DNA of 64,000 bases, taken from a virus. Lineage: Duplodnaviria; Caudoviricetes. Position 1 is the stretch's first letter, and the number at the start of each line of letters is the position of its first letter. Of this stretch, positions 1 to 64,000 are shown piece by piece. Made by a program: the position numbers and the translations under genes. The notes under the pieces are model-generated. The model was not told where the DNA came from. It saw only the letters and a program-made list of their open reading frames with translations, and ran no database searches. The stretch is from the IMG/VR virus record IMGVR_UViG_3300010260_000160, positions 2,000 through 65,999 of that record; one strand, 5' to 3'.

Positions 1-220
1 TGTACTGCATAAGTTTTTCAACTATCTGCAATCGTTCATACGGCTTCACCATCAGAAGGTCCTTTTTAATCAGTCCTCCTTGGATAACCGGGTCATCAGA
101 TTCTGGATCTCCGTTCATATACCAATCAAGGAAATCCCCAATCACCGTTTTGAACCTTGCGTTTGATTTATTCGGAGTGCCTTTCTGCCGGCCTCCTGTC
201 TTGTTCCCGTCTTTGTCCAT
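1..220 (-). CDS. Partial conserved phage protein, possibly small terminase subunit (runs off the window)
   Basis: Translated by hand (not in the ORF track): MDKDGNKTGGRQKGTPNKSNARFKTVIGDFLDWY...RLQIVEKLMQY, open for 73 codons. The GGRQKGTPNK motif is typical of small-terminase-like phage proteins. Confidence 0.5.
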   Translation of the reverse strand, partial: MDKDGNKTGGRQKGTPNKSNARFKTVIGDFLDWYMNGDPESDDPVIQGGLIKKDLLMVKPYERLQIVEKLMQY

Positions 221-245
221 AAGTGTAAAACATAAAAAGCCACTT

Positions 246-253
246 CAAAGTTA
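246..253 (-). promoter_or_regulatory. Bacteroidota -7 promoter box (TAnnTTTG)
   Basis: Minus-strand TAACTTTG, 25 nt upstream of the ATG at 220. Confidence 0.5.
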
Positions 254-305
254 AGCCCTTATATTGGTCTCAACTTTTTATGTTTTACCAAAGTCGCATT
301 GAGAT

Positions 306-797
306 ATGATTGGTTCAATAATCGGTGCCGGAATGCAAGCCATTGGTTCAATAGCCGGCGGCATTATTCAGGGACAGGCAATGAAGAAGGTCGAGAAGAA
401 CCTTAAAGAACAGCAACAGCAGAATCAGGATTGGTATGACCGTCGTTACAACGAGGACGCTACCCAGAGGGCAGACGCACAGCGTCTTCTGACGATGACG
501 GAGAACTCCATCCGGGAGAGGAATAAACAATCTGCCGCCGCTGCCGCAGTGATGGGTGGTACCGAGGAATCAGTAGCCGCAGCAAAAGCCGCCAACAATC
601 AGGCACTCGTGGATGCTACATCCAACATAGCAGCTTCTGCAGATGCCAGAAAGGATAACATCGAGAATCAGTTTATGGCAACAAGGGCAAATCTGTATGC
701 ACAGCAGAACGACATCACGATGAAAAAGGCAGAGGCAACCGGACAGGCCGTTCAAGGTGTTACAGATGCAGCCAGCTCAATCGCAAGTGCATTTTAA
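306..797 (+). CDS. Putative internal virion/ejection protein
   Basis: 163 aa, Gly/Ala-rich amphipathic termini (MIGSIIGAGMQAIGSIAGG... / ...GVTDAASSIASAF) with a coiled middle; first gene of the operon leading to the polyvalent protein. Confidence 0.55.
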   Translation: MIGSIIGAGMQAIGSIAGGIIQGQAMKKVEKNLKEQQQQNQDWYDRRYNEDATQRADAQRLLTMTENSIRERNKQSAAAAAVMGGTEESVAAAKAANNQALVDATSNIAASADARKDNIENQFMATRANLYAQQNDITMKKAEATGQAVQGVTDAASSIASAF

Positions 798-809
798 TAA
801 TCACCCACT

Positions 810-2006
810 ATGCCAGACGAGACATTCAACGAAATTCTTGGCAACACTCCGCCAGGTAAAGCAGTTGCGGGTATGGCTCCGGAACTGCAACAGCAGTCAG
901 CACCCGTTACCGGTGCAGGGAATAAAACATCAGGAATGGCTCCGGAGAACACGCAGAACAACACTCGTGAACCATTGGAGCCGATTACTCCTGCGCCAAC
1001 TCCCAAAGCCACACAGCAAAACCAAAGCGACATCAAGCCGCAACAGCCTCAATCGATGACCTACACGGAGATGATACAGAGGCTGTCTCCGTATGTTCCT
1101 CCAACACCGGAAGAATTGGAGAAAGAAAGGAAACGCGAAAAGCAAAAAAGGCTCTGGGCTGCCATTGGTGATGGAATAGCAGCTTTTTCAAATCTATATT
1201 TTGCCAGCCAGTCAGGTATCAGCAACTACAAGTCAATGTCAAAGCCTCTCAACGAGCGGTTGGAAAAGATGCGTGAGGAACGGGAGAAGAACAACCAGCG
1301 TTATCTCTCGCTCTATATGTCTGCAAGACAACAGGACGATGCTGCTGACCGCTGGAAGCGTGACTTTGAATATCGGGCAGAGCAGGACAAGGCCCGTAAC
1401 GAAGAAAGTGCTCGTAGATGGCAGGAGCAATTCGACTACCAGAAAGGGAGAGATAATGTTGCTGATGAGCGTTATGCAGCCGAGCAGGAGTACAAGAAAG
1501 GTCGTGATAAGGATGCAGATGACAAGTGGAACAAGCAGTTTGAAGAAGGGCAGCGCAGGGCAAATCAGTCTCACGCACTTGCCGTTCAAAGACAGCAAGA
1601 CAGTTTTGAAATACAGAAGCACCGAATTGATGCATCTGAAGCAAGAGGAGTTCGTGGTAAGCAGCTTGGCTTCTCAAACGGAGACGGTGACCAGGTCAGC
1701 ATATATGAAAATGTTTGGAAAGGCTCAATGCAGCAGGTGTATGATGTGCTTGTAGAGGATATGAAAGCAGCCTATGAAGCCGACAAGCAGCATAACCCTC
1801 GTGTTCCTCGTCATAAAACCGAGAAAGAGAAAGAGGACTATGTAAAGCAGAATTGGCACAAGTCTCCTCGTGCAGCATCTATTATGCTTGCCCTCTCTCA
1901 AATTGACCCCGCTACGATGCGCTCGGAGATTTCAGAAGACGATGATGATTTCGAGAGTTACCGTACAGATACAGAAGAAGATTTCGAACAATATAGACAG
2001 AATTAA
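810..2006 (+). CDS. Putative internal virion/ejection protein
   Basis: 398 aa; disordered Pro/Gln N-terminus, one hydrophobic helix (LWAAIGDGIAAFSNLYFA), then charged repeats of the RD..D..W..QF.Y type. Confidence 0.5.
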   Translation: MPDETFNEILGNTPPGKAVAGMAPELQQQSAPVTGAGNKTSGMAPENTQNNTREPLEPITPAPTPKATQQNQSDIKPQQPQSMTYTEMIQRLSPYVPPTPEELEKERKREKQKRLWAAIGDGIAAFSNLYFASQSGISNYKSMSKPLNERLEKMREEREKNNQRYLSLYMSARQQDDAADRWKRDFEYRAEQDKARNEESARRWQEQFDYQKGRDNVADERYAAEQEYKKGRDKDADDKWNKQFEEGQRRANQSHALAVQRQQDSFEIQKHRIDASEARGVRGKQLGFSNGDGDQVSIYENVWKGSMQQVYDVLVEDMKAAYEADKQHNPRVPRHKTEKEKEDYVKQNWHKSPRAASIMLALSQIDPATMRSEISEDDDDFESYRTDTEEDFEQYRQN

Positions 2007-2008
2007 AT

Positions 2009-5000
2009 ATGCCTGTATATAAAGCAAATGGGAAAACCTACAACATTCCCGATGACAAGATAGAAGCATTTGAGAAGAGATACCCGAATGCGGAGGTGGA
2101 GATTTACGATAATGACGGTGCAGCATATTCCCTTCCAATCTCTAAACGCGTAAACTTTCAGAAGAAGTTTGATAAATGGAGTTATAGCAAGCCTGAGAGC
2201 AACGAGTCTCCAGAAGTAAGAAATGAACAGCCATTCAACGCTGCTACATTCCAAGAGCGCAGAAGGCAGATTCCTGGCGTGGACTTTTCTCCGATGCCGG
2301 AAGAATACCGAACTTCACGCGCAAATCAAGATCCAGGCGCAGCGGCATCCACGGTTCCAACAGTTGAAACACCGGAACCAACCGAACCAGAGAAACCAGA
2401 CACGACAAAATCCGCTACATCAAGCATTATTGACACTTCCTCAACGAGACGATTGCAGCGTCCAGGATACGAAGTCTCAACGATGCCGGAAGAATACCGC
2501 GCCCAACTTGACGCAAAAGACCCTTTGGACGAAGGTTTTGAGGATGAACCGCAGGGGCCTAATTGGGAACAGAGGCAGCAGGCTGGCAACAAGAGACAGG
2601 TCAAAGAATTGTCCGGCCATATAGATTCCCTTCTCACTGATGCTGTTAATGTCTCCGTTGATAGGTATAACAAACAGCAGGAGGATGCACAGAAGGAGAG
2701 TTGGTTCCGCAGGCTTTACAAGAGCATAGGCGAAAACTATGCTCCTCACGGTGATGCAATGATACCGGCAATGCGTGAGACGAGAAAGATTTATCACGGC
2801 GCAGGTGACCCGGAACTTCAAAACAAGATTGCATCTCTACAAGCGGCAAAGACCGCTATGACAAATGCCCAGAACATCATTGATGAAGCGGACAGAGCCA
2901 TCAACAAGGGAGAATACTCGAAGTTCTCAAGAACTTTCTTTGGCGGTGCATATCGTGGATTCGGCGACAAACTTTTTGATGTATCCACTTGGGATATGGG
3001 TATGTCCGACCTTGAAAATGCAACTGCTATGATGCAGGCCCTTGACGCATACGACAAAGGTACATTGACAGAGGCTCAGCAGGCTTTGCTTGACGCAAAA
3101 GCTGTTGAACTTGCTACAAACGCTTACTTTGGTTCGTATGTAGGTAGAGGATATAAGGCAGGTGCAGTCACGGCTGAATCCATTCCGTTTATGCTGGAGA
3201 TGTGCATCAACCCTGCATCGTCAGTCGGAGAGGCAGCGACAAGTCGTATGGCAAGGTATGCAATCAAGCGATTTGGAAAGGAGGCCGCTAAAAAGGCTGG
3301 GCAAAAGGTTGTCCGTGCAGTTGGTAGGGCCGGTGCAGATTTGCTCGGTGCTGCGGCTATGACAGCCACAAGCGGAGCAATCGGTACGACTGCCGATGCC
3401 ATAGAGAGGATGAACGGTCAAGTCATGGTTGATGAACTTGAACCGGGTGTAAGTGCATTTGCCGGAGTGGATGAGAATTCGCAGGAGGCCCCAGCAGCGG
3501 CTTTTGCAAAAGCTTTTGCAGGTAGAACTATTGAGAACTATTCCGAGATGGTCGGAGAGTACTTCTCTCCTGTATTCAAGGCTACTGGTAAAATGGCTGG
3601 CCGTGGCCTTGAGAAAATTGGTCTTGGCAAGGTCAATAAGTTCATAGACGATATTGCGGCGAGTGATGTTGCAAGAATCGTTACTGACTTTGAGAAGAAT
3701 GCTAAATGGAATGGTGTATTTGGCGAATATGCGGAGGAGGTTGTTGGAAACTGTATGAATGCCCTTGTCGTAGGAGATATGACATTTGATGCTGCGGAAG
3801 GAACCGGAGTTTTCAATCTTGACCAGAACATTGATACTTTCCTCGGTGTCGCTCTGATGGGTGGATTTATGTCAACCATCAAGACCGCAGGATACAGAAC
3901 ACCAAAATATAGAACCCGCAAATCACTTGAAAGAGCCGACAATGCTGCTGGTGCTGCTTTTGACGGTACCGGTATGTGGGAAGATATGCGCAGCCAGATC
4001 CAGGAAGACCCGAATGCAGCACTTCACAATGTGCTCACAGAGGACTATACACCGGAACAGAGACAAGCCGTCCTGCAATATGTCAAGGCTTTTCAGGAGT
4101 ATGACGGTGTTTTGAAAGCCGAGCAGAAAAGACGCACTGCACCAGATTCTAATCCTGTTCAGACCGACCTGGAGACATCATTTGACAACGGCTACGAGCT
4201 GGTCGGAGATGAGGAGATGGCCGATGCACGGAATATGTACTTCGCGCAGAAATCCAAACTGTACGACACCATAGGACTTGATGACATTGACGAGCAGCAG
4301 ACGCTGAATGTTGACGACTTGCCATATTTCGGTTACGAAAGAGAAGTCATCATTGACTATCTTAACGCAAAAGCAACCTATCAGGGAATGATAGAGCGTG
4401 TTAGGGATGATATTGATAGCAGGATAATGGCTGCAGAGACTCAAATAGACCTCAACACGAATGCTACTGACGGCCTCATCCATTCTGCGATTACTTCTGA
4501 TGACCGCAATGTCTATATTACCGGAGGAAGAATTGTACTATCTGATGATGGAACCATTGACAGAGAGAAATCTGACAAGGAAATCATCATCCGTGATATG
4601 CAGACCGGAAAGAAAGAGTTCTGGGACATCTCAATGCTTAAACAGGTTGATGCCTCTGTTGACCCTGTTGTTGAAAAGAATACTGCTGCCGAGGCAGTCC
4701 GAGAAAGTGTAGGCCGTGCCGCAGCAGATAAGATTGACGGACGCTTGCACTTCCAGATGGGGGATGTTTACACATTGACAACCCCTAACGGAGATTCCTT
4801 CCCTGTTGAAATCACAGCCAACGAGCAAGGTGTCATTGACAATGGGGATGGAACAGTGAATGTAATCCTCAACGGTGCAACCGTGGATGGTTCTCCAGTC
4901 ATATCCCAGATGTCAAAGTCTGAGATTCAGCAGATGGCAAGCGCGACTAACCTTGGCCGGCTCGCACAATACCAACAGCAGAAGGGTGCTGAAAAGGCTA

Positions 5001-8000
5001 ATATACCGCCGTACAGACTTGATGATGTCGTGACGCTTAATGTGGACGGCCAGCCCGTAAGAGGTTCAATCACTGCTGATGCTGATGCAGACGGGAGATA
5101 CGAGGTCTATACTGAAACACCGATTGCTGGTCATAGCGTGAATCTGTTCACCAGAGAGGAACTTGACAGTATGGTGTCAGAACTCAACGGACAGCCGGTT
5201 ACTTCCGTTTCACAGGATGATGCTTCTGGTACGCAAAACCCGGTTTCTGGTACGGAAACCGGCGGAATTAGTACACTTTCATCTGAAATTGGAACAGTTC
5301 CGGCCGAAAATGGAACACCTGTAGCGGCGACCGATACTGGCAGCGCGATGTCAAGAATACCGGTTGATGAGAATAATGTGCCACAGTTCGAGCAGGCTCC
5401 ACTCAATGACGGCTGGGATGCTCTTATGGAACTCAATGAGGGAAACGAGCAGGACACCATTGAGATGGCCCGTGATATGATAGCCAATTCTGAGGCAGAG
5501 TTACAGAAAGCACAGAGCAAGAAACCGAAGGGCACAAATCCTCTTGAAATCAAGCGCAGCCGTGACGAAATCCGTGCAGGTATTTCAGCAGCTCAAAAGA
5601 AGGTGGACTTCTGGAAAAGAATTGCAAGTTATCCGGAGATGCGCCGCAAGGAGATGGAGGAACAGGCAAAGATGCAGAGAAGATTGAAACTTGCGGAGGC
5701 CCGCAGGATTCAGAGGCAGCAGGGAAGATTTGGGAAGGAAGATAGAGTTCTGGGAGACGCGCTCTCGTTTGAGGAATATGTGATGCGCTCCATTGCAAAT
5801 GGTGCGGTCCGCTTCAAATGGGGCAACGACCCGAACAATGCCTCAATTAAAGGTCTCGGCTCACATCTTGGATTCAATGACAACTCATCAGAGCGCAATC
5901 ATCGTATCTGGATGTTAAGCAATGAGGAAGGCTTGTATCCTGAAACTGCTGCCGAGGAGTTGCTCCAGGGATATGCTGAACAGCTTGGACTGGATGAAGT
6001 CCCGGGAATGGACACAATGGATGCATTCAACACGATGTTAAATGTCCTTCTGTCATACTCGTCATCCCGGTCAATGTTTGATGCTGCAAAAGAACTGCAT
6101 CAGAAGAATGACCCAACATTCCTCGAAGCTAAAGAAGCTGAAATAGCTCAGGCTATGGCAGAGGAGCAAGCAGTTGCAAATAATTACACTCTATCTGACG
6201 AGGTGGATGACAATGGCCGACAGTTCGTCCTTTCGCCAAGCGGTCAGTTATCTTTCGGAGACATAACGAAGGAAAGCGGATTAACAGAAGCACCTATTCT
6301 TTTGAGTGAGGGAGTTATTACTAACCCTGTCACGAATGATGGATACGGTCTTGTTCATATTGAGGCACGACACGGCGATGAAATACGCAAAGCTGGGTAT
6401 GCATCTGTGTTAGATTTCATTGATGAGGTCGCAAAGAATTACGAAGTAATCAGGAAGGGAAAGGAGCGTGACGGAATCCAGACCTATATGCTCCAACTTA
6501 CTGACAAGCACAACAACACATTGATGGTAGAGTTGTCAAATGACGGTTCGTACTGGAACATAAACACCGCAGGAATATTCAAGACATCCTACGGTGCTAA
6601 AAATAATGTTGTGTATGACCGCCATACTACGGAAAAACAGCCTGCCGAAACTGTTGAAGCATCGCTCGAAGGAGAACAGCGCGGCACAACTCCTTCAACC
6701 AGCATGAGTGCTCCTGCACAACTTTCTGAAAACAAAGGTAGTGAAATTCCGGAAGAAAACAACGGTCAGCCGGAAAATCCGACAGTCGCAGCGATCCAGG
6801 AAGCGCGTCAGGAAGTCAATACTGAACCAACTGATGCACAGAAGAAAGCCGGTAATTACAGAAAAGGACATCTGAAGATTGACGGTTACGACATAAGCAT
6901 TGAGAATCCAAAAGGCTCAATGAGACGCGGAACAGATTCGGACGGTGAACACTGGGAGACAGAAATGCAGAACGATTACGGTTACATCCGTGGCACAGAG
7001 TCCGTGGATGGAGACCATATCGATGTGTATCTTTCCGACAATCCGTCAGAAGGAAAAGTTTTTGTTATTGACCAGGTGAATCCAAAGACCGGTGAATTTG
7101 ACGAGCATAAGGTGATGTACGGGTTTGCTGATGAACAGTCAGCACGGGATGCTTATCTCTCGAACTATGCCGAAGGATGGCAGGGACTTGGAAACATCAG
7201 CGAAGTATCTAAGGAGGAGTTCAGTGATTGGATTAAGTCATCCAAGAGGAAGACAAAGCCCTTCGCTGAATATAAAGTTATAGATAACCTGCACGCAAAA
7301 CGCCGTGAAGTCTATGATTCTGTCGATGAAGGCGATGTTCTTGTTGATGCAAATGGAGGAACTATCAAGATTCTCAAAAAATATCCAAATTACAGAGGTT
7401 ACAAGTTGGATATTTCAAATCCTTCATTCGGTGGTATTGTTGAGGCTTCACTTGCCGACTTGTATTACAGAGTGAACGAGGAAGGCTACAAAAAATCGGA
7501 GAAACCTGCTGAAAGTGATTCCGGAATCGCCAAACAGGTCAATGTTGAAGGTCTGATGAATGCACTGTCAACAGCAGGGCAGGCGAAACTGTCAGACTTT
7601 GCGGAGGACATTCCTCAGGCAATAGACCAGACCGAAAATGATTCTGTGAACATTGAGCCTGCTACATACACCACAAAGGCAGGCAAGACACTGAATATGT
7701 TCCGTGTCAATCCGGGCAGAGAGCTGTCAAAGGATGAATGGAGAGCCGTTTCAAAGTTCCTCAAAGACAACAGAGGCTGGAAAGACCGTGAGAACGGCGG
7801 TTTTATGGTACGCACAGAGGAAAATGCGAATGAACTTGCAAATCTGCTTCGTGATGCTGATGCAATGAGCGAAGCAAGGCCAGTGTCGCTTACTGAAATG
7901 CAACAGCTTGGCTCCGTATCCGTAACCAATTCCGATGATGCAGCCTCAACCACAGAGGACACACTGCCAGAATGGGGATATGAACTTGTAACCTATTCAG

Positions 8001-11000
8001 ATGGCTATTCATATCTCTCTCGTTACAAGAGGATGCCTAACGGAGTGCCTGTCTATGACGGACGACATGTAGCAGAGGCGAATGACCCAGAAACTCTCGA
8101 AGCGATTCTCAAGCACAACAATCTGTATGATTTGTTGTCAGATGTTGACAAATCGAATCTTGATTACCGTGTAAGCAACTGGAAGTTCAAGAAGCGCGTC
8201 AAGGAGGAAGGTATCAATGGGCTCAAACTCAATGATAAGGTTATCTACAAAGGCAAAGAAGCCACTGTACACGACTTTGAGGAATACGGAGACCATCGTC
8301 CTGTATTGGATGTCGGCCTTTCTCCTGTTGCTTATGAGGTCGTAGATTGGGATAAGGTTGAAAAGATTGGCAACTCTGATGTCCCGGCCAAAGATGCAGC
8401 ACCGAAAGCAGAAGAACGGCCCGTCAATCCTTCCGGAAACAAACTCGTGACAGATGAACGATATGCAGAACTGCGGATGAAGATGATGCAGAAACTGCAA
8501 GGACAGTTGAATATGGGAATTGACCCGGAAATCCTTGCAATAGGTACTGAAATGGCGGTATATCACATCGAAAAAGGAGCACGCAAGTTTGTCGAATATG
8601 CCAAAGCGATGATTGCCGACCTTTCTGATGCTATCCGTCCATACCTGAAAGCATTCTATAACGGAGCAAGAGACCTTCCGGAAATGCAGGAATCCGGCCT
8701 TGCAGCAGAGATGGATTCGTATGCTGATGTGCAGGCAGTTGATGTGGCTAATTTTGATAAAGAGACTGCCAATATCATTTCTACGGTTGAAATGGTTGAA
8801 AAAGAAGCAGAAGTTGAGCAGCAGGCGAAAGTTGGCGCAGAAAAACTGCAAAGGGCACGCAACACTGCAGACAAGACTGTCACCGAATCCGAAAAGAAAG
8901 CACGCAGGGCATTCTCTCGTGCAGTAGCAGGCGAAATGCTTGGTGCACTTTCAACCGGGAATCGTCCGTTTGAAAGCATCAGAGACCTGCGTAAACTCGC
9001 AGAAGAATGCGGAATGACACTTGACACGCTTGGCTCATCAGACATTCTCATTCAGGAACTGGTTGAGGATGGCCTTGTGACCGCTGCAAGGGACATAATG
9101 GACAGTGGGCACTATGGTGACATCACTTCAAGGGATGCTTACAATGCCATTGTTCAGCTCTACGAAATGCAGCCGACCATATCACAGCGCAGCAGTACCA
9201 GAATCAAGATGCAGCAGTACTCCACTCCGCTGCCAATGGCCTTCGTTGCTGATATGTTCGCATACAATCCAAAGACTACCGCCTCTGTTCTCGAACCGAC
9301 AGCAGGGAATGGTATGCTTGTATTCGGAATCCCGGCTGACCGTGTTCACGCAAATGAATTGGATGAGAACAGACTTGCCAATCTTCGCGAACAGGGTTTC
9401 AAAGAAGTTACTTCGCAGGACGGTGCACAGCCATTCTCCGGTACTTATGATGCTGTCATAGCGAATCCTCCATTCGGCAGCGCGGAAGCAAAGGAATACG
9501 ATGGTATAAGCATCTCCGGACTGGATCCGCAGATTGCTTTGAACGCACTTGAAAGTATGGTAGATGACGGCAGGGCTGCGATAATTGTAGGCGGCAACTT
9601 GGAATATGCAGGCAATGGAGCAATCAAAGGAGGCAAGAAAGCATTCTTCTCATATCTGTACGACCACTACAATGTACGCGGCATCATTGATATGTCGGGA
9701 GACCTGTATAAGAGACAAGGTACGACATTCCCTACAATGATGATTCTGATTGATGGACGCAGGAGTGAGGAGGAACGCGCACAGACAAAGATATATCCTC
9801 CTGTAAAATCTGCCGCTATTGGAAAAGTAAATAATTTTGAGGAACTTTACGACACTGTTGTAAGTGTCCTCTCATCAAACAGAAAGACTAATGGATACGA
9901 AACTGTACGCACCCAAGAATTGGGATTGTTTGACAATAACGGACCATCCGGGACAGCTTCGCCGGACGGACCTCGTGTGGAACATAATGAGAATGATTCT
10001 GATGTCAGACGAGGAACTGAACGCACAAGAAGCGATAGACCTTCTGGACGAACTGGAAATGGAGGAGTTCAACGCACTGAGAAGCAGGGCGGAGGCAGAA
10101 CTTCAGGAGCCGCAGATACAGTTGTATCTGGAGCGCAAACAGATACAGGTGGGAGAAAAACTGCATCTGATGAACGAGGAAATGATGCAGTACCTTCTGG
10201 GGACACCGACAACAACGGGAGAGCTGGACAATCTGAATTGGAAAGCATTCCTTCAGTGGGAACTTCCGGAACCGGAGTGGGAGTAGCCCAGCCTGTTAAG
10301 AAATCCAAAGAAAAGCAGAAAGAAGAAAGAAAACTGACTGATGAGAAGTTGCATTATGTGCAGCACTCGTCCGCATTCAGTCTTGAATCCGTTGCCCCTG
10401 CCGCTATGGTTGAGGCGATGGATGCCACCCTTGCCAAAATCGAGGACAAATATGGAAAGACCATTGATGAATTTGTGACTGATGAACTCGGTTATGATTC
10501 CATCACTGCAATGCATAACGCACTCGCTGCCGAGCAGGTTGATTCTGTTGCAATGGCAATAGACCAGATGAAGCAAGGACAGGCACTTGTTATCGGTGAC
10601 CAGACTGGTGTCGGTAAAGGCCGTCAGATGGCAGCTCTCATCCGCTGGGCCGTCCGTCAAGGAACGCAGCCAATATTCATCACCCAGAAAGCAACTCTAT
10701 TCACTGACATTTACCGTGACCTTGTTGACATCGGAAGCGGAGACTTGAATCCGTTCATCTTCAATGCTGTGGAGACATCAAAAGATGCTGAAACAGGAGA
10801 AACTGTCTATGGTGGTGGAGTTATGAAGGATAGTAACGGGGTCCTTGTTCATCGTGCTCCTACATCTGCGAAATTATCAGAAATCTTTGAATCCGGGGAA
10901 CTCCCTGCGGAATACGATTTCGCAGTACTGACCTATTCCCAGGTCAACACTGGTGATGAGGCTTCTGCCATGGAGGCTTACAACGAGAAGAAAAAGAACG

Positions 11001-14000
11001 GAGCAAGAGCAGCGAAGCCAAAGAATATCAGGTCCAATCCAAAAGCGGACTTTTTGCGCAAGATTGCAAAGGACAATTATTTGTTCCTTGATGAAAGCCA
11101 TACTGCAGCAGGCGATTCCAAGTCAGGATATTATCTACAAAGTCTCGTGAAAGATGCAGCGGCAGTGACTTTTGCATCAGCCACATTCGCAAAGAGACCG
11201 GACACTATGCCGCTATATGCGCTTCGCACGGCAATGAGCAAGGCACAGCTCGGAGAGGGAAAGAGCCTCATCGGAATTATCAAGCGCGGTGGAGTAACAT
11301 TGCAGGAGATTATGTCCCGTGCGCTCACAGCCGCTGGCCAGATGGTAAGACGCGAGCGTGATATGTCGGATGTCAGAACCGATTGGGAAACCGTTACAGA
11401 CCCTCAGACAGTCGAGAAGGCCCGCAAGAATTACGACAAGACAATTGAGGCGTTCAACGACATCATTGAGTTTCAATCAAAGTATGTCACTCCATTGATT
11501 GACGCTCTTTCAAGTGGCCTTGCTTTGATGGGAAGTCAGGCAAAGCACAAGAAAGGCACAAAGAAGATGGGTATTGACAATGTGCCTTTCGCCTCGAAGA
11601 CATACAACTACACTAAACAGTTGATGCTTGCACTGAAAACAGATGCAATCATTGACCGTGTGACAAAGGAGATCCAGGAAGGCCGTCATCCTGTCATTGC
11701 TCTGGAAAGCACAATGGAAGGACTCTTAAAAGATTCCTATATGCCTGGTGATGTTGTCGAGAATCCCACATTTGCCGCCAGTCTCCTTCGTGGACTTGAT
11801 ACTGTTCTTCAATACACTGTCACTGACGAGAACGGAAAGGAGACACACCGTTCATACTCTCCATCTGAACTTGGCGAGGAAGGTGCACGGGCATATTATG
11901 AGTTGAGAGACAAAATCATTGAAGCGACGAGCGATATTTACATCAGTCCTCTCGATGCCATAATCAACGGACTTAAGGAGAGAGGATTCAAAGTCGGAGA
12001 ATTGACAGGACGAACACTCTGCGCAGAAATTGATGCTGAGGGCAAGACTATTGTCCGTAAGCGTACAGACACAGACAAATTGAAGATGATGCAGGACTTC
12101 AATAGTGGTGCTCTTGATGTGCTTGTGCTGAATAAGTCAGCATCTACCGGAATATCGCTTCACGCATCAAAGAAATTCAAGGACCAGCGTCAGAGGTCAA
12201 TGATTATTGCGCAGCCTCTTTCTGACATCAACGACTATATGCAGATGATTGGCCGTATTGACAGGACAGGACAAGTGCATCGTGGATATTACATCAACCT
12301 TGCGTTACCTGTCCCGGCAGAGCAGAGATTCAATATGATGCTGTCCACTAAATTGAAATCTCTGAATGCCAATACGACCACTTCACAGGATAGCGAAAGC
12401 AACAGTGTTGATGCACCAGACCTCCTCAACAAGTACGGCAGTCAGGTTGTTGTAGAGTATCTTCGTGACAATCCAGCCATATACACAAAACTTGGATGGC
12501 CTCTCAAAGATGCAAAGGGACAAGTACGAGCTGTTGACCTTGATGAGTATAAACCATCAGAGGATGATGCCAGAAGAATAACAGGCTATGTTGCACTGCT
12601 CTCAACCAAAGAGCAGCAGGACTTCTATGATGATGTCATACGCAGGTATAATGACCTCATCAATTATCTCAATGAGACCGGGACAAATGATTTGAAGATT
12701 ACCGTTATGCCTCTTGAAGCAAAGACGGTAGAAAAATCAGTGTCTTCCGAAGGAGCTGAACCGGATGGCGACAATCCGTTTGCGCAGCACGCATTTGTTG
12801 AAAAGGTGGAAATGAATGTGTTGAGCAAACCGATGTCTGCTGATGAAGTACGCAAGACAATCAAGAAACTTAACGGAGAAAAGGACGGCGCAGAGAGACG
12901 GACCGAAATCCTCAACCAACTTCGTGAAGAATCTCAGGCACGCCTTAATGCAGAAGATGAACGATACGAGGCTGCAAAGGCCAAAGGAGAGGAGGACATC
13001 GCCAAGCGAACTGCCGTCATAATGGCGAAGGAAAAAATGTCTGACGAGGAAAAGAAACAGGCCATAGACCGTTTCACAGAGACCATCCACGAAAAGATTG
13101 AAAGCACTCACGAGGACAACCGTAAGAAGATTATTGCTTCAGCTAATTCTCTGATGCGAAGGATGATGTCCTTTGATGTTGAGAAGACATATATGATTGC
13201 CGACAATCTCGGTAATGGTGGACAGTCTTTGTTCTGTTCTCCGGCTATCTTCTGCGGTTTCAAAGCCAAGGAATCAAAGATTACGGCCTCAACCACTATT
13301 GCTGTCTTCGCTCCTCTTGACGGGCGTAGAAGAATAGAAGTGAAAATGTCCGATATGACTGCCTGCAATCAGATAATTGACCTCACCGAACTGAATTATC
13401 AGACCGCTGCGGAGACAAATCTATCCAATTGGGACAGCCAGATTCCAAACGAAACACGCAAGACTGGTTACATTCTCACCGGAAATATTTTGCAGGCAAT
13501 TGCAGACACTTCTGATGAATATGGTAACTATACCGGGCAGCTCGTATCATTCAGCGATGATGAGGGAAATGTCCGTGACGGAATCCTTATGCCGGACCAG
13601 TGGACACCTACACTCCTTCCGAGTGCCGGAGTACCTATCAATGCAAGAGCTGCGGACATTATGAAAGGCCGGTCATTCTCAAGCACGGACGGAAGCATAT
13701 CGATACAGACAGGTTATTTTCGTTCAGCAGGAGAACCGATGTATTTTGAATTGTCCGTTCCGAAAAGCAAGGCAAAGGGAGGGAAGTACTTCCTTAATGA
13801 TGAATTATTGTCTTTGCTCCACGGAGAGTTCAGAACCCGTTCAGGAAAGATGCAGGCAACTGTATGGCCGGATAACATCAAGGCCGTGCTTGACCTTTTG
13901 TCCCGTATGGGAGTGAGAGTTGCCGATTCTCCACGAGGACAGGAAGATTCACGCCGTTACCGCGATGGATACCACGGAACAATTGCAGATTTCGATGCAT

Positions 14001-17000
14001 TCGATATTTCACATGCAGGAGAGGGCGAGGGATTCCAATCTCACGGATTTGGTCATTATATAGCGTTCAATCAAGAGACTGCTGAAAAATATGCTTGGAA
14101 CAATGCTTTTGAGCATCTTGATAAAGAAGGTCTATTAAGTCCAGAACTCAGTGAGATAATGCGCAGTGACGAGTTCGATACTTACGAACAGTTGGTTGAG
14201 CGATATGATTCCTTACTTCAAGAGAAGCAGCAGGATGCAAAGGATGACCTGGAACAGTCAATGCGAGAGGATGCTGGAGATACTTCCCTAATCAATATGC
14301 TGAAACGGGACTATGACAGATGGAAGTCGTATAGACCTCTTTCTGAATTGTTGGAAGGTACAAGGTATCTCTATACTGTCAATATCACTGATGACAATGG
14401 TCACAACTATATTGACGAGATGCGAACTCTTGACAAATCAGACAGAAAGAGAATTGCTGATGTCCTGCGTTCTATGCCTGAGAGCAGACTCCAGAAATCA
14501 ACTCACGGTCCGAACTGGCTTCGTGACGGTTTCAATACCCTTGCGAATGTCATTGAGCGCGAACAATATGCAGGTCTTGAAATTCGCAGGAGGCTGGTTG
14601 ATGCCCTTGGCACTGAAAAGCAAGCAAGTGAGGTTCTGTCAGAAGCTGGATTCGTAGGTTACAAGTATAATGGCAGAGCTGACGGAGATTGCGCTGTGAT
14701 ATTCAGCAATGAGGATATAAGCATCAATCACAAAGAGCGATTCCGGATAAGAGAGGACGAACCGCCAACAAAGACTGGAATTGGTTATAAGGTATTCGTC
14801 CTTAAGAACTGTCAACTCTACCCTCCTATGGTTGCCAATCCAAACGGAGCAGCAACACCTGTAGGAATATGGCTTGATGCAGATGCTGCTCCGATAGTTG
14901 GGACGAGCAAAACGGGAAGACTTAAAGTGAAGGCAGGCGGCCGTGGAACTCAAGGAGGAAGCGGAACTCTCGCTTATCGTCCGGGATGGCATCTCGGAGT
15001 AATCCCTTATGCACTTCAATTCAACCGCAAGGGAAAATCGGGAGAGCGTGAACTATTCCCTGCCAATTTCGTTTGGGCAGAAGTGGAGTATGCCAATGAT
15101 GTGGACTATCAGGATGAGGCGATGTCATACGGCTACAATGAATCCGGGAAATACCAGCACTCACTTGCAGTATTGCCGAGAGTTCCGGAGAATGGGGCTT
15201 ACACATATCGTACAAATCCGGACCCAAAAACGGACCCTTGGATTATCACCGGTGCGATGAAGGTTAATCGTCTTCTCACTCCATCAGAAGTTGATGAGAT
15301 GGTGATAGCAGCAGGCCGTGAACCGCAAAAAAGGCAGGAAGGGGCCGTGACAGATGAACAGATCCAGCAACTGAATCTGAATATTGAAGCCATATCAAGT
15401 ACAAAGCCTTCTGATATTCGTGAATCCATCTCGGAACTCGCTGGCCGTCTTGGAGAGAATGTGCGTATCGTTGAGGATGTGAATGAACTTACCGACCGTA
15501 ATCCAAAGGTGCAGCGCAGAATGAGGAATTCTTTCGGATGGTATGACATCGAAACAGGAGAAATTGTTGTAGTACTTCCAAACTCAAGGAGTGTTGCGGA
15601 TGCAAGAGCGACCATCTTCCACGAGGCTATCGCACATAAGGGACTACGCGAATTTGTCGGAGAAGACCGTTTTGACGGTTTCCTTGAGCGCGTCTATAAT
15701 GCAGCGACGCCTAAGATGCGTGATTCCATCATAGAACTTTCGAAGAAACACGGATGGGATTTAGCAGAAGGCACTGAAGAATATATCGCCCGTCTTGCAG
15801 AATCGGGATTCGATGAAAGGGAGAACAGAACCATCTGGCAGAAGATTCGTGATTTCTTTGAGGATATGATGAACGAGGCCAAACTTCGTCTTGGTTTCCG
15901 AATCACCGACAACACGCTCCGTTATGTTCTCTGGCGCACATACCAGATGAGACAGAGCAAAGGTGTTGTAGGTGTTGCGGAGGATATTGAAATGCAACAG
16001 AATCTTGGACTTGGACGATTCAACGACCGTGGTAAAAGATTCCGTGATGCTGATGAGGTATTGCACGACCGCAGCCTTGCCCGTAATGCTTATGAGAAAG
16101 CAACTGCATCAGGACTGTATCAGTTCCGCGAAGCTGCCCAGGATTCAATGCTCGGGCTGCGGACACTAATGCAGGCCGTCCTCAAAGCAGAAGGAAAGGG
16201 TAAAGTCAATATCGAGGATGTGGATGCTTTTGAAAACGCATATCTTGCGGAGAACGCGATGTCATCTATGAACAAAGCGGAACAGGAAGCCTACTACAAA
16301 CTCGTTATGTCCCCTCTGCTTAAAGCTGTGTCGGCATTTGGAGTTCCGCAGAGAGAAGTAACTGACTATATGATGGCAAAACACGGCCTTGAACGAAATA
16401 AGTTGATGGCCGAGCGTGCTGCCAAAGAAGCTGAAAAGGCTGATGAGGAACACAAGAAGACTTATGATGAATGGTATGAACACTTCCGGAAAAATGATTA
16501 TGCAGGACTGACCGGATTAACCGGGAAGAAAACGGTTAGAGATGCTGAAAACGAGGCTATGAGGATTGTCAATGAGTTCGAGGGACAGCACGATACCGCA
16601 GACCTCTGGCAAAAGACAAATGCCGCTACCAAAGCATCATTGCAGAAACTGCGTGAATCAGGACTTCTGACAAAAGAAGCATTCGACAGCATCTCCGGGA
16701 TGTATGAATACTACATTCCTCTGAGAGGCTGGGACGAAACGACAAGCGATGAGTTGTATGGTTATCTGACTGACCGTAAAGGAGTGATGAACTCTCCACT
16801 GAAAAAGGCAGAAGGAAGACGAAGCCAAGCTGATGACCCTCTTGCATATATCGCAAGTATGGCTGACACGGCTATTATGCAGGGAAACCGCAACAGGATG
16901 AAACAGCGTTTCTTGAATTTCGTCCTGAATCATCCTTCTGACCTCGTAAGCGTGAATGACATCTGGCTTTCCTTTGATGATACGACAGATGAGTGGAAGC

Positions 17001-19015
17001 CTGTATTCGCAGACCTTAAACCGACTGACACTGCTGATGAGGTGGAGCAGAAGATTGCTGATTTCGAGGAAAAGATGAAAGCATTGGCTAAATCCGACCC
17101 GGACCACTACAAGAGCGGGAAAGATGCAATGAACATACCTTTCAAAGTGGTGAACAACAATTTGAGAGAGCATCAGGTGCTTGTGAAACGCGGTGGAAGG
17201 ACTTATGTTCTCACCATCAACGGCAACCCTCGTGCTGCTCAAGCCCTCAACGGCCTGACGAATCCGGACACGGACATCAGTGGTTTTGTCGGTTCGCTCA
17301 TAAAAGGAGGACAGTGGATAAACCGGAATCTTTCTGCTGCATACACTGCAAGGAATATTGAGTTTGTGGTTTCAAACTTCCTGCGTGATATGCTCTATTC
17401 CAATTGTATGACCTGGGTAAAGGAAAGTCCAAATTATGCCGTGAAGTTCCATAAGAACTTCGGAAAGATGAATCCTGCCCACATGATGTCACTTTTCGTA
17501 AAATGGGAAAAAGGCACATTGAACGAATCCGATGAAACGGAGAAAATGTTCAAGGACTTTATGATGAACGGAGGTGAGACCGGATATACCACTGTTAAGG
17601 ATATTGAAAAGCAGAAAAAGGAGATTGCCGCACAGATTAAGAAGTACGGCAAGACTATGCCAATTGCCAAAGCTTGGGATTTACTTGGAACATCATTCGA
17701 CATACTCAACAGAGCCGTGGAGAACACTGCACGATTTGCCGCTTTTGTGACTTCTCGTGAGATGGGCCGTACCTTGGAAAGGTCTGTCTATGATGCCAAA
17801 GAGGTATCAGTGAACTTCAATAAGAAAGGCGCAGGAGATAAGTTCTCAAATGCTGTCGGGCAAACGCTTCTCGGAAAGATTGGCTCTTACGGAAGTGCAG
17901 GAGGAAGGCTGATGTATGTCTTCTGGAATGCCGGTGTTCAGGGCCTCACTAACTTCGGACGAGCCGCAAAACGCCATCCTGCAAAAGCAACAGCAGGAAT
18001 GGCCTCTATGTTCGCTCTCGGATTGGCAGTTGCCGCTCTTGCAGGTTATGGTGGTGGCGATGACGATGATGAGAATGCTTATTATAATCTTCCGGAATAT
18101 GTCCGTCGCAGCAACATTTGTTTCCGCGCAGGTGATTCCTGGATCTCCATCCCACTTCCGATTGAGTTCCGTGGAATCTACGGTATGGGAGAGTTGGCAA
18201 TGGGAGTAATTTCCGGCAAGGAACATTATTCGTCATCCGAGCTGGCATTCCAGATTGGTTCGCAGGTATCTCAAGTATTGCCACTTGATATGCTGGAAGG
18301 CGGAGGAGGCATTTCTCCTCTCATCCCGAGTGCTGCTAAACCGCTTGTTGAGGCTTATGTGATGAACAAGAGCTGGACAGGTCTCCCAATATACAAGGAC
18401 ACATATTTCAACAAGGATATGCCAGAATGGACCAAAGCATATAAGAGTGCCAATAAGCAGCTCGTGGGACTTGCTGAAGCCGCAAACAGATTCTCCGGTG
18501 GTGACGAATATACTAAAGGTGCGATTGACATCAATCCGGCACGGGTTGAATATATGCTCAATGGCTATTTCGGTGGTTATGCTACACTTGTCAATAAACT
18601 TGTGAAGATGGGCGAGACTGCTGTCGGAGCAAGAGATTTTGAGTGGAGAAATATGCTGGTCGCAAGTCGTGTTGTAAAGAGCGGTGATGAGCGTACACAG
18701 AGAAGAAAACTGACAAACGAGTTCTCCAACATCAAGGAAGAAGCCGAGAAAACCTCAAAGAGATTGAGAGGATATGAGGATAAGGCTGATGCAGGTGTTG
18801 CAGAGTATGCGGAAAAGTTAGACTTCCTTATGAACTCACCGGAATATTTGCGATATGAGATTTACGAGGATTACAAACTCGACCTTCAGGATATTCGAGA
18901 GGATATGAAGTATGAAACGGACCCTTCATCATACAAAGACCTTGAAGACGAGTATTATGCTCTGATTCGAGAGCTGGTGGATGAGGTTAACGAATCCCGA
19001 AACAGTAACAGATAA
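2009..19015 (+). CDS. Giant polyvalent virion protein (DarB-like MTase-helicase core plus nuclease-like, InPase, ART-like, metallopeptidase and LPD38-like domains)
   Basis: 5668-aa ORF. Motifs: GYGLVHIEARHG (~6341); AQKKAGNYRKGH...ENPKGS...DGDHIDVY (~6840-7030); EPTAGNG and NPPF (~9293, ~9464); GDQTGVGKGRQ and DESH (~10596, ~11089); YHGT...GFGHY (~13970); HEAIAHKGLR (~15620); C-terminal ENTARFAAF...NFNKKG...VFWNAGVQG. Confidence 0.88.
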   Translation: MPVYKANGKTYNIPDDKIEAFEKRYPNAEVEIYDNDGAAYSLPISKRVNFQKKFDKWSYSKPESNESPEVRNEQPFNAATFQERRRQIPGVDFSPMPEEYRTSRANQDPGAAASTVPTVETPEPTEPEKPDTTKSATSSIIDTSSTRRLQRPGYEVSTMPEEYRAQLDAKDPLDEGFEDEPQGPNWEQRQQAGNKRQVKELSGHIDSLLTDAVNVSVDRYNKQQEDAQKESWFRRLYKSIGENYAPHGDAMIPAMRETRKIYHGAGDPELQNKIASLQAAKTAMTNAQNIIDEADRAINKGEYSKFSRTFFGGAYRGFGDKLFDVSTWDMGMSDLENATAMMQALDAYDKGTLTEAQQALLDAKAVELATNAYFGSYVGRGYKAGAVTAESIPFMLEMCINPASSVGEAATSRMARYAIKRFGKEAAKKAGQKVVRAVGRAGADLLGAAAMTATSGAIGTTADAIERMNGQVMVDELEPGVSAFAGVDENSQEAPAAAFAKAFAGRTIENYSEMVGEYFSPVFKATGKMAGRGLEKIGLGKVNKFIDDIAASDVARIVTDFEKNAKWNGVFGEYAEEVVGNCMNALVVGDMTFDAAEGTGVFNLDQNIDTFLGVALMGGFMSTIKTAGYRTPKYRTRKSLERADNAAGAAFDGTGMWEDMRSQIQEDPNAALHNVLTEDYTPEQRQAVLQYVKAFQEYDGVLKAEQKRRTAPDSNPVQTDLETSFDNGYELVGDEEMADARNMYFAQKSKLYDTIGLDDIDEQQTLNVDDLPYFGYEREVIIDYLNAKATYQGMIERVRDDIDSRIMAAETQIDLNTNATDGLIHSAITSDDRNVYITGGRIVLSDDGTIDREKSDKEIIIRDMQTGKKEFWDISMLKQVDASVDPVVEKNTAAEAVRESVGRAAADKIDGRLHFQMGDVYTLTTPNGDSFPVEITANEQGVIDNGDGTVNVILNGATVDGSPVISQMSKSEIQQMASATNLGRLAQYQQQKGAEKANIPPYRLDDVVTLNVDGQPVRGSITADADADGRYEVYTETPIAGHSVNLFTREELDSMVSELNGQPVTSVSQDDASGTQNPVSGTETGGISTLSSEIGTVPAENGTPVAATDTGSAMSRIPVDENNVPQFEQAPLNDGWDALMELNEGNEQDTIEMARDMIANSEAELQKAQSKKPKGTNPLEIKRSRDEIRAGISAAQKKVDFWKRIASYPEMRRKEMEEQAKMQRRLKLAEARRIQRQQGRFGKEDRVLGDALSFEEYVMRSIANGAVRFKWGNDPNNASIKGLGSHLGFNDNSSERNHRIWMLSNEEGLYPETAAEELLQGYAEQLGLDEVPGMDTMDAFNTMLNVLLSYSSSRSMFDAAKELHQKNDPTFLEAKEAEIAQAMAEEQAVANNYTLSDEVDDNGRQFVLSPSGQLSFGDITKESGLTEAPILLSEGVITNPVTNDGYGLVHIEARHGDEIRKAGYASVLDFIDEVAKNYEVIRKGKERDGIQTYMLQLTDKHNNTLMVELSNDGSYWNINTAGIFKTSYGAKNNVVYDRHTTEKQPAETVEASLEGEQRGTTPSTSMSAPAQLSENKGSEIPEENNGQPENPTVAAIQEARQEVNTEPTDAQKKAGNYRKGHLKIDGYDISIENPKGSMRRGTDSDGEHWETEMQNDYGYIRGTESVDGDHIDVYLSDNPSEGKVFVIDQVNPKTGEFDEHKVMYGFADEQSARDAYLSNYAEGWQGLGNISEVSKEEFSDWIKSSKRKTKPFAEYKVIDNLHAKRREVYDSVDEGDVLVDANGGTIKILKKYPNYRGYKLDISNPSFGGIVEASLADLYYRVNEEGYKKSEKPAESDSGIAKQVNVEGLMNALSTAGQAKLSDFAEDIPQAIDQTENDSVNIEPATYTTKAGKTLNMFRVNPGRELSKDEWRAVSKFLKDNRGWKDRENGGFMVRTEENANELANLLRDADAMSEARPVSLTEMQQLGSVSVTNSDDAASTTEDTLPEWGYELVTYSDGYSYLSRYKRMPNGVPVYDGRHVAEANDPETLEAILKHNNLYDLLSDVDKSNLDYRVSNWKFKKRVKEEGINGLKLNDKVIYKGKEATVHDFEEYGDHRPVLDVGLSPVAYEVVDWDKVEKIGNSDVPAKDAAPKAEERPVNPSGNKLVTDERYAELRMKMMQKLQGQLNMGIDPEILAIGTEMAVYHIEKGARKFVEYAKAMIADLSDAIRPYLKAFYNGARDLPEMQESGLAAEMDSYADVQAVDVANFDKETANIISTVEMVEKEAEVEQQAKVGAEKLQRARNTADKTVTESEKKARRAFSRAVAGEMLGALSTGNRPFESIRDLRKLAEECGMTLDTLGSSDILIQELVEDGLVTAARDIMDSGHYGDITSRDAYNAIVQLYEMQPTISQRSSTRIKMQQYSTPLPMAFVADMFAYNPKTTASVLEPTAGNGMLVFGIPADRVHANELDENRLANLREQGFKEVTSQDGAQPFSGTYDAVIANPPFGSAEAKEYDGISISGLDPQIALNALESMVDDGRAAIIVGGNLEYAGNGAIKGGKKAFFSYLYDHYNVRGIIDMSGDLYKRQGTTFPTMMILIDGRRSEEERAQTKIYPPVKSAAIGKVNNFEELYDTVVSVLSSNRKTNGYETVRTQELGLFDNNGPSGTASPDGPRVEHNENDSDVRRGTERTRSDRPSGRTGNGGVQRTEKQGGGRTSGAADTVVSGAQTDTGGRKTASDERGNDAVPSGDTDNNGRAGQSELESIPSVGTSGTGVGVAQPVKKSKEKQKEERKLTDEKLHYVQHSSAFSLESVAPAAMVEAMDATLAKIEDKYGKTIDEFVTDELGYDSITAMHNALAAEQVDSVAMAIDQMKQGQALVIGDQTGVGKGRQMAALIRWAVRQGTQPIFITQKATLFTDIYRDLVDIGSGDLNPFIFNAVETSKDAETGETVYGGGVMKDSNGVLVHRAPTSAKLSEIFESGELPAEYDFAVLTYSQVNTGDEASAMEAYNEKKKNGARAAKPKNIRSNPKADFLRKIAKDNYLFLDESHTAAGDSKSGYYLQSLVKDAAAVTFASATFAKRPDTMPLYALRTAMSKAQLGEGKSLIGIIKRGGVTLQEIMSRALTAAGQMVRRERDMSDVRTDWETVTDPQTVEKARKNYDKTIEAFNDIIEFQSKYVTPLIDALSSGLALMGSQAKHKKGTKKMGIDNVPFASKTYNYTKQLMLALKTDAIIDRVTKEIQEGRHPVIALESTMEGLLKDSYMPGDVVENPTFAASLLRGLDTVLQYTVTDENGKETHRSYSPSELGEEGARAYYELRDKIIEATSDIYISPLDAIINGLKERGFKVGELTGRTLCAEIDAEGKTIVRKRTDTDKLKMMQDFNSGALDVLVLNKSASTGISLHASKKFKDQRQRSMIIAQPLSDINDYMQMIGRIDRTGQVHRGYYINLALPVPAEQRFNMMLSTKLKSLNANTTTSQDSESNSVDAPDLLNKYGSQVVVEYLRDNPAIYTKLGWPLKDAKGQVRAVDLDEYKPSEDDARRITGYVALLSTKEQQDFYDDVIRRYNDLINYLNETGTNDLKITVMPLEAKTVEKSVSSEGAEPDGDNPFAQHAFVEKVEMNVLSKPMSADEVRKTIKKLNGEKDGAERRTEILNQLREESQARLNAEDERYEAAKAKGEEDIAKRTAVIMAKEKMSDEEKKQAIDRFTETIHEKIESTHEDNRKKIIASANSLMRRMMSFDVEKTYMIADNLGNGGQSLFCSPAIFCGFKAKESKITASTTIAVFAPLDGRRRIEVKMSDMTACNQIIDLTELNYQTAAETNLSNWDSQIPNETRKTGYILTGNILQAIADTSDEYGNYTGQLVSFSDDEGNVRDGILMPDQWTPTLLPSAGVPINARAADIMKGRSFSSTDGSISIQTGYFRSAGEPMYFELSVPKSKAKGGKYFLNDELLSLLHGEFRTRSGKMQATVWPDNIKAVLDLLSRMGVRVADSPRGQEDSRRYRDGYHGTIADFDAFDISHAGEGEGFQSHGFGHYIAFNQETAEKYAWNNAFEHLDKEGLLSPELSEIMRSDEFDTYEQLVERYDSLLQEKQQDAKDDLEQSMREDAGDTSLINMLKRDYDRWKSYRPLSELLEGTRYLYTVNITDDNGHNYIDEMRTLDKSDRKRIADVLRSMPESRLQKSTHGPNWLRDGFNTLANVIEREQYAGLEIRRRLVDALGTEKQASEVLSEAGFVGYKYNGRADGDCAVIFSNEDISINHKERFRIREDEPPTKTGIGYKVFVLKNCQLYPPMVANPNGAATPVGIWLDADAAPIVGTSKTGRLKVKAGGRGTQGGSGTLAYRPGWHLGVIPYALQFNRKGKSGERELFPANFVWAEVEYANDVDYQDEAMSYGYNESGKYQHSLAVLPRVPENGAYTYRTNPDPKTDPWIITGAMKVNRLLTPSEVDEMVIAAGREPQKRQEGAVTDEQIQQLNLNIEAISSTKPSDIRESISELAGRLGENVRIVEDVNELTDRNPKVQRRMRNSFGWYDIETGEIVVVLPNSRSVADARATIFHEAIAHKGLREFVGEDRFDGFLERVYNAATPKMRDSIIELSKKHGWDLAEGTEEYIARLAESGFDERENRTIWQKIRDFFEDMMNEAKLRLGFRITDNTLRYVLWRTYQMRQSKGVVGVAEDIEMQQNLGLGRFNDRGKRFRDADEVLHDRSLARNAYEKATASGLYQFREAAQDSMLGLRTLMQAVLKAEGKGKVNIEDVDAFENAYLAENAMSSMNKAEQEAYYKLVMSPLLKAVSAFGVPQREVTDYMMAKHGLERNKLMAERAAKEAEKADEEHKKTYDEWYEHFRKNDYAGLTGLTGKKTVRDAENEAMRIVNEFEGQHDTADLWQKTNAATKASLQKLRESGLLTKEAFDSISGMYEYYIPLRGWDETTSDELYGYLTDRKGVMNSPLKKAEGRRSQADDPLAYIASMADTAIMQGNRNRMKQRFLNFVLNHPSDLVSVNDIWLSFDDTTDEWKPVFADLKPTDTADEVEQKIADFEEKMKALAKSDPDHYKSGKDAMNIPFKVVNNNLREHQVLVKRGGRTYVLTINGNPRAAQALNGLTNPDTDISGFVGSLIKGGQWINRNLSAAYTARNIEFVVSNFLRDMLYSNCMTWVKESPNYAVKFHKNFGKMNPAHMMSLFVKWEKGTLNESDETEKMFKDFMMNGGETGYTTVKDIEKQKKEIAAQIKKYGKTMPIAKAWDLLGTSFDILNRAVENTARFAAFVTSREMGRTLERSVYDAKEVSVNFNKKGAGDKFSNAVGQTLLGKIGSYGSAGGRLMYVFWNAGVQGLTNFGRAAKRHPAKATAGMASMFALGLAVAALAGYGGGDDDDENAYYNLPEYVRRSNICFRAGDSWISIPLPIEFRGIYGMGELAMGVISGKEHYSSSELAFQIGSQVSQVLPLDMLEGGGGISPLIPSAAKPLVEAYVMNKSWTGLPIYKDTYFNKDMPEWTKAYKSANKQLVGLAEAANRFSGGDEYTKGAIDINPARVEYMLNGYFGGYATLVNKLVKMGETAVGARDFEWRNMLVASRVVKSGDERTQRRKLTNEFSNIKEEAEKTSKRLRGYEDKADAGVAEYAEKLDFLMNSPEYLRYEIYEDYKLDLQDIREDMKYETDPSSYKDLEDEYYALIRELVDEVNESRNSNR

Positions 19016-19023
19016 AACAACGC

Positions 19024-19064
19024 GATGCCTGTAGTGATTTAACTTTGTGACCATTACAGGCATC
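19024..19064 (+). promoter_or_regulatory. 13-bp inverted repeat enclosing a -7 box upstream of the portal gene
   Basis: GATGCCTGTAGTG (19024-19036) and CATTACAGGCATC (19052-19064), 12/13 matched; the 15-nt spacer contains TAACTTTG (19040-19047). Confidence 0.55.
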
Positions 19065-19081
19065 CATTAACAATTTCATCT

Positions 19082-21061
19082 ATGGCCGAAGAAAGAATCA
19101 GACCGTTAAGCCGCGTTCATAATCCGATTGAGTTGGATTCCGTGAAGTCTGCGAAAAAGTCTCGCAACGACACTCGCGGCTTTGACATAATCTGGGAGGC
19201 GATGCAACATTACAGCAACTCCCAGAGATTCCGTGAAGACCGTGAACGGAACAAGAAATACACCTACGGCAGACAGTGGGATGACATCATCATTGACGAG
19301 AACGGTGTGAAGATGAAAGAGGAGGACTATATCAAGTCGCAAGGCAATGTCCCTCTGAAAAACAATCTCATCCGAAGACTCGTCCGCAATGTCCTTGGCG
19401 TTTATCGCTCCCAGTCAAAAGAACCAACCTGCGCAGCAAGGGATTCAGAAGAAAAGAAACTTGGCGAGACAATGAGCACCATCCTTCAGTGCAATCTTCA
19501 ACTGAACAAGGCCGCGGAACTGAATGCAAGAGAGCTGGAGGAGTTCCTCATCAGCGGCTTCGCTATGTATCGCCTTTGGTACGGATGGAAGAATGACAAG
19601 TTGGATTGCTGGATTGAGCCGATAAACCCTAATAATGCCATTCTTGACAGTAATATGCGAGACTTCCGTGGAGGGGATGAATCCATCATTGGTGAAATTC
19701 ACGACATCAGTTTTCTCACTCTCTGTCAGCGATTTGCAAAAAGTCCGCAGGATTATGCAAGGCTTGCGGAGATTTACCGTGTAGCCAAAGACACATCACG
19801 GCTTCCACTGTACTGCCAAACATTCGGGTATTCGGAAAGACAGGCCAACCACGATTTCCTTTTCCCCAAAGACCCAACAAGATGTCGTGTGATAGAAGTA
19901 TGGCGAAAGGAGAGCAAGCCGCGCTACCGTTGCGTTGATTATAATAATGGTGAGATTTTCAAGTGTGAGATTGAAGACCTTCAGGAACTTGTGCTTGATG
20001 TCAATGCCAAACGAATGCAGATGGGAGCAAAGCAAGGTATTGCACCTTCTGACATTCCACTGATCCAGGCGACCTGGTTTATGGATGAATACTGGTATTA
20101 TTACTACCTATCACCATTCGGAGACATCCTTGATGAAGGAGAAACCCCGTATGAGCACAAAAGCCATCCTTATGTGTTCAAGGCATATCCGTTCATTGAC
20201 GGTGAGATTCATTCCTTCGTGGCTGATGTCATTGACCAGCAGCGTTACACAAACCGCCTCATCACTATGTATGACTGGATAATGCGTGCAAGTGCAAAGG
20301 GCGTGCTTCTGTTCCCTGAGGATGCGCTTCCGGAAGGATATGACATAAATGACATTGCCGATGAATGGAGCCGCTTCAATGGCGTTATTCTCGTAAGCAA
20401 GAAACGCAAGGACGGCATAATGCCTCAACAGGTTGCCAATAACTCGACAAATATCGGAATATCCGAATTGCTCAACCTGCAATTAAAATTCTTCGAGGAC
20501 ATCTCCGGCGTAAACGGAGCGTTGCAGGGTAAACCGGGTTACAGCCAGACCTCCGGTGCGTTATATGCACAACAGACACAGAATGCAACTACATCACTAC
20601 TTGATGTGCTTGACACATTCTCGTCATTCGTTGTCGATGTCGCATATAAGACTGTCAAGAATATCCAGCAGTTCTATGATACGAAGCGAGTATTCAATAT
20701 TGCTGGAAAGGCCGCCGGACAAATCGTTTACGAGCCGAACAAGATTCGTGATGTTGAGTTCGACCTTTCTATTATTGAAAGCACTTCAACACCTGTTTAC
20801 CGTCAGATGGCCAACGAGTTTCTTATGCAGATTTGGCAGTCCGGACAGATTTCCCTCCAGCAACTTCTGCAGCACGGAGATTTCCCATTCTCGGACGAAC
20901 TCCTTCAAAGCCTTCAGAGCCAGCAGGAGCAGCTTGCAAAAGGCGAAATGCCGCAGGGCCTTTCTCCGCAGCTTATGCAGCAGGCACAGCAAGGAGCCAA
21001 TATGGAGAATGTCAACAAAGCATACAATATGCTTACCGGACAATATCAAATGGCATCATAG
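19082..21061 (+). CDS. Portal protein (P22-like)
   Basis: 659 aa; size, position next to terminase and capsid, and segments such as KNNLIRRLVRNVLG, HPYVFKAYPFIDGEIHSFV and ISGVNGALQG recognised from Bacteroidota phage portals. Confidence 0.85.
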   Translation: MAEERIRPLSRVHNPIELDSVKSAKKSRNDTRGFDIIWEAMQHYSNSQRFREDRERNKKYTYGRQWDDIIIDENGVKMKEEDYIKSQGNVPLKNNLIRRLVRNVLGVYRSQSKEPTCAARDSEEKKLGETMSTILQCNLQLNKAAELNARELEEFLISGFAMYRLWYGWKNDKLDCWIEPINPNNAILDSNMRDFRGGDESIIGEIHDISFLTLCQRFAKSPQDYARLAEIYRVAKDTSRLPLYCQTFGYSERQANHDFLFPKDPTRCRVIEVWRKESKPRYRCVDYNNGEIFKCEIEDLQELVLDVNAKRMQMGAKQGIAPSDIPLIQATWFMDEYWYYYYLSPFGDILDEGETPYEHKSHPYVFKAYPFIDGEIHSFVADVIDQQRYTNRLITMYDWIMRASAKGVLLFPEDALPEGYDINDIADEWSRFNGVILVSKKRKDGIMPQQVANNSTNIGISELLNLQLKFFEDISGVNGALQGKPGYSQTSGALYAQQTQNATTSLLDVLDTFSSFVVDVAYKTVKNIQQFYDTKRVFNIAGKAAGQIVYEPNKIRDVEFDLSIIESTSTPVYRQMANEFLMQIWQSGQISLQQLLQHGDFPFSDELLQSLQSQQEQLAKGEMPQGLSPQLMQQAQQGANMENVNKAYNMLTGQYQMAS

Positions 21062-21065
21062 AACG

Positions 21066-21097
21066 AGAAGGGGGCTTGAAAGGCTCCCTTCTTTATA
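21066..21097. terminator. Intrinsic terminator between convergent portal and terminase genes
   Basis: AGAAGGGGGCTT-GAA-AGGCTCCCTTCT stem with two G:U pairs, followed by TTTAT. Confidence 0.7.
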
Positions 21098-23324
21098 ATG
21101 TAGCTGCCGTCATCGGGCGTTTCCTTGACCTTAACATATTCGTCCCAGGACGGACACGCCGGACTATAGAAGGCCGGTCCATTTCATAATAAGAGATATG
21201 CATACCTATTGCCCGTGTCATCAAGAGGTCATCGTGTTTGCCTTTTACCGCACCGTATGCACCGTTCTGTTTCTTTTCGTATGTGAGATATTCATTCACA
21301 CATCGTTCATCCCTTTCTACATACAGATTCTCCCTGATAACTTTCCTGAGCGTGTCTATCAGTTCTGGCTTTGTCTTGATGTTGGTATGATAGCCATAAA
21401 TCTCCGTTTCTCCGTCATCCTGCGAATCGCTGGCTTTCTTCCTTGCGTATAGATTGTCGTAGTAACCCTTGATTCTCCGTAGAACAGATGCTCCATGGTC
21501 TGCTTCCGGGTCCTCTTTTTCCCTGTCGTGAGTTTCAAGTGTGTTACTCTCAATAACAAGCAGAGCATTATCATACCAAGCGGCAATACGAGCAGCCTCC
21601 CACGCCAATATGTCATAATCATCAGTATGTCCATACCATTGAGCAACTACCGTTGGTAAATCATCATCCAGCAAGCCAAGTCTGTCAAAGACTACAATGA
21701 CAGACCAGTCAGCCTTACTTGACCTTCCACCAATATCTACAACAACCAAGTAACGGTCAGTTATCTTCTCATATTCATCTATCTCCGGAGGAGACCATAC
21801 CCAGAATAGTCCCTGATTATCTTTTATGAATCTAACATTCCTCAGTCCTGCTTCTCCTTCCTGCGCATCTGCATAGACATCTCCAATCATCTGCGGTACA
21901 CGGCAGGTCTTTCTGAAATTTTCGACTTTGTATTTGTCAAATACCATCTGTCCGGAATGGACAAATGCTTCAATGTCATCAGAAGGGAACTCGGATGCCA
22001 TAACTGCGTGGGAGTTCTTTCCGGCCCTCTCGTGAATATACCAGTTGATTGCTTCGAGCGTTGCTCCTTTCTCCCATAACCAATACAGGTATCTTCCCGG
22101 CTCCTCACGGTTGGACATAACATTGTCATTGTTACGGTTGAGGTAGAGCATACGGGCAAATTCGTACACGCTCCCTTCGATGTCAAGAGAATATTCGTCA
22201 ATCTCATACCACGCAATGAACAGAGCCTCAAACAGAGACAATCCATTTTTCGCAGCATCATATTCAGTCTGGAAGAAGTTTCCGGTACCGTTGGCCGTTG
22301 ACTCCAGCACAATCATCGTGTATGGCTTCAAAAGAACTCCGGAGCAGGCCGACCTGACAATATCTTCCGGAGATTTATGGTCTGTTGTCTTCCACAGTCC
22401 GACCTCCGAAAGATGCACAAGGTTATAGTCACCTCCTCTGGATGAATCAGGCCGTTCAGCCGTACCGACTTTTATTTTGCACAGACGCTGCGGTACGCGG
22501 TGGATGCTTCCTGAATGACCTACACCAACCCACTTCGGTTCCTTATCGTCATACACAGCCCCAAGTTTGTTGAGCAGATCCAGCGGATATGCCTTAATCA
22601 TTCTGTCAAACATATCCTGAATCTCATCGGAAGCTGTTCCCTGATGTGCAACGATAAGAGAGTTGAGTCCGACGCGGTGACAAAGCTGCAACCACGCCAT
22701 ATACAACTGGATACAAGTGGAGCCACCCCATTGTCGTGCTTTTAGCAAAATCAAGCGGATAGGCTTGCCGGCCCTCCGCTTGGCTTCAAGTCTTTCAACC
22801 AACCTCCTTTGCGGACGGCTCAATTTGAAAAGAACATCCTCTCCTCCGCCCTTGGGCTTGATATAAACATAGAAAGCAGCCCAGAAAGCAAAGTCATATC
22901 GGCTTCGTATGCGGCATATTACATTCGCTATGTCTTGAATAGCCTCGTCAATATCATCAGGGTCTTCCAGGTCATAGTCCATATTGCCGGCATTCACTTC
23001 CGATTCAATGAAAGAGCGGATACTGCCGTACTTCAGAATCTCCTTGATGAGAGGAATCTTCATCATTTCTGGCGGCAGATACCACGCATATCCAAATTCG
23101 GGAAGGAAGATGCGGACACGCTCGCTCATAAACAATGAGCCCTCGCCGGTAACCGGGTCGAACTTGGCTGTTATCAAGTTCCTCCTCCTTTGGTTTTCGG
23201 CGATGATTTCAAGGACCTTCTTATGTATTTCCGCTTCTGACTGTTTTGATTGAGCGGAGGCTACATGAACAGGTGCCTGTATTTCTTTTTCCTCTGCTCG
23301 TACCATTGCTTCTTGATATAGCAA
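21093..23324 (-). CDS. terL: Terminase large subunit
   Basis: LLKARQWGGST (Walker A), VHLSEVGLW (Walker B), ESTANG (coupling motif), VVVDIGG and HDDLLM (RNase H-like nuclease). Start codon uncertain because it overlaps the upstream gene. Confidence 0.93.
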   Translation of the reverse strand: MLYQEAMVRAEEKEIQAPVHVASAQSKQSEAEIHKKVLEIIAENQRRRNLITAKFDPVTGEGSLFMSERVRIFLPEFGYAWYLPPEMMKIPLIKEILKYGSIRSFIESEVNAGNMDYDLEDPDDIDEAIQDIANVICRIRSRYDFAFWAAFYVYIKPKGGGEDVLFKLSRPQRRLVERLEAKRRAGKPIRLILLKARQWGGSTCIQLYMAWLQLCHRVGLNSLIVAHQGTASDEIQDMFDRMIKAYPLDLLNKLGAVYDDKEPKWVGVGHSGSIHRVPQRLCKIKVGTAERPDSSRGGDYNLVHLSEVGLWKTTDHKSPEDIVRSACSGVLLKPYTMIVLESTANGTGNFFQTEYDAAKNGLSLFEALFIAWYEIDEYSLDIEGSVYEFARMLYLNRNNDNVMSNREEPGRYLYWLWEKGATLEAINWYIHERAGKNSHAVMASEFPSDDIEAFVHSGQMVFDKYKVENFRKTCRVPQMIGDVYADAQEGEAGLRNVRFIKDNQGLFWVWSPPEIDEYEKITDRYLVVVDIGGRSSKADWSVIVVFDRLGLLDDDLPTVVAQWYGHTDDYDILAWEAARIAAWYDNALLVIESNTLETHDREKEDPEADHGASVLRRIKGYYDNLYARKKASDSQDDGETEIYGYHTNIKTKPELIDTLRKVIRENLYVERDERCVNEYLTYEKKQNGAYGAVKGKHDDLLMTRAIGMHISYYEMDRPSIVRRVRPGTNMLRSRKRPMTAATL

Positions 23325-23695
23325 ATAAACACCCGTGCTGATTCCGGAGTAAGATAAAACTTGGGTGCCGGTTGTTGAACAACTTCAAAAGTCAAATCAT
23401 AGATTGAATCGTTGGGATGCTCTTTCTTTAGTTCAAGCACTCGTCTGTATATCTCCTCATACATCTCTCTCTTGTTGGGGCGCATCTGCGCAATACTCTG
23501 TCCCTTGTACATATTGGAAATGACTATTGAAGCCCTTTCCTCGCTTACATAGAATCTCCTCGCGGGCATTTCTACAACTTTTCTGTACAATTCTTTTGTA
23601 TTGCCATTATGTGAGCACAAGACCTCCTTATATGCGTCCATGAGGTCTTCATTACGCATATCCTCATATTCAAATGTGCTCCCAACATTCTTCAT
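23261..23695 (-). CDS. Conserved phage protein upstream of the terminase (regulator or packaging accessory)
   Basis: 144 aa with two internal repeats, PARRFYVSEERA and PAPKFYLTPESA; co-oriented with terL. Confidence 0.6.
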   Translation of the reverse strand: MKNVGSTFEYEDMRNEDLMDAYKEVLCSHNGNTKELYRKVVEMPARRFYVSEERASIVISNMYKGQSIAQMRPNKREMYEEIYRRVLELKKEHPNDSIYDLTFEVVQQPAPKFYLTPESARVFICYIKKQWYEQRKKKYRHLFM

Positions 23696-23767
23696 TTAAC
23701 GCTTTAATCTTCGTAAAAATAACAATAATTATGTAAAAGATAAAATAAACATTACAAATTGCACATT

Positions 23768-23775
23768 TATATTTG
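23768..23775 (+). promoter_or_regulatory. Bacteroidota -7 promoter box for the head operon
   Basis: TATATTTG in the AT-rich divergent intergenic region, 34 nt before the ATG at 23810. Confidence 0.55.
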
Positions 23776-23809
23776 TTCAGTAAAGTTTCATAAACCAATA
23801 TTTTAAGAT

Positions 23810-24535
23810 ATGGCAGAACCAGCAAAGTCCAAGAGAGACACCTTTCTTTCCGGAAGGTACCCTGGCCGTCAGTTCGCCGATGACGAAGAAATGTTTGGCC
23901 AGATAGGTCAGGACTTCGACGCTCTCGAAAACGAAAAGAATACTCTCGCACAGCGTGAGAAGAATTTTTCAAATTTCATTTCAGCAGACCCGAGAAATGC
24001 CGGCCTCTTTATGCGTATCAAACGCGGCGAGGACCCTATTCTTTGGCTCGTCCGTCAATATGGACCAGACATCGCAGAGCGTGCTGATGACCCGGAATTT
24101 CAGAAACAGTTGGAGGAAGCACGCAAGGACTATCTCCAGCAACTGAAAGAATCAGAGAGGCTGAACAAGGAATACGATGACAACATCGAATCCACCGTGG
24201 AGAACATTGATTCATTTGCCAAGGAAGTTGGCGATGAGGCAAAGGATGCCGTAATGAATGCCCTCTCAACTATCGTTCACGATTACATCTGCGGCAAAGT
24301 CACTTCGGAGACAATAAAGATGGTTGCCAACGGTCTGAACTACGAAACCGACATCGCCAATGCTGCCAAGGACGGAGAAATCCGTGGCCGCAACACCAAG
24401 ATTGACGAGAAGTTGAAGAAAGGTTCAAAAGGCGATGGCACAATCCAACTCGGCGGAAGGGATGTGACGGCAGGTTCCGGCAATGTCCGTAAACGCTCAA
24501 ATCCAATATTCGACCTTGCCGAGCAAGCAAAATAG
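23810..24535 (+). CDS. Putative capsid scaffolding protein
   Basis: 241 aa, charged and helical, directly upstream of the capsid gene, with a short conserved-looking C-terminal tail (NPIFDLAEQAK). Confidence 0.6.
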   Translation: MAEPAKSKRDTFLSGRYPGRQFADDEEMFGQIGQDFDALENEKNTLAQREKNFSNFISADPRNAGLFMRIKRGEDPILWLVRQYGPDIAERADDPEFQKQLEEARKDYLQQLKESERLNKEYDDNIESTVENIDSFAKEVGDEAKDAVMNALSTIVHDYICGKVTSETIKMVANGLNYETDIANAAKDGEIRGRNTKIDEKLKKGSKGDGTIQLGGRDVTAGSGNVRKRSNPIFDLAEQAK

Positions 24536-24566
24536 AGTTTTACCAACCAATAAAATCATTTTTACT

Positions 24567-26123
24567 ATGGCAGAAACAGCAACTGTTGTACCTGGTGAGG
24601 TGGTTCAGCCAACCTCTGTAACACCCACCCCCGGACCCGGAAGCGCGGGTCTTCCTACACAGGTTCCCGGCCAAGCAACTACCGTCAGCGGGGCAGCAGC
24701 CGCTACTGGTGGAGTTGACGCTGGTAATCTTATCGTCCCTGACATTGACGAAGACCTCTTTGAATTTGAAAAGGACGACAACCCTCTTATGCAGCTCATG
24801 CTGAAGGCAAAGAAAGTAACAGTCACTTCACCTGAGGTTGACCACTATATGCTGGATGAGCCGGCTGATGGCTGCGAAACAAATGCAACTCTCGAAGCAT
24901 CCTCCGGACAGACAGCAGTCCTTCCAGTTGATGCGAAATATCAGAAGTATTTCCATCCATACGACACCGTTCTCGTGAAAGATGTAGATGGATATACCGA
25001 AGACGGTTCCGAGAAGACACCGGGCAAGGACCTGATGCTTTTCGTCACAGGTATTGACCCTACAACAAACAATCCTATTGTCCGTGCAGTCAATGGCCCT
25101 CGTGACAACAAGACTGACGATTGGTGCAAATGTCCGAAGATTCCTTCAGGAACATATCTTGTCTTCCTGACCAATGCTCTGTACGAAACGCAGAAAGAAG
25201 TCGAACCTGACCTCATCCTCCCTACTCCGGAGCGTTTCTATCTCCAGAAATCAGGAATGAATCAGGTGGTGTCTGATTACTTCGATTCGCAGAAGAAGCG
25301 CATCCCATTCAACGAGGCTATCGTAGCAGAGAAGGCCCTGCGCAACTACAAGCGTAAATGCAACCGTTCTCTGTGGGCATCTCGAAAGAGCAAATTCCTC
25401 GTCAAGGCTGACAAGAATATGGGTTCACAGTTTGTTTATACTGCTGAAGGAGTTCGTTGGCAGTTCAAGCGTGAACTCCAGCACACCGGCAAGTGGACCG
25501 TAGAGGAACTCATCGCACTCGTGAAGATGTTCAAGAACGGCGAGGATGTTCCGGAGGGAGGCGTATTCCTCGTAGGTACAAACCTGCTTGAGCAGCTCCA
25601 GTGCATCGATTACACTGGTCATCCGGAAATCACAATCACTTCTGCTGTCAATCCAATTGGATGGAAGGTCACGAGAATTACGACTATTTTCGGAGACCTC
25701 GACATCAAGCAGGAGCGCACTCTTGACCGTCTGCATTGGTCAAACTCTGGTGCTGTTCTTGGCTACAACCGTCTCGTACACTACAGCAGGACAGCGGAAC
25801 ACTCATTTGAGGAAGATGTCGAAGGACAGGAGGCAAAACGCACCGGCATCCTCAAATGGGATTGCCTCGGGCTCAAAGGCTCTTGCCACATCTGGATTGA
25901 TGGCGAAGGTGCCTCTGCAAATGATGGCGCAGTAACCATCTCTTACTGGAACTCCAATGAGGCTCCTGCAGGTAGCGACCTTGTTAACGGCCGTGTTTAC
26001 TACCTCCTGCAGGATTGTGCCGGAATCAATGCTGATGCAAAAGCAGGTCAGTTGTGGCAGGTAAAGATTGTATCAGAATCACCAGTCTGGTCTGAATACA
26101 CCGGAACTGTCTATGGCAACTGA
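24567..26123 (+). CDS. Major capsid protein
   Basis: Position after the scaffold; Thr/Pro-rich N-arm, then NPLMQLMLKAKKV...EVDHY, FYLQKSG and EGVRWQFKRE segments typical of HK97-fold capsids in this phage group. Start moved from 24483 to ATG 24567 because the scaffold gene ends at 24535. Confidence 0.75.
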   Translation: MAETATVVPGEVVQPTSVTPTPGPGSAGLPTQVPGQATTVSGAAAATGGVDAGNLIVPDIDEDLFEFEKDDNPLMQLMLKAKKVTVTSPEVDHYMLDEPADGCETNATLEASSGQTAVLPVDAKYQKYFHPYDTVLVKDVDGYTEDGSEKTPGKDLMLFVTGIDPTTNNPIVRAVNGPRDNKTDDWCKCPKIPSGTYLVFLTNALYETQKEVEPDLILPTPERFYLQKSGMNQVVSDYFDSQKKRIPFNEAIVAEKALRNYKRKCNRSLWASRKSKFLVKADKNMGSQFVYTAEGVRWQFKRELQHTGKWTVEELIALVKMFKNGEDVPEGGVFLVGTNLLEQLQCIDYTGHPEITITSAVNPIGWKVTRITTIFGDLDIKQERTLDRLHWSNSGAVLGYNRLVHYSRTAEHSFEEDVEGQEAKRTGILKWDCLGLKGSCHIWIDGEGASANDGAVTISYWNSNEAPAGSDLVNGRVYYLLQDCAGINADAKAGQLWQVKIVSESPVWSEYTGTVYGN

Positions 26124-26145
26124 TAGCCAGTAGAGCAGCCGCCCT

Positions 26146-26184
26146 ATGGGGAGGGTGACAAAACGGTCCCCCTCCCCATTTTTA
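26146..26184 (+). terminator. Intrinsic terminator after the capsid gene
   Basis: ATGGGGAGGGTGAC-AAAACG-GTCCCCCTCCCCAT stem (one mismatch) followed by a T run. Confidence 0.75.
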
Positions 26185-26216
26185 CCAACAGAGAATGTAA
26201 CTCAAAACCAAGAAAG

Positions 26217-26861
26217 ATGAAAATCTACAGAAAAACATACGGAGTCAAAAACCTTATGGAATGGCAGGCGAACATTCCAGTTGGCAAGGGTAGGCTCACA
26301 GTTCATTTCGCAGGTGGAACCAGAACCGCCTATGGTCTTACTCCTGCAACATACAAGAGCGAGGACCCAATCCTACAGACTATCATAGAAAAGAGTGATT
26401 ATTTCCGTTCCGGAAGAATCTTCCTCGTGAAGTCTGAGTTCATTAAAGATGTTCCTGACCCAGTTCCTGCAGCACCTGCACAGAAGCCTGCAAAGGTAGA
26501 AGAACCTGCTCCGAAGTCCGAGCCAACCGTTACTGATTCAGACGAGCAGGCAAAGGCCGATGAATCAGACGGGAATGCCCAGAACGAGCAGACAGGACCG
26601 TCAAATGCCATTCCAACATCAGAAGACATTGCACCTGCACAGGGAGAACAAACAAATTCTGATGCTGACAACGGCCAGAAAGAAATCACGATTGATGAGA
26701 ACGGCTTTGCTGTCGTTGATGTTACTTGCACAGAAGACGCTCGCCGTTATCTCATTGACAATTTCGGGTTCACACCTTCGGCGGTCCGCACAAAGGACTT
26801 TATCAGGAATAAAGCAGCGGCAAACAAAATCAAGTTCACCGTAAATGGAGCAGAACTCTAA
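26217..26861 (+). CDS. Putative virion structural protein
   Basis: 214 aa; globular N- and C-terminal parts joined by a Pro/Ala/Glu linker; lies between capsid and adaptor. Confidence 0.5.
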   Translation: MKIYRKTYGVKNLMEWQANIPVGKGRLTVHFAGGTRTAYGLTPATYKSEDPILQTIIEKSDYFRSGRIFLVKSEFIKDVPDPVPAAPAQKPAKVEEPAPKSEPTVTDSDEQAKADESDGNAQNEQTGPSNAIPTSEDIAPAQGEQTNSDADNGQKEITIDENGFAVVDVTCTEDARRYLIDNFGFTPSAVRTKDFIRNKAAANKIKFTVNGAEL

Positions 26862-26875
26862 AGGAGGTTTGCCGT

Positions 26876-27520
26876 ATGCTGTACTCTGTCAGTGAACTGA
26901 AAAAGGACATTCGTGTTGTCCTGGATCAGAATATGACCAGTGAGCAATTGTTCGAGACGGGCGACATTGACACGCTTTCATTGGAGGAAATCATAGAAAG
27001 CAAAATAGTCGATGCCGCCCGACTTGTTGAAACTAATGCACCTCTGTATTTGATTGATGGAGGAAAGCATTTCGATAGTAGCATAGATTGGGACAGTGCT
27101 CACGGATATGGTGGCGGAAGAATACTCCTTCCGGAAGATTTTATGCGTCTCGTTTCCTTTATGATGAGTGACTGGGACTACCCCGTAAGCGCGGCATTGA
27201 CCGAGGATGACCCGGAATACGCAATGCAGAGAAGTCGTTATCCCGGAATCAAAGGGAATCCGCAGAGGCCGGTAGTAGCAATAACCACACAGCCAGCCGG
27301 CCAAGTTCTGGAATTTTATTCCTGTACGGCAGGAGAATCAGTCTATGTCCGCAGAGCGCAGTACCTGCCTATGCCGGAAATCAAGGATGATATGATTGAT
27401 TTGTGTGTAAAACTGCGCCGCTCAATAGTCTATCGCGCAGCCAGTCTTGTTGCTACAGCAATAGGGCAGACAGATTTGGCTGCTGCATTGTTGAATACTT
27501 GTAATGAACTTATGTCATGA
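26876..27520 (+). CDS. Putative head-tail adaptor protein
   Basis: 214 aa; position in the structural operon; helical N- and C-termini flanking a beta-rich core (LPEDFMRLVSFMMSDW). Confidence 0.5.
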   Translation: MLYSVSELKKDIRVVLDQNMTSEQLFETGDIDTLSLEEIIESKIVDAARLVETNAPLYLIDGGKHFDSSIDWDSAHGYGGGRILLPEDFMRLVSFMMSDWDYPVSAALTEDDPEYAMQRSRYPGIKGNPQRPVVAITTQPAGQVLEFYSCTAGESVYVRRAQYLPMPEIKDDMIDLCVKLRRSIVYRAASLVATAIGQTDLAAALLNTCNELMS

Positions 27521-30500
27521 GTGATTTAAGAAATCTTGGATTATTCGCAACCGTGGATGCACTCTGGGCCGAACATCCGGAAGGAGGCCAAGAGGGAGAT
27601 TATGCATTCATAGGCGAATCGGAGCAGACCGCGACTAAGTATCGTTGGAACAAATACGAGAGGATTTGGGAAAATGCTGCCACAGTCACGGAGACTTCCG
27701 GAAAGAAAAGCGAAACTTTCGATGGCGATAAAACCATCAACGGAAATGTTTCCGTAGGTGGCAATGTAAAAGTCACTGGGGACACAAAACTCCAAGGCAA
27801 CGCCAGCGTCAGTGGTAATCTCAAAGTGGGAGGTGTGCTTGATGCGGCAAAAGTGAAGCAACCTTGCTGCGGCCTATTTGATACCTTGACTGCATTAAGA
27901 ACTGCATATCCAACCCCTGAGGATGGTTGGTGGGCAGTTGTCGGTAGCACAGTACCTGGACCGATATACAGAGCAAAAAACGGTGTATGGTCGGCAACTG
28001 GAGAAGAAGGTGGCGGTGCTGAACTTGATGTTACCCGTATCACCAATATTGAAGAAAAGAATGCCGAGCAGGACGAGAAAATTTCAGAGCTGCAAACGAG
28101 TGACACTCAAGCGACACGCGACAGAGACACCCTCTGGGAACATGTCAATAATATCGAGTACCTGCTGAACGGCGAGGAAGGCGAAAATGTGTCAGAAGCC
28201 ATTGAGAACTTCAAAGAGGTAGTTGAGTTCCTATCCGGAGTGAAGGATGATTCCACTCTAATCGCTTTGCTCGAAGCATTGAAAGCAATGGCTACCAATG
28301 GTTATTCCTTCAAAGGTGTAGCCAACCCCGAATCCCGCGACCTGATTACATTCACAGAGTTGAAGCCTTCACAGCCGGAAGCATATCTTGCACTTTCAGA
28401 AGGTGAATATTGGCAGTTTGGGTGGACTTCATCATTGACACCAGTAGATGTAGCTACAGATACACCAAGAGTGTTGCTTGGTGCAAATGAAGTCGCTTTT
28501 GTCCTTTACAACAATGGCTGGTCAGCAATCAAGATTGATTTGGCAAAGAAGACCTATGTAGATTCAAAGGTCAGCGAAATTGAAAAGAGGCTTGACAACA
28601 TCGGAGATGAGATTACTGCACTGAATGTTCCTGCTGCAATCTATAATCCAACTGTCGAGCACCCTTTGTCCGGTGGCGGCTATTACTCCTTGGAAGACAA
28701 CGAACACCCTTCACTGTCTGCCGTGCATGTAGCCAAAGCCAACGGCAAGGCCGTCAAGGGACTTATGATGTCCTTTGCAATCTCCGCTTCGGTATGGAAG
28801 ACATATCAGTTTGTCGGTTTGACAACAGAGGATGTGGACTGGTTCAATATTGACAACTGGAAGGACTTCGGTTCGCTGGCCGCAGGAAGCGAGAACTACA
28901 TCATCATAGATAATCTTTGTGGTGCTCCTTCTGTTGGCGACTTCTATAACCTGCAATCGGCAGTTGAGCGTCTTATTGCCTACCAGCAGACATCCGGAGT
29001 GACCTACGCAAAGCGAGGACTTATCATTTCGTATCTCGTGGCAGAGAACACGATGGAGACGAAGATGTTCAATGGAGCATTGGCTGACTTCTCTGAAGTT
29101 GGTTTATGGAAAGACTTTGGCGGCGGTGGCTCAAAAGTGGAGACCAAAGACGAGCCGCAGTCTGACGGCAAAGATGCGTTTTCGACCGGAGGTGCCTATA
29201 ACCTTCTGCCTACCGGAATCCGTGTAAACACAGAGGAGGAAGGCATTGTGAAACTCGCTCTGGTAAACGCAAACGGAGAGGACATAACAGATGAGGAACA
29301 ATTTTCAGTTGGGACCGGGACAGGTGGCGGAGGTGGCTCTGCTACCATAGTGAACATCAACTTCGAGGAATCCCCTCTGTACGGAAATGCAGGAGGAAAT
29401 TTCATCCTTCGAGCGTCAATCCGTTCTATTACTGTTGTCGGACTGGAAGAACAGGACAATACAATCAATACCATTGAATTGTATGACAGAGACACGAATA
29501 CTCTCTTGGAGAAAGTTATCGTGAATAAGGCTTCATCAGCAACAAGCCAGACCTATGACTTTGTGCTCGATGTCTCTAAATACTTCTCTAACGCCGGAGT
29601 TCGCAGGCTCAAACTCGTAGCGACAGACGACACGGACCATTCCGCATCACGAAATGTCAATGTGACAGCAGTGGATGTAACTATTTCAAGTGTTCAGACA
29701 CTTCAATATACATCATCCACGGCTCTTGTTGCTGGTGGTGCAGCTAAATCCATTCCACTGTATAAGTTCGCCAACAATGCATCAGATAAAGGAATCAATG
29801 CCATCACGGAAATATACATTGGCGGAGAATGGAAAGAACTCGGGCAAGCAATAATAACCGACACCTACTCTCACGGAGTTTCTATCAATCCTTCAAACTG
29901 CCTTGGCCAGACACTTTCACACGGTGCATATCCAATCCGAGTTCACGGTGTGGATGTAGCTTCCGGAGTTGTCGGAAACTATCTCTATTCCGGAATCTTT
30001 GTGATTGACGAGAATAGTGTCACTCCGCTTGTTGTAGAGAGCTGGATTAGCGAGACTGTGAATCCTGTCGTCAAACTCTATGATACGATAGAAGTGCAGT
30101 ATGCAGTCTATGCGCCTTCAAGCACATTCCCTACCGCACAGGTCTATCTGGACGGTGTTCAAGTGCAGTCTCATACAGCATACCGTTCTGTGTCATACAC
30201 ATATCGTCACCAGGTTACTGGAGTGGCATCTGATGGAACTGTGTCACAGATTGTCAAGGTTCGATGTGGCGAGACTTACGGGCCGGATGCGTCTTTCCTC
30301 GTTTCCGGTTCAGTAATCGATGCTGCGTTAAAGGACGGAGCAATCTACGCATTTGATTTCTCAAACAGAAGCAATGATGAGGAAGACCACACCATTGAGA
30401 GTGGAGGACAGAGCATCGTTCTGAACGGTTCCAACTGGTCAACAACCGGATTCAAGGAGTTTAACGGAGAAATGGCATTGCGCTTTGCAGAGGATGTAAC

Positions 30501-33500
30501 AGGCACTCTCAGCCATCGTCCATTCTCAAAGGCTACTGTTGAGACCAATGGCCTTGGTATTCAGTTCAAGTTCGCTTCAAAGAATCTCACGGATGATAAT
30601 GCAGTGCTGATGGAATGTCGTGATGCCAACAACGGTGCCGGATTCTATGTGACCGGTCGGGCTGTCGGAATCCAAGTCGGAACATCCAAGGAAGAACGCT
30701 TCTATAAACAGGGCGAAGACATCACCGTTGACATCGTTGTTGAACCTGCATTAGAAGGTTTGGGACAGACACGCAACGGTACGACTTACTACTTTATGAA
30801 GTTGTACCTCAACGGAGAGGAAGTCGCAGTACTCAGTTATATCCCAGGTCAGTCCAATCTTGTACAAAACAGTGACATCCGTTTCTATGGTACGGAAGGT
30901 GACTTTTATCTGTACTATTGCATTGCTTGGGAAGACTATTTCCTTTTCGACCAGGCATTCCAGAACTACCTCGTCAAACTGACGGACACCACGGCAATGG
31001 CGGAGGAGTATGATTTCGAGAATGTGATGGCATCTCAGGCCGTGACAGAACTCGGAATCCTTTCGACAAAGTTGCGTCCGCAGGCAGCAGCTCTGGCGGA
31101 ACGAGGACTACCATACATCATAGAATGTCCGTACAACGGTTCAGACATTGAGGCCCTTGACAACACAACAAGCACAAAGACCAACAACTATGTGATACTC
31201 TATTACATAGACCCGTTACGGCCTTGGACAAACTTTGTGGCTTATGATGTTCGCAGAAGGAATCAAGGAACCACATCAGCGAAACGCCCGGTAAAGAATC
31301 CTCGTTATTATTTTGCACAGAAGTATGGCTCCACCTACGACAAAGCCACCAAGACCGGCGGAACACGAATTGTCCTTCTTAACCCGGATAATACTACGGA
31401 GGAAGGACGCAGGGCAATCGCTCTGGCAGCAATCAACAAGGTGCAGATTAACGGCAGCTCAATCCCAGTGGACATCATTACAGTCAAAGTCGATTTCTCA
31501 GACAGCTCGAATGCAAATGACTGTGGCGTTTGTGATATGATGAATGCCACCTTCCGTGCCCTTGGCGGTCAGTATCTCACTCCGGCTCAAAGGGCATTTG
31601 ACGGAACTTGGAAAAAAGGAAGCATAGAGTTGGAAGGACTTGTGATGAACCATTCAACTGCAAACTTCCCTGTTGCAATGTACCGTTCAAAAAGTGAGTC
31701 TGGATCTGAACCGTACTTCCACGCAAAAGGTAACTGGAAAGAGGACAAGAAGGAACAGACTGCACTCGGTTTCATCAACACGCCGGGATATACACTCGGA
31801 TGTTTGAATTATGGTGAGTTTATAGAGTTCTATGGACAGAAAGGTGAAAGCCTTGCTGACGAAAAGGCTCGCTTCCTCTCAACATCAGGTCTTAATACCG
31901 GAGAAACATACATTCTGACACAGTATTGCGGTCCGTCTTACATCATAATGGAGTATAACGGCACTAACTGGGAGGAACAGACTGGCTCAATGGTGCAGAA
32001 CGCCAATGGCAAATGGACTGTGACCGGAAAGGTGCTCAATCCAACAGACGGTTTTGAACTCCTTAACTACCAGGGAATGGACTGGTTCAAGGGAGTTTCA
32101 TCAGTTGATGACCTTATGGCACCTTCCACCCAGTACTCTAAATGGGTGCAAACGCTCATAGATAATGGAGATATATCAATACAGAGTGCACCTGCGTGGA
32201 CTTACTATTTCGAGTGTCTCGTTGATGATGATGACCTTGCTATAGCATACGCCCTGGGAAAGAAGGTTCCTTATAATCTGCTTCGCTGGATGATGTTCTG
32301 CGATTCCTGCGATTATGACAAGTATGCCGGCACTGCTTTGTCCCGTTGGCGTACCGGATTGTGGAAATACGCATCTCCATATTCTTGTCTCGCATACGAT
32401 GTGTTCACAGACTATTCAGCGGCTGTTGACCAGAGAGCGAAGAATATGCAGCCGATGTGGTTCCTTGAGGATGGCTGTAAGATAGTCAACGGTGTAATCT
32501 ATAATCAGGATGGCGAGACTTACGAGGCCGCTACCGGGATGATGCCGATGAGGATGTATCTGAATAAGGTATATGACTGCGACACCTGTAACGGAAAGGA
32601 CAATGATGGAGGACAGACCATTGACGCGGAGGTGGACCCGAACAGAATGCCTGATGAGACATTCGTGAATCCGTATGCAGGATATAATTCAACATTGTTC
32701 AGGAACATCTTCTTGCAACCGGAGGTCATTGTAGATGCAGACGGAACTCTGCTTAATCTGCAAACAGTTGCTTCTGCAATGCGCTCCTGCACAGCCACCG
32801 TTGATGGAATCACTCTGCATCCGTTCTCTCCGGAAGGTGCAAAGCATTTCTTCATTGACCGCCGCATATCGCGCTGGCCAAAGAAAGTATCATCATACGA
32901 TGGAGAACGCAAGTACATTGATTTTACATCAACAACAGCCGACACACTTTATTTCTATGCTTTGCAGGGCCTTGGACTGACTTCGCTTCCTGCATTCATC
33001 GAAAGAAGGTACAGATACCGTGACGGATTCTTCGGTACCGGAGATTTCTTTTCCGGAGTTCTCGCCGGTCGTGTGAACGCTCCTGCAGGAGCAACAATCA
33101 AAATCAAGGCTGCAAAGTCAGGCTATTTCGGCATTGGTAATGATTCATCCGGCTCACTGTCAGAGAAAGTGTATCTGGAAGCCGGGCAGGAATACGCATT
33201 CACAAACTTCTCTCACGAGGAAGGTGCTCTGCTCTATATCTATCAGGCAGACCGTATGTCAATGATAGACCTTTCTCAAATTGCTCTTTCTGACAACTTC
33301 TCATTTGCAGTGATGACACTTGCGGAAAAGATTGTGCTCGGATATGAAGGCAAACAGGATTTGTCCATCCTGTCATACAACAAATTGACAAACCTGCAGC
33401 TTGGTGAACTGCCGTTCCTCAAGACGCTGGACATCAGAGGCACAATCATAACCAATGTAAATGCGGAGAACTGCCCTCGTCTGGAGTCCCTCTATGCCGC

Positions 33501-35586
33501 CTCATCACAGCTCACAAGAGCCGACATTGCAGATGGAGCGAAGATTTCGCTGATGCAGTTGCCGTCAACTTACAGTTATCTCAAATTGAGGTATCTGCCA
33601 AATATGACGATAGACGGCATCACGCTTTCCAATCCTGCATCCGTCCGCACGCTCATTGTTGAAAACAATGCGAAGATTGATAGCGCAGAACTGCTCAGGA
33701 TGATTGCCGGAGCAAGCGGAAGTGCACTCCGAATTGTCCGTTCTACTCCTGTTAATATCTCCGGAAACGGTGATGAGCTGGAAGTTTGGTGCGGTCTTGG
33801 AATGACCGGTTTGGATGCAAACCTTACTGCTCAGGACCATCCGGCCATTGTCGGAACATACCAACTGACAAAGTTCAAGACAGATGAACAGATTGCCACT
33901 TGGCAGGCTGCCTTACCTGAACTCACTATCAGCAATACTCCGTGCACGGTGGTTGAGTTTGATGATTCTGAAACGGACTGCAAGAATATATCCAATCTTG
34001 ACAATGAGACTGGATATAAGTTCGGTAATGACTATGCTCCATCCGGGCATATCACGGCAATCCTTGAAAAGCGTCACGCGGTTCTTGGGAAATTGCAGAC
34101 AGACAATGCAATGCTGGTCGCACAACTTGATGATGCCGACCGCACCAGATATGCTCTGGATGGAAGTCCAGCCAACTTGAAGGGAGACCGTGACGAATCA
34201 TTGGCAGATGAGGGTGATGTCTTTATGTTTGAGCCTCATTACTTCTACAAGGGTATCAATGACTACCTCAACAATAAGAAATATCACGCATTCAGTTCTC
34301 TTGCCGAAACGCCACAAGATCTAGGAAAGGATTCTGTCAAAGTAAATCTTTCAGAACTTGTTTGCTATGATGGACGCGGACTGTCCGTATCAGCAATGGA
34401 AGTCGGTGCAGTCGTGGAGGATGCACTTACCGTTTATTCGACATACAATGTATATAAGATAGATGTTGAAGGCGTGAAGGTCATCCGTTTCCCTGCCTGT
34501 GTATCCGGAACATACGGAGCTGCATTTGCTGATGAGGATGGAAACTGCGTTGGCGTTGTGCGACTCGGCTCTCTGAATGGATATGTCAATGGTGACTATC
34601 TTTTCAAAGAGGTGCCTTCCAGTGCAAAGACACTGTATTTCACAACCGTTCATGCTCTTGATGCAAACTGCTATGCTGATTATTGCGTAAAAGCATATTC
34701 AACTGACATCACTGCCGTTGAACCAGACTGGGTGGAGCATGATGAATGTCTTTGCGCTATCTATGAAGCAAACTGCGCCAATGACATTATGCGTTCCATC
34801 TCCGGTGTCGCTGCTACCAATAATATGAAGTGCGGACAATATACGGAGATGGCATCTGCAAGAAAGAGTGGTGCCGGATTTCAATGTGTAGATTATGAGA
34901 TGTCGAAAGATGTCGCCAATCTGTTCTATGCGAAGTATGGCACAAGGGATTCCCAGATGCAATGCGGCTACGGTTCGGGAACGACAGCGGCAATCGCAGG
35001 AAAGACAGATTTCCTTGGTATGAAGGATACAATCAATCCAAATGGCGAGGCCAATTATGGGTTCTACTACAATTCTGCTGGAACGCTCACTTCAATTCCT
35101 GCGGTCAATGTTATGGGCTACGAGAACTGGCAGGGAGATTCCGGAGAATGGATGGATACTCGCAGGGTAGGTCTTGCCAATGGAGCGAAAGTAACTGATT
35201 CGCTTGGTGCATCCCGTTCAACGAAGGTTGGTGTATGGCAAATCAAGATGAATGACGGCTCTACCCGTGAGGTGCAGGGACAGACAGCGACTTCCAACTA
35301 CATTTCAAAAGTTGTGAACGGCAGATTTATGGATGTCATTGCATCTTATGCCAACGCAACCAGCACATCTGGATATGCTGACTATCATTGGTATAGCGGT
35401 TCCAGCTCCCGTGTGGTGCTCCGGTCGAGCAGCGGCGCGAGCGCGGATGGCGGCGTTGCGTGTGCGGATGCGTTCTACGATTCGTCGGATGCGCACGCGT
35501 ACTATGGTTCCCGTCTTGCCTTCCGCGGCAAAATCCGCTGGGCAAAGAGTGTCGAAGAATATAAGGCGGCACCGATGGCGGCGTAG
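27517..35586 (+). CDS. Large tail/adhesin protein with a C-terminal C-type-lectin-fold domain; DGR target 1
   Basis: 2689 aa; N-terminal repeats, beta-sandwich/LamG-like regions, a CotH-kinase-like segment, an LRR-like stretch, and GYENWQGDSGEWMD...VVLRS...YGSRLAF at the C-terminus containing VR1. Confidence 0.85.
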   Translation: MSDLRNLGLFATVDALWAEHPEGGQEGDYAFIGESEQTATKYRWNKYERIWENAATVTETSGKKSETFDGDKTINGNVSVGGNVKVTGDTKLQGNASVSGNLKVGGVLDAAKVKQPCCGLFDTLTALRTAYPTPEDGWWAVVGSTVPGPIYRAKNGVWSATGEEGGGAELDVTRITNIEEKNAEQDEKISELQTSDTQATRDRDTLWEHVNNIEYLLNGEEGENVSEAIENFKEVVEFLSGVKDDSTLIALLEALKAMATNGYSFKGVANPESRDLITFTELKPSQPEAYLALSEGEYWQFGWTSSLTPVDVATDTPRVLLGANEVAFVLYNNGWSAIKIDLAKKTYVDSKVSEIEKRLDNIGDEITALNVPAAIYNPTVEHPLSGGGYYSLEDNEHPSLSAVHVAKANGKAVKGLMMSFAISASVWKTYQFVGLTTEDVDWFNIDNWKDFGSLAAGSENYIIIDNLCGAPSVGDFYNLQSAVERLIAYQQTSGVTYAKRGLIISYLVAENTMETKMFNGALADFSEVGLWKDFGGGGSKVETKDEPQSDGKDAFSTGGAYNLLPTGIRVNTEEEGIVKLALVNANGEDITDEEQFSVGTGTGGGGGSATIVNINFEESPLYGNAGGNFILRASIRSITVVGLEEQDNTINTIELYDRDTNTLLEKVIVNKASSATSQTYDFVLDVSKYFSNAGVRRLKLVATDDTDHSASRNVNVTAVDVTISSVQTLQYTSSTALVAGGAAKSIPLYKFANNASDKGINAITEIYIGGEWKELGQAIITDTYSHGVSINPSNCLGQTLSHGAYPIRVHGVDVASGVVGNYLYSGIFVIDENSVTPLVVESWISETVNPVVKLYDTIEVQYAVYAPSSTFPTAQVYLDGVQVQSHTAYRSVSYTYRHQVTGVASDGTVSQIVKVRCGETYGPDASFLVSGSVIDAALKDGAIYAFDFSNRSNDEEDHTIESGGQSIVLNGSNWSTTGFKEFNGEMALRFAEDVTGTLSHRPFSKATVETNGLGIQFKFASKNLTDDNAVLMECRDANNGAGFYVTGRAVGIQVGTSKEERFYKQGEDITVDIVVEPALEGLGQTRNGTTYYFMKLYLNGEEVAVLSYIPGQSNLVQNSDIRFYGTEGDFYLYYCIAWEDYFLFDQAFQNYLVKLTDTTAMAEEYDFENVMASQAVTELGILSTKLRPQAAALAERGLPYIIECPYNGSDIEALDNTTSTKTNNYVILYYIDPLRPWTNFVAYDVRRRNQGTTSAKRPVKNPRYYFAQKYGSTYDKATKTGGTRIVLLNPDNTTEEGRRAIALAAINKVQINGSSIPVDIITVKVDFSDSSNANDCGVCDMMNATFRALGGQYLTPAQRAFDGTWKKGSIELEGLVMNHSTANFPVAMYRSKSESGSEPYFHAKGNWKEDKKEQTALGFINTPGYTLGCLNYGEFIEFYGQKGESLADEKARFLSTSGLNTGETYILTQYCGPSYIIMEYNGTNWEEQTGSMVQNANGKWTVTGKVLNPTDGFELLNYQGMDWFKGVSSVDDLMAPSTQYSKWVQTLIDNGDISIQSAPAWTYYFECLVDDDDLAIAYALGKKVPYNLLRWMMFCDSCDYDKYAGTALSRWRTGLWKYASPYSCLAYDVFTDYSAAVDQRAKNMQPMWFLEDGCKIVNGVIYNQDGETYEAATGMMPMRMYLNKVYDCDTCNGKDNDGGQTIDAEVDPNRMPDETFVNPYAGYNSTLFRNIFLQPEVIVDADGTLLNLQTVASAMRSCTATVDGITLHPFSPEGAKHFFIDRRISRWPKKVSSYDGERKYIDFTSTTADTLYFYALQGLGLTSLPAFIERRYRYRDGFFGTGDFFSGVLAGRVNAPAGATIKIKAAKSGYFGIGNDSSGSLSEKVYLEAGQEYAFTNFSHEEGALLYIYQADRMSMIDLSQIALSDNFSFAVMTLAEKIVLGYEGKQDLSILSYNKLTNLQLGELPFLKTLDIRGTIITNVNAENCPRLESLYAASSQLTRADIADGAKISLMQLPSTYSYLKLRYLPNMTIDGITLSNPASVRTLIVENNAKIDSAELLRMIAGASGSALRIVRSTPVNISGNGDELEVWCGLGMTGLDANLTAQDHPAIVGTYQLTKFKTDEQIATWQAALPELTISNTPCTVVEFDDSETDCKNISNLDNETGYKFGNDYAPSGHITAILEKRHAVLGKLQTDNAMLVAQLDDADRTRYALDGSPANLKGDRDESLADEGDVFMFEPHYFYKGINDYLNNKKYHAFSSLAETPQDLGKDSVKVNLSELVCYDGRGLSVSAMEVGAVVEDALTVYSTYNVYKIDVEGVKVIRFPACVSGTYGAAFADEDGNCVGVVRLGSLNGYVNGDYLFKEVPSSAKTLYFTTVHALDANCYADYCVKAYSTDITAVEPDWVEHDECLCAIYEANCANDIMRSISGVAATNNMKCGQYTEMASARKSGAGFQCVDYEMSKDVANLFYAKYGTRDSQMQCGYGSGTTAAIAGKTDFLGMKDTINPNGEANYGFYYNSAGTLTSIPAVNVMGYENWQGDSGEWMDTRRVGLANGAKVTDSLGASRSTKVGVWQIKMNDGSTREVQGQTATSNYISKVVNGRFMDVIASYANATSTSGYADYHWYSGSSSRVVLRSSSGASADGGVACADAFYDSSDAHAYYGSRLAFRGKIRWAKSVEEYKAAPMAA
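35404..35523 (+). repeat. DGR variable repeat VR1
   Basis: Aligns without gaps to the TR. All 15 mismatches in the first 116 nt fall at TR adenines. Ends GCCTTC where the TR has GCAAAC. Confidence 0.97.
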
Positions 35587-35600
35587 AATTGTGTGAGGGT

Positions 35601-35633
35601 ATGCGGGCGACCGCTTTAAGTGGTTGCCCGCAT
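35601..35633 (+). other. GC-rich hairpin between target gene 1 and the TR
   Basis: ATGCGGGCGACCGC-TTTAA-GTGGTTGCCCGCAT: 14-bp stem whose two imperfect positions are both G:U pairs. Confidence 0.75.
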
Positions 35634-35639
35634 TGAACT

Positions 35640-36039
35640 CAAAAATTATAAAATGGTGGATTCTCCCAAGCTCCCGTGTGGTGCTCCGGTCGAACAACAA
35701 CGCGAACGCGAATGGCGGCGTTGCGTATGCGAATGCGAACAACGATTCGTCGAATGCGAACACGAACTATGGTTCCCGTCTTGCAAACAATGAGTAAGAG
35801 TAATAAATAAAAAGTGTTAGACGCTTTCGGGACATATCTTTGTCACAGAAGATAGTCTCTAATAGATGTGCCTATTGAATGGGAGGACGAGTTCCTCCGT
35901 ATCGATGCACAGGGAGATGAACCACGGCAACAGCGGCAGGATGCCGGAAAGCCGAAAAATATACCACGAGGTAGGGTTTAGTAGGGACCACAATGGTCAG
36001 CCGAACAAGCTGTGCCTCAAAAATTGAAGGCGTTAAAAA
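35640..36039 (+). ncRNA. Putative DGR RNA (TR plus downstream spacer); boundaries approximate
   Basis: Stretch with no recognisable protein gene, containing the TR and a 250-nt spacer with local hairpins (GGAGGA-CGAGT-TCCTCC, 35882-35898). DGR RNAs are known to include the TR and flanking spacer. Confidence 0.55.
35669..35788 (+). repeat. DGR template repeat (TR)
   Basis: AGCTCCCGTGTGGTGCTCCGGTCGAACAACAAC...AACTATGGTTCCCGTCTTGCAAAC; 11 AAY codons in the target frame; lies immediately upstream of the RT. Confidence 0.97.
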
Positions 36040-37470
36040 TTGAAACGGGTTGGTAAAAAAGACAACCTTATCGCTGAGATAGTCCGTGAAGAACATCTGA
36101 ACTATTCAATAGACCAGGTGCTCGACACGAAAGCGAAGCGTAAAAGCCTCGGAGGACGAAAGATTCTCCGAAACAGGGAACAAGTTGTCCAAAGGCTGAA
36201 AAAGGAAATATCCGAAGGAACATTTGAACTTCACGGATATAGCGAGAGAGATGTCAAGGACGGCCCCAAAACCCGTAAGGTGCAATGTACCTGCTTATAT
36301 GACCGCATAGGACTATATGCCATAATGGATATAGTTGAGGCCTATGTAAAAAAGAAGTACATCAACACCACTGCTGCCAGCATCAAGGGACGCGGAATGC
36401 ACTACCTCTTGAATGCGTTGAGAAAAAACATCCGCGAGGACCCGGAAGGAATGCAGTTCTTTTACAAGAATGACATCCGGAAGTTCTATGAAAGCATAAA
36501 TCAGGACATAATGATGAATGCCCTGCGGATGATATTCAAGGACAAAATCCTTCTGACTATGTTGGAAAGATTTGTCCGGATGATGCCGAATGGATTGTCC
36601 ATAGGCCTGCGGAGTTCGCAGGGATTTGGAAATATGCTGCTGTCAATCTACCTGGATCATAAACTGAAGGACCAGATGGGAGTGAAGCATTATTACAGAT
36701 ACTGCGATGATGGTGATGCCCACGCAAGTACGAAACGAGATTGTTGGAAGATTCGTGACGCACAGCATCAGTTTCTGGCCAAGGCGAAATTAGAAATAAA
36801 ACCTAATGAAGCCGTGAGCCCAATAACGGAAGGCGTGGACTTTCTGGGATATGTTATTTATCCGGAACACACAAGGCTCCGCAAGCGTAACAAACAGAAC
36901 GCTGCCAGAAAACTGCATAAGGTTAAAAGCCAGAAACGGCGTGTTGAGATTATCGGCTCACTGTATGGACAATGCAAGCATGCAAACTGTCGGAACTTAT
37001 TCAGAACCTTAACGGGAATGAGTATGGAAGAATATAAGAGACTGAAAGATTACAAATTCAAGCCGGAATATCCGGATGGAAAGAAACGATTTGTCGCAAG
37101 GGAAATAAACCTCTGCGACATAAGCCGTGAGGAAGTCCTTGTAATGGATTTCGAGACTGGCATCATTACGGCTCCACAGAAGAAAGACTATCAGAAGAAA
37201 GTGGATGCTGCCGCAAGACAGATGCAAAAATATCTTGATGATGGTCTTGCCATCCCGAAGAATTTCAAAGGTCCTGATGAGATTGAACTTCCCGAAGGCA
37301 AACACATCGTTCTCATACAGAGAAAGAACGGAGAGTTCCGAAAGTTCTACACCGGCGACAAGGAAAACTGGAGCATTCTTGAGCAGATGAGGAAAGCCGG
37401 ACTTCCTATTTGGGCCGGATTCAAGGAAGTGCCTACAAAGTTCGGTGTGCGTTATGTCTTCGACTGTTAA
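36040..37470 (+). CDS. DGR reverse transcriptase with a C-terminal extension (TTG start)
   Basis: GLSIGLRSSQGFGN (DGR-type SQ motif), YYRYCDD catalytic motif, GVDFLGY; about 150 extra residues after Met327. Confidence 0.95.
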   Translation: MKRVGKKDNLIAEIVREEHLNYSIDQVLDTKAKRKSLGGRKILRNREQVVQRLKKEISEGTFELHGYSERDVKDGPKTRKVQCTCLYDRIGLYAIMDIVEAYVKKKYINTTAASIKGRGMHYLLNALRKNIREDPEGMQFFYKNDIRKFYESINQDIMMNALRMIFKDKILLTMLERFVRMMPNGLSIGLRSSQGFGNMLLSIYLDHKLKDQMGVKHYYRYCDDGDAHASTKRDCWKIRDAQHQFLAKAKLEIKPNEAVSPITEGVDFLGYVIYPEHTRLRKRNKQNAARKLHKVKSQKRRVEIIGSLYGQCKHANCRNLFRTLTGMSMEEYKRLKDYKFKPEYPDGKKRFVAREINLCDISREEVLVMDFETGIITAPQKKDYQKKVDAAARQMQKYLDDGLAIPKNFKGPDEIELPEGKHIVLIQRKNGEFRKFYTGDKENWSILEQMRKAGLPIWAGFKEVPTKFGVRYVFDC

Positions 37471-37482
37471 ACACATAAGGAT

Positions 37483-37986
37483 ATGATTAGAGCGTCATCA
37501 GGAGCGGAGCCGAAATACCTCCGCATTGCCAACAAGCGTCTCGGGAAGTTCGCTGTGGCCTTTGATGTGAAAAGGGAAGACGATGGTAATTTCTCTTTTA
37601 TGGAGGAAACATTCGAACACCTTCCGTCAAAGGAAGACATTCGCCAAGTCATAAACGCATACTATAATGAGCAGACAGAAAAGGACATCATTACTGGCTT
37701 TGTTTATGATGGCATTCCTGTCTGGCTTTCAAGTGAGAATCAGTTCAATTTCAAAGCTGCCTTTGACCTTGCCATTCAGACATCAGGAAGTTCGCTTCCG
37801 GTAAAGTTCAAGTTCGGCACTGATTCGGAACCGGTGTACAAATCATTCAGCACTGTTGAGGAATTGAAGGATTTCTACACGAAGGCCATAGCCTATATTC
37901 AGAAATGTCTTGAAGACGGATGGCAGAAAAAGGATTCTGTCGATTATACAATTTATGTACTTTCTAAAGAGGAGGATTCGCTATGA
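37483..37986 (+). CDS. DUF4376-like protein, putative tail-fibre chaperone
   Basis: VWLSSENQFNFKAAFDLA...LPVKFKFG...IQKCLEDGWQKKD pattern; located next to the tail/DGR cassette. Confidence 0.55.
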   Translation: MIRASSGAEPKYLRIANKRLGKFAVAFDVKREDDGNFSFMEETFEHLPSKEDIRQVINAYYNEQTEKDIITGFVYDGIPVWLSSENQFNFKAAFDLAIQTSGSSLPVKFKFGTDSEPVYKSFSTVEELKDFYTKAIAYIQKCLEDGWQKKDSVDYTIYVLSKEEDSL

Positions 37987-38456
37987 CATCTGTGGTTCTC
38001 TCCAGCATTTTGCTTAAAATGGTTATTACGGTGATGCTGCTCGTGCTGGTGGCAATGATTATCGACCTGGGAAGCGGTCTTTACAAGGCGAAGCAGCGCG
38101 GGGAACTTCGCACATCGGAAGCGTTGAAACGCACACTGACAAAGTTCATCAGTTACGAAGGAGGACTGGTCATTGCCGCAATGGTTGATATGCTAATCAA
38201 TATGGCCCACTTCTTTGAGCTGTTCGGTGTCAATGCGTTGTCAAACATCCCTGTCGTAACGATTCTCGTTGGCATCTTCCTTCTGATTGTAGAGTTTATG
38301 TCGGTGCGAGAGAAAGCCGACCAGAAGACAAAGAAGCAACAGGCAGACGCGGCTGCACTCATCGCTAAACTAATCACAAAAGAAGACTTCAAGGAGATGA
38401 TAGAGACTTTGAAGAACAACCAAAATTCAAAAAGTGAAAATGAAATAGTTGATTGA
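37983..38456 (+). CDS. Holin
   Basis: 157 aa, three hydrophobic segments and a charged C-terminus; directly upstream of the amidase. Confidence 0.75.
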   Translation: MTSVVLSSILLKMVITVMLLVLVAMIIDLGSGLYKAKQRGELRTSEALKRTLTKFISYEGGLVIAAMVDMLINMAHFFELFGVNALSNIPVVTILVGIFLLIVEFMSVREKADQKTKKQQADAAALIAKLITKEDFKEMIETLKNNQNSKSENEIVD

Positions 38457-38459
38457 TAT

Positions 38460-39143
38460 ATGAACGGAATCAAATTACCTGTCATTCTCATCGACAATGG
38501 CCACGGCAAGAATACTCCGGGGAAACGCTCTCCGGATGCCGTATTGGAGAAATACGCATCTCCATATTTCTTTCGTGAATACAAATACACAAGGGATATT
38601 GCAAAATCACTTTCATCCGCATTGAAGGAGAAAGGCATCACAAACTTCCTGCTGGTGAAGGAGGAAGAAGACATTGCCCTTTCGGAACGGACAGAACGGG
38701 TAAAAGCCTATTGCCGTCAATACGGCACGGCTAATGTCATTCTGGTCAGCATCCATGTAGATGCAGCCGCTGACAGCTCCGAGTGGAAGAATGCACGAGG
38801 ATGGTCCGTGTGGACATCTCCTGGCAAAACGGAATCTGACATACTTGCAACTTCACTTCACGATGCGGCAATCGAATTTCTTGAGAATGGCGAATACGGA
38901 AAAACAGAGTTCTCAAAGAGACAGAAGCCAATCCGTTCAGACTTGTCTGATGGAGATGTGGATTTTGAAGCAAATTTCTGGATCTTACGCAAGACTCCGT
39001 GCACTGCCGTACTGACGGAAAACCTGTTCCAAGACAACAAGGAAGATGTTGCATTCCTATTGTCTGAATCAGGACGCAATGCAATCGTAAATCTGCATTG
39101 CAAGGGAATCATTGACTACATTAACAACTCAAAGAAATGGTAA
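38460..39143 (+). CDS. Endolysin, N-acetylmuramoyl-L-alanine amidase (Amidase_3)
   Basis: IDNGHG, RE, SIHVDA and LTENLF zinc-binding/catalytic motifs. Confidence 0.92.
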   Translation: MNGIKLPVILIDNGHGKNTPGKRSPDAVLEKYASPYFFREYKYTRDIAKSLSSALKEKGITNFLLVKEEEDIALSERTERVKAYCRQYGTANVILVSIHVDAAADSSEWKNARGWSVWTSPGKTESDILATSLHDAAIEFLENGEYGKTEFSKRQKPIRSDLSDGDVDFEANFWILRKTPCTAVLTENLFQDNKEDVAFLLSESGRNAIVNLHCKGIIDYINNSKKW

Positions 39144-39658
39144 GAAAACTATCAGTCATTGCTTTGTCTTTCATACTTGCAATGACCTCCTGCGGCACAT
39201 CAAAAGCCGTTCAGGAAAACTCATACACTGAAACGAAGAAAGATTCAGTACATGTTGAGGTACAAACACGAATTGTATATGACACTGTACTGGTTGAATT
39301 ACCCGTGGAAAGAGAGAAGAATATCACACCGGATGATTCTTCCCATCTCGAAAACTCTGTTGCAGTAAGTGATGCTTGTATTCGTGACGGAAGATTAGTT
39401 CACACGCTTGAAACAAAACAGGCCAAAATACAGGTCCCGGTATCCGTACCCGTTTCTGATACGACCAAAACGAGCACAAGCATAATTGAGACGGAGAAAA
39501 GAGAAGTGGAACATCAGATAGAATACATAGAGAAAGATTTGTCCTGGTGGCAGCGAACACAGATATATGGATTCTGGTGTATGCTGATGATTGCAATCCT
39601 TTCTTTTGCTTGGAGATACAGGAACAAGATAATTCCACTGATAAGGAGATTCATCTAA
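39137..39658 (+). CDS. Lipoprotein with a C-terminal transmembrane helix, putative spanin
   Basis: Signal peptide ending AMTSC (Cys19) plus the C-terminal hydrophobic helix IYGFWCMLMIAILSFAW; last gene of the lysis cassette. Confidence 0.65.
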   Translation: MVRKLSVIALSFILAMTSCGTSKAVQENSYTETKKDSVHVEVQTRIVYDTVLVELPVEREKNITPDDSSHLENSVAVSDACIRDGRLVHTLETKQAKIQVPVSVPVSDTTKTSTSIIETEKREVEHQIEYIEKDLSWWQRTQIYGFWCMLMIAILSFAWRYRNKIIPLIRRFI

Positions 39659-39708
39659 ATGTAAATAATAAACTGCCGTTTGATGCAGTTGATAATATAT
39701 TTGTGAAT

Positions 39709-40194
39709 ATGACAACGGTAACATTCACAGTACGGAAGGCAAATGTCTATGATGAGGTCGCAAAAACCACCTCATACACCGGCTCAAAGATGACCGGTGA
39801 TGCCACTGCGTATCAGCGTATCTTTACGACTGATGCTGACCGTTTGATGCTTGAAAGGTTCTGGACGGAAGCCTGCAACTCCGTTGCTGACTTATTCAAG
39901 CCTTTCCTCACCTCTATTTCCGACATCACAGAAAGTCATCACGCAGATATTACTAAGAATTTCACTGCGGTGCTGGAGTTGTCCGGTTCATACGATACGG
40001 CCCTCAACCAGTCTATTGAGAGTTCGCTTTTCAGTTTCTTCACGAATCTTATAGTCAGCAAATGGTATGAGTTCTCGAATAAGAACGAAGCAGCGACATA
40101 TGCGACTACTGCTGCAGCGATGCTTGAAGATGTACGGTCGAAAATATATTTTCGGAAGAAGCCACGCAGGATTCCTCCGACTGAAACAGAATAA
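39709..40194 (+). CDS. Putative tail ring/connector protein, paralogue 1
   Basis: Start moved to MTTVTF (39709); the longer track ORF overlaps the spanin gene. C-terminal motif IVSKWYEFSNKNEAATY is shared with paralogues 2 and 3. Confidence 0.55.
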   Translation: MTTVTFTVRKANVYDEVAKTTSYTGSKMTGDATAYQRIFTTDADRLMLERFWTEACNSVADLFKPFLTSISDITESHHADITKNFTAVLELSGSYDTALNQSIESSLFSFFTNLIVSKWYEFSNKNEAATYATTAAAMLEDVRSKIYFRKKPRRIPPTETE

Positions 40195-40205
40195 TACTTT
40201 TAGAT

Positions 40206-40682
40206 ATGGCAAAGGAAAACAAGACTATCTGCATCGACTTTGACGGTGTGCTTGCAGATTATTCCGAAGGGTATCAGGGCAAGGACAAGTTCGGCGAGAT
40301 GATTCCCGGGGCAGATGTGGCATCCCAGGTCCTGAAGGATAAAGGCTGGACCATCATCATATACACCACCCGTCCGGCCACCGCAGCCCTCAAGAAATGG
40401 CTTGAGAAGAACAACATCAAGTATGACTACATCAATGAGAATCCGAATCAACCGGAAGATAGCAAGGATGGCTGCAAGATTGCTGCCGACATCTATCTTG
40501 ATGACCGTGGTATGACCTTCCGAGGTCAATGGACTGACTGGCTGATTCGTGAGATTGCAGAGTTCCAGCCGTGCAGTGCAAAGAAACCGGACCAGAAGAA
40601 ACAGATGGAAAAGGCATACGATGAGGGAAAGAACTGGCTCAAGAGAACTCGAGAAGCCCTTGCAGTTGATTCTTGCATATAA
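40206..40682 (+). CDS. HAD-superfamily phosphatase
   Basis: CIDFDGV (motif I), IYTTR (motif II), KIAADIYLDD (motifs III/IV); capless type. Confidence 0.8.
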   Translation: MAKENKTICIDFDGVLADYSEGYQGKDKFGEMIPGADVASQVLKDKGWTIIIYTTRPATAALKKWLEKNNIKYDYINENPNQPEDSKDGCKIAADIYLDDRGMTFRGQWTDWLIREIAEFQPCSAKKPDQKKQMEKAYDEGKNWLKRTREALAVDSCI

Positions 40683-40700
40683 TCTTAAAACTACTACGAT

Positions 40701-41198
40701 ATGGCAAAAGTCCCATTAACCATTACCCTGTATATGTCAGAGATTATTTACAGGGTTCAGAACAAGACCTACCTTACCGGACGCAGCCGTCAGAACGGTA
40801 ACAACCACGAGGAGGTAGCCAATATGCAGAACAACGATGATGAGGAGAACAAGAATCAGATTCTTCTCTCCATCGGCAATGCTTTTGCAACACTCAAAAC
40901 AAAGCTGTCCGAGTGGCTTGATGAATCTACCACTTCTGCCAGCAACGCACAGATTAAGGAGAATGCAAACCTTACTCTGACACTCCAGATGCCGTCAAAT
41001 TACAACAAGTCCACGAAGGATTCCATAGCGACAATGGCCAGCGACTACATTGTTAATGTGGCAATCGGTGACTGGTTCCAGATTACCAACAAGAATGACG
41101 CGAAGGATTACTTCGATGCGGCCGGAGCAAATCTTGCATCAATCCGTGAAGCAGCCAACAAACGCATTCGTCCTACCCGTACTGAGGTGAGTGCATAA
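40701..41198 (+). CDS. Putative tail ring/connector protein, paralogue 2
   Basis: AIGDWFQITNKNDAKDY motif; same length class as paralogues 1 and 3. Confidence 0.55.
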   Translation: MAKVPLTITLYMSEIIYRVQNKTYLTGRSRQNGNNHEEVANMQNNDDEENKNQILLSIGNAFATLKTKLSEWLDESTTSASNAQIKENANLTLTLQMPSNYNKSTKDSIATMASDYIVNVAIGDWFQITNKNDAKDYFDAAGANLASIREAANKRIRPTRTEVSA

Positions 41199-41209
41199 TC
41201 CAACACAAG

Positions 41210-41767
41210 ATGGCATATTATCCTCAATACGGTCTCGACTATAATCCGGAGCAGAATGTTCCCCGGACAAAGACTGTGACCTTGAATTTCAAGCGTCACG
41301 AGATTCTTGACGACCTCAAGCAATACTCCTTTGTCATAGGGGACATTCTGGATACAAACGATGAGCACGCAAGACATCAGATCCAGGACATAGCGGAGGA
41401 TGGGAACATAGACAGAGTAACGAGGGTGATGAATCTTTGCATATCTGAATGCAGGGAGATTCTTTTCCCGTACACGAAAGAAGATGTTGATATTTCAGAA
41501 CTACGCACCAACACTCTGGAAACTGTAGAAGAATACAACATCGAGCTGCTTGTCCCGGATGACTTCTCTACCACTACTGTCACCCTTCTGGAGCAACTCA
41601 TTCACGAGTTCATTGTGGCCCGGATAATGGCAGACTGGATGAGCATCACAAACAAACCGGAAACCGCCACTTGGTTGGAGAAGGCTGATGATGCTCTTAC
41701 TAAGATTAGAAGGTGCAAAAACAAACGCACGGGACGCATCCGGCGTAAGATGCACCCATTCCCTTGA
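41210..41767 (+). CDS. Putative tail ring/connector protein, paralogue 3
   Basis: IMADWMSITNKPETATW motif; same length class as paralogues 1 and 2. Confidence 0.55.
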   Translation: MAYYPQYGLDYNPEQNVPRTKTVTLNFKRHEILDDLKQYSFVIGDILDTNDEHARHQIQDIAEDGNIDRVTRVMNLCISECREILFPYTKEDVDISELRTNTLETVEEYNIELLVPDDFSTTTVTLLEQLIHEFIVARIMADWMSITNKPETATWLEKADDALTKIRRCKNKRTGRIRRKMHPFP

Positions 41768-41810
41768 TGAATTTTACCTCTTTTCTTTTTCTGATAAAAA
41801 ATGATGTTAG

Positions 41811-41884
41811 AAAAGGGAGCAGCCGTGATGGTCGCTCCCTTTTTGCAAAAAAGGCAGGGATGCATCACTGCGGCCCTGCCAAAA
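41811..41884. terminator. Two tandem intrinsic terminators between convergent late genes
   Basis: AAAAGGGAGC...GCTCCCTTTT (41811-41843) and GGCAGGG...CCCTGCC (41853-41880), the second flanked by A runs. Confidence 0.8.
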
Positions 41885-41904
41885 GACATTTATGAGAAGA
41901 AATC

Positions 41905-44616
41905 TTACCTTGGTTGATTGGTAAGTTTTGGTGTGTACTGTATGCTGCTTCCCCAGATGCTTTCATCGTGCGTAAGAGAGCAGATGAGCGCAATACGGAA
42001 GTATTTGTAAGGAGTGCCACGGAAATGCCGCAGATAATGGTCCTTGCTTGTATAGACCGGGAACCACTTCTTAAGGTCACGCGAGCCATACAACACTGTC
42101 GCTACATGGCCCTTCTCGAAATTGCCTCTGGTTATAATCGTATCAATGGTCTTGTTTATATCCTTCAGGGAGCCATCAAGTTTGATAGGACGCGTTATCA
42201 GGAATTGGCTGTCGCATACATCTCCCTCCTGAGAATAGTCCACGAGCAAACTTGTGCGTGTCATTGCATACGCTTCCGGATAAGAATTTACCTTTGACCG
42301 TATATTTGAATAAATCATTCCCCAGCTTTTGCTTTCGAGTGAATAAACATAGGCATATCCATATTCTGGATTGAAAATGATGATTTGCTGACGAGTGTAC
42401 GCATATAACATCTCGCATCCTTTAAGATAATCAGTAGTAAACTTCTTTTCAGGAAACAACGGATGATTTGATTCGTCAAGAAATATCATCATCTTCTTTA
42501 TCTCAGTATATAAAGGAAATTGTGTGAAGTCAAAAGGCTCCTCGTTATTATCAACAGTATCAGTGATACATTGCGTCTGTGAGCCAGCAATAAGCATTAT
42601 TCCTCGGTCTGTTGAGAATAGTACAGCACTGTCAATCTGCGTAATTGATTTTGCATTTATACAGACATCACGAGTAATTGGCTGTCTTGCGGAGAATGCT
42701 CCAGTGGTAGCAGAAACTTCCAATGCCCATACTCCATCAGATGAAAAGGCATATAATGGGAACTGACCGAACTGGCCTTGTGATAATGCTTTTGCTGCAG
42801 AGGCCATTCCAATTATATGGCCTGTTCCAACTGTATTGATGCCGAGCAAAGGAAAAACGAATGGATTGTTTATCTCAGAAGTATAAATTTTGTTTCTTAT
42901 TTCAATTATACGGTCTTTTGTAGATGATGGTGTCGGTGCACTTGAAGATTGAGTGACCGCTTCATCTATCGTCTTCCAACCACCAAAATAAAAGGCACCA
43001 TTCAAAAAATCGTGTTTTGTCAATTGTACTTCATAACAGTAACTGAAATAGTTATATAACACTAATACCGCCTTATACGCATTTATATTAGGATAATATA
43101 GAAACAGAAATGGTGTCTCATATCCGAATTGACTACTTCCGCCATATACAACAATATCCCTTCCATCCTGCTTTATATAATAATATACAACTGCAGTATA
43201 TCTGAAATCATCCCAAGCTGTAGGTGATGCTTCAGAATATCTCTTTATAAGTCCATTTGTATAATTAAATAATGTTGCCGCACTCGGGCCACCATATAAC
43301 TGTTTTTGCAGATTAGCAATATTCAGCCTTGAATTATAAGGGAAAGCATATTCAGGCAGAAGTTTGTCATGACTATCATAGTCATCAGTCATCGCTTCTC
43401 TTGTAAGCAAAGATTGTAGATAATCTTCCGCAACCTCTATAACAGTACGACTGGTTTTCAGGTCATTAAGTTTAACACTTGTCAACAAATAAAAACTTGA
43501 ACAATCACGGATTGCTTGTTTAACCTCCTCCTCACTTTTACTTGGCAGCATTAATCTTCCAGCAGGATATGAAAAATTGGTTGGGTCATAAGTGAATGCA
43601 TATAATTTGCTAAACTTGTGTTTCTGATAGCGCAGTGGGTATGTTGAGGTGCTGGCAGCCTGGTTCGTATGTTTACAAACACAATAGCAATCAGAATCGT
43701 CCACTTTTACAAATTGTGTACATTCTCCGTTCTGGTCATAAGTGTAAATTGGAGCTGAAATAAAAAAATCTACTGAGGTAATAATATCAGACCAATTCAA
43801 TAATGAACTCAACTGAGAACTGTTAACAACTGCGTAATCGAGTTTGTGACACATACTAACGACTCGTAGTGTTGCATTAGTATAAGAACCCTTCCCTGTT
43901 ATATGTTCATAAAAAACCTGCGGAGCAAGGTCAGAAGAACAAATCATAAGCACAGGTGCAGAGTGCCGTGTAAGGGTTCCATCATAAAGACGATATGCAT
44001 ATCTGACAAGAAAAGGATATATGAATCGCCCTTTATTCGTGGATTCGTCCGCAATAAACTTATTTACTTTTGCAAGAACTTGATTTGTTATTTTAGTCTT
44101 GTTAGTATCAGAGAACTCGTTGAATATGCTTCCTTCGGAAATCGAATCGAATGAAATTGAAAATGAATCTGTCCTCGCCATTTCTCCCTGTAAGCCAAAG
44201 GATATGTCCAGTTCGGGCATAGTGCTTCCAAGATTCTTATAATCATCATCTTTCCATAGAAGATAATGCATTCCGTTTGTTGTCAAAACACAGAGAGTAT
44301 TGCCTATTGATGTAATCTGGATTATAGATGAGTTCGAGAAACTTTTCGAAATCTGATGATAAGTGTTTTCATATGATTCTTCTATCCAGTCCATGACATC
44401 AGAGACTCGACTTATACCGATAAAATGTTTGAACTTGTTTGTCTGATGTACATATAAAACATCTCCCGAAAATGACACAACCTTTTTAGGCCCGGATACA
44501 GGTCGTAATGAACCTTTTTCCGGCATTAAATTCACAACTGCCGCAAGGTCTCCGTCCTGACACTCATAATCTGATGGCTGCGCCGTGTATCCGTTGTATT
44601 TCAATTCTGTTTGCAT
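41905..44616 (-). CDS. Putative tail nozzle/stabilisation protein
   Basis: About 900 aa, beta-rich (likely propeller); starts MQTELKYNGYTAQPSDYECQDGDL; C-terminal GQFGQFPLYAF and RHFRGTPYKYFR segments as in short-tailed Bacteroidota phages. Confidence 0.6.
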   Translation of the reverse strand: MQTELKYNGYTAQPSDYECQDGDLAAVVNLMPEKGSLRPVSGPKKVVSFSGDVLYVHQTNKFKHFIGISRVSDVMDWIEESYENTYHQISKSFSNSSIIQITSIGNTLCVLTTNGMHYLLWKDDDYKNLGSTMPELDISFGLQGEMARTDSFSISFDSISEGSIFNEFSDTNKTKITNQVLAKVNKFIADESTNKGRFIYPFLVRYAYRLYDGTLTRHSAPVLMICSSDLAPQVFYEHITGKGSYTNATLRVVSMCHKLDYAVVNSSQLSSLLNWSDIITSVDFFISAPIYTYDQNGECTQFVKVDDSDCYCVCKHTNQAASTSTYPLRYQKHKFSKLYAFTYDPTNFSYPAGRLMLPSKSEEEVKQAIRDCSSFYLLTSVKLNDLKTSRTVIEVAEDYLQSLLTREAMTDDYDSHDKLLPEYAFPYNSRLNIANLQKQLYGGPSAATLFNYTNGLIKRYSEASPTAWDDFRYTAVVYYYIKQDGRDIVVYGGSSQFGYETPFLFLYYPNINAYKAVLVLYNYFSYCYEVQLTKHDFLNGAFYFGGWKTIDEAVTQSSSAPTPSSTKDRIIEIRNKIYTSEINNPFVFPLLGINTVGTGHIIGMASAAKALSQGQFGQFPLYAFSSDGVWALEVSATTGAFSARQPITRDVCINAKSITQIDSAVLFSTDRGIMLIAGSQTQCITDTVDNNEEPFDFTQFPLYTEIKKMMIFLDESNHPLFPEKKFTTDYLKGCEMLYAYTRQQIIIFNPEYGYAYVYSLESKSWGMIYSNIRSKVNSYPEAYAMTRTSLLVDYSQEGDVCDSQFLITRPIKLDGSLKDINKTIDTIITRGNFEKGHVATVLYGSRDLKKWFPVYTSKDHYLRHFRGTPYKYFRIALICSLTHDESIWGSSIQYTPKLTNQPR

Positions 44617-44626
44617 AGCATATAAA

Positions 44627-44667
44627 CAAAAATAACTCCTGCGGCTAATGTAAATCAACCGCAGGAG
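44627..44667 (-). promoter_or_regulatory. 9-bp hairpin followed by a T-rich tract that also reads as a -7 box
   Basis: CTCCTGCGG-N14-CCGCAGGAG (44636-44667), then on the minus strand TTATTTTTG containing TATTTTTG (44634-44627), 10 nt before the ATG at 44616. Confidence 0.6.
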
Positions 44668-44709
44668 AATACCATTTTATCTGTTACTTTCAAGATCCAG
44701 GGCAGCCTG

Positions 44710-44934
44710 CTAAAATGGCAAATCTGAATCTTCGCCCGGAGTAGGTTTGATTGTATCTTCAATCTTGAACAGGTCCAGTTTCACAGTCTGAATTGTTTCG
44801 AGGATATATGCCTCCAAATCGTGTGTCTGTGTGAGACGCTTTGCTTCTTTCAGCGCACTTTCGTAAGTGCCGTGTTTGTATTTGGGAGGATTCTGACCTT
44901 CCAGATACACCATCCAAAATTTCTTCTGTGCCAT
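44710..44934 (-). CDS. Conserved small phage protein
   Basis: MAQKKFWMVYLEGQNPPKYKHGTYESALKEAKRL; start moved to 44934 to avoid overlap with the upstream gene. Confidence 0.6.
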   Translation of the reverse strand: MAQKKFWMVYLEGQNPPKYKHGTYESALKEAKRLTQTHDLEAYILETIQTVKLDLFKIEDTIKPTPGEDSDLPF

Positions 44935-45011
44935 AATTATTGATATTAGCTTGAACTGGTAAAGAATTAGCAATCTGACAACGGAAAATGAAGTTGTCAA
45001 ACGGTCCGGTG

Positions 45012-45413
45012 TCACTTCGCATCTTCCAATGCTATTTTTATTCGTTGTTCGAGAACCTCAAGATATTTCGTCATTGCTTCCTCCTGCTGTTTCATCAATT
45101 TCTTAGTGCGCTCCGGAAAAGAATCAAACCAAGGCGTATTAGTGAAGTCACGCAGTTTGTTCAATCTAACTGATAGTTCACTTCTTTCAACCTTGAGCCT
45201 GTCATTAAAATCTTCTACGCACTGATAGCTTTTGTCAAAGTCTGAAGGGAAAAGGTGTGAGTAATTTCCATCTTCATCTTTAATCAGGTACACCTTTTTT
45301 GTTTTCAATATGGCATGAATGGGGTCTATTTCAATGTGACCAACAATCTTTTCTGCCTCCTCAATTGAGACCAGAGCTGCCTCAACTGTTTTTGTTGTTA
45401 TATACTTTTTCAT
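45012..45413 (-). CDS. crAss001_48-related/Gp49-like phage protein
   Basis: MKKYITTKTVEA N-terminus and DRLKVERSEL...KL..F...QEEAM.KYLEVLEQRI C-terminus. Confidence 0.55.
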   Translation of the reverse strand: MKKYITTKTVEAALVSIEEAEKIVGHIEIDPIHAILKTKKVYLIKDEDGNYSHLFPSDFDKSYQCVEDFNDRLKVERSELSVRLNKLRDFTNTPWFDSFPERTKKLMKQQEEAMTKYLEVLEQRIKIALEDAK

Positions 45414-45414
45414 A

Positions 45415-45678
45415 TCAACTTTTCGTTTTGTTATTCAATCCTCCAAGCATCTTTGCCTGTGCGGACATTTCAGAGTTTTTTGTAAGTTTCTTCACCTCGT
45501 CCGGCATACTTATCATTGCTGCCGCAGAAGACATCACGACTGATTTGAAATTTTCATCGCGTGTCATCATAACAAGGAAGCTGGAGACAAGCCTTTTCAA
45601 TTCCAAATCATTGTTTATGTGACATTCAACACAAGATATTCCGTCATCACCTATATCTATTTTCAATACAGTCTTCAT
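45415..45678 (-). CDS. Hypothetical phage protein
   Basis: ORF in the tightly packed minus-strand operon; ATGA overlap with the upstream small gene. Confidence 0.5.
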   Translation of the reverse strand: MKTVLKIDIGDDGISCVECHINNDLELKRLVSSFLVMMTRDENFKSVVMSSAAAMISMPDEVKKLTKNSEMSAQAKMLGGLNNKTKS

Positions 45679-45833
45679 ATCATTCCGCATTTGTATTCGT
45701 CATAGTGATATTTATGCATGATAATATCGTGAAGCACGGCCCGTCCCTCTGCTGTCTCCGCCTCATCCTCATTGATGTCTTCCCAGCGCATTTGCCGAGC
45801 ACTTGCCACCAATGCTATATCGTGTTCATTCAT
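45675..45833 (-). CDS. Small hypothetical phage protein (52 aa, below the ORF-track cutoff)
   Basis: MNEHDIALVASARQMRWEDINEDEAETAEGRAVLHDIIMHKYHYDEYKCGMI; fills the gap and is coupled to the next gene by ATGA. Confidence 0.55.
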   Translation of the reverse strand: MNEHDIALVASARQMRWEDINEDEAETAEGRAVLHDIIMHKYHYDEYKCGMI

Positions 45834-45901
45834 ATATTCAAAGAATTTGATTTGTATTAAAAGAATCCCCCGGAAAATTCCGGGAGATTCTGACAGATGA
45901 C

Positions 45902-46279
45902 TTACTCTTTCGATGCAGGCTTGCTTGAGCTGCGTTTCTTCGTAGCAGGTTTAGCGTTCTTGTCTTCTTCCGGAGCAGAAGTAGTCTCACTCTCATTTTG
46001 AGGCTTTGAAAGCCTGATGTGGTACAGCTTGTACAGCATTGTATCAGCATACTTGAAAGCGGTTTCTACATTTGCTTCAACTGCAGAAACATCTGTATTA
46101 GGATTCTTAAGCAATGCATCGAGTGCAGTCATTGCGTAATCCTCACGCTTGTCAGTTACGAATTTCTGGAATTGCTGACGCTGTTTCTCCTCTGCCATTT
46201 CTTTGGCAATTCTTTCACGATAAGCCTTCTGGCTTTCGTTGGCATCCTTTGCAGGGATGGTTGGCTTTTTGTTCTGCAT
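45902..46279 (-). CDS. Hypothetical phage protein
   Basis: 125-aa ORF on the operon strand with an A-rich initiation region. Confidence 0.55.
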   Translation of the reverse strand: MQNKKPTIPAKDANESQKAYRERIAKEMAEEKQRQQFQKFVTDKREDYAMTALDALLKNPNTDVSAVEANVETAFKYADTMLYKLYHIRLSKPQNESETTSAPEEDKNAKPATKKRSSSKPASKE

Positions 46280-46317
46280 AAATGATTGATAAAAAGGTTA
46301 ATAAAAAGTTGATGTTG

Positions 46318-46614
46318 TTATGTGAATAACATTGGTTCTTCTGAAAGTTGCTCATCCACTTTCTTTTCCAGTTTCCGGGATTCAGCCAGGAGTTGAGATG
46401 CCAAAGGCGTATATCCGTGAAGTTTCCGCTCTTTGAAATATGCGGCCTGCTTGTTCCTCATCTCTTTCACATCATTCCGAAATTGATTCTGGTCCGCATC
46501 AATGCTCCCGGCAAACTCCGTGAGTAATACCTCCAGCTCGCCACAATCCATCCACCTGGATCCGGAATGTTGCGACACATATTCATCAATGAGAGATTGT
46601 GTTTTCTGATTCAT
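46318..46614 (-). CDS. Hypothetical phage protein
   Basis: 98-aa ORF with a 4-nt overlap to the upstream methyltransferase. Confidence 0.55.
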   Translation of the reverse strand: MNQKTQSLIDEYVSQHSGSRWMDCGELEVLLTEFAGSIDADQNQFRNDVKEMRNKQAAYFKERKLHGYTPLASQLLAESRKLEKKVDEQLSEEPMLFT

Positions 46615-47330
46615 AAGTCAAATAAACTTGGTTGTTGAATCACTTTATTGCCTATTCGCTCAATTCCGAGGCATTGCTGCTCGAATCTCTTGTTCATGGC
46701 ATCAAAGTATTTCTTGTCTATTTCGCAGCCGTAGAAGTCAAATCCAAGCCCGTAGGCGGCAATCCGTGACGAGCCGGAACCAAGATGCGTATCAAGAATC
46801 TTCCATCCCGGTTTAGCAAATTTTTGCAGTAGCCAAACATACAAAGCAACAGGTTTTTGTGTAGGGTGTATTCGCACTTCATTCAATGCCTTGTTGCCCT
46901 GCATCACACGGCCTTCTGCAACGCTCCTACCTTGACACATCCCGTTCCACATAAACGGGAAGAGACGGACAGAATCAATGAGGTCGGTTGCGGCAATCTC
47001 ACAATCAGAGAAACTTGAACTCTGATTGCATTTGTCCCAAACTATTCTTCCTGGATCAAACTGAAAATCGTAGTAGTTGCAGCCCCAAACAATGTAATGC
47101 CGGCTGACGCGCTTCAATTCGTTGAAATACTTTTCATCAGGAACTGTCCATTCTTTTGAGACACCGTAATTCACTCGTCTAACGCCTATGGTGGATTCTT
47201 TCTTACCATAATAGTCACGGCGTTCCGGGCCACTGAAATATGGCGGGTCCACCACGGCAAGGTCGAAGAAACCATCCGCGATGTCCCGCATATATTCCAT
47301 ACAGTCCAGATTGTAAACTTCGCTTATCAT
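46611..47330 (-). CDS. DNA amino-methyltransferase (N6A/N4C, beta class)
   Basis: DPPY (motif IV) precedes HPTQKP and ILDTHLGSGS (motif I). Confidence 0.92.
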   Translation of the reverse strand: MISEVYNLDCMEYMRDIADGFFDLAVVDPPYFSGPERRDYYGKKESTIGVRRVNYGVSKEWTVPDEKYFNELKRVSRHYIVWGCNYYDFQFDPGRIVWDKCNQSSSFSDCEIAATDLIDSVRLFPFMWNGMCQGRSVAEGRVMQGNKALNEVRIHPTQKPVALYVWLLQKFAKPGWKILDTHLGSGSSRIAAYGLGFDFYGCEIDKKYFDAMNKRFEQQCLGIERIGNKVIQQPSLFDL

Positions 47331-47923
47331 TTTGAAGCGTCTGCGGATTTTGTCTTCCGTCCGAAGGCAAAATCCGCCCAGATGTCAACGAACTGTTGTC
47401 CGGCATAAATGGCCAATTCCCGTGTTTTGAAGGCAAGACGGGAACCATAGTTCGCGGCCGCATTCGCCGAATCGCTGAGCGCATCCGCACACGCAACGCC
47501 GCCACACGCGCTCGCGTGGCCGCCCGACCGGAGCACCACACGGGAGCGTTCATCTTCTGTCATTTCATCTATCTCCTCTTGTGTGTACAGGTAGAACCAA
47601 GGGAAATAACGATATTCGTCTGTGGTGAATTGAGGCTCCCAGCCCTCATTAAGAACTTTGGCGATTGCCTTGAGTTTGATGTACGCAATCTCGTCCGGTT
47701 CGATGTCGAAGCCATCACCTCTCTCACAGTGGTCAAGCATTCGCTCTACTGGGTCATAGCCCAATTCTCTTACCACATCATCCCAGCACTTAACGCGCTC
47801 TGTAATCGGTCTGGTGTCTTTCGGCTCCTCGTTGAGTTCCGGAATAAGCATAGCAAGAATCCTCTTGCCTGATTCGCTGGCTGCATTGTACGCAGCTTTG
47901 GCATTTTCAAATTTGATTTCCAT
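47327..47923 (-). CDS. Small C-type-lectin-fold protein; DGR target 2
   Basis: 198 aa; contains VR2 (SRVVLRSGGHASACGGVACADALSDSANAAANYGSRLAF); no signal peptide or transmembrane segment seen. Confidence 0.88.
   Translation of the reverse strand: MEIKFENAKAAYNAASESGKRILAMLIPELNEEPKDTRPITERVKCWDDVVRELGYDPVERMLDHCERGDGFDIEPDEIAYIKLKAIAKVLNEGWEPQFTTDEYRYFPWFYLYTQEEIDEMTEDERSRVVLRSGGHASACGGVACADALSDSANAAANYGSRLAFKTRELAIYAGQQFVDIWADFAFGRKTKSADASK
47343..47377 (-). other. Hairpin/cruciform downstream of VR2, within the coding sequence
   Basis: GCGGATTTTG-c-CTTC-GGACG-GAAG-a-CAAAATCCGC on the sense strand: 15-bp stem, one mismatch, 5-nt loop. Confidence 0.7.
47429..47548 (-). repeat. DGR variable repeat VR2 (remote)
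   Basis: Aligns without gaps to the TR: 17 mismatches at TR adenines plus 1 T>G in the first 116 nt. Same GCCTTC ending as VR1. Confidence 0.95.
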
Positions 47924-47938
47924 AATGATGTTGTGTTA

Positions 47939-48211
47939 TTATAAATGAATGATTTCTTTCGCTTCATGGCAGATTTCCTCCAGTTTGGTTTTTAACTCGC
48001 AAACGCACTTGTTATAAGTTTCTGGGTCACGATTAAATAGTTCATCACCATAATACTTGTCAATTATTTTTTCGATTTCGCATTCATAGACACCTTCAAT
48101 CCAATCACATACATCGCGTGCGTTTTTCTTTATGGTCTGAACTCCGAAGCGGTCAAGCCACCATTGCTTAATATCAGACCATTGAATAATCTTAATAGTT
48201 ATTGTTTTCAT
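47939..48211 (-). CDS. Hypothetical phage protein
   Basis: 90-aa ORF filling the gap on the operon strand. Confidence 0.45.
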   Translation of the reverse strand: MKTITIKIIQWSDIKQWWLDRFGVQTIKKNARDVCDWIEGVYECEIEKIIDKYYGDELFNRDPETYNKCVCELKTKLEEICHEAKEIIHL

Positions 48212-49217
48212 TTATAGAATATTAAATTGTTTCAAGTATTCTGAACAAGAAAAATTTTTCCGCGGCCTATAATCCGCAAAAGACATCTTTTCAAATATCA
48301 TTTTCTTGTTGACCCAACGAGCCATATCCTTTTGCCATTCCGGAACAGGTCTGCCCGGGTTATCCGGGTCTCTGAATGGCTGTGCGTATGGATATACCCT
48401 GCTTTTGTGATGCTGCTTTATAAGTTCCTGATTCTTTCTCCAGAAGTGATTTATACGATTGTAGCACTCGACAAAGTTGTTATTGAGCATTGTGTATAGG
48501 AAATACTGCCCTTTGAATCCGAATGAGTTTATCAATTCAATGGCCCTTTCGCATTCTCTTATCTGACCTGGAGTATCGCAACCGAACCTGATTCGGTAAT
48601 CAATCCACTTGATTCTTGATAGCAGTGCAGCATTCTCATCATTAACGAGCCGAGCATCCAGTGCCTGATTGAAGTCTATTCGGTAACCTCTGTCAATGAT
48701 TTTCTGAAGTTGTTTTAGCGCATAATCACCTGCTGCAAGTATGTTGTTGTCCATAAGCACGGCTTTGGTGCGTCCATCAACACAGATGTCATCAATGTCC
48801 ATATAAGGCTTTACCCCCCCCCTCTTTACGAGGAACTACACACCATTTACAATGGTTCGGACAACCTCGTGTTAGAAAACCGTAGGCAGTATCCTTCGGA
48901 ATCAAAGGATATATTGAGTAATCGAGTTTTGCTCTGTCAATGTATTCAGGCAGTTTTGAATGTATATCATAACCAGTTCCACCTTTAATGACTTCATCCG
49001 CATCTACATAGAAATCAATATCCGGAGAGAAGTTGAAGACTTTTGAGATATATACTCTATCGCAGTGTCCGGTAAACATCGGCTCATACCAAACGACCTC
49101 ATCACCATTTGTCTTATGCCAACCGGCTATCTTGCAAAGCGCAATGTTCGGATAGATGGTCGCGCCGAATTTCTTTTTCTTGGCGTGACCATCTACATCA
49201 ATAAGTCCTATTTTCAT
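48212..49217 (-). pseudogene. Radical SAM protein, frameshifted at a G9 tract
   Basis: The 5' part (48792-49217) has TRGCPNHCKWC (CxxxCxxC); the 3' part (48212-48802) has LMDNNIL and DFNQALD. G8 would read through as KEGGVKPYMDI. Confidence 0.85.
48814..48822 (-). repeat. Poly-G tract (G9 on the coding strand)
   Basis: C9 on the plus strand, exactly at the frame break. Confidence 0.95.
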
Positions 49218-49286
49218 TTTGAACTGATTCTATCGCTTGGAAAATTCTGAACATAACCTGAGGCACAATGGCATTGCCATAGGCTT

Positions 49287-50132
49287 TTATTGATTCATTT
49301 CTCCATTTGTGGAAACCCAGGGAAGTTCTGTCCATAATCTTGGAAAGCCCATCATCTCTTGTGTGAACAGGGGAGACAGTCGGAAAGTGATTCCACCAGG
49401 TTCCTTCAAACCAAGTATCGTGGGAAGCGTGCTCAACTGGTCGTCCCTCGTCATTCCATTCTTGCGAACCATAGCATCCGGATTGTACGGAGGCTGATAG
49501 TCTCTCGCGGAAGGTGTCGGCAGAAGACCGCTGCCGGCCAATGCCGAAAGGCTCTGCCCCATCTGGGAGTTCGGATTGTATGTGTTCGTAAATTTGTCGC
49601 CCTCTCTTGCTGTCGGTGTTGGCAGGAGATCCAGACGGATGAATTTCTGCTGACCGTCCACATTGACTTTGAGACCTTGCGTCTCCGGTGTCGGAAGCAT
49701 CAGACCTCTTTTCTGCGCGTAACCGTTGGCTATTTCCTGAGACAGTGTTCCGGTGCTGCTCGTCTTTGCCGCCGAACGCGGCAGGCTGTTCTTTCCATCG
49801 AAGGCCGTTGGTGTCTTGAGCATTATGTGCGATGAAGTACACTCTGTCTCTTCGGTGCGGTGCTCCGACAGCCGCAGCCGGTATAAGAATCGGCTGGACT
49901 TCGTATCCGATTGCCTCAAAATCTTTGCAGATGCGTTCAATGGTGAAGGATTCCTGGAGTCTGTATCTGTGAATACTGTCTCCCTCATCGAACAAAGTTG
50001 CTTCACATCCCAGGTCAGTGAGTATCCCACCTTCGACCATAGTGGTGATTCCAGCAACATTTTCACCAACGACCCAAGTGGGCCTGATTTCCGACACTGC
50101 TCTGAACATTTCTGGCCAGAGATAACGGTCAT
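49287..50132 (-). CDS. Nested out-of-frame ORF, putative beta subunit of the C5 methyltransferase
   Basis: 281 aa, entirely inside the alpha gene on the same strand; four [L/K]xTP-type repeats and a terminal RLSPLFTQEMMGFP (motif IX-like). Confidence 0.75.
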   Translation of the reverse strand: MTVISGQKCSEQCRKSGPLGSLVKMLLESPLWSKVGYSLTWDVKQLCSMRETVFTDTDSRNPSPLNASAKILRQSDTKSSRFLYRLRLSEHRTEETECTSSHIMLKTPTAFDGKNSLPRSAAKTSSTGTLSQEIANGYAQKRGLMLPTPETQGLKVNVDGQQKFIRLDLLPTPTAREGDKFTNTYNPNSQMGQSLSALAGSGLLPTPSARDYQPPYNPDAMVRKNGMTRDDQLSTLPTILGLKEPGGITFRLSPLFTQEMMGFPRLWTELPWVSTNGEMNQ

Positions 50133-50139
50133 CTTTATA

Positions 50140-50148
50140 CCCCCCCCC
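50140..50148 (-). repeat. Poly-G tract (G9 on the coding strand)
   Basis: C9 on the plus strand, exactly at the frame break just after motif IV. Confidence 0.95.
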
Positions 50149-50478
50149 GTTTTCCTGCATAGGAAAAAGGCTGGCAGGGGAATCCTCCGGTAAGAACATC
50201 AATGTGTCCGCGCCACTTTCTGAAATCCGTTTTTGTGATGTCATCATAACTGACACTTTCTGGGAACCAGTATTCAAGCACTTTTCGCCCGAATGGATTT
50301 ATCTCGCAATGAAATACATTCCTCCATCCAAGAAAAGCGGCGGCCACTTCCGGACCGCCGATACCGCTAAAAAGGCTTGCGTGATTCATTTGTATTTTCT
50401 AATCGAATTGAGTTTAAGGGAGTGAAGTGCAGAAAGCCTCCCCATTTTGTTAATAATCACAGCTGCACTTCTGTCGGT

Positions 50479-50538
50479 TCAGCAACCTTTGCCGCCGCCC
50501 TTACCGCCTTTGCCTTTGGTTGTTTTCTTACATCCCAT
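50479..50538 (-). CDS. Candidate 19-aa Lys/Gly-rich micropeptide
   Basis: MGCKKTTKGKGGKGGGKGC-stop, on the operon strand within an otherwise empty 196-nt gap. Confidence 0.4.
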   Translation of the reverse strand: MGCKKTTKGKGGKGGGKGC

Positions 50539-50585
50539 AGCATCAAGATTTAATTGTTAAACATTAGATATATCCCATACGGGAG

Positions 50586-50987
50586 TTAGTCTTCATCGTC
50601 ATACTCGTCGTCTTCGGAGCTGCGTTCCGGCAGGGAGTTCACATATTCGATGACTTCCTCCGGGGTCATCTTTTTTCTCGGGAGCCTCTCTGCCCATTCT
50701 TCGTTAGCGTCGTACAAAAAAACCATCCCAGGCTTGTACAGCCTGAATCCTTTGTTTGTCTGGAGCTCATATTCTACGACCTTGTAATCGTCAAAGAACG
50801 ACAATAACTCATCAAATGCGTGAATTTTTCCAAGCAGGAACTGCCTCGTGTTATACTCATTCCTTTCGTCCTTGACCGCCTTTTCTGCGGCCTCCTTGCC
50901 TCTCAGGATGTAGTCCACCATACCGGACATCTTGTTACGGAATCCGGCCTGAGAATCGTGTAACTTATAGTATTCTGTTTTCTTCAT
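50586..50987 (-). CDS. Hypothetical phage protein
   Basis: 133-aa ORF with an acidic tail; 4-nt overlap with the upstream gene. Confidence 0.55.
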   Translation of the reverse strand: MKKTEYYKLHDSQAGFRNKMSGMVDYILRGKEAAEKAVKDERNEYNTRQFLLGKIHAFDELLSFFDDYKVVEYELQTNKGFRLYKPGMVFLYDANEEWAERLPRKKMTPEEVIEYVNSLPERSSEDDEYDDED

Positions 50988-51352
50988 ATCCTTTCTCCTA
51001 ATTTGATAACAAAATATTGCTTACCTGGCTCGGCTCCCCATTCTGGGTTGCCATAACCGATTAAAGAATCTTTGATTATAAAAGTAATAGTATGATTGCT
51101 GTATCCACGATGGAAACATACATAAATATATCCTCCTGCTATCTTTGACAGAGATTGAAGATTCTCACACTGATAAAATTGACAGCGAGGTATTGGATTA
51201 GGCTTATACACCTCTCCTACACCACACCATTGTCTGCATTTAAGTATCCGTTTAATCCAGTATGGAGTTATCTCCCTGTATTCCTCCTTCTTTTCGCCTG
51301 AGGCAATCATGTCGTACCACTTGCGCTTGAGTATCAAATGTAGTGTCTTCAT
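50984..51352 (-). CDS. ASCH/PUA-like domain protein
   Basis: LHLILKRKWYDMIASGEKKEEYRE motif. Confidence 0.7.
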   Translation of the reverse strand: MKTLHLILKRKWYDMIASGEKKEEYREITPYWIKRILKCRQWCGVGEVYKPNPIPRCQFYQCENLQSLSKIAGGYIYVCFHRGYSNHTITFIIKDSLIGYGNPEWGAEPGKQYFVIKLGERI

Positions 51353-51552
51353 AATGTTCGAATTTGCATTATTAGAGCAATCACAGAGAAAATCATTGAT
51401 GCGGCAAATATAAATATGTATATGCCGGATTCAATATATAAGCCTTTATTGTCTTTCCATTTGGTGTCTCTCAATGTTCGTAGTCGTAATAGTATTAACA
51501 ACATCAGCCATACAATCCATAGCACCGTAATTAGTATAGACTTACATTTCAT
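51349..51552 (-). CDS. Small two-helix membrane protein
   Basis: 67 aa with two hydrophobic segments; 4-nt overlaps with both neighbours. Confidence 0.5.
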   Translation of the reverse strand: MKCKSILITVLWIVWLMLLILLRLRTLRDTKWKDNKGLYIESGIYIFIFAASMIFSVIALIMQIRTL

Positions 51553-51917
51553 ATCCTTTCATCCTTTACCTTTTCAAAGTAAAATATAACTCTCTGCACA
51601 TCTTCCTTGATAAGCCCATACTTGAGAGCAAGCCTGTAGTCGAATGGCCTGCGGACATTGCGCATCAGCATTTCGGTCAGGTTGTTCCGGAATGTCTCAA
51701 GGTCATTCATGCGCTTATAGTAATTGCACATTCGGCAAGACGGATTAAGATTGTCGATGTCATCGCTTCCTATCTCGTGCTGGTGCCACTTCTCGTTGTT
51801 GCGGTATTTCGGGACAATGTGGTCAACCTGCATATCTTTCATTTCCAGCTCGCATCCGCAGTATGCGCAGTGGCCATCAAACTTGTTATATACAAGTGTA
51901 CGAGTTCTTTTATTCAT
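51549..51917 (-). CDS. HNH endonuclease
   Basis: CAYCG...VDHIVP...NLNPSCRMCNYYK. Confidence 0.9.
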   Translation of the reverse strand: MNKRTRTLVYNKFDGHCAYCGCELEMKDMQVDHIVPKYRNNEKWHQHEIGSDDIDNLNPSCRMCNYYKRMNDLETFRNNLTEMLMRNVRRPFDYRLALKYGLIKEDVQRVIFYFEKVKDERI

Positions 51918-52186
51918 TATATTGTCACTTCATAAGTTTCTGGACCAGGGAAACGACTGCGTTTTACTCGGAAACCTTCTTCACGAAGCCAATTCATAAC
52001 TAATGCTTCGTATTTTGTGGGAACCTCTATTCCGTTATGCATGTGAAATTTTTCTATACGGCATAACAGCATAAATGATGCATACCCGTTTCTCCTTATT
52101 TGACCTACGATGGCATCAATGAATTCCTGTTTTCCAACCGGACACTTTTCATCCAGCTCTATTCGTAAACTTTCTGCTGCTGTCAT
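51917..52186 (-). CDS. Hypothetical phage protein
   Basis: 89-aa ORF coupled to the HNH gene. Confidence 0.5.
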   Translation of the reverse strand: MTAAESLRIELDEKCPVGKQEFIDAIVGQIRRNGYASFMLLCRIEKFHMHNGIEVPTKYEALVMNWLREEGFRVKRSRFPGPETYEVTI

Positions 52187-52193
52187 ATTTTTA

Positions 52194-52697
52194 TTATTTA
52201 TCTGAAATTACTATCTGTTTCGGCAGCAGATTCCAGCAAAAGAAACTGCTGCTGAATGTAATCTTGTTGTTGACGATTCCGTTATTCAGAAATTTGATTC
52301 TGTTACGGAACATAAGAAGCTGTAAATCTCTCTCCTTGAATAAGACTTTCGGTGCACTGTCATTAAGCCAGGTATTTGACATAAGGAGTGCAAACGGCTT
52401 GTTGAATGACAATGCCCTTTCAAAAATCTTCCGTTTGTTTGTGAAAGGTGGATTTGATACCATTATATCCCAATGTTCCGGCTCAAAATTAAAGAAGTCT
52501 TGTCCGTAGTCTATATGGGTGTTAATGACAACATATCCATTCTGGTTGAGGACTTTTACGAACTCGCTCTGCTGGTCATCAAACGGGCACCAGATAATCT
52601 TATCCTTCGGTAGAAATGTCATTATCTCCTTCACAACATACGCAGGAGTATAGCATTCATCATTGTTGCCCTTGCTATACAGAATCCGTTGGCTCAT
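52194..52697 (-). CDS. Small adenine methyltransferase-like protein
   Basis: DECYTP, WCPFD and VSNPPF motifs; start moved to MSQRI (52697), directly after the upstream stop. Confidence 0.75.
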   Translation of the reverse strand: MSQRILYSKGNNDECYTPAYVVKEIMTFLPKDKIIWCPFDDQQSEFVKVLNQNGYVVINTHIDYGQDFFNFEPEHWDIMVSNPPFTNKRKIFERALSFNKPFALLMSNTWLNDSAPKVLFKERDLQLLMFRNRIKFLNNGIVNNKITFSSSFFCWNLLPKQIVISDK

Positions 52698-52698
52698 A

Positions 52699-52926
52699 CT
52701 ATCTGTCTTCTCGTCCATAACCATCCAGAAGTTGATAATATGTTGAGTTAAGTGTTTGACCAATCTTAATTCGTCCTGCCCCGGACAACATACGAGCCTG
52801 CACATGAAGTTGTGCAGCCGTCATTGTCTTGCATCGGGTAAGGATTTCAATTTCGAGCGCATAATCGGGAAGGATGCGTCTCGCTTTCTTCTCTGCTGTG
52901 ATTTCTTTGATTATGTCGATGAGCAT
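52699..52926 (-). CDS. Small hypothetical protein, possibly winged-helix
   Basis: 75 aa directly after the replication initiator; ends GRIKIGQTLNSTYY. Confidence 0.5.
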   Translation of the reverse strand: MLIDIIKEITAEKKARRILPDYALEIEILTRCKTMTAAQLHVQARMLSGAGRIKIGQTLNSTYYQLLDGYGREDR

Positions 52927-53987
52927 GGTACTGCAATATATTGTAACGGTTTCCCTTTAAGTAGCGGACTGATGATAGGCTTGACAATTTCAACATTCTC
53001 TCGCAGGAACTGAATGAGCCGTTCCGAGGCATACAACTGATTGTTACAGACCTTCCCCAGATACTCCGAATAGTTTATCCAGTTGATATTGTCACGAACC
53101 ATATCTGTCAAGATGTCCTCAGACACATTATGTTCATATGCAAAGATGTCGAACAGTTTCTTCCACGCATCAAAGAAGTCTTTCTTGTCCTTCTTGAAGC
53201 GGACATCTTGGATGACATTCTTATTGTTATCCATCTGCTTCCACTCCAAACAGGCTGCAAGTCGTGTCGTAGAAGATAACTTTGCCCAACCACCAGTGCG
53301 AGCGTGCATCAGTTCATTGTTTCGTATGAATTTATCAAGCTGCTCCTCCGGTTTGAGGAAATTTGCAAAGAAGAAATGCGACAGAATCCTCAATTCGTCA
53401 CTGAGAACTCTTTTATTCTTAGGTTGTCCCTTCCTTGTGATTGTCGCACCAGGAAAAGCGGTTGATACACTCTTTGATGTCTTTGATTGCGCAGGAACAT
53501 CTGATGGTTTCTTCTCCTCCTGGATCTTATCTTTGTTTTCAGCCTGCGGATGCACTTCATCCTCTGCAAGAGAGATAACCTTGACATTAGCATATTTTGT
53601 CCTGACATCAGGTATCAGCATATATTCACGATACACTTGAACCTGCCTGCGAGACACGGCTTCAAAGAAACGCTTCTGTATGCCACGGGATGTAAGTATC
53701 TCGTACTTTTCATACATTGTCCGGTCAAAGAACTCCCGGGACAGACTGCTCTCAACGATTTCATCCAATTTCTTCAAATCGAAGTCCTTGCCACCTATAC
53801 GCTTTACAAACAGTTTACGCTCGTCCTCTCCCCAGTGGCAATAGTACCCTTCCGAATCGTAAATCTTGCTTATGATGCGTAGCAGTACATAAGAGCCAAG
53901 ATAACCGTGGTCCACCTCCACGAGAGCAATCTTGTCATCATCAAAGAAGTTCGTGTTGAGTGGGAAATATTCAATACCATTCTTCAT
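52911..53987 (-). CDS. Putative replication initiator (DUF4373/Lin1244-like N-terminus)
   Basis: GIEYFPLNTNFFDDDKI...KIY...GYY and ILTSRGIQKRF motifs. Confidence 0.8.
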   Translation of the reverse strand: MKNGIEYFPLNTNFFDDDKIALVEVDHGYLGSYVLLRIISKIYDSEGYYCHWGEDERKLFVKRIGGKDFDLKKLDEIVESSLSREFFDRTMYEKYEILTSRGIQKRFFEAVSRRQVQVYREYMLIPDVRTKYANVKVISLAEDEVHPQAENKDKIQEEKKPSDVPAQSKTSKSVSTAFPGATITRKGQPKNKRVLSDELRILSHFFFANFLKPEEQLDKFIRNNELMHARTGGWAKLSSTTRLAACLEWKQMDNNKNVIQDVRFKKDKKDFFDAWKKLFDIFAYEHNVSEDILTDMVRDNINWINYSEYLGKVCNNQLYASERLIQFLRENVEIVKPIISPLLKGKPLQYIAVPCSST

Positions 53988-54412
53988 AACTGTGTCAATA
54001 TGCTATGTAGATAATCGTTGATTTCTTTCTGAAAATCATCAAGAGAACGGCATACGACATATTTGTAGCCGTATTGCTCAATGTGCTGCTGCCAATGCTT
54101 TTGAGATTCGCTCTGCTTACCCTTGTCGGTCTTCATCTCAATGAGAAGACCATAATAGCCGTTGCTGGCGACAAGTAGGATAAGGTCTGAAACACCTGCA
54201 AGCACACCTTCGGCTTTGAGTTTGCCGGCCTGTGCTTTTCCTCTTTGTCCTCCGTTTGGGACGGCAAATAGGTTAAGTGATAATTTGCTGTACTGGTATC
54301 GGAACCATTGCACACAGGCGACCTGGATCTGATGCTCAACATCAGAAGGAGGTCTCCGCTGCTTTGAGTTGACTTCCGCAAGAATCTTTTCGTAAACTGA
54401 ATTATTATTCAT
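53984..54412 (-). CDS. VRR-NUC domain nuclease
   Basis: EHQIQ...FAVPNGG...GVSDLIL...IEMK..KGKQSESQ. Confidence 0.88.
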   Translation of the reverse strand: MNNNSVYEKILAEVNSKQRRPPSDVEHQIQVACVQWFRYQYSKLSLNLFAVPNGGQRGKAQAGKLKAEGVLAGVSDLILLVASNGYYGLLIEMKTDKGKQSESQKHWQQHIEQYGYKYVVCRSLDDFQKEINDYLHSILTQL

Positions 54413-54423
54413 ATAGTTCCCAA

Positions 54424-55833
54424 TTAGTTGTCATAGTCTTCAAAGAACGCGTCCATCAATTCATCGAAATATGCCTCGTCAGTCGGGATGTCGTCATCAG
54501 AGTTCATTATCTGGTTTGCGATGGATTTCTTCTTATGGATTATGTCGTACAACCTTGTGTCTATCGTATTCCGGCCCAAGAGATAATAACAAGTCACATT
54601 ATCCTTCTGACCTATACGGTGTGCGCGGTCTTCACACTGGCAACAGTCAGCATAGGTCCACGGCAGTTCAATGAATGCGACATTAGATGAGGCTGTAAGA
54701 GTGAGACCTACACCGGCAGCCTTGATTCCGCAGATAATCAGTTTTCTGCTGCCCTGCTGGAAGCTGTCCACAGCAAATTGTTTCTGCTGCATACTTTCGC
54801 GTCCGGTTATTGACACGGCTTCTGGAAAGGCCTTGCTGATTTCGTCAACTATCTCGTGATGGGCGCAGAACAATATCAGAGGTTTGTCGCTTTCCAAGAA
54901 TACACGGATGAAGTCAACTGTCTGTTTGACCTTCCCTTTCCCTGACAGGGACCGAAGCGTCATAAACTTAATCAGAGCCTTCATCCTCATCTTACGCCGT
55001 ATCTCTCTGTCAGTGCAATTCTTGTATTCCCGAAGATACTGTGCGAGGTCTGACGCTGCAAGGCAGTATTCCTCACGGTTGGAAATGTCTATAATCAAAT
55101 CCATTCTTGTCTTGTCTGGCAACTGCGTCAGGACTTTTGATTTCTCCCTGCGAATCATACATCTGCTGTACAACTCTCGTGACAGCACATCAAGATTTTC
55201 CCCACTTCCGTAGTCCTGCATAAACTTCGACATCCCTCCAAACTCATTCAGCCTCTCCATTATTGAGAGCTGCGAAACAAGGTCCCCAGGACGGTTTACA
55301 ACCGGTGTTCCGGAGAGAAGAATTATCCATTCCTTTCCGCTGGCAATTCCCTTGGCAAACTTTGTCTGCTGCGCTCCTGGATCCTTCACTCTGTGGCTTT
55401 CATCCATAATGACAGACTTGAACATCCGGATATGAGAAGAAAACACCACATCCTTTACTCTGAATGTATCCTTCGTCCCGTGAATATCGAGCACAAAGAA
55501 TTTCCGAAGGCTCTCATAATTCACGATTGCGACATTGAACATCTTCATCTGGAGGAGATACGGCCAAGTGGTACGGACAGTATCATCCAATACCAATGCC
55601 TTTTTGTTGGTGAATTTCTCGAACTCACGCTGCCAGTTTATCTTCAGAGATGAAGGGCATATCACAAGGCAGGGATATGCGTCCGCTATATCAACGATTC
55701 CAATGCTCTGCAATGTCTTTCCAAGGCCAGGCTCGTCACCAATAAACAGACGCTTCCAAGCAAGGCCCTGCTCGATGCCTTCGCACTGGTATTCGTATGG
55801 CTGTACTTTAAGGTTATGCTTCAATTCTTTCAT
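54424..55833 (-). CDS. SNF2-family helicase (HARP/SMARCAL1-like)
   Basis: GDEPGLGKT, DESH, LSGTP and QCEDRAHRIGQ motifs. Confidence 0.92.
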   Translation of the reverse strand: MKELKHNLKVQPYEYQCEGIEQGLAWKRLFIGDEPGLGKTLQSIGIVDIADAYPCLVICPSSLKINWQREFEKFTNKKALVLDDTVRTTWPYLLQMKMFNVAIVNYESLRKFFVLDIHGTKDTFRVKDVVFSSHIRMFKSVIMDESHRVKDPGAQQTKFAKGIASGKEWIILLSGTPVVNRPGDLVSQLSIMERLNEFGGMSKFMQDYGSGENLDVLSRELYSRCMIRREKSKVLTQLPDKTRMDLIIDISNREEYCLAASDLAQYLREYKNCTDREIRRKMRMKALIKFMTLRSLSGKGKVKQTVDFIRVFLESDKPLILFCAHHEIVDEISKAFPEAVSITGRESMQQKQFAVDSFQQGSRKLIICGIKAAGVGLTLTASSNVAFIELPWTYADCCQCEDRAHRIGQKDNVTCYYLLGRNTIDTRLYDIIHKKKSIANQIMNSDDDIPTDEAYFDELMDAFFEDYDN

Positions 55834-56264
55834 TTGAATCTCTCCACTTCATCAATGATTTCCTGCCGGGTACTACCTCGCAGATATTTTGCGAGAATGA
55901 CATCTATGCTGCGCTGATAGAACCTTTCAAATTCAGTTTCATCCATAGCTTCGAATGATATGCTTTTCGGAATGACAACCTGCCTACCCCCGTGCCAGAC
56001 GGTATTGGCGTAGCCAAGGTCCAGCTTGAGGCAGACCGCCATATCATCAATGCTGTAGATGTCGAGCATCCTATGAACGCGTTCTGGAAGATTGTCAAAT
56101 GTCAAACGGACAAGTGCCCAGAATTTTTTGTGAAATTCATAGTTCCTTGGTTTGGTGATTGTGCAGAGCACATCTTCGCCAATCTTCAAGCGGCATTTCT
56201 CATCATAGTCGCTGTCATACATCGGAATGAGTCCGCATTCAGTAACCCGGCAGTAAATCTTCAT
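55830..56264 (-). CDS. DUF1367/NinB-like recombination accessory protein
   Basis: PRNYEFHKKFWAL...PKSISFEAMDETEFERFY. Confidence 0.75.
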   Translation of the reverse strand: MKIYCRVTECGLIPMYDSDYDEKCRLKIGEDVLCTITKPRNYEFHKKFWALVRLTFDNLPERVHRMLDIYSIDDMAVCLKLDLGYANTVWHGGRQVVIPKSISFEAMDETEFERFYQRSIDVILAKYLRGSTRQEIIDEVERFK

Positions 56265-56273
56265 TGATAACTT

Positions 56274-56936
56274 CTATTTGTTCAAGTTGAGGCACCAATA
56301 CCAGAAAGCAAGTTCCTCATACTTCTCTCGGCCCTTATTATAGATTTCGTCCCCACGATATATGTATTTCTTGAAAACGAGGTTGTTTTTTTTGCTGATG
56401 GCATAAATGAAATCCCTGTCTGTATTCTCAATGTCCATATACCAGGCACGGCTCCGGTCCCAGTCGAAAAAGTCTATTGATTCTTCAAACTCCTCCTGCG
56501 ACGCAGCCGAAGTAGTCTTCAAATCTCCGCCGAAGGCATTCGGAATCCACCAGTCCCATTTACATCTTGTGTCAAGAGTAAAACCGAACTGACCATACTC
56601 AAACTGCTGGCAGTGACGGATGGACACACGCTGCGTATCTGATATTTCAAGCACTTTTGCAAGAAATGAATCACGCCTTGCCTCCATCTTCAATGCCTTG
56701 TGCATTTCAGCCGCGTGCCTGAACTCATCTTCACTGTAAACCACATCGTCAACGGTGTGAAGGTAATAGTTCACTCTTGACGGCTCGGTGATGATTGCAT
56801 CTACAAGTGTTCCGAAACGGAAAGCGGCCTCCCGGTCCCCGAACTGCATTCGGGGATGAAGGAGGTCGCGCAGAGCTGTCAAATCGGAATTGCTCACTTC
56901 CGTCCGGTTGTAGTATTCGTCCGGATTGTGGTTCAT
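56274..56936 (-). CDS. RecE/ExoVIII-like PD-(D/E)XK exonuclease
   Basis: YYNRTEVSNSDL, FGTLVDA and RCKWDW...GDLKTT motifs; partner of recT. Confidence 0.8.
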   Translation of the reverse strand: MNHNPDEYYNRTEVSNSDLTALRDLLHPRMQFGDREAAFRFGTLVDAIITEPSRVNYYLHTVDDVVYSEDEFRHAAEMHKALKMEARRDSFLAKVLEISDTQRVSIRHCQQFEYGQFGFTLDTRCKWDWWIPNAFGGDLKTTSAASQEEFEESIDFFDWDRSRAWYMDIENTDRDFIYAISKKNNLVFKKYIYRGDEIYNKGREKYEELAFWYWCLNLNK

Positions 56937-56937
56937 A

Positions 56938-58155
56938 CTATTTCGCTTTTACATCTTCCACATACTCCAGATGCTCACTTTCAATGAATCTTGGAGTGCC
57001 GACATCATTAGCCAATTTGTTGACAAGGGTTATCTGTTTGCTGAACTCTTTCGTGAGCTGCTCGACAGTCAAGTTCTTGCCAACGAACTCCCACCACATT
57101 CCAAAGATGTCAAGGAAGCCTTCAACATTCAGAACATTGACCTTCTTCTTAACAATTGTCTTGGACTGGCATGTTACTAATGTGCCACTTGCCGCATTGT
57201 TGAACAGGTCTCCGACGGCTGATGCTGTCTTTGCCGCCTCGGCTGCCTTACGCTCCTCCTCCTCTTTCTTCCTACGCTCAAGTTCGCGCTCGGCAGCTTC
57301 CCTGCGTTCTTTCTCCTCCATTTCGGCTTTGATTCTGGCGGCCTCGGCTGCATTGGCGGCCTCGGCTGCAGCAATCTTTTCCAGCTCAACTTTCTTTGAC
57401 GGCAGCTTGGTGAGGAATCCCTCACGCTCATCTTCCAGAGCGAACTTGTATTGCTCCCGAAGTTGTTTGTCCATCAGTCTCTGTCTAACATCCTTTCTTA
57501 TTGCAGCACATTCGTCACGAGACAGAAGAGATGGAAGTCTGACGGAACTTGCAAATTTGCTGTCCCAGTCTTCCGGCAGAGTTACTTGATAACTCCTGAG
57601 GATTTTATCAGTCTCCGAATAATTTGCGAGTGTTGTCCCGGCAAAGATGTCAGACAGATGGTTGATACGGACATTGATGGCTGCGTTTATCCATTGGCAG
57701 AACTCATCTTCACAATCCGTGCGGTACTGTTTGCGTGCCTGTTCCATCTGCATCTTACGGAGTTCCTCTGCCCTCCGGCGTTCTTCCTCCTCCCTTTTCT
57801 TTGCTGCATACTGGTTGCGGTATGCCTGGATCTGAAATGGGACGGAGCCTTCCTTTGAGACATCGATGTCATTCTCCATAGTGGTGAAGACTTTTTTGAA
57901 CTGGTCGAACATCTTTGTGGCAGGAGAGCGGACCTCGTTGATTTTCTTCACAGTCGCTTTGGCCTTCGTGATGAACAGAGAAGCCTCGGAATCAAGTTCG
58001 TCAGACATCCCTTCTTGTTTGATTCTTTCCAAGAGGTTCTGTCCGTAATTCATACAGGCATTGTGAGATTTTACACTCACATCGTAAGCATTAGGTATCT
58101 GCTGCGCAATAAGGTCAACATCACTCTGCTTGATAACCATTAATTCATTTGCCAT
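56938..58155 (-). CDS. Coiled-coil protein of the recombination module
   Basis: 405 aa, long Glu/Arg/Lys/Ala helices; lies between recT and the exonuclease. Confidence 0.6.
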   Translation of the reverse strand: MANELMVIKQSDVDLIAQQIPNAYDVSVKSHNACMNYGQNLLERIKQEGMSDELDSEASLFITKAKATVKKINEVRSPATKMFDQFKKVFTTMENDIDVSKEGSVPFQIQAYRNQYAAKKREEEERRRAEELRKMQMEQARKQYRTDCEDEFCQWINAAINVRINHLSDIFAGTTLANYSETDKILRSYQVTLPEDWDSKFASSVRLPSLLSRDECAAIRKDVRQRLMDKQLREQYKFALEDEREGFLTKLPSKKVELEKIAAAEAANAAEAARIKAEMEEKERREAAERELERRKKEEEERKAAEAAKTASAVGDLFNNAASGTLVTCQSKTIVKKKVNVLNVEGFLDIFGMWWEFVGKNLTVEQLTKEFSKQITLVNKLANDVGTPRFIESEHLEYVEDVKAK

Positions 58156-58173
58156 AATTTCACCATTTTGATG

Positions 58174-59124
58174 TTAAAATGCACCATCATCAGTCATTGT
58201 CTCAACCGATACCCCGGCATTTTGTTCAGCAGGCGGGCAGAATGTCTCCTGCTTTGGAGGCATAGCCGGTTGAGGCTCTTGCACGCCATAGAAGTCCTGA
58301 ATCTCCGGTTTCGCAGGTTCCTGCTCTGTCTGCAGTTCGGTTCCACGGCCAATGCGGACCTTCGGATATGACTTGAATCCGTGCTTGATTACCTTGGCGA
58401 TGAGGAATCCTTTATCAATGCTGCCGTTTGCACCGGAGGTGTAGAGTTCATTAGGTTTTCCCTCAAGATAGGTTCGTGACTGTTTGTCCCACTTGCGATT
58501 CTGCTTCGCGGAAAAATCAGCCAACCTCATCCAGTCCTCCTCGAACAAAACTGCGTAGTCGATGCTGTCATCATTCCTCGTTATCTTCATAAAGGCCGCA
58601 ACGATGTGGTCTGATGTGTGAGGAAGATTGCATGTATAATTCACTGACTTACGGCCGTCATTGTCAGAGAATGAGAAGCTGTCCTCGCTGTAAACAAGCA
58701 CCGGATTGTCCGCGTGTTTAATCTGTCCAGACCTTGCGCGGAGCACAAGTTCACCGTAGCCGGAGATGGTGAGGACACACCGTCCCTCGTACATTTTATT
58801 GCCAGCGCTGTTCGTACCTATGCAGTAATTTCTACCCTGAAGGTAAGCGAGAGCACGGACGCCAGGCTCAACCGAAAGGCCGCAGACAGCAAGGTCTATG
58901 AACGCGGTGAAGATGGAAAATGGTGTGCACTTGGCACGAAGTTCCTCTTTGTCTCCGAGGATGATGTCGAAGTAACGGCTTTCTCTTTCATAGGCCGCTT
59001 CTCCGCCCTCTTTCCAAAGAGTGTTGTAGAGATAGATGAAGCGTTCTTTGACTGCTTCATCGTGGACTACATCAATAGTCCTGAGTTTGCTGAGAGACTC
59101 AACAGTTAATTGTAGATTTGCCAT
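58174..59124 (-). CDS. recT: RecT-family single-strand annealing protein
   Basis: TPFSIFTAFIDLAVCGLS, LTISGYGELVLRARSGQI and VIKHGFK.YPK segments; acidic C-terminal tail. Confidence 0.82.
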   Translation of the reverse strand: MANLQLTVESLSKLRTIDVVHDEAVKERFIYLYNTLWKEGGEAAYERESRYFDIILGDKEELRAKCTPFSIFTAFIDLAVCGLSVEPGVRALAYLQGRNYCIGTNSAGNKMYEGRCVLTISGYGELVLRARSGQIKHADNPVLVYSEDSFSFSDNDGRKSVNYTCNLPHTSDHIVAAFMKITRNDDSIDYAVLFEEDWMRLADFSAKQNRKWDKQSRTYLEGKPNELYTSGANGSIDKGFLIAKVIKHGFKSYPKVRIGRGTELQTEQEPAKPEIQDFYGVQEPQPAMPPKQETFCPPAEQNAGVSVETMTDDGAF

Positions 59125-59153
59125 AATCTGATGAATTTAAGATGTTGGAAAAA

Positions 59154-59205
59154 TGGTGGCCACCCGTGTTCCGATGTGTACGGTTACCGCTCACAGAGCG
59201 TGGCC
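59154..59205 (-). ncRNA. Candidate miniature tRNA-like element ending in ACCA
   Basis: GGCCAC-[GCTC TGT GAGC]-GGTAA-[CCGT N12 ACGG]-GTGGCC-A-CCA. Confidence 0.35.
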
Positions 59206-59447
59206 AGCTCAATATGTAGTCATCCGGCCTTACCCGGATATTAAAAGTCATACTTGCTACTCATGTCAGTATCGTGTTCACAATACGCGCTACCATATTG
59301 CTTATCGGCCTTTCCCTTTTGCGGGGCGAATTACGGTGTTTGCCGCAGTGTCCTCCGGTTCGCTATGTATCCGACCTTTTAGCCATGGGGTTGGCCGGGG
59401 CTTGCGCTAACGGTGCCATAAAGCAGCGATGCTGCATTTTTATCGAG

Positions 59448-59535
59448 TGGTGGGGAGGGAAGGAATCGAACCTTCCCAATGCATGAGCGACCAAATCTAT
59501 ATCGCCGGCGACTGTCCTTTACGCACTATCTCCCC
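59448..59535 (-). ncRNA. tRNA-like element (acceptor stem, T-arm and CCA intact; D and anticodon arms non-canonical)
   Basis: GGGGAGA...GAAGG-TTCGATT-CCTTC-CCTCCCC-A-CCA; 6 of 7 acceptor pairs; no clean 7-nt anticodon loop. Confidence 0.6.
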
Positions 59536-59645
59536 GGTCGTGAGGTATCAACCTCACTTTGTCTTTCCGTAAGTTCCTACTGTCCCTTCTGTTTCCGCAG
59601 GCGTGTTCAGAAAGTCCCAGAAGTCCCTGTTTCGGTAATGTTCCT

Positions 59646-59917
59646 TCATTCGTTGACGGTATTCCCGGTATTCCTCAAGGAATTTTGTATGGATGTAATC
59701 TGTTTCCATTTCTCGTCTCTGTTTGCCCTGTTCACGAAGTCCTGCACTGCGAGTGCAACATCGTGTGTTAGTTTCCGAATATCCCTTACACGCATATCGA
59801 AGGTGAACACCGTTTTTCCATCCTCATCATCATACATACTGCCCCCCCGATTGTGATTTTCAGCCTTTTGGCATTCTTGATGCTCTCCACGAGCATTCTT
59901 TCTGTTTTTGAAAGCAT
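59646..59917 (-). pseudogene. Small gene interrupted at a G7 tract
   Basis: The ATG at 59917 lies 1 nt after the upstream stop and reads MLSKTERMLVESIKNAKRLKITIGG, stopping early. G8 would join it to the MYDDEDGKTVF ORF (59646-59837), giving 90 aa. Confidence 0.5.
59842..59848 (-). repeat. Poly-G tract (G7 on the coding strand)
   Basis: C7 on the plus strand at the junction of the two frames. Confidence 0.9.
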
Positions 59918-59918
59918 A

Positions 59919-60191
59919 CTACAGGTAATCTTGTTCTTTTCTTTGGAGTTCTCTTAACTTGGATGTTTCATATTCCAGCTTCCCGGGACGGACGCACGGT
60001 GTCACTTCACCTTTCCTGCGCCACCGCTCCACATTCGCACGACCGAAGATTTTGAATGCCTTTGCCTGAGTGATGAACACCGGGTCGGCTTCCTGGATCC
60101 GGATGTGCGAGGCGAGCCGTGCCGCCACATCACTGACGAACTGGTCGTAAGTGACCATCTTGTCCGGGAACTGAATCTGAACTATCTGCAT
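59919..60191 (-). CDS. Excisionase-like/winged-helix DNA-binding protein
   Basis: FITQAKAFKIFGRANVERWRRKGEVTP...GKLEY resembles MerR-like Xis folds. Confidence 0.55.
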   Translation of the reverse strand: MQIVQIQFPDKMVTYDQFVSDVAARLASHIRIQEADPVFITQAKAFKIFGRANVERWRRKGEVTPCVRPGKLEYETSKLRELQRKEQDYL

Positions 60192-60517
60192 AAGTCATCG
60201 ACATTGATAGTACGCCAGATGGCGGCGAGGATTACGAAGAAACAGCTCATTATGATGCAGTGAGGAAAGAATATCCAGACCGGCACGAGAGCGAAGGCAA
60301 TCAGCCAACACATAGCCCATATTCCCTCGTTGACCATCCGTACCATAGCGTGCAGAGTTTCATCTGCATTCTTATGACGGATGCCCAAAAGAACGCGTAG
60401 CCTGAGTGCGCGGGCATTGCGGCTGAATCGTCTGATACCGAAACGGAATGCTGCGTTAAGTTCCTTGAGGAAGGATTGTAATTCGAGCAAGAAGGATTTG
60501 ATTTGTTCTCTTTTCAT
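60182..60517 (-). CDS. Small membrane protein
   Basis: Basic N-terminus and two C-terminal hydrophobic helices. Confidence 0.5.
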   Translation of the reverse strand: MKREQIKSFLLELQSFLKELNAAFRFGIRRFSRNARALRLRVLLGIRHKNADETLHAMVRMVNEGIWAMCWLIAFALVPVWIFFPHCIIMSCFFVILAAIWRTINVDDLCR

Positions 60518-60528
60518 GATGTTGATTT

Positions 60529-60882
60529 TTAGAATCTTAACTTTTCTGGGATTTCAAGCCCGAAGGCTTCGACATAGTAGTACCGAGCTTCAAGACCTTC
60601 CGGAGACTGATAGTGCCTGAGTGCCAATCTTCCATCAATGTGCAGGACATCGCCCTTCTGGATTGTAGAGAGCAGCTCCGCACTGATGCCTCTGTCGCTT
60701 GATGTGGCATCGACCTCAAGCCAGATTCTTTCGCTGGCGATGTCACCGGATTCGTTGTAGAAGAAATTATCCACGGCCAGGCTGATGACTGCCTTCTGAA
60801 CTTTGTCCATATTGCTGGATATTTGGATGGCACCGACAATACCCTGCAATTCAACTCTGTTGATGTAATTGCTTTTGTCCAT
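60529..60882 (-). CDS. ssb: Single-stranded DNA-binding protein (divergent, no acidic tail)
   Basis: INRVELQGIVG...ISLAVD...WLEV...KGDVLHIDGRL..R.Y OB-fold pattern. Confidence 0.75.
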   Translation of the reverse strand: MDKSNYINRVELQGIVGAIQISSNMDKVQKAVISLAVDNFFYNESGDIASERIWLEVDATSSDRGISAELLSTIQKGDVLHIDGRLALRHYQSPEGLEARYYYVEAFGLEIPEKLRF

Positions 60883-60894
60883 AGCCTGAGAGTA

Positions 60895-61245
60895 TTAGCG
60901 GACAACTTTGATGTAGATTCTTTCTTGAAGGACGGCATCGATGGAGAACCAGAAATCCTCACGGAGAAATACATCCCACACTTCGACATTCTCCTCGTTC
61001 TCCTCTGCCGGTACATGGCAGCGGATATACTGCGGATAATGTTCGGCTGCGGTCTTGCCATCTCTGACCAGACGGTTGCCGGCCTCAATGATTCGGAAGT
61101 AGTTCTGGACTCCAGCCTTCGCTGCTGCGATGGTGGTTTCTTCCATAAGGGTTTCGGAATGCTCGGAGAGTGTTCCGGTTTCAGAAGTTGCTTCGTAACC
61201 GAGTACAAGCACTTTCTTGATTCGTGATAGATTTGTGTTGCTCAT
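60895..61245 (-). CDS. Hypothetical early phage protein
   Basis: 116-aa ORF on the early-operon strand. Confidence 0.5.
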   Translation of the reverse strand: MSNTNLSRIKKVLVLGYEATSETGTLSEHSETLMEETTIAAAKAGVQNYFRIIEAGNRLVRDGKTAAEHYPQYIRCHVPAEENEENVEVWDVFLREDFWFSIDAVLQERIYIKVVR

Positions 61246-61261
61246 GGTGTTATGTTTTTAA

Positions 61262-61453
61262 TTAACGGGTTCTTGTCACTGTTACGGTGCGTGTCTCTCT
61301 GTCTGAAAGCGTCTCGAAGCCTTTGTCCCATTCCAGGCTGTAGGCGGAGCAGGCTGAACGGATGGAGGTCACTTTCTCCAATGGAAATCTGATGACATCT
61401 CCCACTTTCATCTCACGCAGGTGTTGGCGTACTGACTTGTGTTTTTTGTTCAT
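61262..61453 (-). CDS. Putative Cro-like early regulator
   Basis: 63 aa, first gene of the leftward early operon, divergent from an XRE repressor. Confidence 0.55.
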   Translation of the reverse strand: MNKKHKSVRQHLREMKVGDVIRFPLEKVTSIRSACSAYSLEWDKGFETLSDRETRTVTVTRTR

Positions 61454-61491
61454 AATCTTTCAACTTTTATTGTTAATTATTAACTTTACTC

Positions 61492-61559
61492 TGCGAAGGT
61501 AATTTTTTCTTGAATTATAATCAAGAAAAAGTTGAATTATTTTTCAAGAAAACTTTGAA
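61492..61559. promoter_or_regulatory. Lysis/lysogeny switch: operator repeats over a leftward promoter
   Basis: TCAAGAAAA at 61521-61529 and 61544-61552 and inverted at 61505-61513; near-consensus -7 box TACCTTCG on the minus strand (61501-61494). Confidence 0.7.
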
Positions 61560-61562
61560 ATT

Positions 61563-61913
61563 ATGGGCATAGGATTGATTATCAAGGATTTGGCAAGTCA
61601 ACAAAATATTACCCTCGCCGACCTTGCAAAACGGCTCGGAAAGACAAAACAGGCCGTGTATGATATTGTTGAAAAAGAAGATGTTAGCACTGCAATAGTA
61701 CGCCAGTGCTGTAAAATTTTCAATGTGCCTGCCTCATACTTCTTCGAGGAAGCAGGAGGCGGTAATGCAATTGCAAACGGTAATAGTGTGGCAGCAATAA
61801 ACAGCGACATTAAGGTAGGAAACTCTTTGTCGCAGCAAGAAAAAATTGACTATTTGGAAAGGCTACTTGCAGAAAAAGAGAGAACGATACAGATACTACT
61901 GGAAAGGAAATGA
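61563..61913 (+). CDS. XRE-family HTH repressor (CI-like)
   Basis: ITLADLAKRLGKTKQAVYDIVEK helix-turn-helix; short coiled C-terminus; no peptidase domain. Confidence 0.85.
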   Translation: MGIGLIIKDLASQQNITLADLAKRLGKTKQAVYDIVEKEDVSTAIVRQCCKIFNVPASYFFEEAGGGNAIANGNSVAAINSDIKVGNSLSQQEKIDYLERLLAEKERTIQILLERK

Positions 61914-62155
61914 GATTTGTTGCACTTGCATTATTATTTGCGTTCATCTACTATTTTGCAAATGGATTAGTTGATGGCTTTCTTTCAGAGAAGAATCAAG
62001 TTCTCTCAAAATTTGAAATACTGATGCTTAAATTGGCAATTACAGTTTTAGCAATTCTTGTATTGAGTTTGATTTCAAAATGTGGCTGTACCGTTGAAGA
62101 ATATGAAAGTCCGAGCGGGAAAACTTCTATTGAACATTATGAACCAAGATTTTGA
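61910..62155 (+). CDS. Small two-helix membrane protein co-transcribed with the repressor
   Basis: 81 aa with two hydrophobic segments; ATGA overlap with the repressor stop codon. Confidence 0.55.
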   Translation: MRFVALALLFAFIYYFANGLVDGFLSEKNQVLSKFEILMLKLAITVLAILVLSLISKCGCTVEEYESPSGKTSIEHYEPRF

Positions 62156-62158
62156 CAA

Positions 62159-62515
62159 ATGAACACCGACAGACTAAAGATGCTGATACAGTCAAGCGGA
62201 CTGAATAAATTCCAGCTCGCCCAGAGGTGCGGAGTATCCCGGACCACTCTCGACAATGTGCTGTCCGGAGGTGACGCGAAGATGAGCACAGCCGAGGCCC
62301 TCGCAAGGGAACTCGGAGTCCGTGTCGGTTATTTGTTCGATGAGAGCAGCAGCGAGACTGACGGCCTGCTGTTGGAGATCCAGGAGCTGCGACGCGAACT
62401 GGCCAAGGACACACGGAAGTCAAGAATCGCTGTTGAGGTGGAACTTACTCCGGATGAACTTGAAGCAGCCGGTATAACCAGAAAACTGTACGAGAAACTG
62501 AAGAAAAAGGAGTGA
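62159..62515 (+). CDS. Second XRE-family HTH protein
   Basis: LNKFQLAQRCGVSRTTLDNVLSG helix-turn-helix plus a coiled segment. Confidence 0.85.
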   Translation: MNTDRLKMLIQSSGLNKFQLAQRCGVSRTTLDNVLSGGDAKMSTAEALARELGVRVGYLFDESSSETDGLLLEIQELRRELAKDTRKSRIAVEVELTPDELEAAGITRKLYEKLKKKE

Positions 62516-62600
62516 TGTTCAGAGCAACCGCCTAAATCATTGATATTCAAATCCCAATAAAAGCGGCGCAGGCAGCCATTGCACAGAGCAAATAATACTG

Positions 62601-62642
62601 AATCTGTTCCGGCTTCCTGAAAAGGAAACGGAACAGATTTTT
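62601..62642 (+). terminator. Terminator-like hairpin upstream of pgi
   Basis: AATCTGTTCCG-gc-TTCCT-GAAA-AGGAA-a-CGGAACAGATT followed by TTT. Confidence 0.6.
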
Positions 62643-62656
62643 CAAATTATAAAATT

Positions 62657-64000
62657 ATGGTAAAAATCAATGTTGGAGGATGTTCCTCCTTTGTTAAAGA
62701 TTCTGAGTATAAGGAATATCTTGAAAAGGCATTCGCAGCTTACGACGTTCTCGAAACTGAAAGCGGAGCCGGAAACGATTTCCTCGGATGGAAGCATCTT
62801 CCGTCACAGACTCCTGAGTCTCTGGTCAAAGCTTGCGAAGACGTACGTGACGACTGGAAAAACAGAAATGTTGATCTCGTGGTAGTTATCGGTATCGGTG
62901 GCTCTTACCTTGGCGCAAAATGCGCTATCGAGGCTCTTTCCCACAGTTTTGCGAGAGAGATGAGGCAGTCCGGTGCTCCTGAGGTCGTTTTTGCCGGCAA
63001 TAACCTCTCTGAGGAGTATGTAAGCGAACTTATCGACTTGATGAAGGTAAGAAACGTGGCTTGCGTGGTGATTTCCAAATCAGGTACCACTACAGAGCCT
63101 GCCGTAGCCTTCAGAATCGTGAAACAGCATCTTGAGGAGACCTATGGTCAGAAAGAGGCTGCTGCACGTATTGTAGCTGTTACTGATGCCCACAAGGGAG
63201 CGCTCAAGACTCTCTCCACACAGGAAGGCTACAGGACATTTGTCGTTCCTGACAATGTCGGAGGCCGTTTCTCTGTGCTTACTCCGGTAGGTCTTCTGCC
63301 GATCGTTCTTGCAGGTTTCGATATCCGTGCCCTGCTCGAAGGCGCCAAGGAAGAGGAAAAGGCTCTTGCTGAGAAATCAGAAAAGAATGCGGCTGTAGAA
63401 TATGCTGCAATGCGTAATCTTCTTCACTCTGTCTATGGCAAGAGTGTTGAGGTTCTGGTTTCTTTCACTCCTAAGTTCCAGTATCTCGGCGAGTGGTGGA
63501 AACAGCTCTACGGTGAGTCTGAGGGTAAGGACAAGAAAGGTATCTATCCTGCTTCAGTGGTCTATACTACCGATCTTCACTCACTCGGCCAGTTCGTCCA
63601 GGACGGCGCAAGGATTATGTACGAGACTGTGGTCACAGTGGAAAACAGCAACCGCAGCGTAGTCATCGGCAGCGATCCTCAGAACCTTGACCAGCTGAAT
63701 TACCTTGCCGGCCAGCACGTGGAGCATTGCAATGCCATGGCTCAGCTCGGAACCAAGCTTGCCCACATCGACGGCGGCGTTCCTCAGATGGAAGTCTCTA
63801 TCGAACGTATCAATGAAAAGACTCTCGGAGCTCTCTTCTATTTCTTTGAATTTGCCTGTGGCGTAAGCGCTTACATTCTCGGAGTCAATCCGTTCAATCA
63901 GCCTGGTGTCGAGGCCTACAAGAAGAATATGTTCGCATTGCTCGAGAAACCTGGTTTTGAAGAGCAGACCAAGGCCATCAAGGCACGTCTCTCCGAATAA
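62657..64000 (+). CDS. pgi: Glucose-6-phosphate isomerase (host gene)
   Basis: 447 aa; VIGIGGSYLG, SKSGTTTE, VGGRFSVL, QLYGESEGK and PFNQPGVEAYK motifs. Confidence 0.98.
   Translation: MVKINVGGCSSFVKDSEYKEYLEKAFAAYDVLETESGAGNDFLGWKHLPSQTPESLVKACEDVRDDWKNRNVDLVVVIGIGGSYLGAKCAIEALSHSFAREMRQSGAPEVVFAGNNLSEEYVSELIDLMKVRNVACVVISKSGTTTEPAVAFRIVKQHLEETYGQKEAAARIVAVTDAHKGALKTLSTQEGYRTFVVPDNVGGRFSVLTPVGLLPIVLAGFDIRALLEGAKEEEKALAEKSEKNAAVEYAAMRNLLHSVYGKSVEVLVSFTPKFQYLGEWWKQLYGESEGKDKKGIYPASVVYTTDLHSLGQFVQDGARIMYETVVTVENSNRSVVIGSDPQNLDQLNYLAGQHVEHCNAMAQLGTKLAHIDGGVPQMEVSIERINEKTLGALFYFFEFACGVSAYILGVNPFNQPGVEAYKKNMFALLEKPGFEEQTKAIKARLSE

Follow-up and report, generated by a model that had tools for sequence, protein, structure and literature searches.

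The window analyzed here, 64,000 nucleotides of IMG/VR record IMGVR_UViG_3300010260_000160 (positions 2,000 to 65,999), derives from a gut Bacteroides prophage or provirus that carries one DGR. A repeat of approximately 116 nt is present in three copies, the last of which is inverted and was delimited at 47429-47547 by the repeat search (Table 1 gives the bounds used for counting). Since a three-way alignment places an adenine in the middle copy at every position where the other two vary, this copy was assigned as the TR. Read in the frame of the VRs it gives SSRVVLRSNNNANANGGVAYANANNDSSNANTNYGSRLA, and its codons include eight AAC and three AAT. With such an AAC-rich TR, residues are randomized and stop codons cannot arise, which is the standard DGR design. 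All 15 mismatches between VR1 and TR are at TR adenines. An IGxxxSQ motif is visible in the translation of the reverse transcriptase (RT), RTs that are 43–58% identical to it adjoin homologous TRs in other phages, and a 167-amino-acid DUF4376 ORF comes after the RT gene.

Table 1. Positions of the DGR components, the second target gene and associated elements within the window
Feature	Position	Strand	Remarks
Primary DGR target gene, 2689 aa	27517-35586	+	Late/structural module; ends in VR1
VR1	35404-35519	+	C terminus of the 2689-aa late-module protein
TR	35669-35784	+	27 adenines among 116 positions; 256 nt upstream of RT
DGR reverse transcriptase gene	36040-37470	+	Single 476-aa ORF after TR; RVT_1 E = 1.5e-8
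N6/N4 DNA methyltransferase gene	46611-47330	-	PF01555 E = 1.2e-14; translationally coupled to the remote target gene
Remote DGR target gene, 198 aa	47327-47923	-	Member of phrog_11581; contains VR2
35-nt hairpin	47343-47377	-	In the 3′ end of the remote target gene; DNA fold z = -3.2
VR2	47429-47548	-	Approximately codons 126-165 of the 198-aa protein; inverted repeat of TR and VR1
VR2 3′ end free of adenine mismatches	47429-47449	-	Ends in GCCTTC, IMH-like

The DGR lies within a region (1-41767) that encodes the portal, TerL, a 5668-amino-acid protein, the 2689-amino-acid primary target, a holin and an amidase, of which TerL alone is not on the plus strand. VR2 is 11.6 kb away on the minus strand, in a gene within a long minus-strand operon (41905-61245). 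This operon encodes RecT-like and exonuclease VIII-like proteins, an SNF2/DEAD helicase, a VRR-NUC nuclease, a replication initiator, an HNH nuclease and several methyltransferases, together with a split radical SAM gene. The stop codon of the target gene overlaps the methyltransferase start codon by 4 nt, as ATGA. An earlier note, made from the letters of the window, had described a remote target on the opposite strand, within an early operon and with a 4-nt methyltransferase overlap, and each of these points holds: the operon is non-structural, with its genes on the same strand.

The encoded protein is 22.4 kDa, with a pI of 4.73 and a net charge of -12; the median pI of phrog_11581 is 5.0. 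As the earlier note had stated for export signals, there is no hydrophobic N terminus or transmembrane segment (the maximum Kyte-Doolittle 19-residue score is 0.82), and the protein looks soluble. Features conserved in the family are a TFEDA-x3-LG helix, an invariant NEGWEP-x-F motif, a YPWF sequence, the VR and a C-terminal pair of helices.

The match of VR2 to TR had been reported to contain 17 adenine-specific changes and one other. Recounting over 47429-47548, with the terminal CTT/AAA triplet left out, gave the same figures: 17 A-to-N changes and one T-to-G. The binomial probability that at least 17 of 18 mismatches fall on the 27 adenines among 116 positions is 2.4e-10. Comparison of VR1 with VR2 gives 15 differing nucleotide sites, which shows that the two repeats were diversified separately, also as proposed.

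Both VRs end in GCCTTC, while TR ends in GCAAAC, which is IMH*-like. As the three-base difference is identical in VR1 and VR2, it is not a product of mutagenesis; it resembles the IMH/IMH* asymmetry that gives DGRs their direction. In 11 further phage lineages, VR1 and VR2 likewise have a 3′ end in common that is unlike TR at fixed positions. Downstream of VR2, the inner 17 nt of the hairpin (47352-47368) are inverted in the sister phages L126, L128 and L129, and a 12-mer is common to the hairpin and the 3′ flank of VR1. The hairpin is a candidate cis element for homing. Since a family-wide search for a hairpin downstream of the VR gave only slight enrichment, we make this suggestion for the lineage of the window alone.

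Natural variation of VR2 and the phrog_11581 family

A large protein collection contains 14 proteins of 198 amino acids that are 88–93% identical to the target protein and one that is 73% identical. These 15 relatives, which come from public metagenomes, have 15 different VR2 peptides, no two of which are alike. When aligned, they vary almost exclusively at some 15 codons within residues 134–159, and no sampled VR2 variant disrupts the reading frame. At the nucleotide level, we compared four distinct gene sequences, including three syntenic contigs from different samples. VR2 contains 29 variable sites, 25 of which are at TR adenines, and the other 478 nt of the gene contain 22. The earlier note had held that its reading would fail if no population showed adenine-specific polymorphism in VR2; among these relatives, such polymorphism is the prevailing kind. 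A megablast search of the locus against a phage collection that may lack close relatives gave no match. From the mismatch pattern and the variation in relatives, VR2 is almost certainly a target of the DGR.

The target protein matches phrog_11581 over nearly its entire length (E = 6.6e-55, residues 1-192 against profile positions 4-197 of 200), and its C terminus also matches phrog_14959, a 2494-position profile of giant proteins such as the primary target. A family profile search over 1.84 billion representatives recovered 3182 clusters at E ≤ 1e-3, of which 423 were at E ≤ 1e-30. Nearly all are stand-alone proteins of 180–215 amino acids from Bacteroidota phages. For longer members with N-terminal extensions, no Pfam domain was found, and two of the longer members appear to result from assembly chimerism or a frameshift at the VR. 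Homologues were located at 80 IMG/VR loci and in eight cultured or GenBank records (LoVEphage, PV4-TP1, BI-TP1, BT-TP2 and Versailles among them).

Linkage of this family to DGRs is invariable among the records tested. Of 49 IMG/VR records that were searched whole, 21 encode an RT, and in all 21 the C terminus of the homologue matches a TR beside the RT, with A-specific mismatches, as well as a VR1 in the adjacent large gene. The homologue VR differs from its TR by 19 A-to-N changes and no others in LoVEphage, and by 15 A-to-N changes and one other in Versailles, so that a family member is a DGR target in 23 of 23 RT-bearing records. The RTs in this set are only 21–58% identical to that of the window, and the VRs fall into two length classes, of approximately 112–118 nt and 76–81 nt. 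In four groups of near-identical genes recovered from different samples, the variable VR sites at TR adenines number 27 of 29, 14 of 14, 14 of 14 and 12 of 12. On the genomes compared, phrog_11581 is a dedicated second DGR target in very different phages. Co-divergence between RTs and target scaffolds is weak (Spearman 0.19, Mantel p about 0.06), and we do not claim co-evolution of the two.

Five phage records that are at least 90% complete contain the gene but neither an RT nor a copy of the TR; the basic role of the protein therefore does not require hypervariation. In the DGR-less record L004, the VR still fits the TR of sister phages (nine A-to-N changes, no others), which suggests that the DGR was recently lost and the VR frozen.

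Fold searches and genomic setting

The AlphaFold model of the target protein has an overall pLDDT of 82, which falls below 50 in the VR (residues 135-160). Comparison of the model with solved structures, using Foldseek and VIA-align, gave no match, the ESM Atlas returned only unnamed phage clusters and, among the predicted viral structures of BFVD, the matches were confined to uncharacterized gut-phage proteins, some of them from crAss-like viruses. Neither the 198-amino-acid protein nor the last 400 residues of the 2689-amino-acid target had a Pfam match, whether thresholds were left at default or relaxed to E ≤ 10. Searched as profiles against the PDB, the alignments of the family and of the tail-side C termini yielded only chance matches, and hhalign against BPP-1 Mtd was not significant (probability 0.7%). 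PADLOC gave no match for the target protein. The lectin fold that the earlier note had assigned thus finds no support in Pfam, in PDB profiles, in hhalign against Mtd or in searches with the AlphaFold model. Benler et al. (2021; PMC8008677) state that a C-type lectin domain is present in both Quimbyvirus targets; for phrog_11581, the searches above did not recover one, although the family may still have such a fold.

What the family does share with tail-side targets, in their C-terminal domains, is the VR. In profile-profile comparison, the two match with a probability of 97.8% over exactly 39 VR columns, and BLASTP agrees. As the similarity is confined to these columns, a single TR-specified cassette occurs in two scaffolds that have no detectable similarity to each other.

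The neighbors of the target gene in the window, when sought beside homologues elsewhere, are not conserved. De novo clustering of neighbors identified instead an unknown 302-amino-acid protein, phrog_3657, directly upstream of the target (39 loci), a RecE/YqaJ-type exonuclease one or two genes downstream (38 loci) and, further downstream, a DEAD helicase (30 loci) and a replication initiator (18 loci). These genes are almost always on the strand of the target gene. In Versailles, the gene is located between NinB and the replisome organizer. No neighbor is conserved across the whole family, which leaves no guilt-by-association link to defense genes, and the commonest ones are recombination genes, not counter-defense genes. 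These data indicate that the conserved setting is an early recombination/replication module and not a defense island. As a separate observation, sub-threshold Atlas hints describe phrog_3657 as a single-strand annealing protein.

Possible roles of the second target

How might this arrangement work? By analogy with the BPP-1 DGR, the RT would copy TR RNA, placing random bases opposite adenines, and the cDNA would replace VR2 in trans, across 11.6 kb and on the opposite strand, with no dependence on VR1. Expression of the early recombination/replication/methylase operon would yield an acidic, soluble protein of 22 kDa, on whose conserved scaffold about 15 randomizable residues would be displayed. 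We predict that, early in infection, this protein recognizes a host factor that varies between strains, such as a defense protein. Taken whole, as a working remote homing site together with an intracellular binder of a host factor, this explanation is one toward which we lean slightly. For the proposal that the protein is an intracellular binder of a strain-variable host factor, taken on its own, the chances appear close to even or a little less. The suggestion in the earlier note of an inhibitor of variable host defense proteins is plausible. More doubtful is the proposition that phrog_11581 represents a repertoire of intracellular binders, neither lectin nor Ig, that would neutralize strain-variable immunity proteins alongside diversification of the tail tip from the same TR.

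The main alternative, which we consider unlikely, is a role in the virion, with the small protein as an accessory adhesin or second receptor-binding protein whose gene lies outside the structural module. Such a protein would join the particle and widen host or mucus binding, as is thought for other two-target phage DGRs. The great majority of known phage DGR targets are receptor-binding proteins, there are two-target DGRs in which both targets are structural (the tentaclins; PMC10743442) and the small protein has the 39-residue VR module of the tail-side target. However, the gene resides in the early/replication operon, on the strand of the recombination genes, in the window, in LoVEphage, in Versailles and at 78 IMG/VR loci, and no attachment domain, Ig domain or signal peptide was found in the protein. 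The annotation of the Versailles homologue as a "tail protein" would favor an adhesin, but the label is automated (HHpred-versus-PHROGs), and the sole similarity that we found to tail-side targets is the VR. It is also possible, if improbable, that the protein serves the lysogen, acting in the prophage as a hypervariable sensor or exclusion factor against incoming competitor phages. That the element is a provirus is consistent with this role, as is the reported diversification of putative antigen sensors by bacterial DGRs (PMC10907252). Against it, we found no effector domain and no conserved effector neighbor, and the gene is located well inside the lytic early operon, following recombination and replication genes and away from those for immunity or integration.

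Genomic context also bears on the proposal, made in the earlier note, that the protein is a specificity adaptor for neighboring enzymes, whether the N6/N4 methyltransferase or the products of the radical SAM and C5 methyltransferase genes. The ATGA coupling is kept in the sister phages L126-L130, four methyltransferase-like genes are present within 6 kb and published accounts stress proximity to methyltransferases. Across the family, however, a homologue of the methyltransferase of the window occurs at 8 of 78 loci and at none within 1.5 kb, the downstream gene varies by lineage (an exonuclease, several small unknown proteins or the replication initiator) and the upstream radical SAM gene is absent from sister phages L128 and L129. 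With methyltransferase adjacency limited to the phage lineage of the window, an adaptor is disfavored and, in our view, very improbable. Scarcely credible is the idea of VR2 as a mere bystander: a copy of the tail-tip VR left as a relic, which the DGR happens to hit and diversifies without benefit. Retention of the gene by some phages that have no DGR would fit a bystander, as would the confinement of similarity with the primary target to the VR cassette. Yet the frame is intact in every variant sampled, and the AAC-rich TR cannot create stops. Moreover, conservation of the scaffold is strong and reaches invariance at positions around the NEGWEP motif and the C-terminal helices, and all 23 RT-bearing records link the family to a DGR, across divergent RTs and two VR length classes.

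If the protein is indeed an early intracellular binder, a phage population that encounters new Bacteroides strains would already contain a ready-made set of binders. Few genomic features correlate as strongly as DGRs with broad host range and high prevalence in gut phages, a correlation that is normally attributed to tail-tip diversification only. The existence of a conserved second target, produced early and apparently intracellular, suggests that these phages also randomize something that acts after DNA entry. What had been published as a one-off curiosity becomes a defined, testable family of thousands of clusters, for which cultured members exist (LoVEphage-type prophages, PV4-TP1, BI-TP1 and Versailles) and DGR-less phages provide natural "frozen" controls. 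The context in which to expect such targets shifts from a "methylase island" to a recombination/replication module.

Comparison with known DGR systems

The DGR of the window resembles that of BPP-1 in its TR/VR pair, its adenine specificity, the position of the VR near the C terminus, the AAC-rich TR and the IMH-like end asymmetry. In BPP-1, the target Mtd is the tail-fiber tip, has a solved C-type lectin fold and is encoded beside Avd (accessory variability determinant), TR and RT. The second target of the window differs in being remote, small and encoded in an early operon, and it has no detectable similarity to Mtd. Moreover, the ORF list contains no plus-strand ORF of at least 70 amino acids between the 2689-amino-acid target and the RT (35586-36040), and thus nothing Avd-like in that size range.

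A precedent for a phage DGR whose two target genes differ in architecture is provided by tentaclins, proposed receptor-binding proteins in which Ig domains follow a C-type lectin domain at the N terminus (PMC10743442). The protein described here differs in its length of 198 amino acids, its C-terminal VR, its absence of an Ig domain and its early-operon location. A DGR that diversifies a non-virion, presumably intracellular recognition module is also found in bacterial conflict systems; there, the putative sensors are reported to be large cellular multidomain proteins with effector or NTPase domains (PMC10907252), whereas the target in the window is a stand-alone phage protein.

The closest parallels are in gut phages. 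In Quimbyvirus, a second, distal DGR target ("ORF 84/80") was described on the opposite strand among methyltransferases, with its function left open (Benler et al., 2021; PMC8008677), and the earlier note had mentioned this case correctly. The literature searched contained no experimental follow-up of this target. Quimbyvirus and LoVEphage are essentially the same phage, both being approximately 95% identical to a B. dorei prophage (CP011531.1). The distal target of LoVEphage is homologous to the protein of the window (40% identity over 96% of the length) and is similarly distant from the RT, on the opposite strand and in a non-structural region with methyltransferases. The phage backbones differ: in tblastn searches (E ≤ 1e-10), the portal of the window finds no LoVEphage record, and hence no clustering with the Quimbyviridae by this hallmark, and its only matches are the Bacteroides phages BKO1-TP3 and BS-TP4 (66%, the best) and BF1-TP2 (45%). 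In addition, the RT of Quimbyvirus/LoVEphage consists of three overlapping frames, while that of the window is one intact 476-amino-acid ORF, and the immediate neighbor of the target is a DUF2400 protein in LoVEphage and a 90-amino-acid ORF in the window.

In a 2025 Nature study of gut temperate phages, a second, distant VR in the vicinity of methyltransferases was reported for four inducible prophage species (PMC12629997), and PV4-TP1, BI-TP1 and BT-TP2 from that collection carry homologues of the target described here. That study did not define the target as one protein family or test its fold and family-wide context, and it placed the second VR near methyltransferases, whereas we find mainly recombination/replication genes. 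A broader survey was, by its own statement, unable to detect remote targets (Roux et al., 2021). To these reports, our analysis adds a failure to detect a lectin fold, the DGR-less members, the definition and size of the family, its invariable linkage to DGRs and its recombination-module context. A remote second DGR target is thus already published, and the window adds a member in a different phage backbone with an intact RT.

A putative hairpin flip at the 3′ end of the target gene

The final codons of the 198-aa target gene contain a 35-nt hairpin (Table). In the syntenic sister contigs L126, L128 and L129, the central 17 nt of this hairpin (47352-47368) are the exact reverse complement of those in the window, changing the encoded peptide from AFGRKT to VFRPKA. 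Among the aligned relatives, P0151 has the same orientation as the window, and 13 of the 14 others have the opposite one (one with a one-residue variant). On sequence comparison, the inverted center in the sister phages looks like a hairpin flip, which would suggest that the 47343-47377 structure forms in vivo. The 12-mer GGCAAAATCCGC occurs both in the hairpin 3′ arm and immediately past VR1 (35528-35539).

Features of the window
Feature	Coordinates	Strand	Remark
5668-aa ORF	2009-19015		single ORF; upstream of portal gene
167-aa DUF4376 ORF	37483-37986		immediately after RT
917-aa ORF, phrog_32516	41905-44658		end of early operon
133-aa early protein	45012-45413		PF21825 (crAss001_48-related), E = 5.9e-19
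Hairpin, 35 nt	47343-47377	-	final codons of target gene; inner part 47352-47368
Radical SAM gene	48212-49217		split in window
C5 methyltransferase gene	49198-50389		split in window

Neighboring early genes

In L126, L128 and L129, the C5 methyltransferase (PF00145), which occupies two frames in the window, is encoded by one uninterrupted ORF of 392-396 aa. A split radical SAM gene also occurs in L126, and L128 and L129 lack this gene. The split genes could reflect either real on/off variation or homopolymer sequencing errors. The PF21825 protein is labeled 'Sequestin' in the precomputed annotations of the sister contigs.

Family members in other DGR contexts

Two IMG/VR records place members of the target family in other settings. 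Record G001, rated 100% complete, carries the target gene (locus L004), and neither an RT nor a TR was found anywhere in that record. As the L004 VR still fits the TR of the sister phages L005 and L006, with 9 A-to-N and 0 other changes, these data suggest that the DGR of L004 was recently lost, leaving the VR frozen. If so, L004 would serve as a natural control strain. The 126-kb record G002, which contains locus L005, has three RT genes. Of these, the most divergent RT (28% identity to that of the window) is the one whose TR targets the family member; the two RTs closer to the window's do not target it. G002 may combine two phages; alternatively, a single phage may carry several DGRs.

The DGR cassette and known DGR phages

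The interval that separates the primary target from the RT and includes the TR (35586-36040) contains no Avd-sized ORF. In the GenBank record of the model DGR phage Bordetella phage BPP-1 (AY029185), a 'variable region 2' is annotated at 33229-33558 within bbp36, in the early region. The RT of the window is one 476-aa ORF, whereas the Quimbyvirus RT was reported to span three frames.

Follow-up and report, generated by a model that had tools for sequence, protein, structure and literature searches.

Two overlapping reading frames of a prophage gene probably encode the two chains of a C5 DNA methyltransferase

We found that a prophage gene of 1.2 kb contains two overlapping reading frames on the same strand. 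The locus probably encodes a C5 DNA methyltransferase in the form of two proteins that share the same DNA and assemble into one enzyme; translation of both frames, binding of the two chains to each other and methylation are what we infer from the comparisons and models described below. According to the proposed mechanism, the outer chain (alpha, ORF1) would provide the large domain for AdoMet binding and catalysis (motifs I-VIII) as well as the closing helix (motif X), linked by a disordered tether that would correspond to the -1 reading of the beta gene. The inner chain (beta, ORF2) would provide the small, DNA-recognising domain, composed of an N-terminal anchor, several TRD modules in a row and motif IX. 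The two chains would form a single enzyme by non-covalent association, with a sequence specificity determined by how many modules beta has and of which kind. Same-strand overlaps of about 1 kb that encode two parts of one enzyme are very rare, M.EcoHK31I being the only case in the literature searched. Our literature searches returned no description of the two-frame methyltransferase family reported here, in which the dual-frame design is the rule for thousands of sequence clusters from phages of Bacteroidota, Bacillota and other phyla.

Layout of the locus and features of the two predicted chains

All coordinates given here are positions in the analysed stretch of 64,000 nt (the window), and all the features of the methyltransferase locus are on its minus strand. 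The outer methyltransferase reading is cut in two by a G9 tract (50140-50148; C9 on the plus strand) that lies inside both ORFs, giving the frames 50389-50135 and 50277-49198. Its 5' part (50135-50389, 84 aa) starts at ATG 50389 and terminates at 50135, directly past the run of nine Gs, at a TAA created by the extra G of the tract; this part carries motifs I (FSGIGG) to IV (GFPCQ) and matches PF00145 with an E-value of 1.6e-17. The 3' part (49198-50139; PF00145, E 2.7e-15) corresponds to the frame of motifs V-X. Past the tract, this frame opens with YKDDRYLWPEM and continues with the ENV motif (GENV; motif VI, 50064-50056), HRRDR (motif VIII, RxR; 49857-49843), an unstructured filler of low complexity (49827-49399) and motif X, YGNAIVPQV (49281-49255). 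The filler between HRRDR and YGNAIVPQV comprises about 145 residues and is rich in R, G, E, S and D.

The inner frame is +1 relative to the outer one. As the initial annotation had noted, an 846-nt ORF (281 codons, 50132-49287, starting with ATG) is located wholly within ORF 50277-49198 (359 aa), on the same strand and in a different frame, and its internal ATG is found 7 nt 3' of the G9 tract; the coordinates agree on both points. The idea that these 281 residues are the complete inner gene had to be abandoned: they are only the portion of beta that remains after the frameshift, and the start used by the family is a conserved ATG at 50247, 5' of the tract. The 5' part of ORF2 (50149-50247) begins MMTSQKRISESGADTLMFLPEDSPASLFPMQEN. 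In beta we recognised a putative anchor formed by residues 15-90 (49863-50090), which is co-encoded with alpha motifs V-VIII and predicted to fold as a helix and a long beta-hairpin. The LPTP-type units and the motif IX-like segment previously noticed in this frame are indeed read there. The former correspond to a TRD-like region (49383-49823), defined by short sequence motifs, with four PTP modules (MLKTPTAFDG, MLPTPETQG, LLPTPTAREG and LLPTPSARDY), and the latter to RLSPLFTQEMMGFP (49341-49382), which fits motif IX by eye and by its position. A search for direct DNA repeats among the four PTP modules found none, the modules being alike at the protein level only.

The motifs I, IV, VI, VIII and X that characterise a C5 DNA methyltransferase (PF00145 / TIGR00675) were all found in alpha, and an intact relative (L005) scored 112.8 bits with TIGR00675 against a cut-off of 100.65. 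Alpha does not have a TRD and motif IX between motifs VIII and X; TRD-like and IX-like sequences are in the +1 frame. An AlphaFold2 model of alpha was built on P0121, a relative that is in frame, intact and 97% identical to the window. The model is confident at residues 1-190 and 375-396. Its large domain matched M.HhaI (2uyc_A) in a Foldseek search, with an E-value of 2.7e-11 over approximately 190 columns, and the folded part also matched M.HaeIII (E about 1e-11). The motifs, the PF00145 matches and the pLDDT of 26-46 over residues 194-372 of the model bear out the earlier description of the outer frame as having motifs I-VIII plus motif X, with low-complexity sequence at the site of the TRD and motif IX.

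In the case of beta, searches against Pfam, NCBIfam and PDB, using the single sequence as well as a profile, gave no match, and a Pfam scan of all 34 members of the beta alignment gave a single match, to PF00145, in a member that probably carries the N-terminus of alpha. Since beta has no match in Pfam or PDB, its designation as carrying a motif IX and a TRD is based on short motifs, on their position and on the model. Beta is a member of phrog_1008, 'DNA methyltransferase', and alpha matches phrog_363. When beta was modelled alone the result was poor (mean pLDDT of 49), with the best values in the N-terminal region (block means of 70-86 for residues 41-80). The predicted elements are a helix at residues 18-28 and a long hairpin formed by residues 37-56 and 69-89.

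Conservation of the two-frame design and selection on both frames

The layout is kept in about 200 related loci from IMG/VR phages, prophages of several phyla and cultured Bacteroides and Paenibacillus phages. Database homologues number in the thousands for alpha and more than 1000 for beta, many of the latter aligning over the full length with 35-77% identity; a search of 1.84 billion representative proteins with a profile of beta detected 9208 clusters at E <= 0.001, and 4184 when the threshold was set at E <= 1e-10. We analysed the layout in three sets of loci. The first included 80 IMG/VR loci found with the inner protein, 4 metagenome loci and the window. Motifs I-X are contained in a single ORF (alpha) in 71 of these 85 loci, and ORF2 is always in frame +1 of ORF1 and open from 5' of motif IV to just inside motif X. 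The second set was drawn from genome assemblies of bacteria and archaea and consisted of 63 prophage loci, with members in Bacteroides, Phocaeicola, Prevotella, Parabacteroides, Pedobacter, Chitinophaga, Oribacterium and an Actinomycetes MAG, and about 55 of them show the two-frame layout. For the third set, 80 IMG/VR loci (78 distinct genes) were picked by similarity to alpha only, and are therefore free of selection for the inner frame. The +1 frame was open over at least 60% of ORF1 in 77 of the 78 genes, with a mean of 84%, versus a mean of 14% for the +2 frame, used as control; a motif IX-like string was present in 73 genes of this set. An interrupted inner frame in close homologues, which had been put forward as an observation that would speak against a nested gene, was thus looked for, and the frame proved to be open in essentially all the homologues examined.

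In a non-redundant set of 27 loci, the whole of ORF2 (245-377 aa) is contained in ORF1 (318-448 aa), and in most of them the ORF2 ATG is located 142 nt 3' of the ORF1 ATG (position 50247 in the window), where the sequence reads SYED in alpha and MKTSQKQ in beta. The overlap represents about 85% of the gene. Relatives have from 2 to about 9 PTP modules in beta, and the alpha filler grows in step with this number, with ORF1 reaching up to 578 aa. Whole modules are both gained and lost among relatives, and an insertion of this kind between close relatives is seen in two proteins (P0002 and P0003), which carry an additional module of 41 residues compared with the window. By analogy, this variable number fits a modular specificity subunit, and a detachable beta of this kind would offer phages a route to alter or broaden their methylation specificity. 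About 8-9 LLPTP modules, accompanied by a correspondingly long alpha filler, were observed in P0018, P0087 and P0233.

Among cultured phages, Bacteroides phage BS-TP4 has the same layout, with the outer gene alone annotated, and for Paenibacillus larvae phages such as Tadhana, GenBank has both nested CDSs as 'DNA-cytosine methyltransferase'. A paper on Paenibacillus phage genomes gives two C5 methyltransferase genes, with no comment on their nesting. Annotation pipelines mostly call one frame, and as a result the putative recognition subunit is missed; predictions of specificity made from the sole annotated protein of this family would be meaningless. The family also lends itself naturally to the testing of methods for overlapping-gene detection.

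Some relatives depart from the common arrangement. In the Firmicute phage Tadhana (L085:903-1973 and 1105-1809), the start of ORF2 is about 200 nt past that of ORF1, not 142, alpha is devoid of a hairpin insertion of approximately 30 residues present in the enzymes of Bacteroidota phages, and beta is devoid of the matching segment. In five loci that have no tract, ORF1 has an in-frame stop, located in motifs V-VIII in L070 and in the N-terminal part in L076, L077, L082 and L083, and ORF2 is still open. A locus of a Bacteroidales MAG (L116, 1245-2315) was considered as a canonical single-frame form and rejected, since a frameshift or deletion joins a truncated alpha directly to beta, with DLEAIG followed by SSNRFLFRL at the junction and loss of motifs VII-VIII; this copy is probably frameshifted or dead. 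The long partial matches P0233, P0240 and P0186, considered as another form, were also rejected, given that they follow the two-frame design and have longer fillers. None of the relatives examined proved to be a canonical one-frame form with PTP modules.

We then compared the openness of both frames with that of sequences in which synonymous codons had been shuffled. In 3000 trials on the window's own sequence, the inner frame was open over motifs V-VIII in 2.9% of the trials (mean of 2.5 stops), and not one of the 3000 kept the outer frame free of stops over the TRD-IX part (mean of 7.1 stops); the remaining, third frame has 18 stops across the same 942 nt of the window. For the 27 loci, the shuffles led us to expect 3.8 stops in the beta frame over motifs IV-VIII and 6.9 in the alpha frame from the repeat region to motif IX. 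The observed number of stops in both filler frames was 0 in 27/27 loci, with a per-locus probability of openness of <=0.04 (beta frame, IV-VIII) and <=0.0075 (alpha frame, repeats to IX). Regarding codon-position diversity, variability is highest at the third position of ORF1 codons across most of motifs I-VIII and once more at motif X, and in the stretch running from LKTPTA to motif IX it is highest at the third position of ORF2 codons; the motif IX-like segment is the least variable portion of ORF2. At the level of sequence comparison, these results show that both frames are held open and that selection changes frame twice. Because the ORF2 third position is the most variable there, the VIII-X interval of alpha is, on this codon pattern, a passenger that needs only the absence of stops.

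The N-terminal part of beta overlaps conserved motifs of alpha, and its conservation is partly a by-product of them. We compared the wobble diversity of ORF1 at conserved four-fold sites, omitting codons able to create stops, and obtained 0.71 outside the overlap versus 0.53 inside it (Mann-Whitney p 0.004), with values near zero where beta reads SSRxLFRL. Because the synonymous diversity of ORF1 drops inside the overlap, the N-terminal third of beta appears to be shaped largely, but not entirely, by alpha, and it is probably more than mere filler.

Model of the complex, alternative readings and known systems

A multimer model of alpha and the window's beta, which had been proposed in the initial annotation, was obtained in three runs together with three controls. 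The pair passed these controls, with an ipSAE of 0.83 compared with 0.31 for the best of the three; the mark attained by the pair is also attained by 58 of 80 solved complexes and by 2 of 110 mismatched pairs. At least 78% of the contacts were common to the runs, and the pLDDT of the partner was at least 60. In the model, the anchor of beta (residues 15-90) contacts residues 138-180 of alpha, beta residues 83-86 pair with the alpha edge strand 165-170, and motif IX of beta (258-263) packs on motif X of alpha (370-377) with low error. This prediction supports the binding of alpha and beta. Since both chains together look like single-chain C5 methyltransferases of solved structure, this likeness may account for part of the score. 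Taken with the comparative data and the wobble signature, the model argues for the proposal that the inner frame encodes a nested second subunit carrying the repeats and motif IX.

The same arrangement could in principle yield a single canonical polypeptide by means of two programmed frameshifts, +1 past motif VIII and -1 ahead of motif X. Reading alpha up to motif VIII, beta over the TRD and motif IX, and alpha again at motif X gives the textbook order I-VIII, TRD, IX, X, and the first LKTPTA module is directly 3' of motif VIII. However, two such frameshifts would leave without a reason the approximately 140 open codons of the inner frame 5' of the TRD and the 140-250 open codons of the outer frame across the TRD, and both stretches are open in nearly every locus. 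In addition, ORF2 has a conserved ATG, the nucleotide diversity of 0.40-0.56 at the first switch point indicates that there is no conserved slip site, and M.EcoHK31I functions as two chains (PMC2836561). We consider this explanation very unlikely. It is also hard to credit that the inner frame is translated into something different from a methyltransferase subunit, such as a regulator or an overprinted protein unrelated to it. Such a product would agree with the lack of profile-level homology of beta to any characterised domain, but the parts that alpha misses are exactly those that the motifs of beta resemble, the motif IX-like string is the most conserved segment of beta and is modelled against motif X of alpha, and the pairing of alpha and beta is universal in loci chosen by alpha. 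An inner ORF that is open by chance and has no coding role is practically inconceivable, as it is contradicted by the shuffles, the wobble signature, the +2-frame control and thousands of homologues. Our preferred reading is that of an enzyme formed by two chains.

The system closest to this reading, M.EcoHK31I, was reportedly described by Lee, Kam and Shaw in 1995. This enzyme of E. coli HK31 (YGGCCR) requires two chains, and its beta is nested in the other frame of the alpha gene (PMC2836561). It is presented as the one natural C5 methyltransferase with a frame-nested beta, with motifs I-VIII and X plus a predicted TRD assigned to alpha and only motif IX to beta, whose N-terminal part matters for association (PMC2836561, PMC3404938). 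The M.EcoHK31I-like design that had been suggested for the window therefore stands in part. The beta gene is contained wholly within the alpha gene, on the same strand and in the other frame, and beta has a motif IX-like segment. In contrast, the TRD of M.EcoHK31I is in alpha by its published description, whereas here the TRD-like modules are in beta and the VIII-X interval of alpha is unstructured. Judged by the same description, other differences are the overlap of about 85% of the gene, its presence in phages and prophages, and, in the subclade of the window, a poly-G tract inside both ORFs.

Other enzymes share some of these features. M.AquI is a two-subunit C5 methyltransferase that is split serially, the first chain having motifs I-VIII along with half the variable region, and the small subunit the other half of this region and motifs IX-X (PMC3404938). 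It is a natural split enzyme with motif IX in the smaller chain, as the present one would be with its IX-like segment; unlike M.AquI, the chains are here nested in two frames, and motif X, which in M.AquI is in the small subunit, is in alpha. The C5 methyltransferases of Bacillus phages SPR, phi3T and H2 have several tandem TRDs between motifs VIII and IX, and their multispecificity is taken as protection against several host restriction systems. The 2 to about 9 PTP modules in tandem are reminiscent of these enzymes, which, however, are single chains encoded in one frame, whereas the putative recognition modules are here in the chain of the second frame. In ShiLan-type actinophages, the methylase genes have out-of-frame HNH insertions (PMC11855218). 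In that case too the methylase reads through a stop-free filler with the real ORF in another frame, but that ORF encodes the homing endonuclease of an insertion that is mobile, and here it would be a part of the enzyme itself that spans most of the gene.

The poly-G tract and the frame state of the locus

Most relatives have no homopolymer at the site of the tract, with runs of only 3 Gs in 65 of 85 loci; tracts of G8-G10 are found in a subclade formed by the window, L001, L002-4, L005, L013 and L031. In the register of the window, G8 is the in-frame state for alpha and beta, and the pair reads AGKRGGYKDDRYLW and PMQENGGGIKMTVISG. The G9 tract of the window has one extra base relative to the register that is standard in the family, and as a result both genes are broken and their downstream halves swapped: alpha ends after motif IV, and the reading that starts at ATG 50247 of ORF2 runs into the V-X frame of alpha. 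With G10, as in L001, motifs I-IV are fused to the inner frame (beta). Because a G9 tract leaves the internal ATG at 50132 as the sole possible start of beta, the window copy is most likely OFF, judging from its reading frames. For beta to be still made when alpha is OFF, as had been suggested, translation would have to begin at this ATG, whose conservation does not extend to every relative.

Fusions of motifs I-IV to beta were identified in 19 distinct proteins among the matches (P0003, P0008, P0010, P0015, P0020, P0040 and 13 more), and one of them, P0040, is present on 8 contigs. All have the junction AG[KR]RGG, indicating that all 19 come from the lineage with the tract. The presence of P0040 on this number of contigs suggests that the fused state is stable or tolerated. 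A different frame change, located 5' of motif IV and not at the tract, was observed in P0021, P0033 and P0106, in which the first 57 residues or so of alpha (..KTDF..) run into the start region of ORF2, SSQEDSPVSLFPMQE.

A second G9 tract (48814-48822) splits a radical SAM-like gene (CPNHCKWC; 48212-49217, minus strand). Logan contigs of three runs, which show 1 substitution in 1801 nt with respect to the window, have both methyltransferase genes in frame. In these contigs the methyltransferase tract is still G9 and the next T is missing (G9+AT, giving KRGGDKDD as in P0121; G9+TAT in the window), and the radical SAM gene has a G8 tract and an intact frame. In a strain with 98% identity, the methyltransferase tract reads G8+TAT and the radical SAM tract is G7. 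All these lengths were read from contigs, which cannot display mixtures of lengths within one population, and for this reason real phase variation and homopolymer error are both possible.

If the G9 frameshifts were errors of homopolymer sequencing or assembly, the real prophage would be intact in alpha and beta, with no switching. This has some plausibility, although we rather doubt it. The near-identical contigs are one base shorter at each of the two G9 sites and have the genes in frame, and the three runs may be the window's own source. Nevertheless, the methyltransferase tract of those contigs stays G9 and it is the neighbouring T that is absent, which represents a different sequence and not a shorter run. 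The lengths of G8 and G7 in the 98%-identical strain, and the out-of-register fusions in 19 distinct proteins with the tract junction, one of them on 8 contigs, also argue against a mere error.

Homopolymer tracts in coding sequences whose length sets the frame are known from the methyltransferases of phasevarions. The tract described here is also a homopolymer inside coding sequence, and its length would likewise set the frame; unlike those systems, a single tract is shared by two overlapping genes, and a putative slip would re-assort their halves and not merely truncate a product. If real, a poly-G tract common to two genes would represent a novel form of phase variation. A broader proposal, speculative and in our opinion unlikely, is that the overlap co-encodes the alpha-beta interface and that the tract, in the subclade that has it, is a three-state switch re-assorting the modules of the two genes. 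The hairpin and edge strand of alpha (118-169) and the hairpin of beta (37-89) that would bind to them would come from the same DNA, read in two frames. As for the switch, G8 would give alpha and beta, G9 neither of them intact, and G10 the fusion of motifs I-IV to beta together with a V-X fragment whose translation would begin at the Met conserved in LWPEM, a fusion state that may still be active. Besides both G9 tracts, the third and last run of at least seven G or C in the window is a C7 on the plus strand, at 59842-59848.
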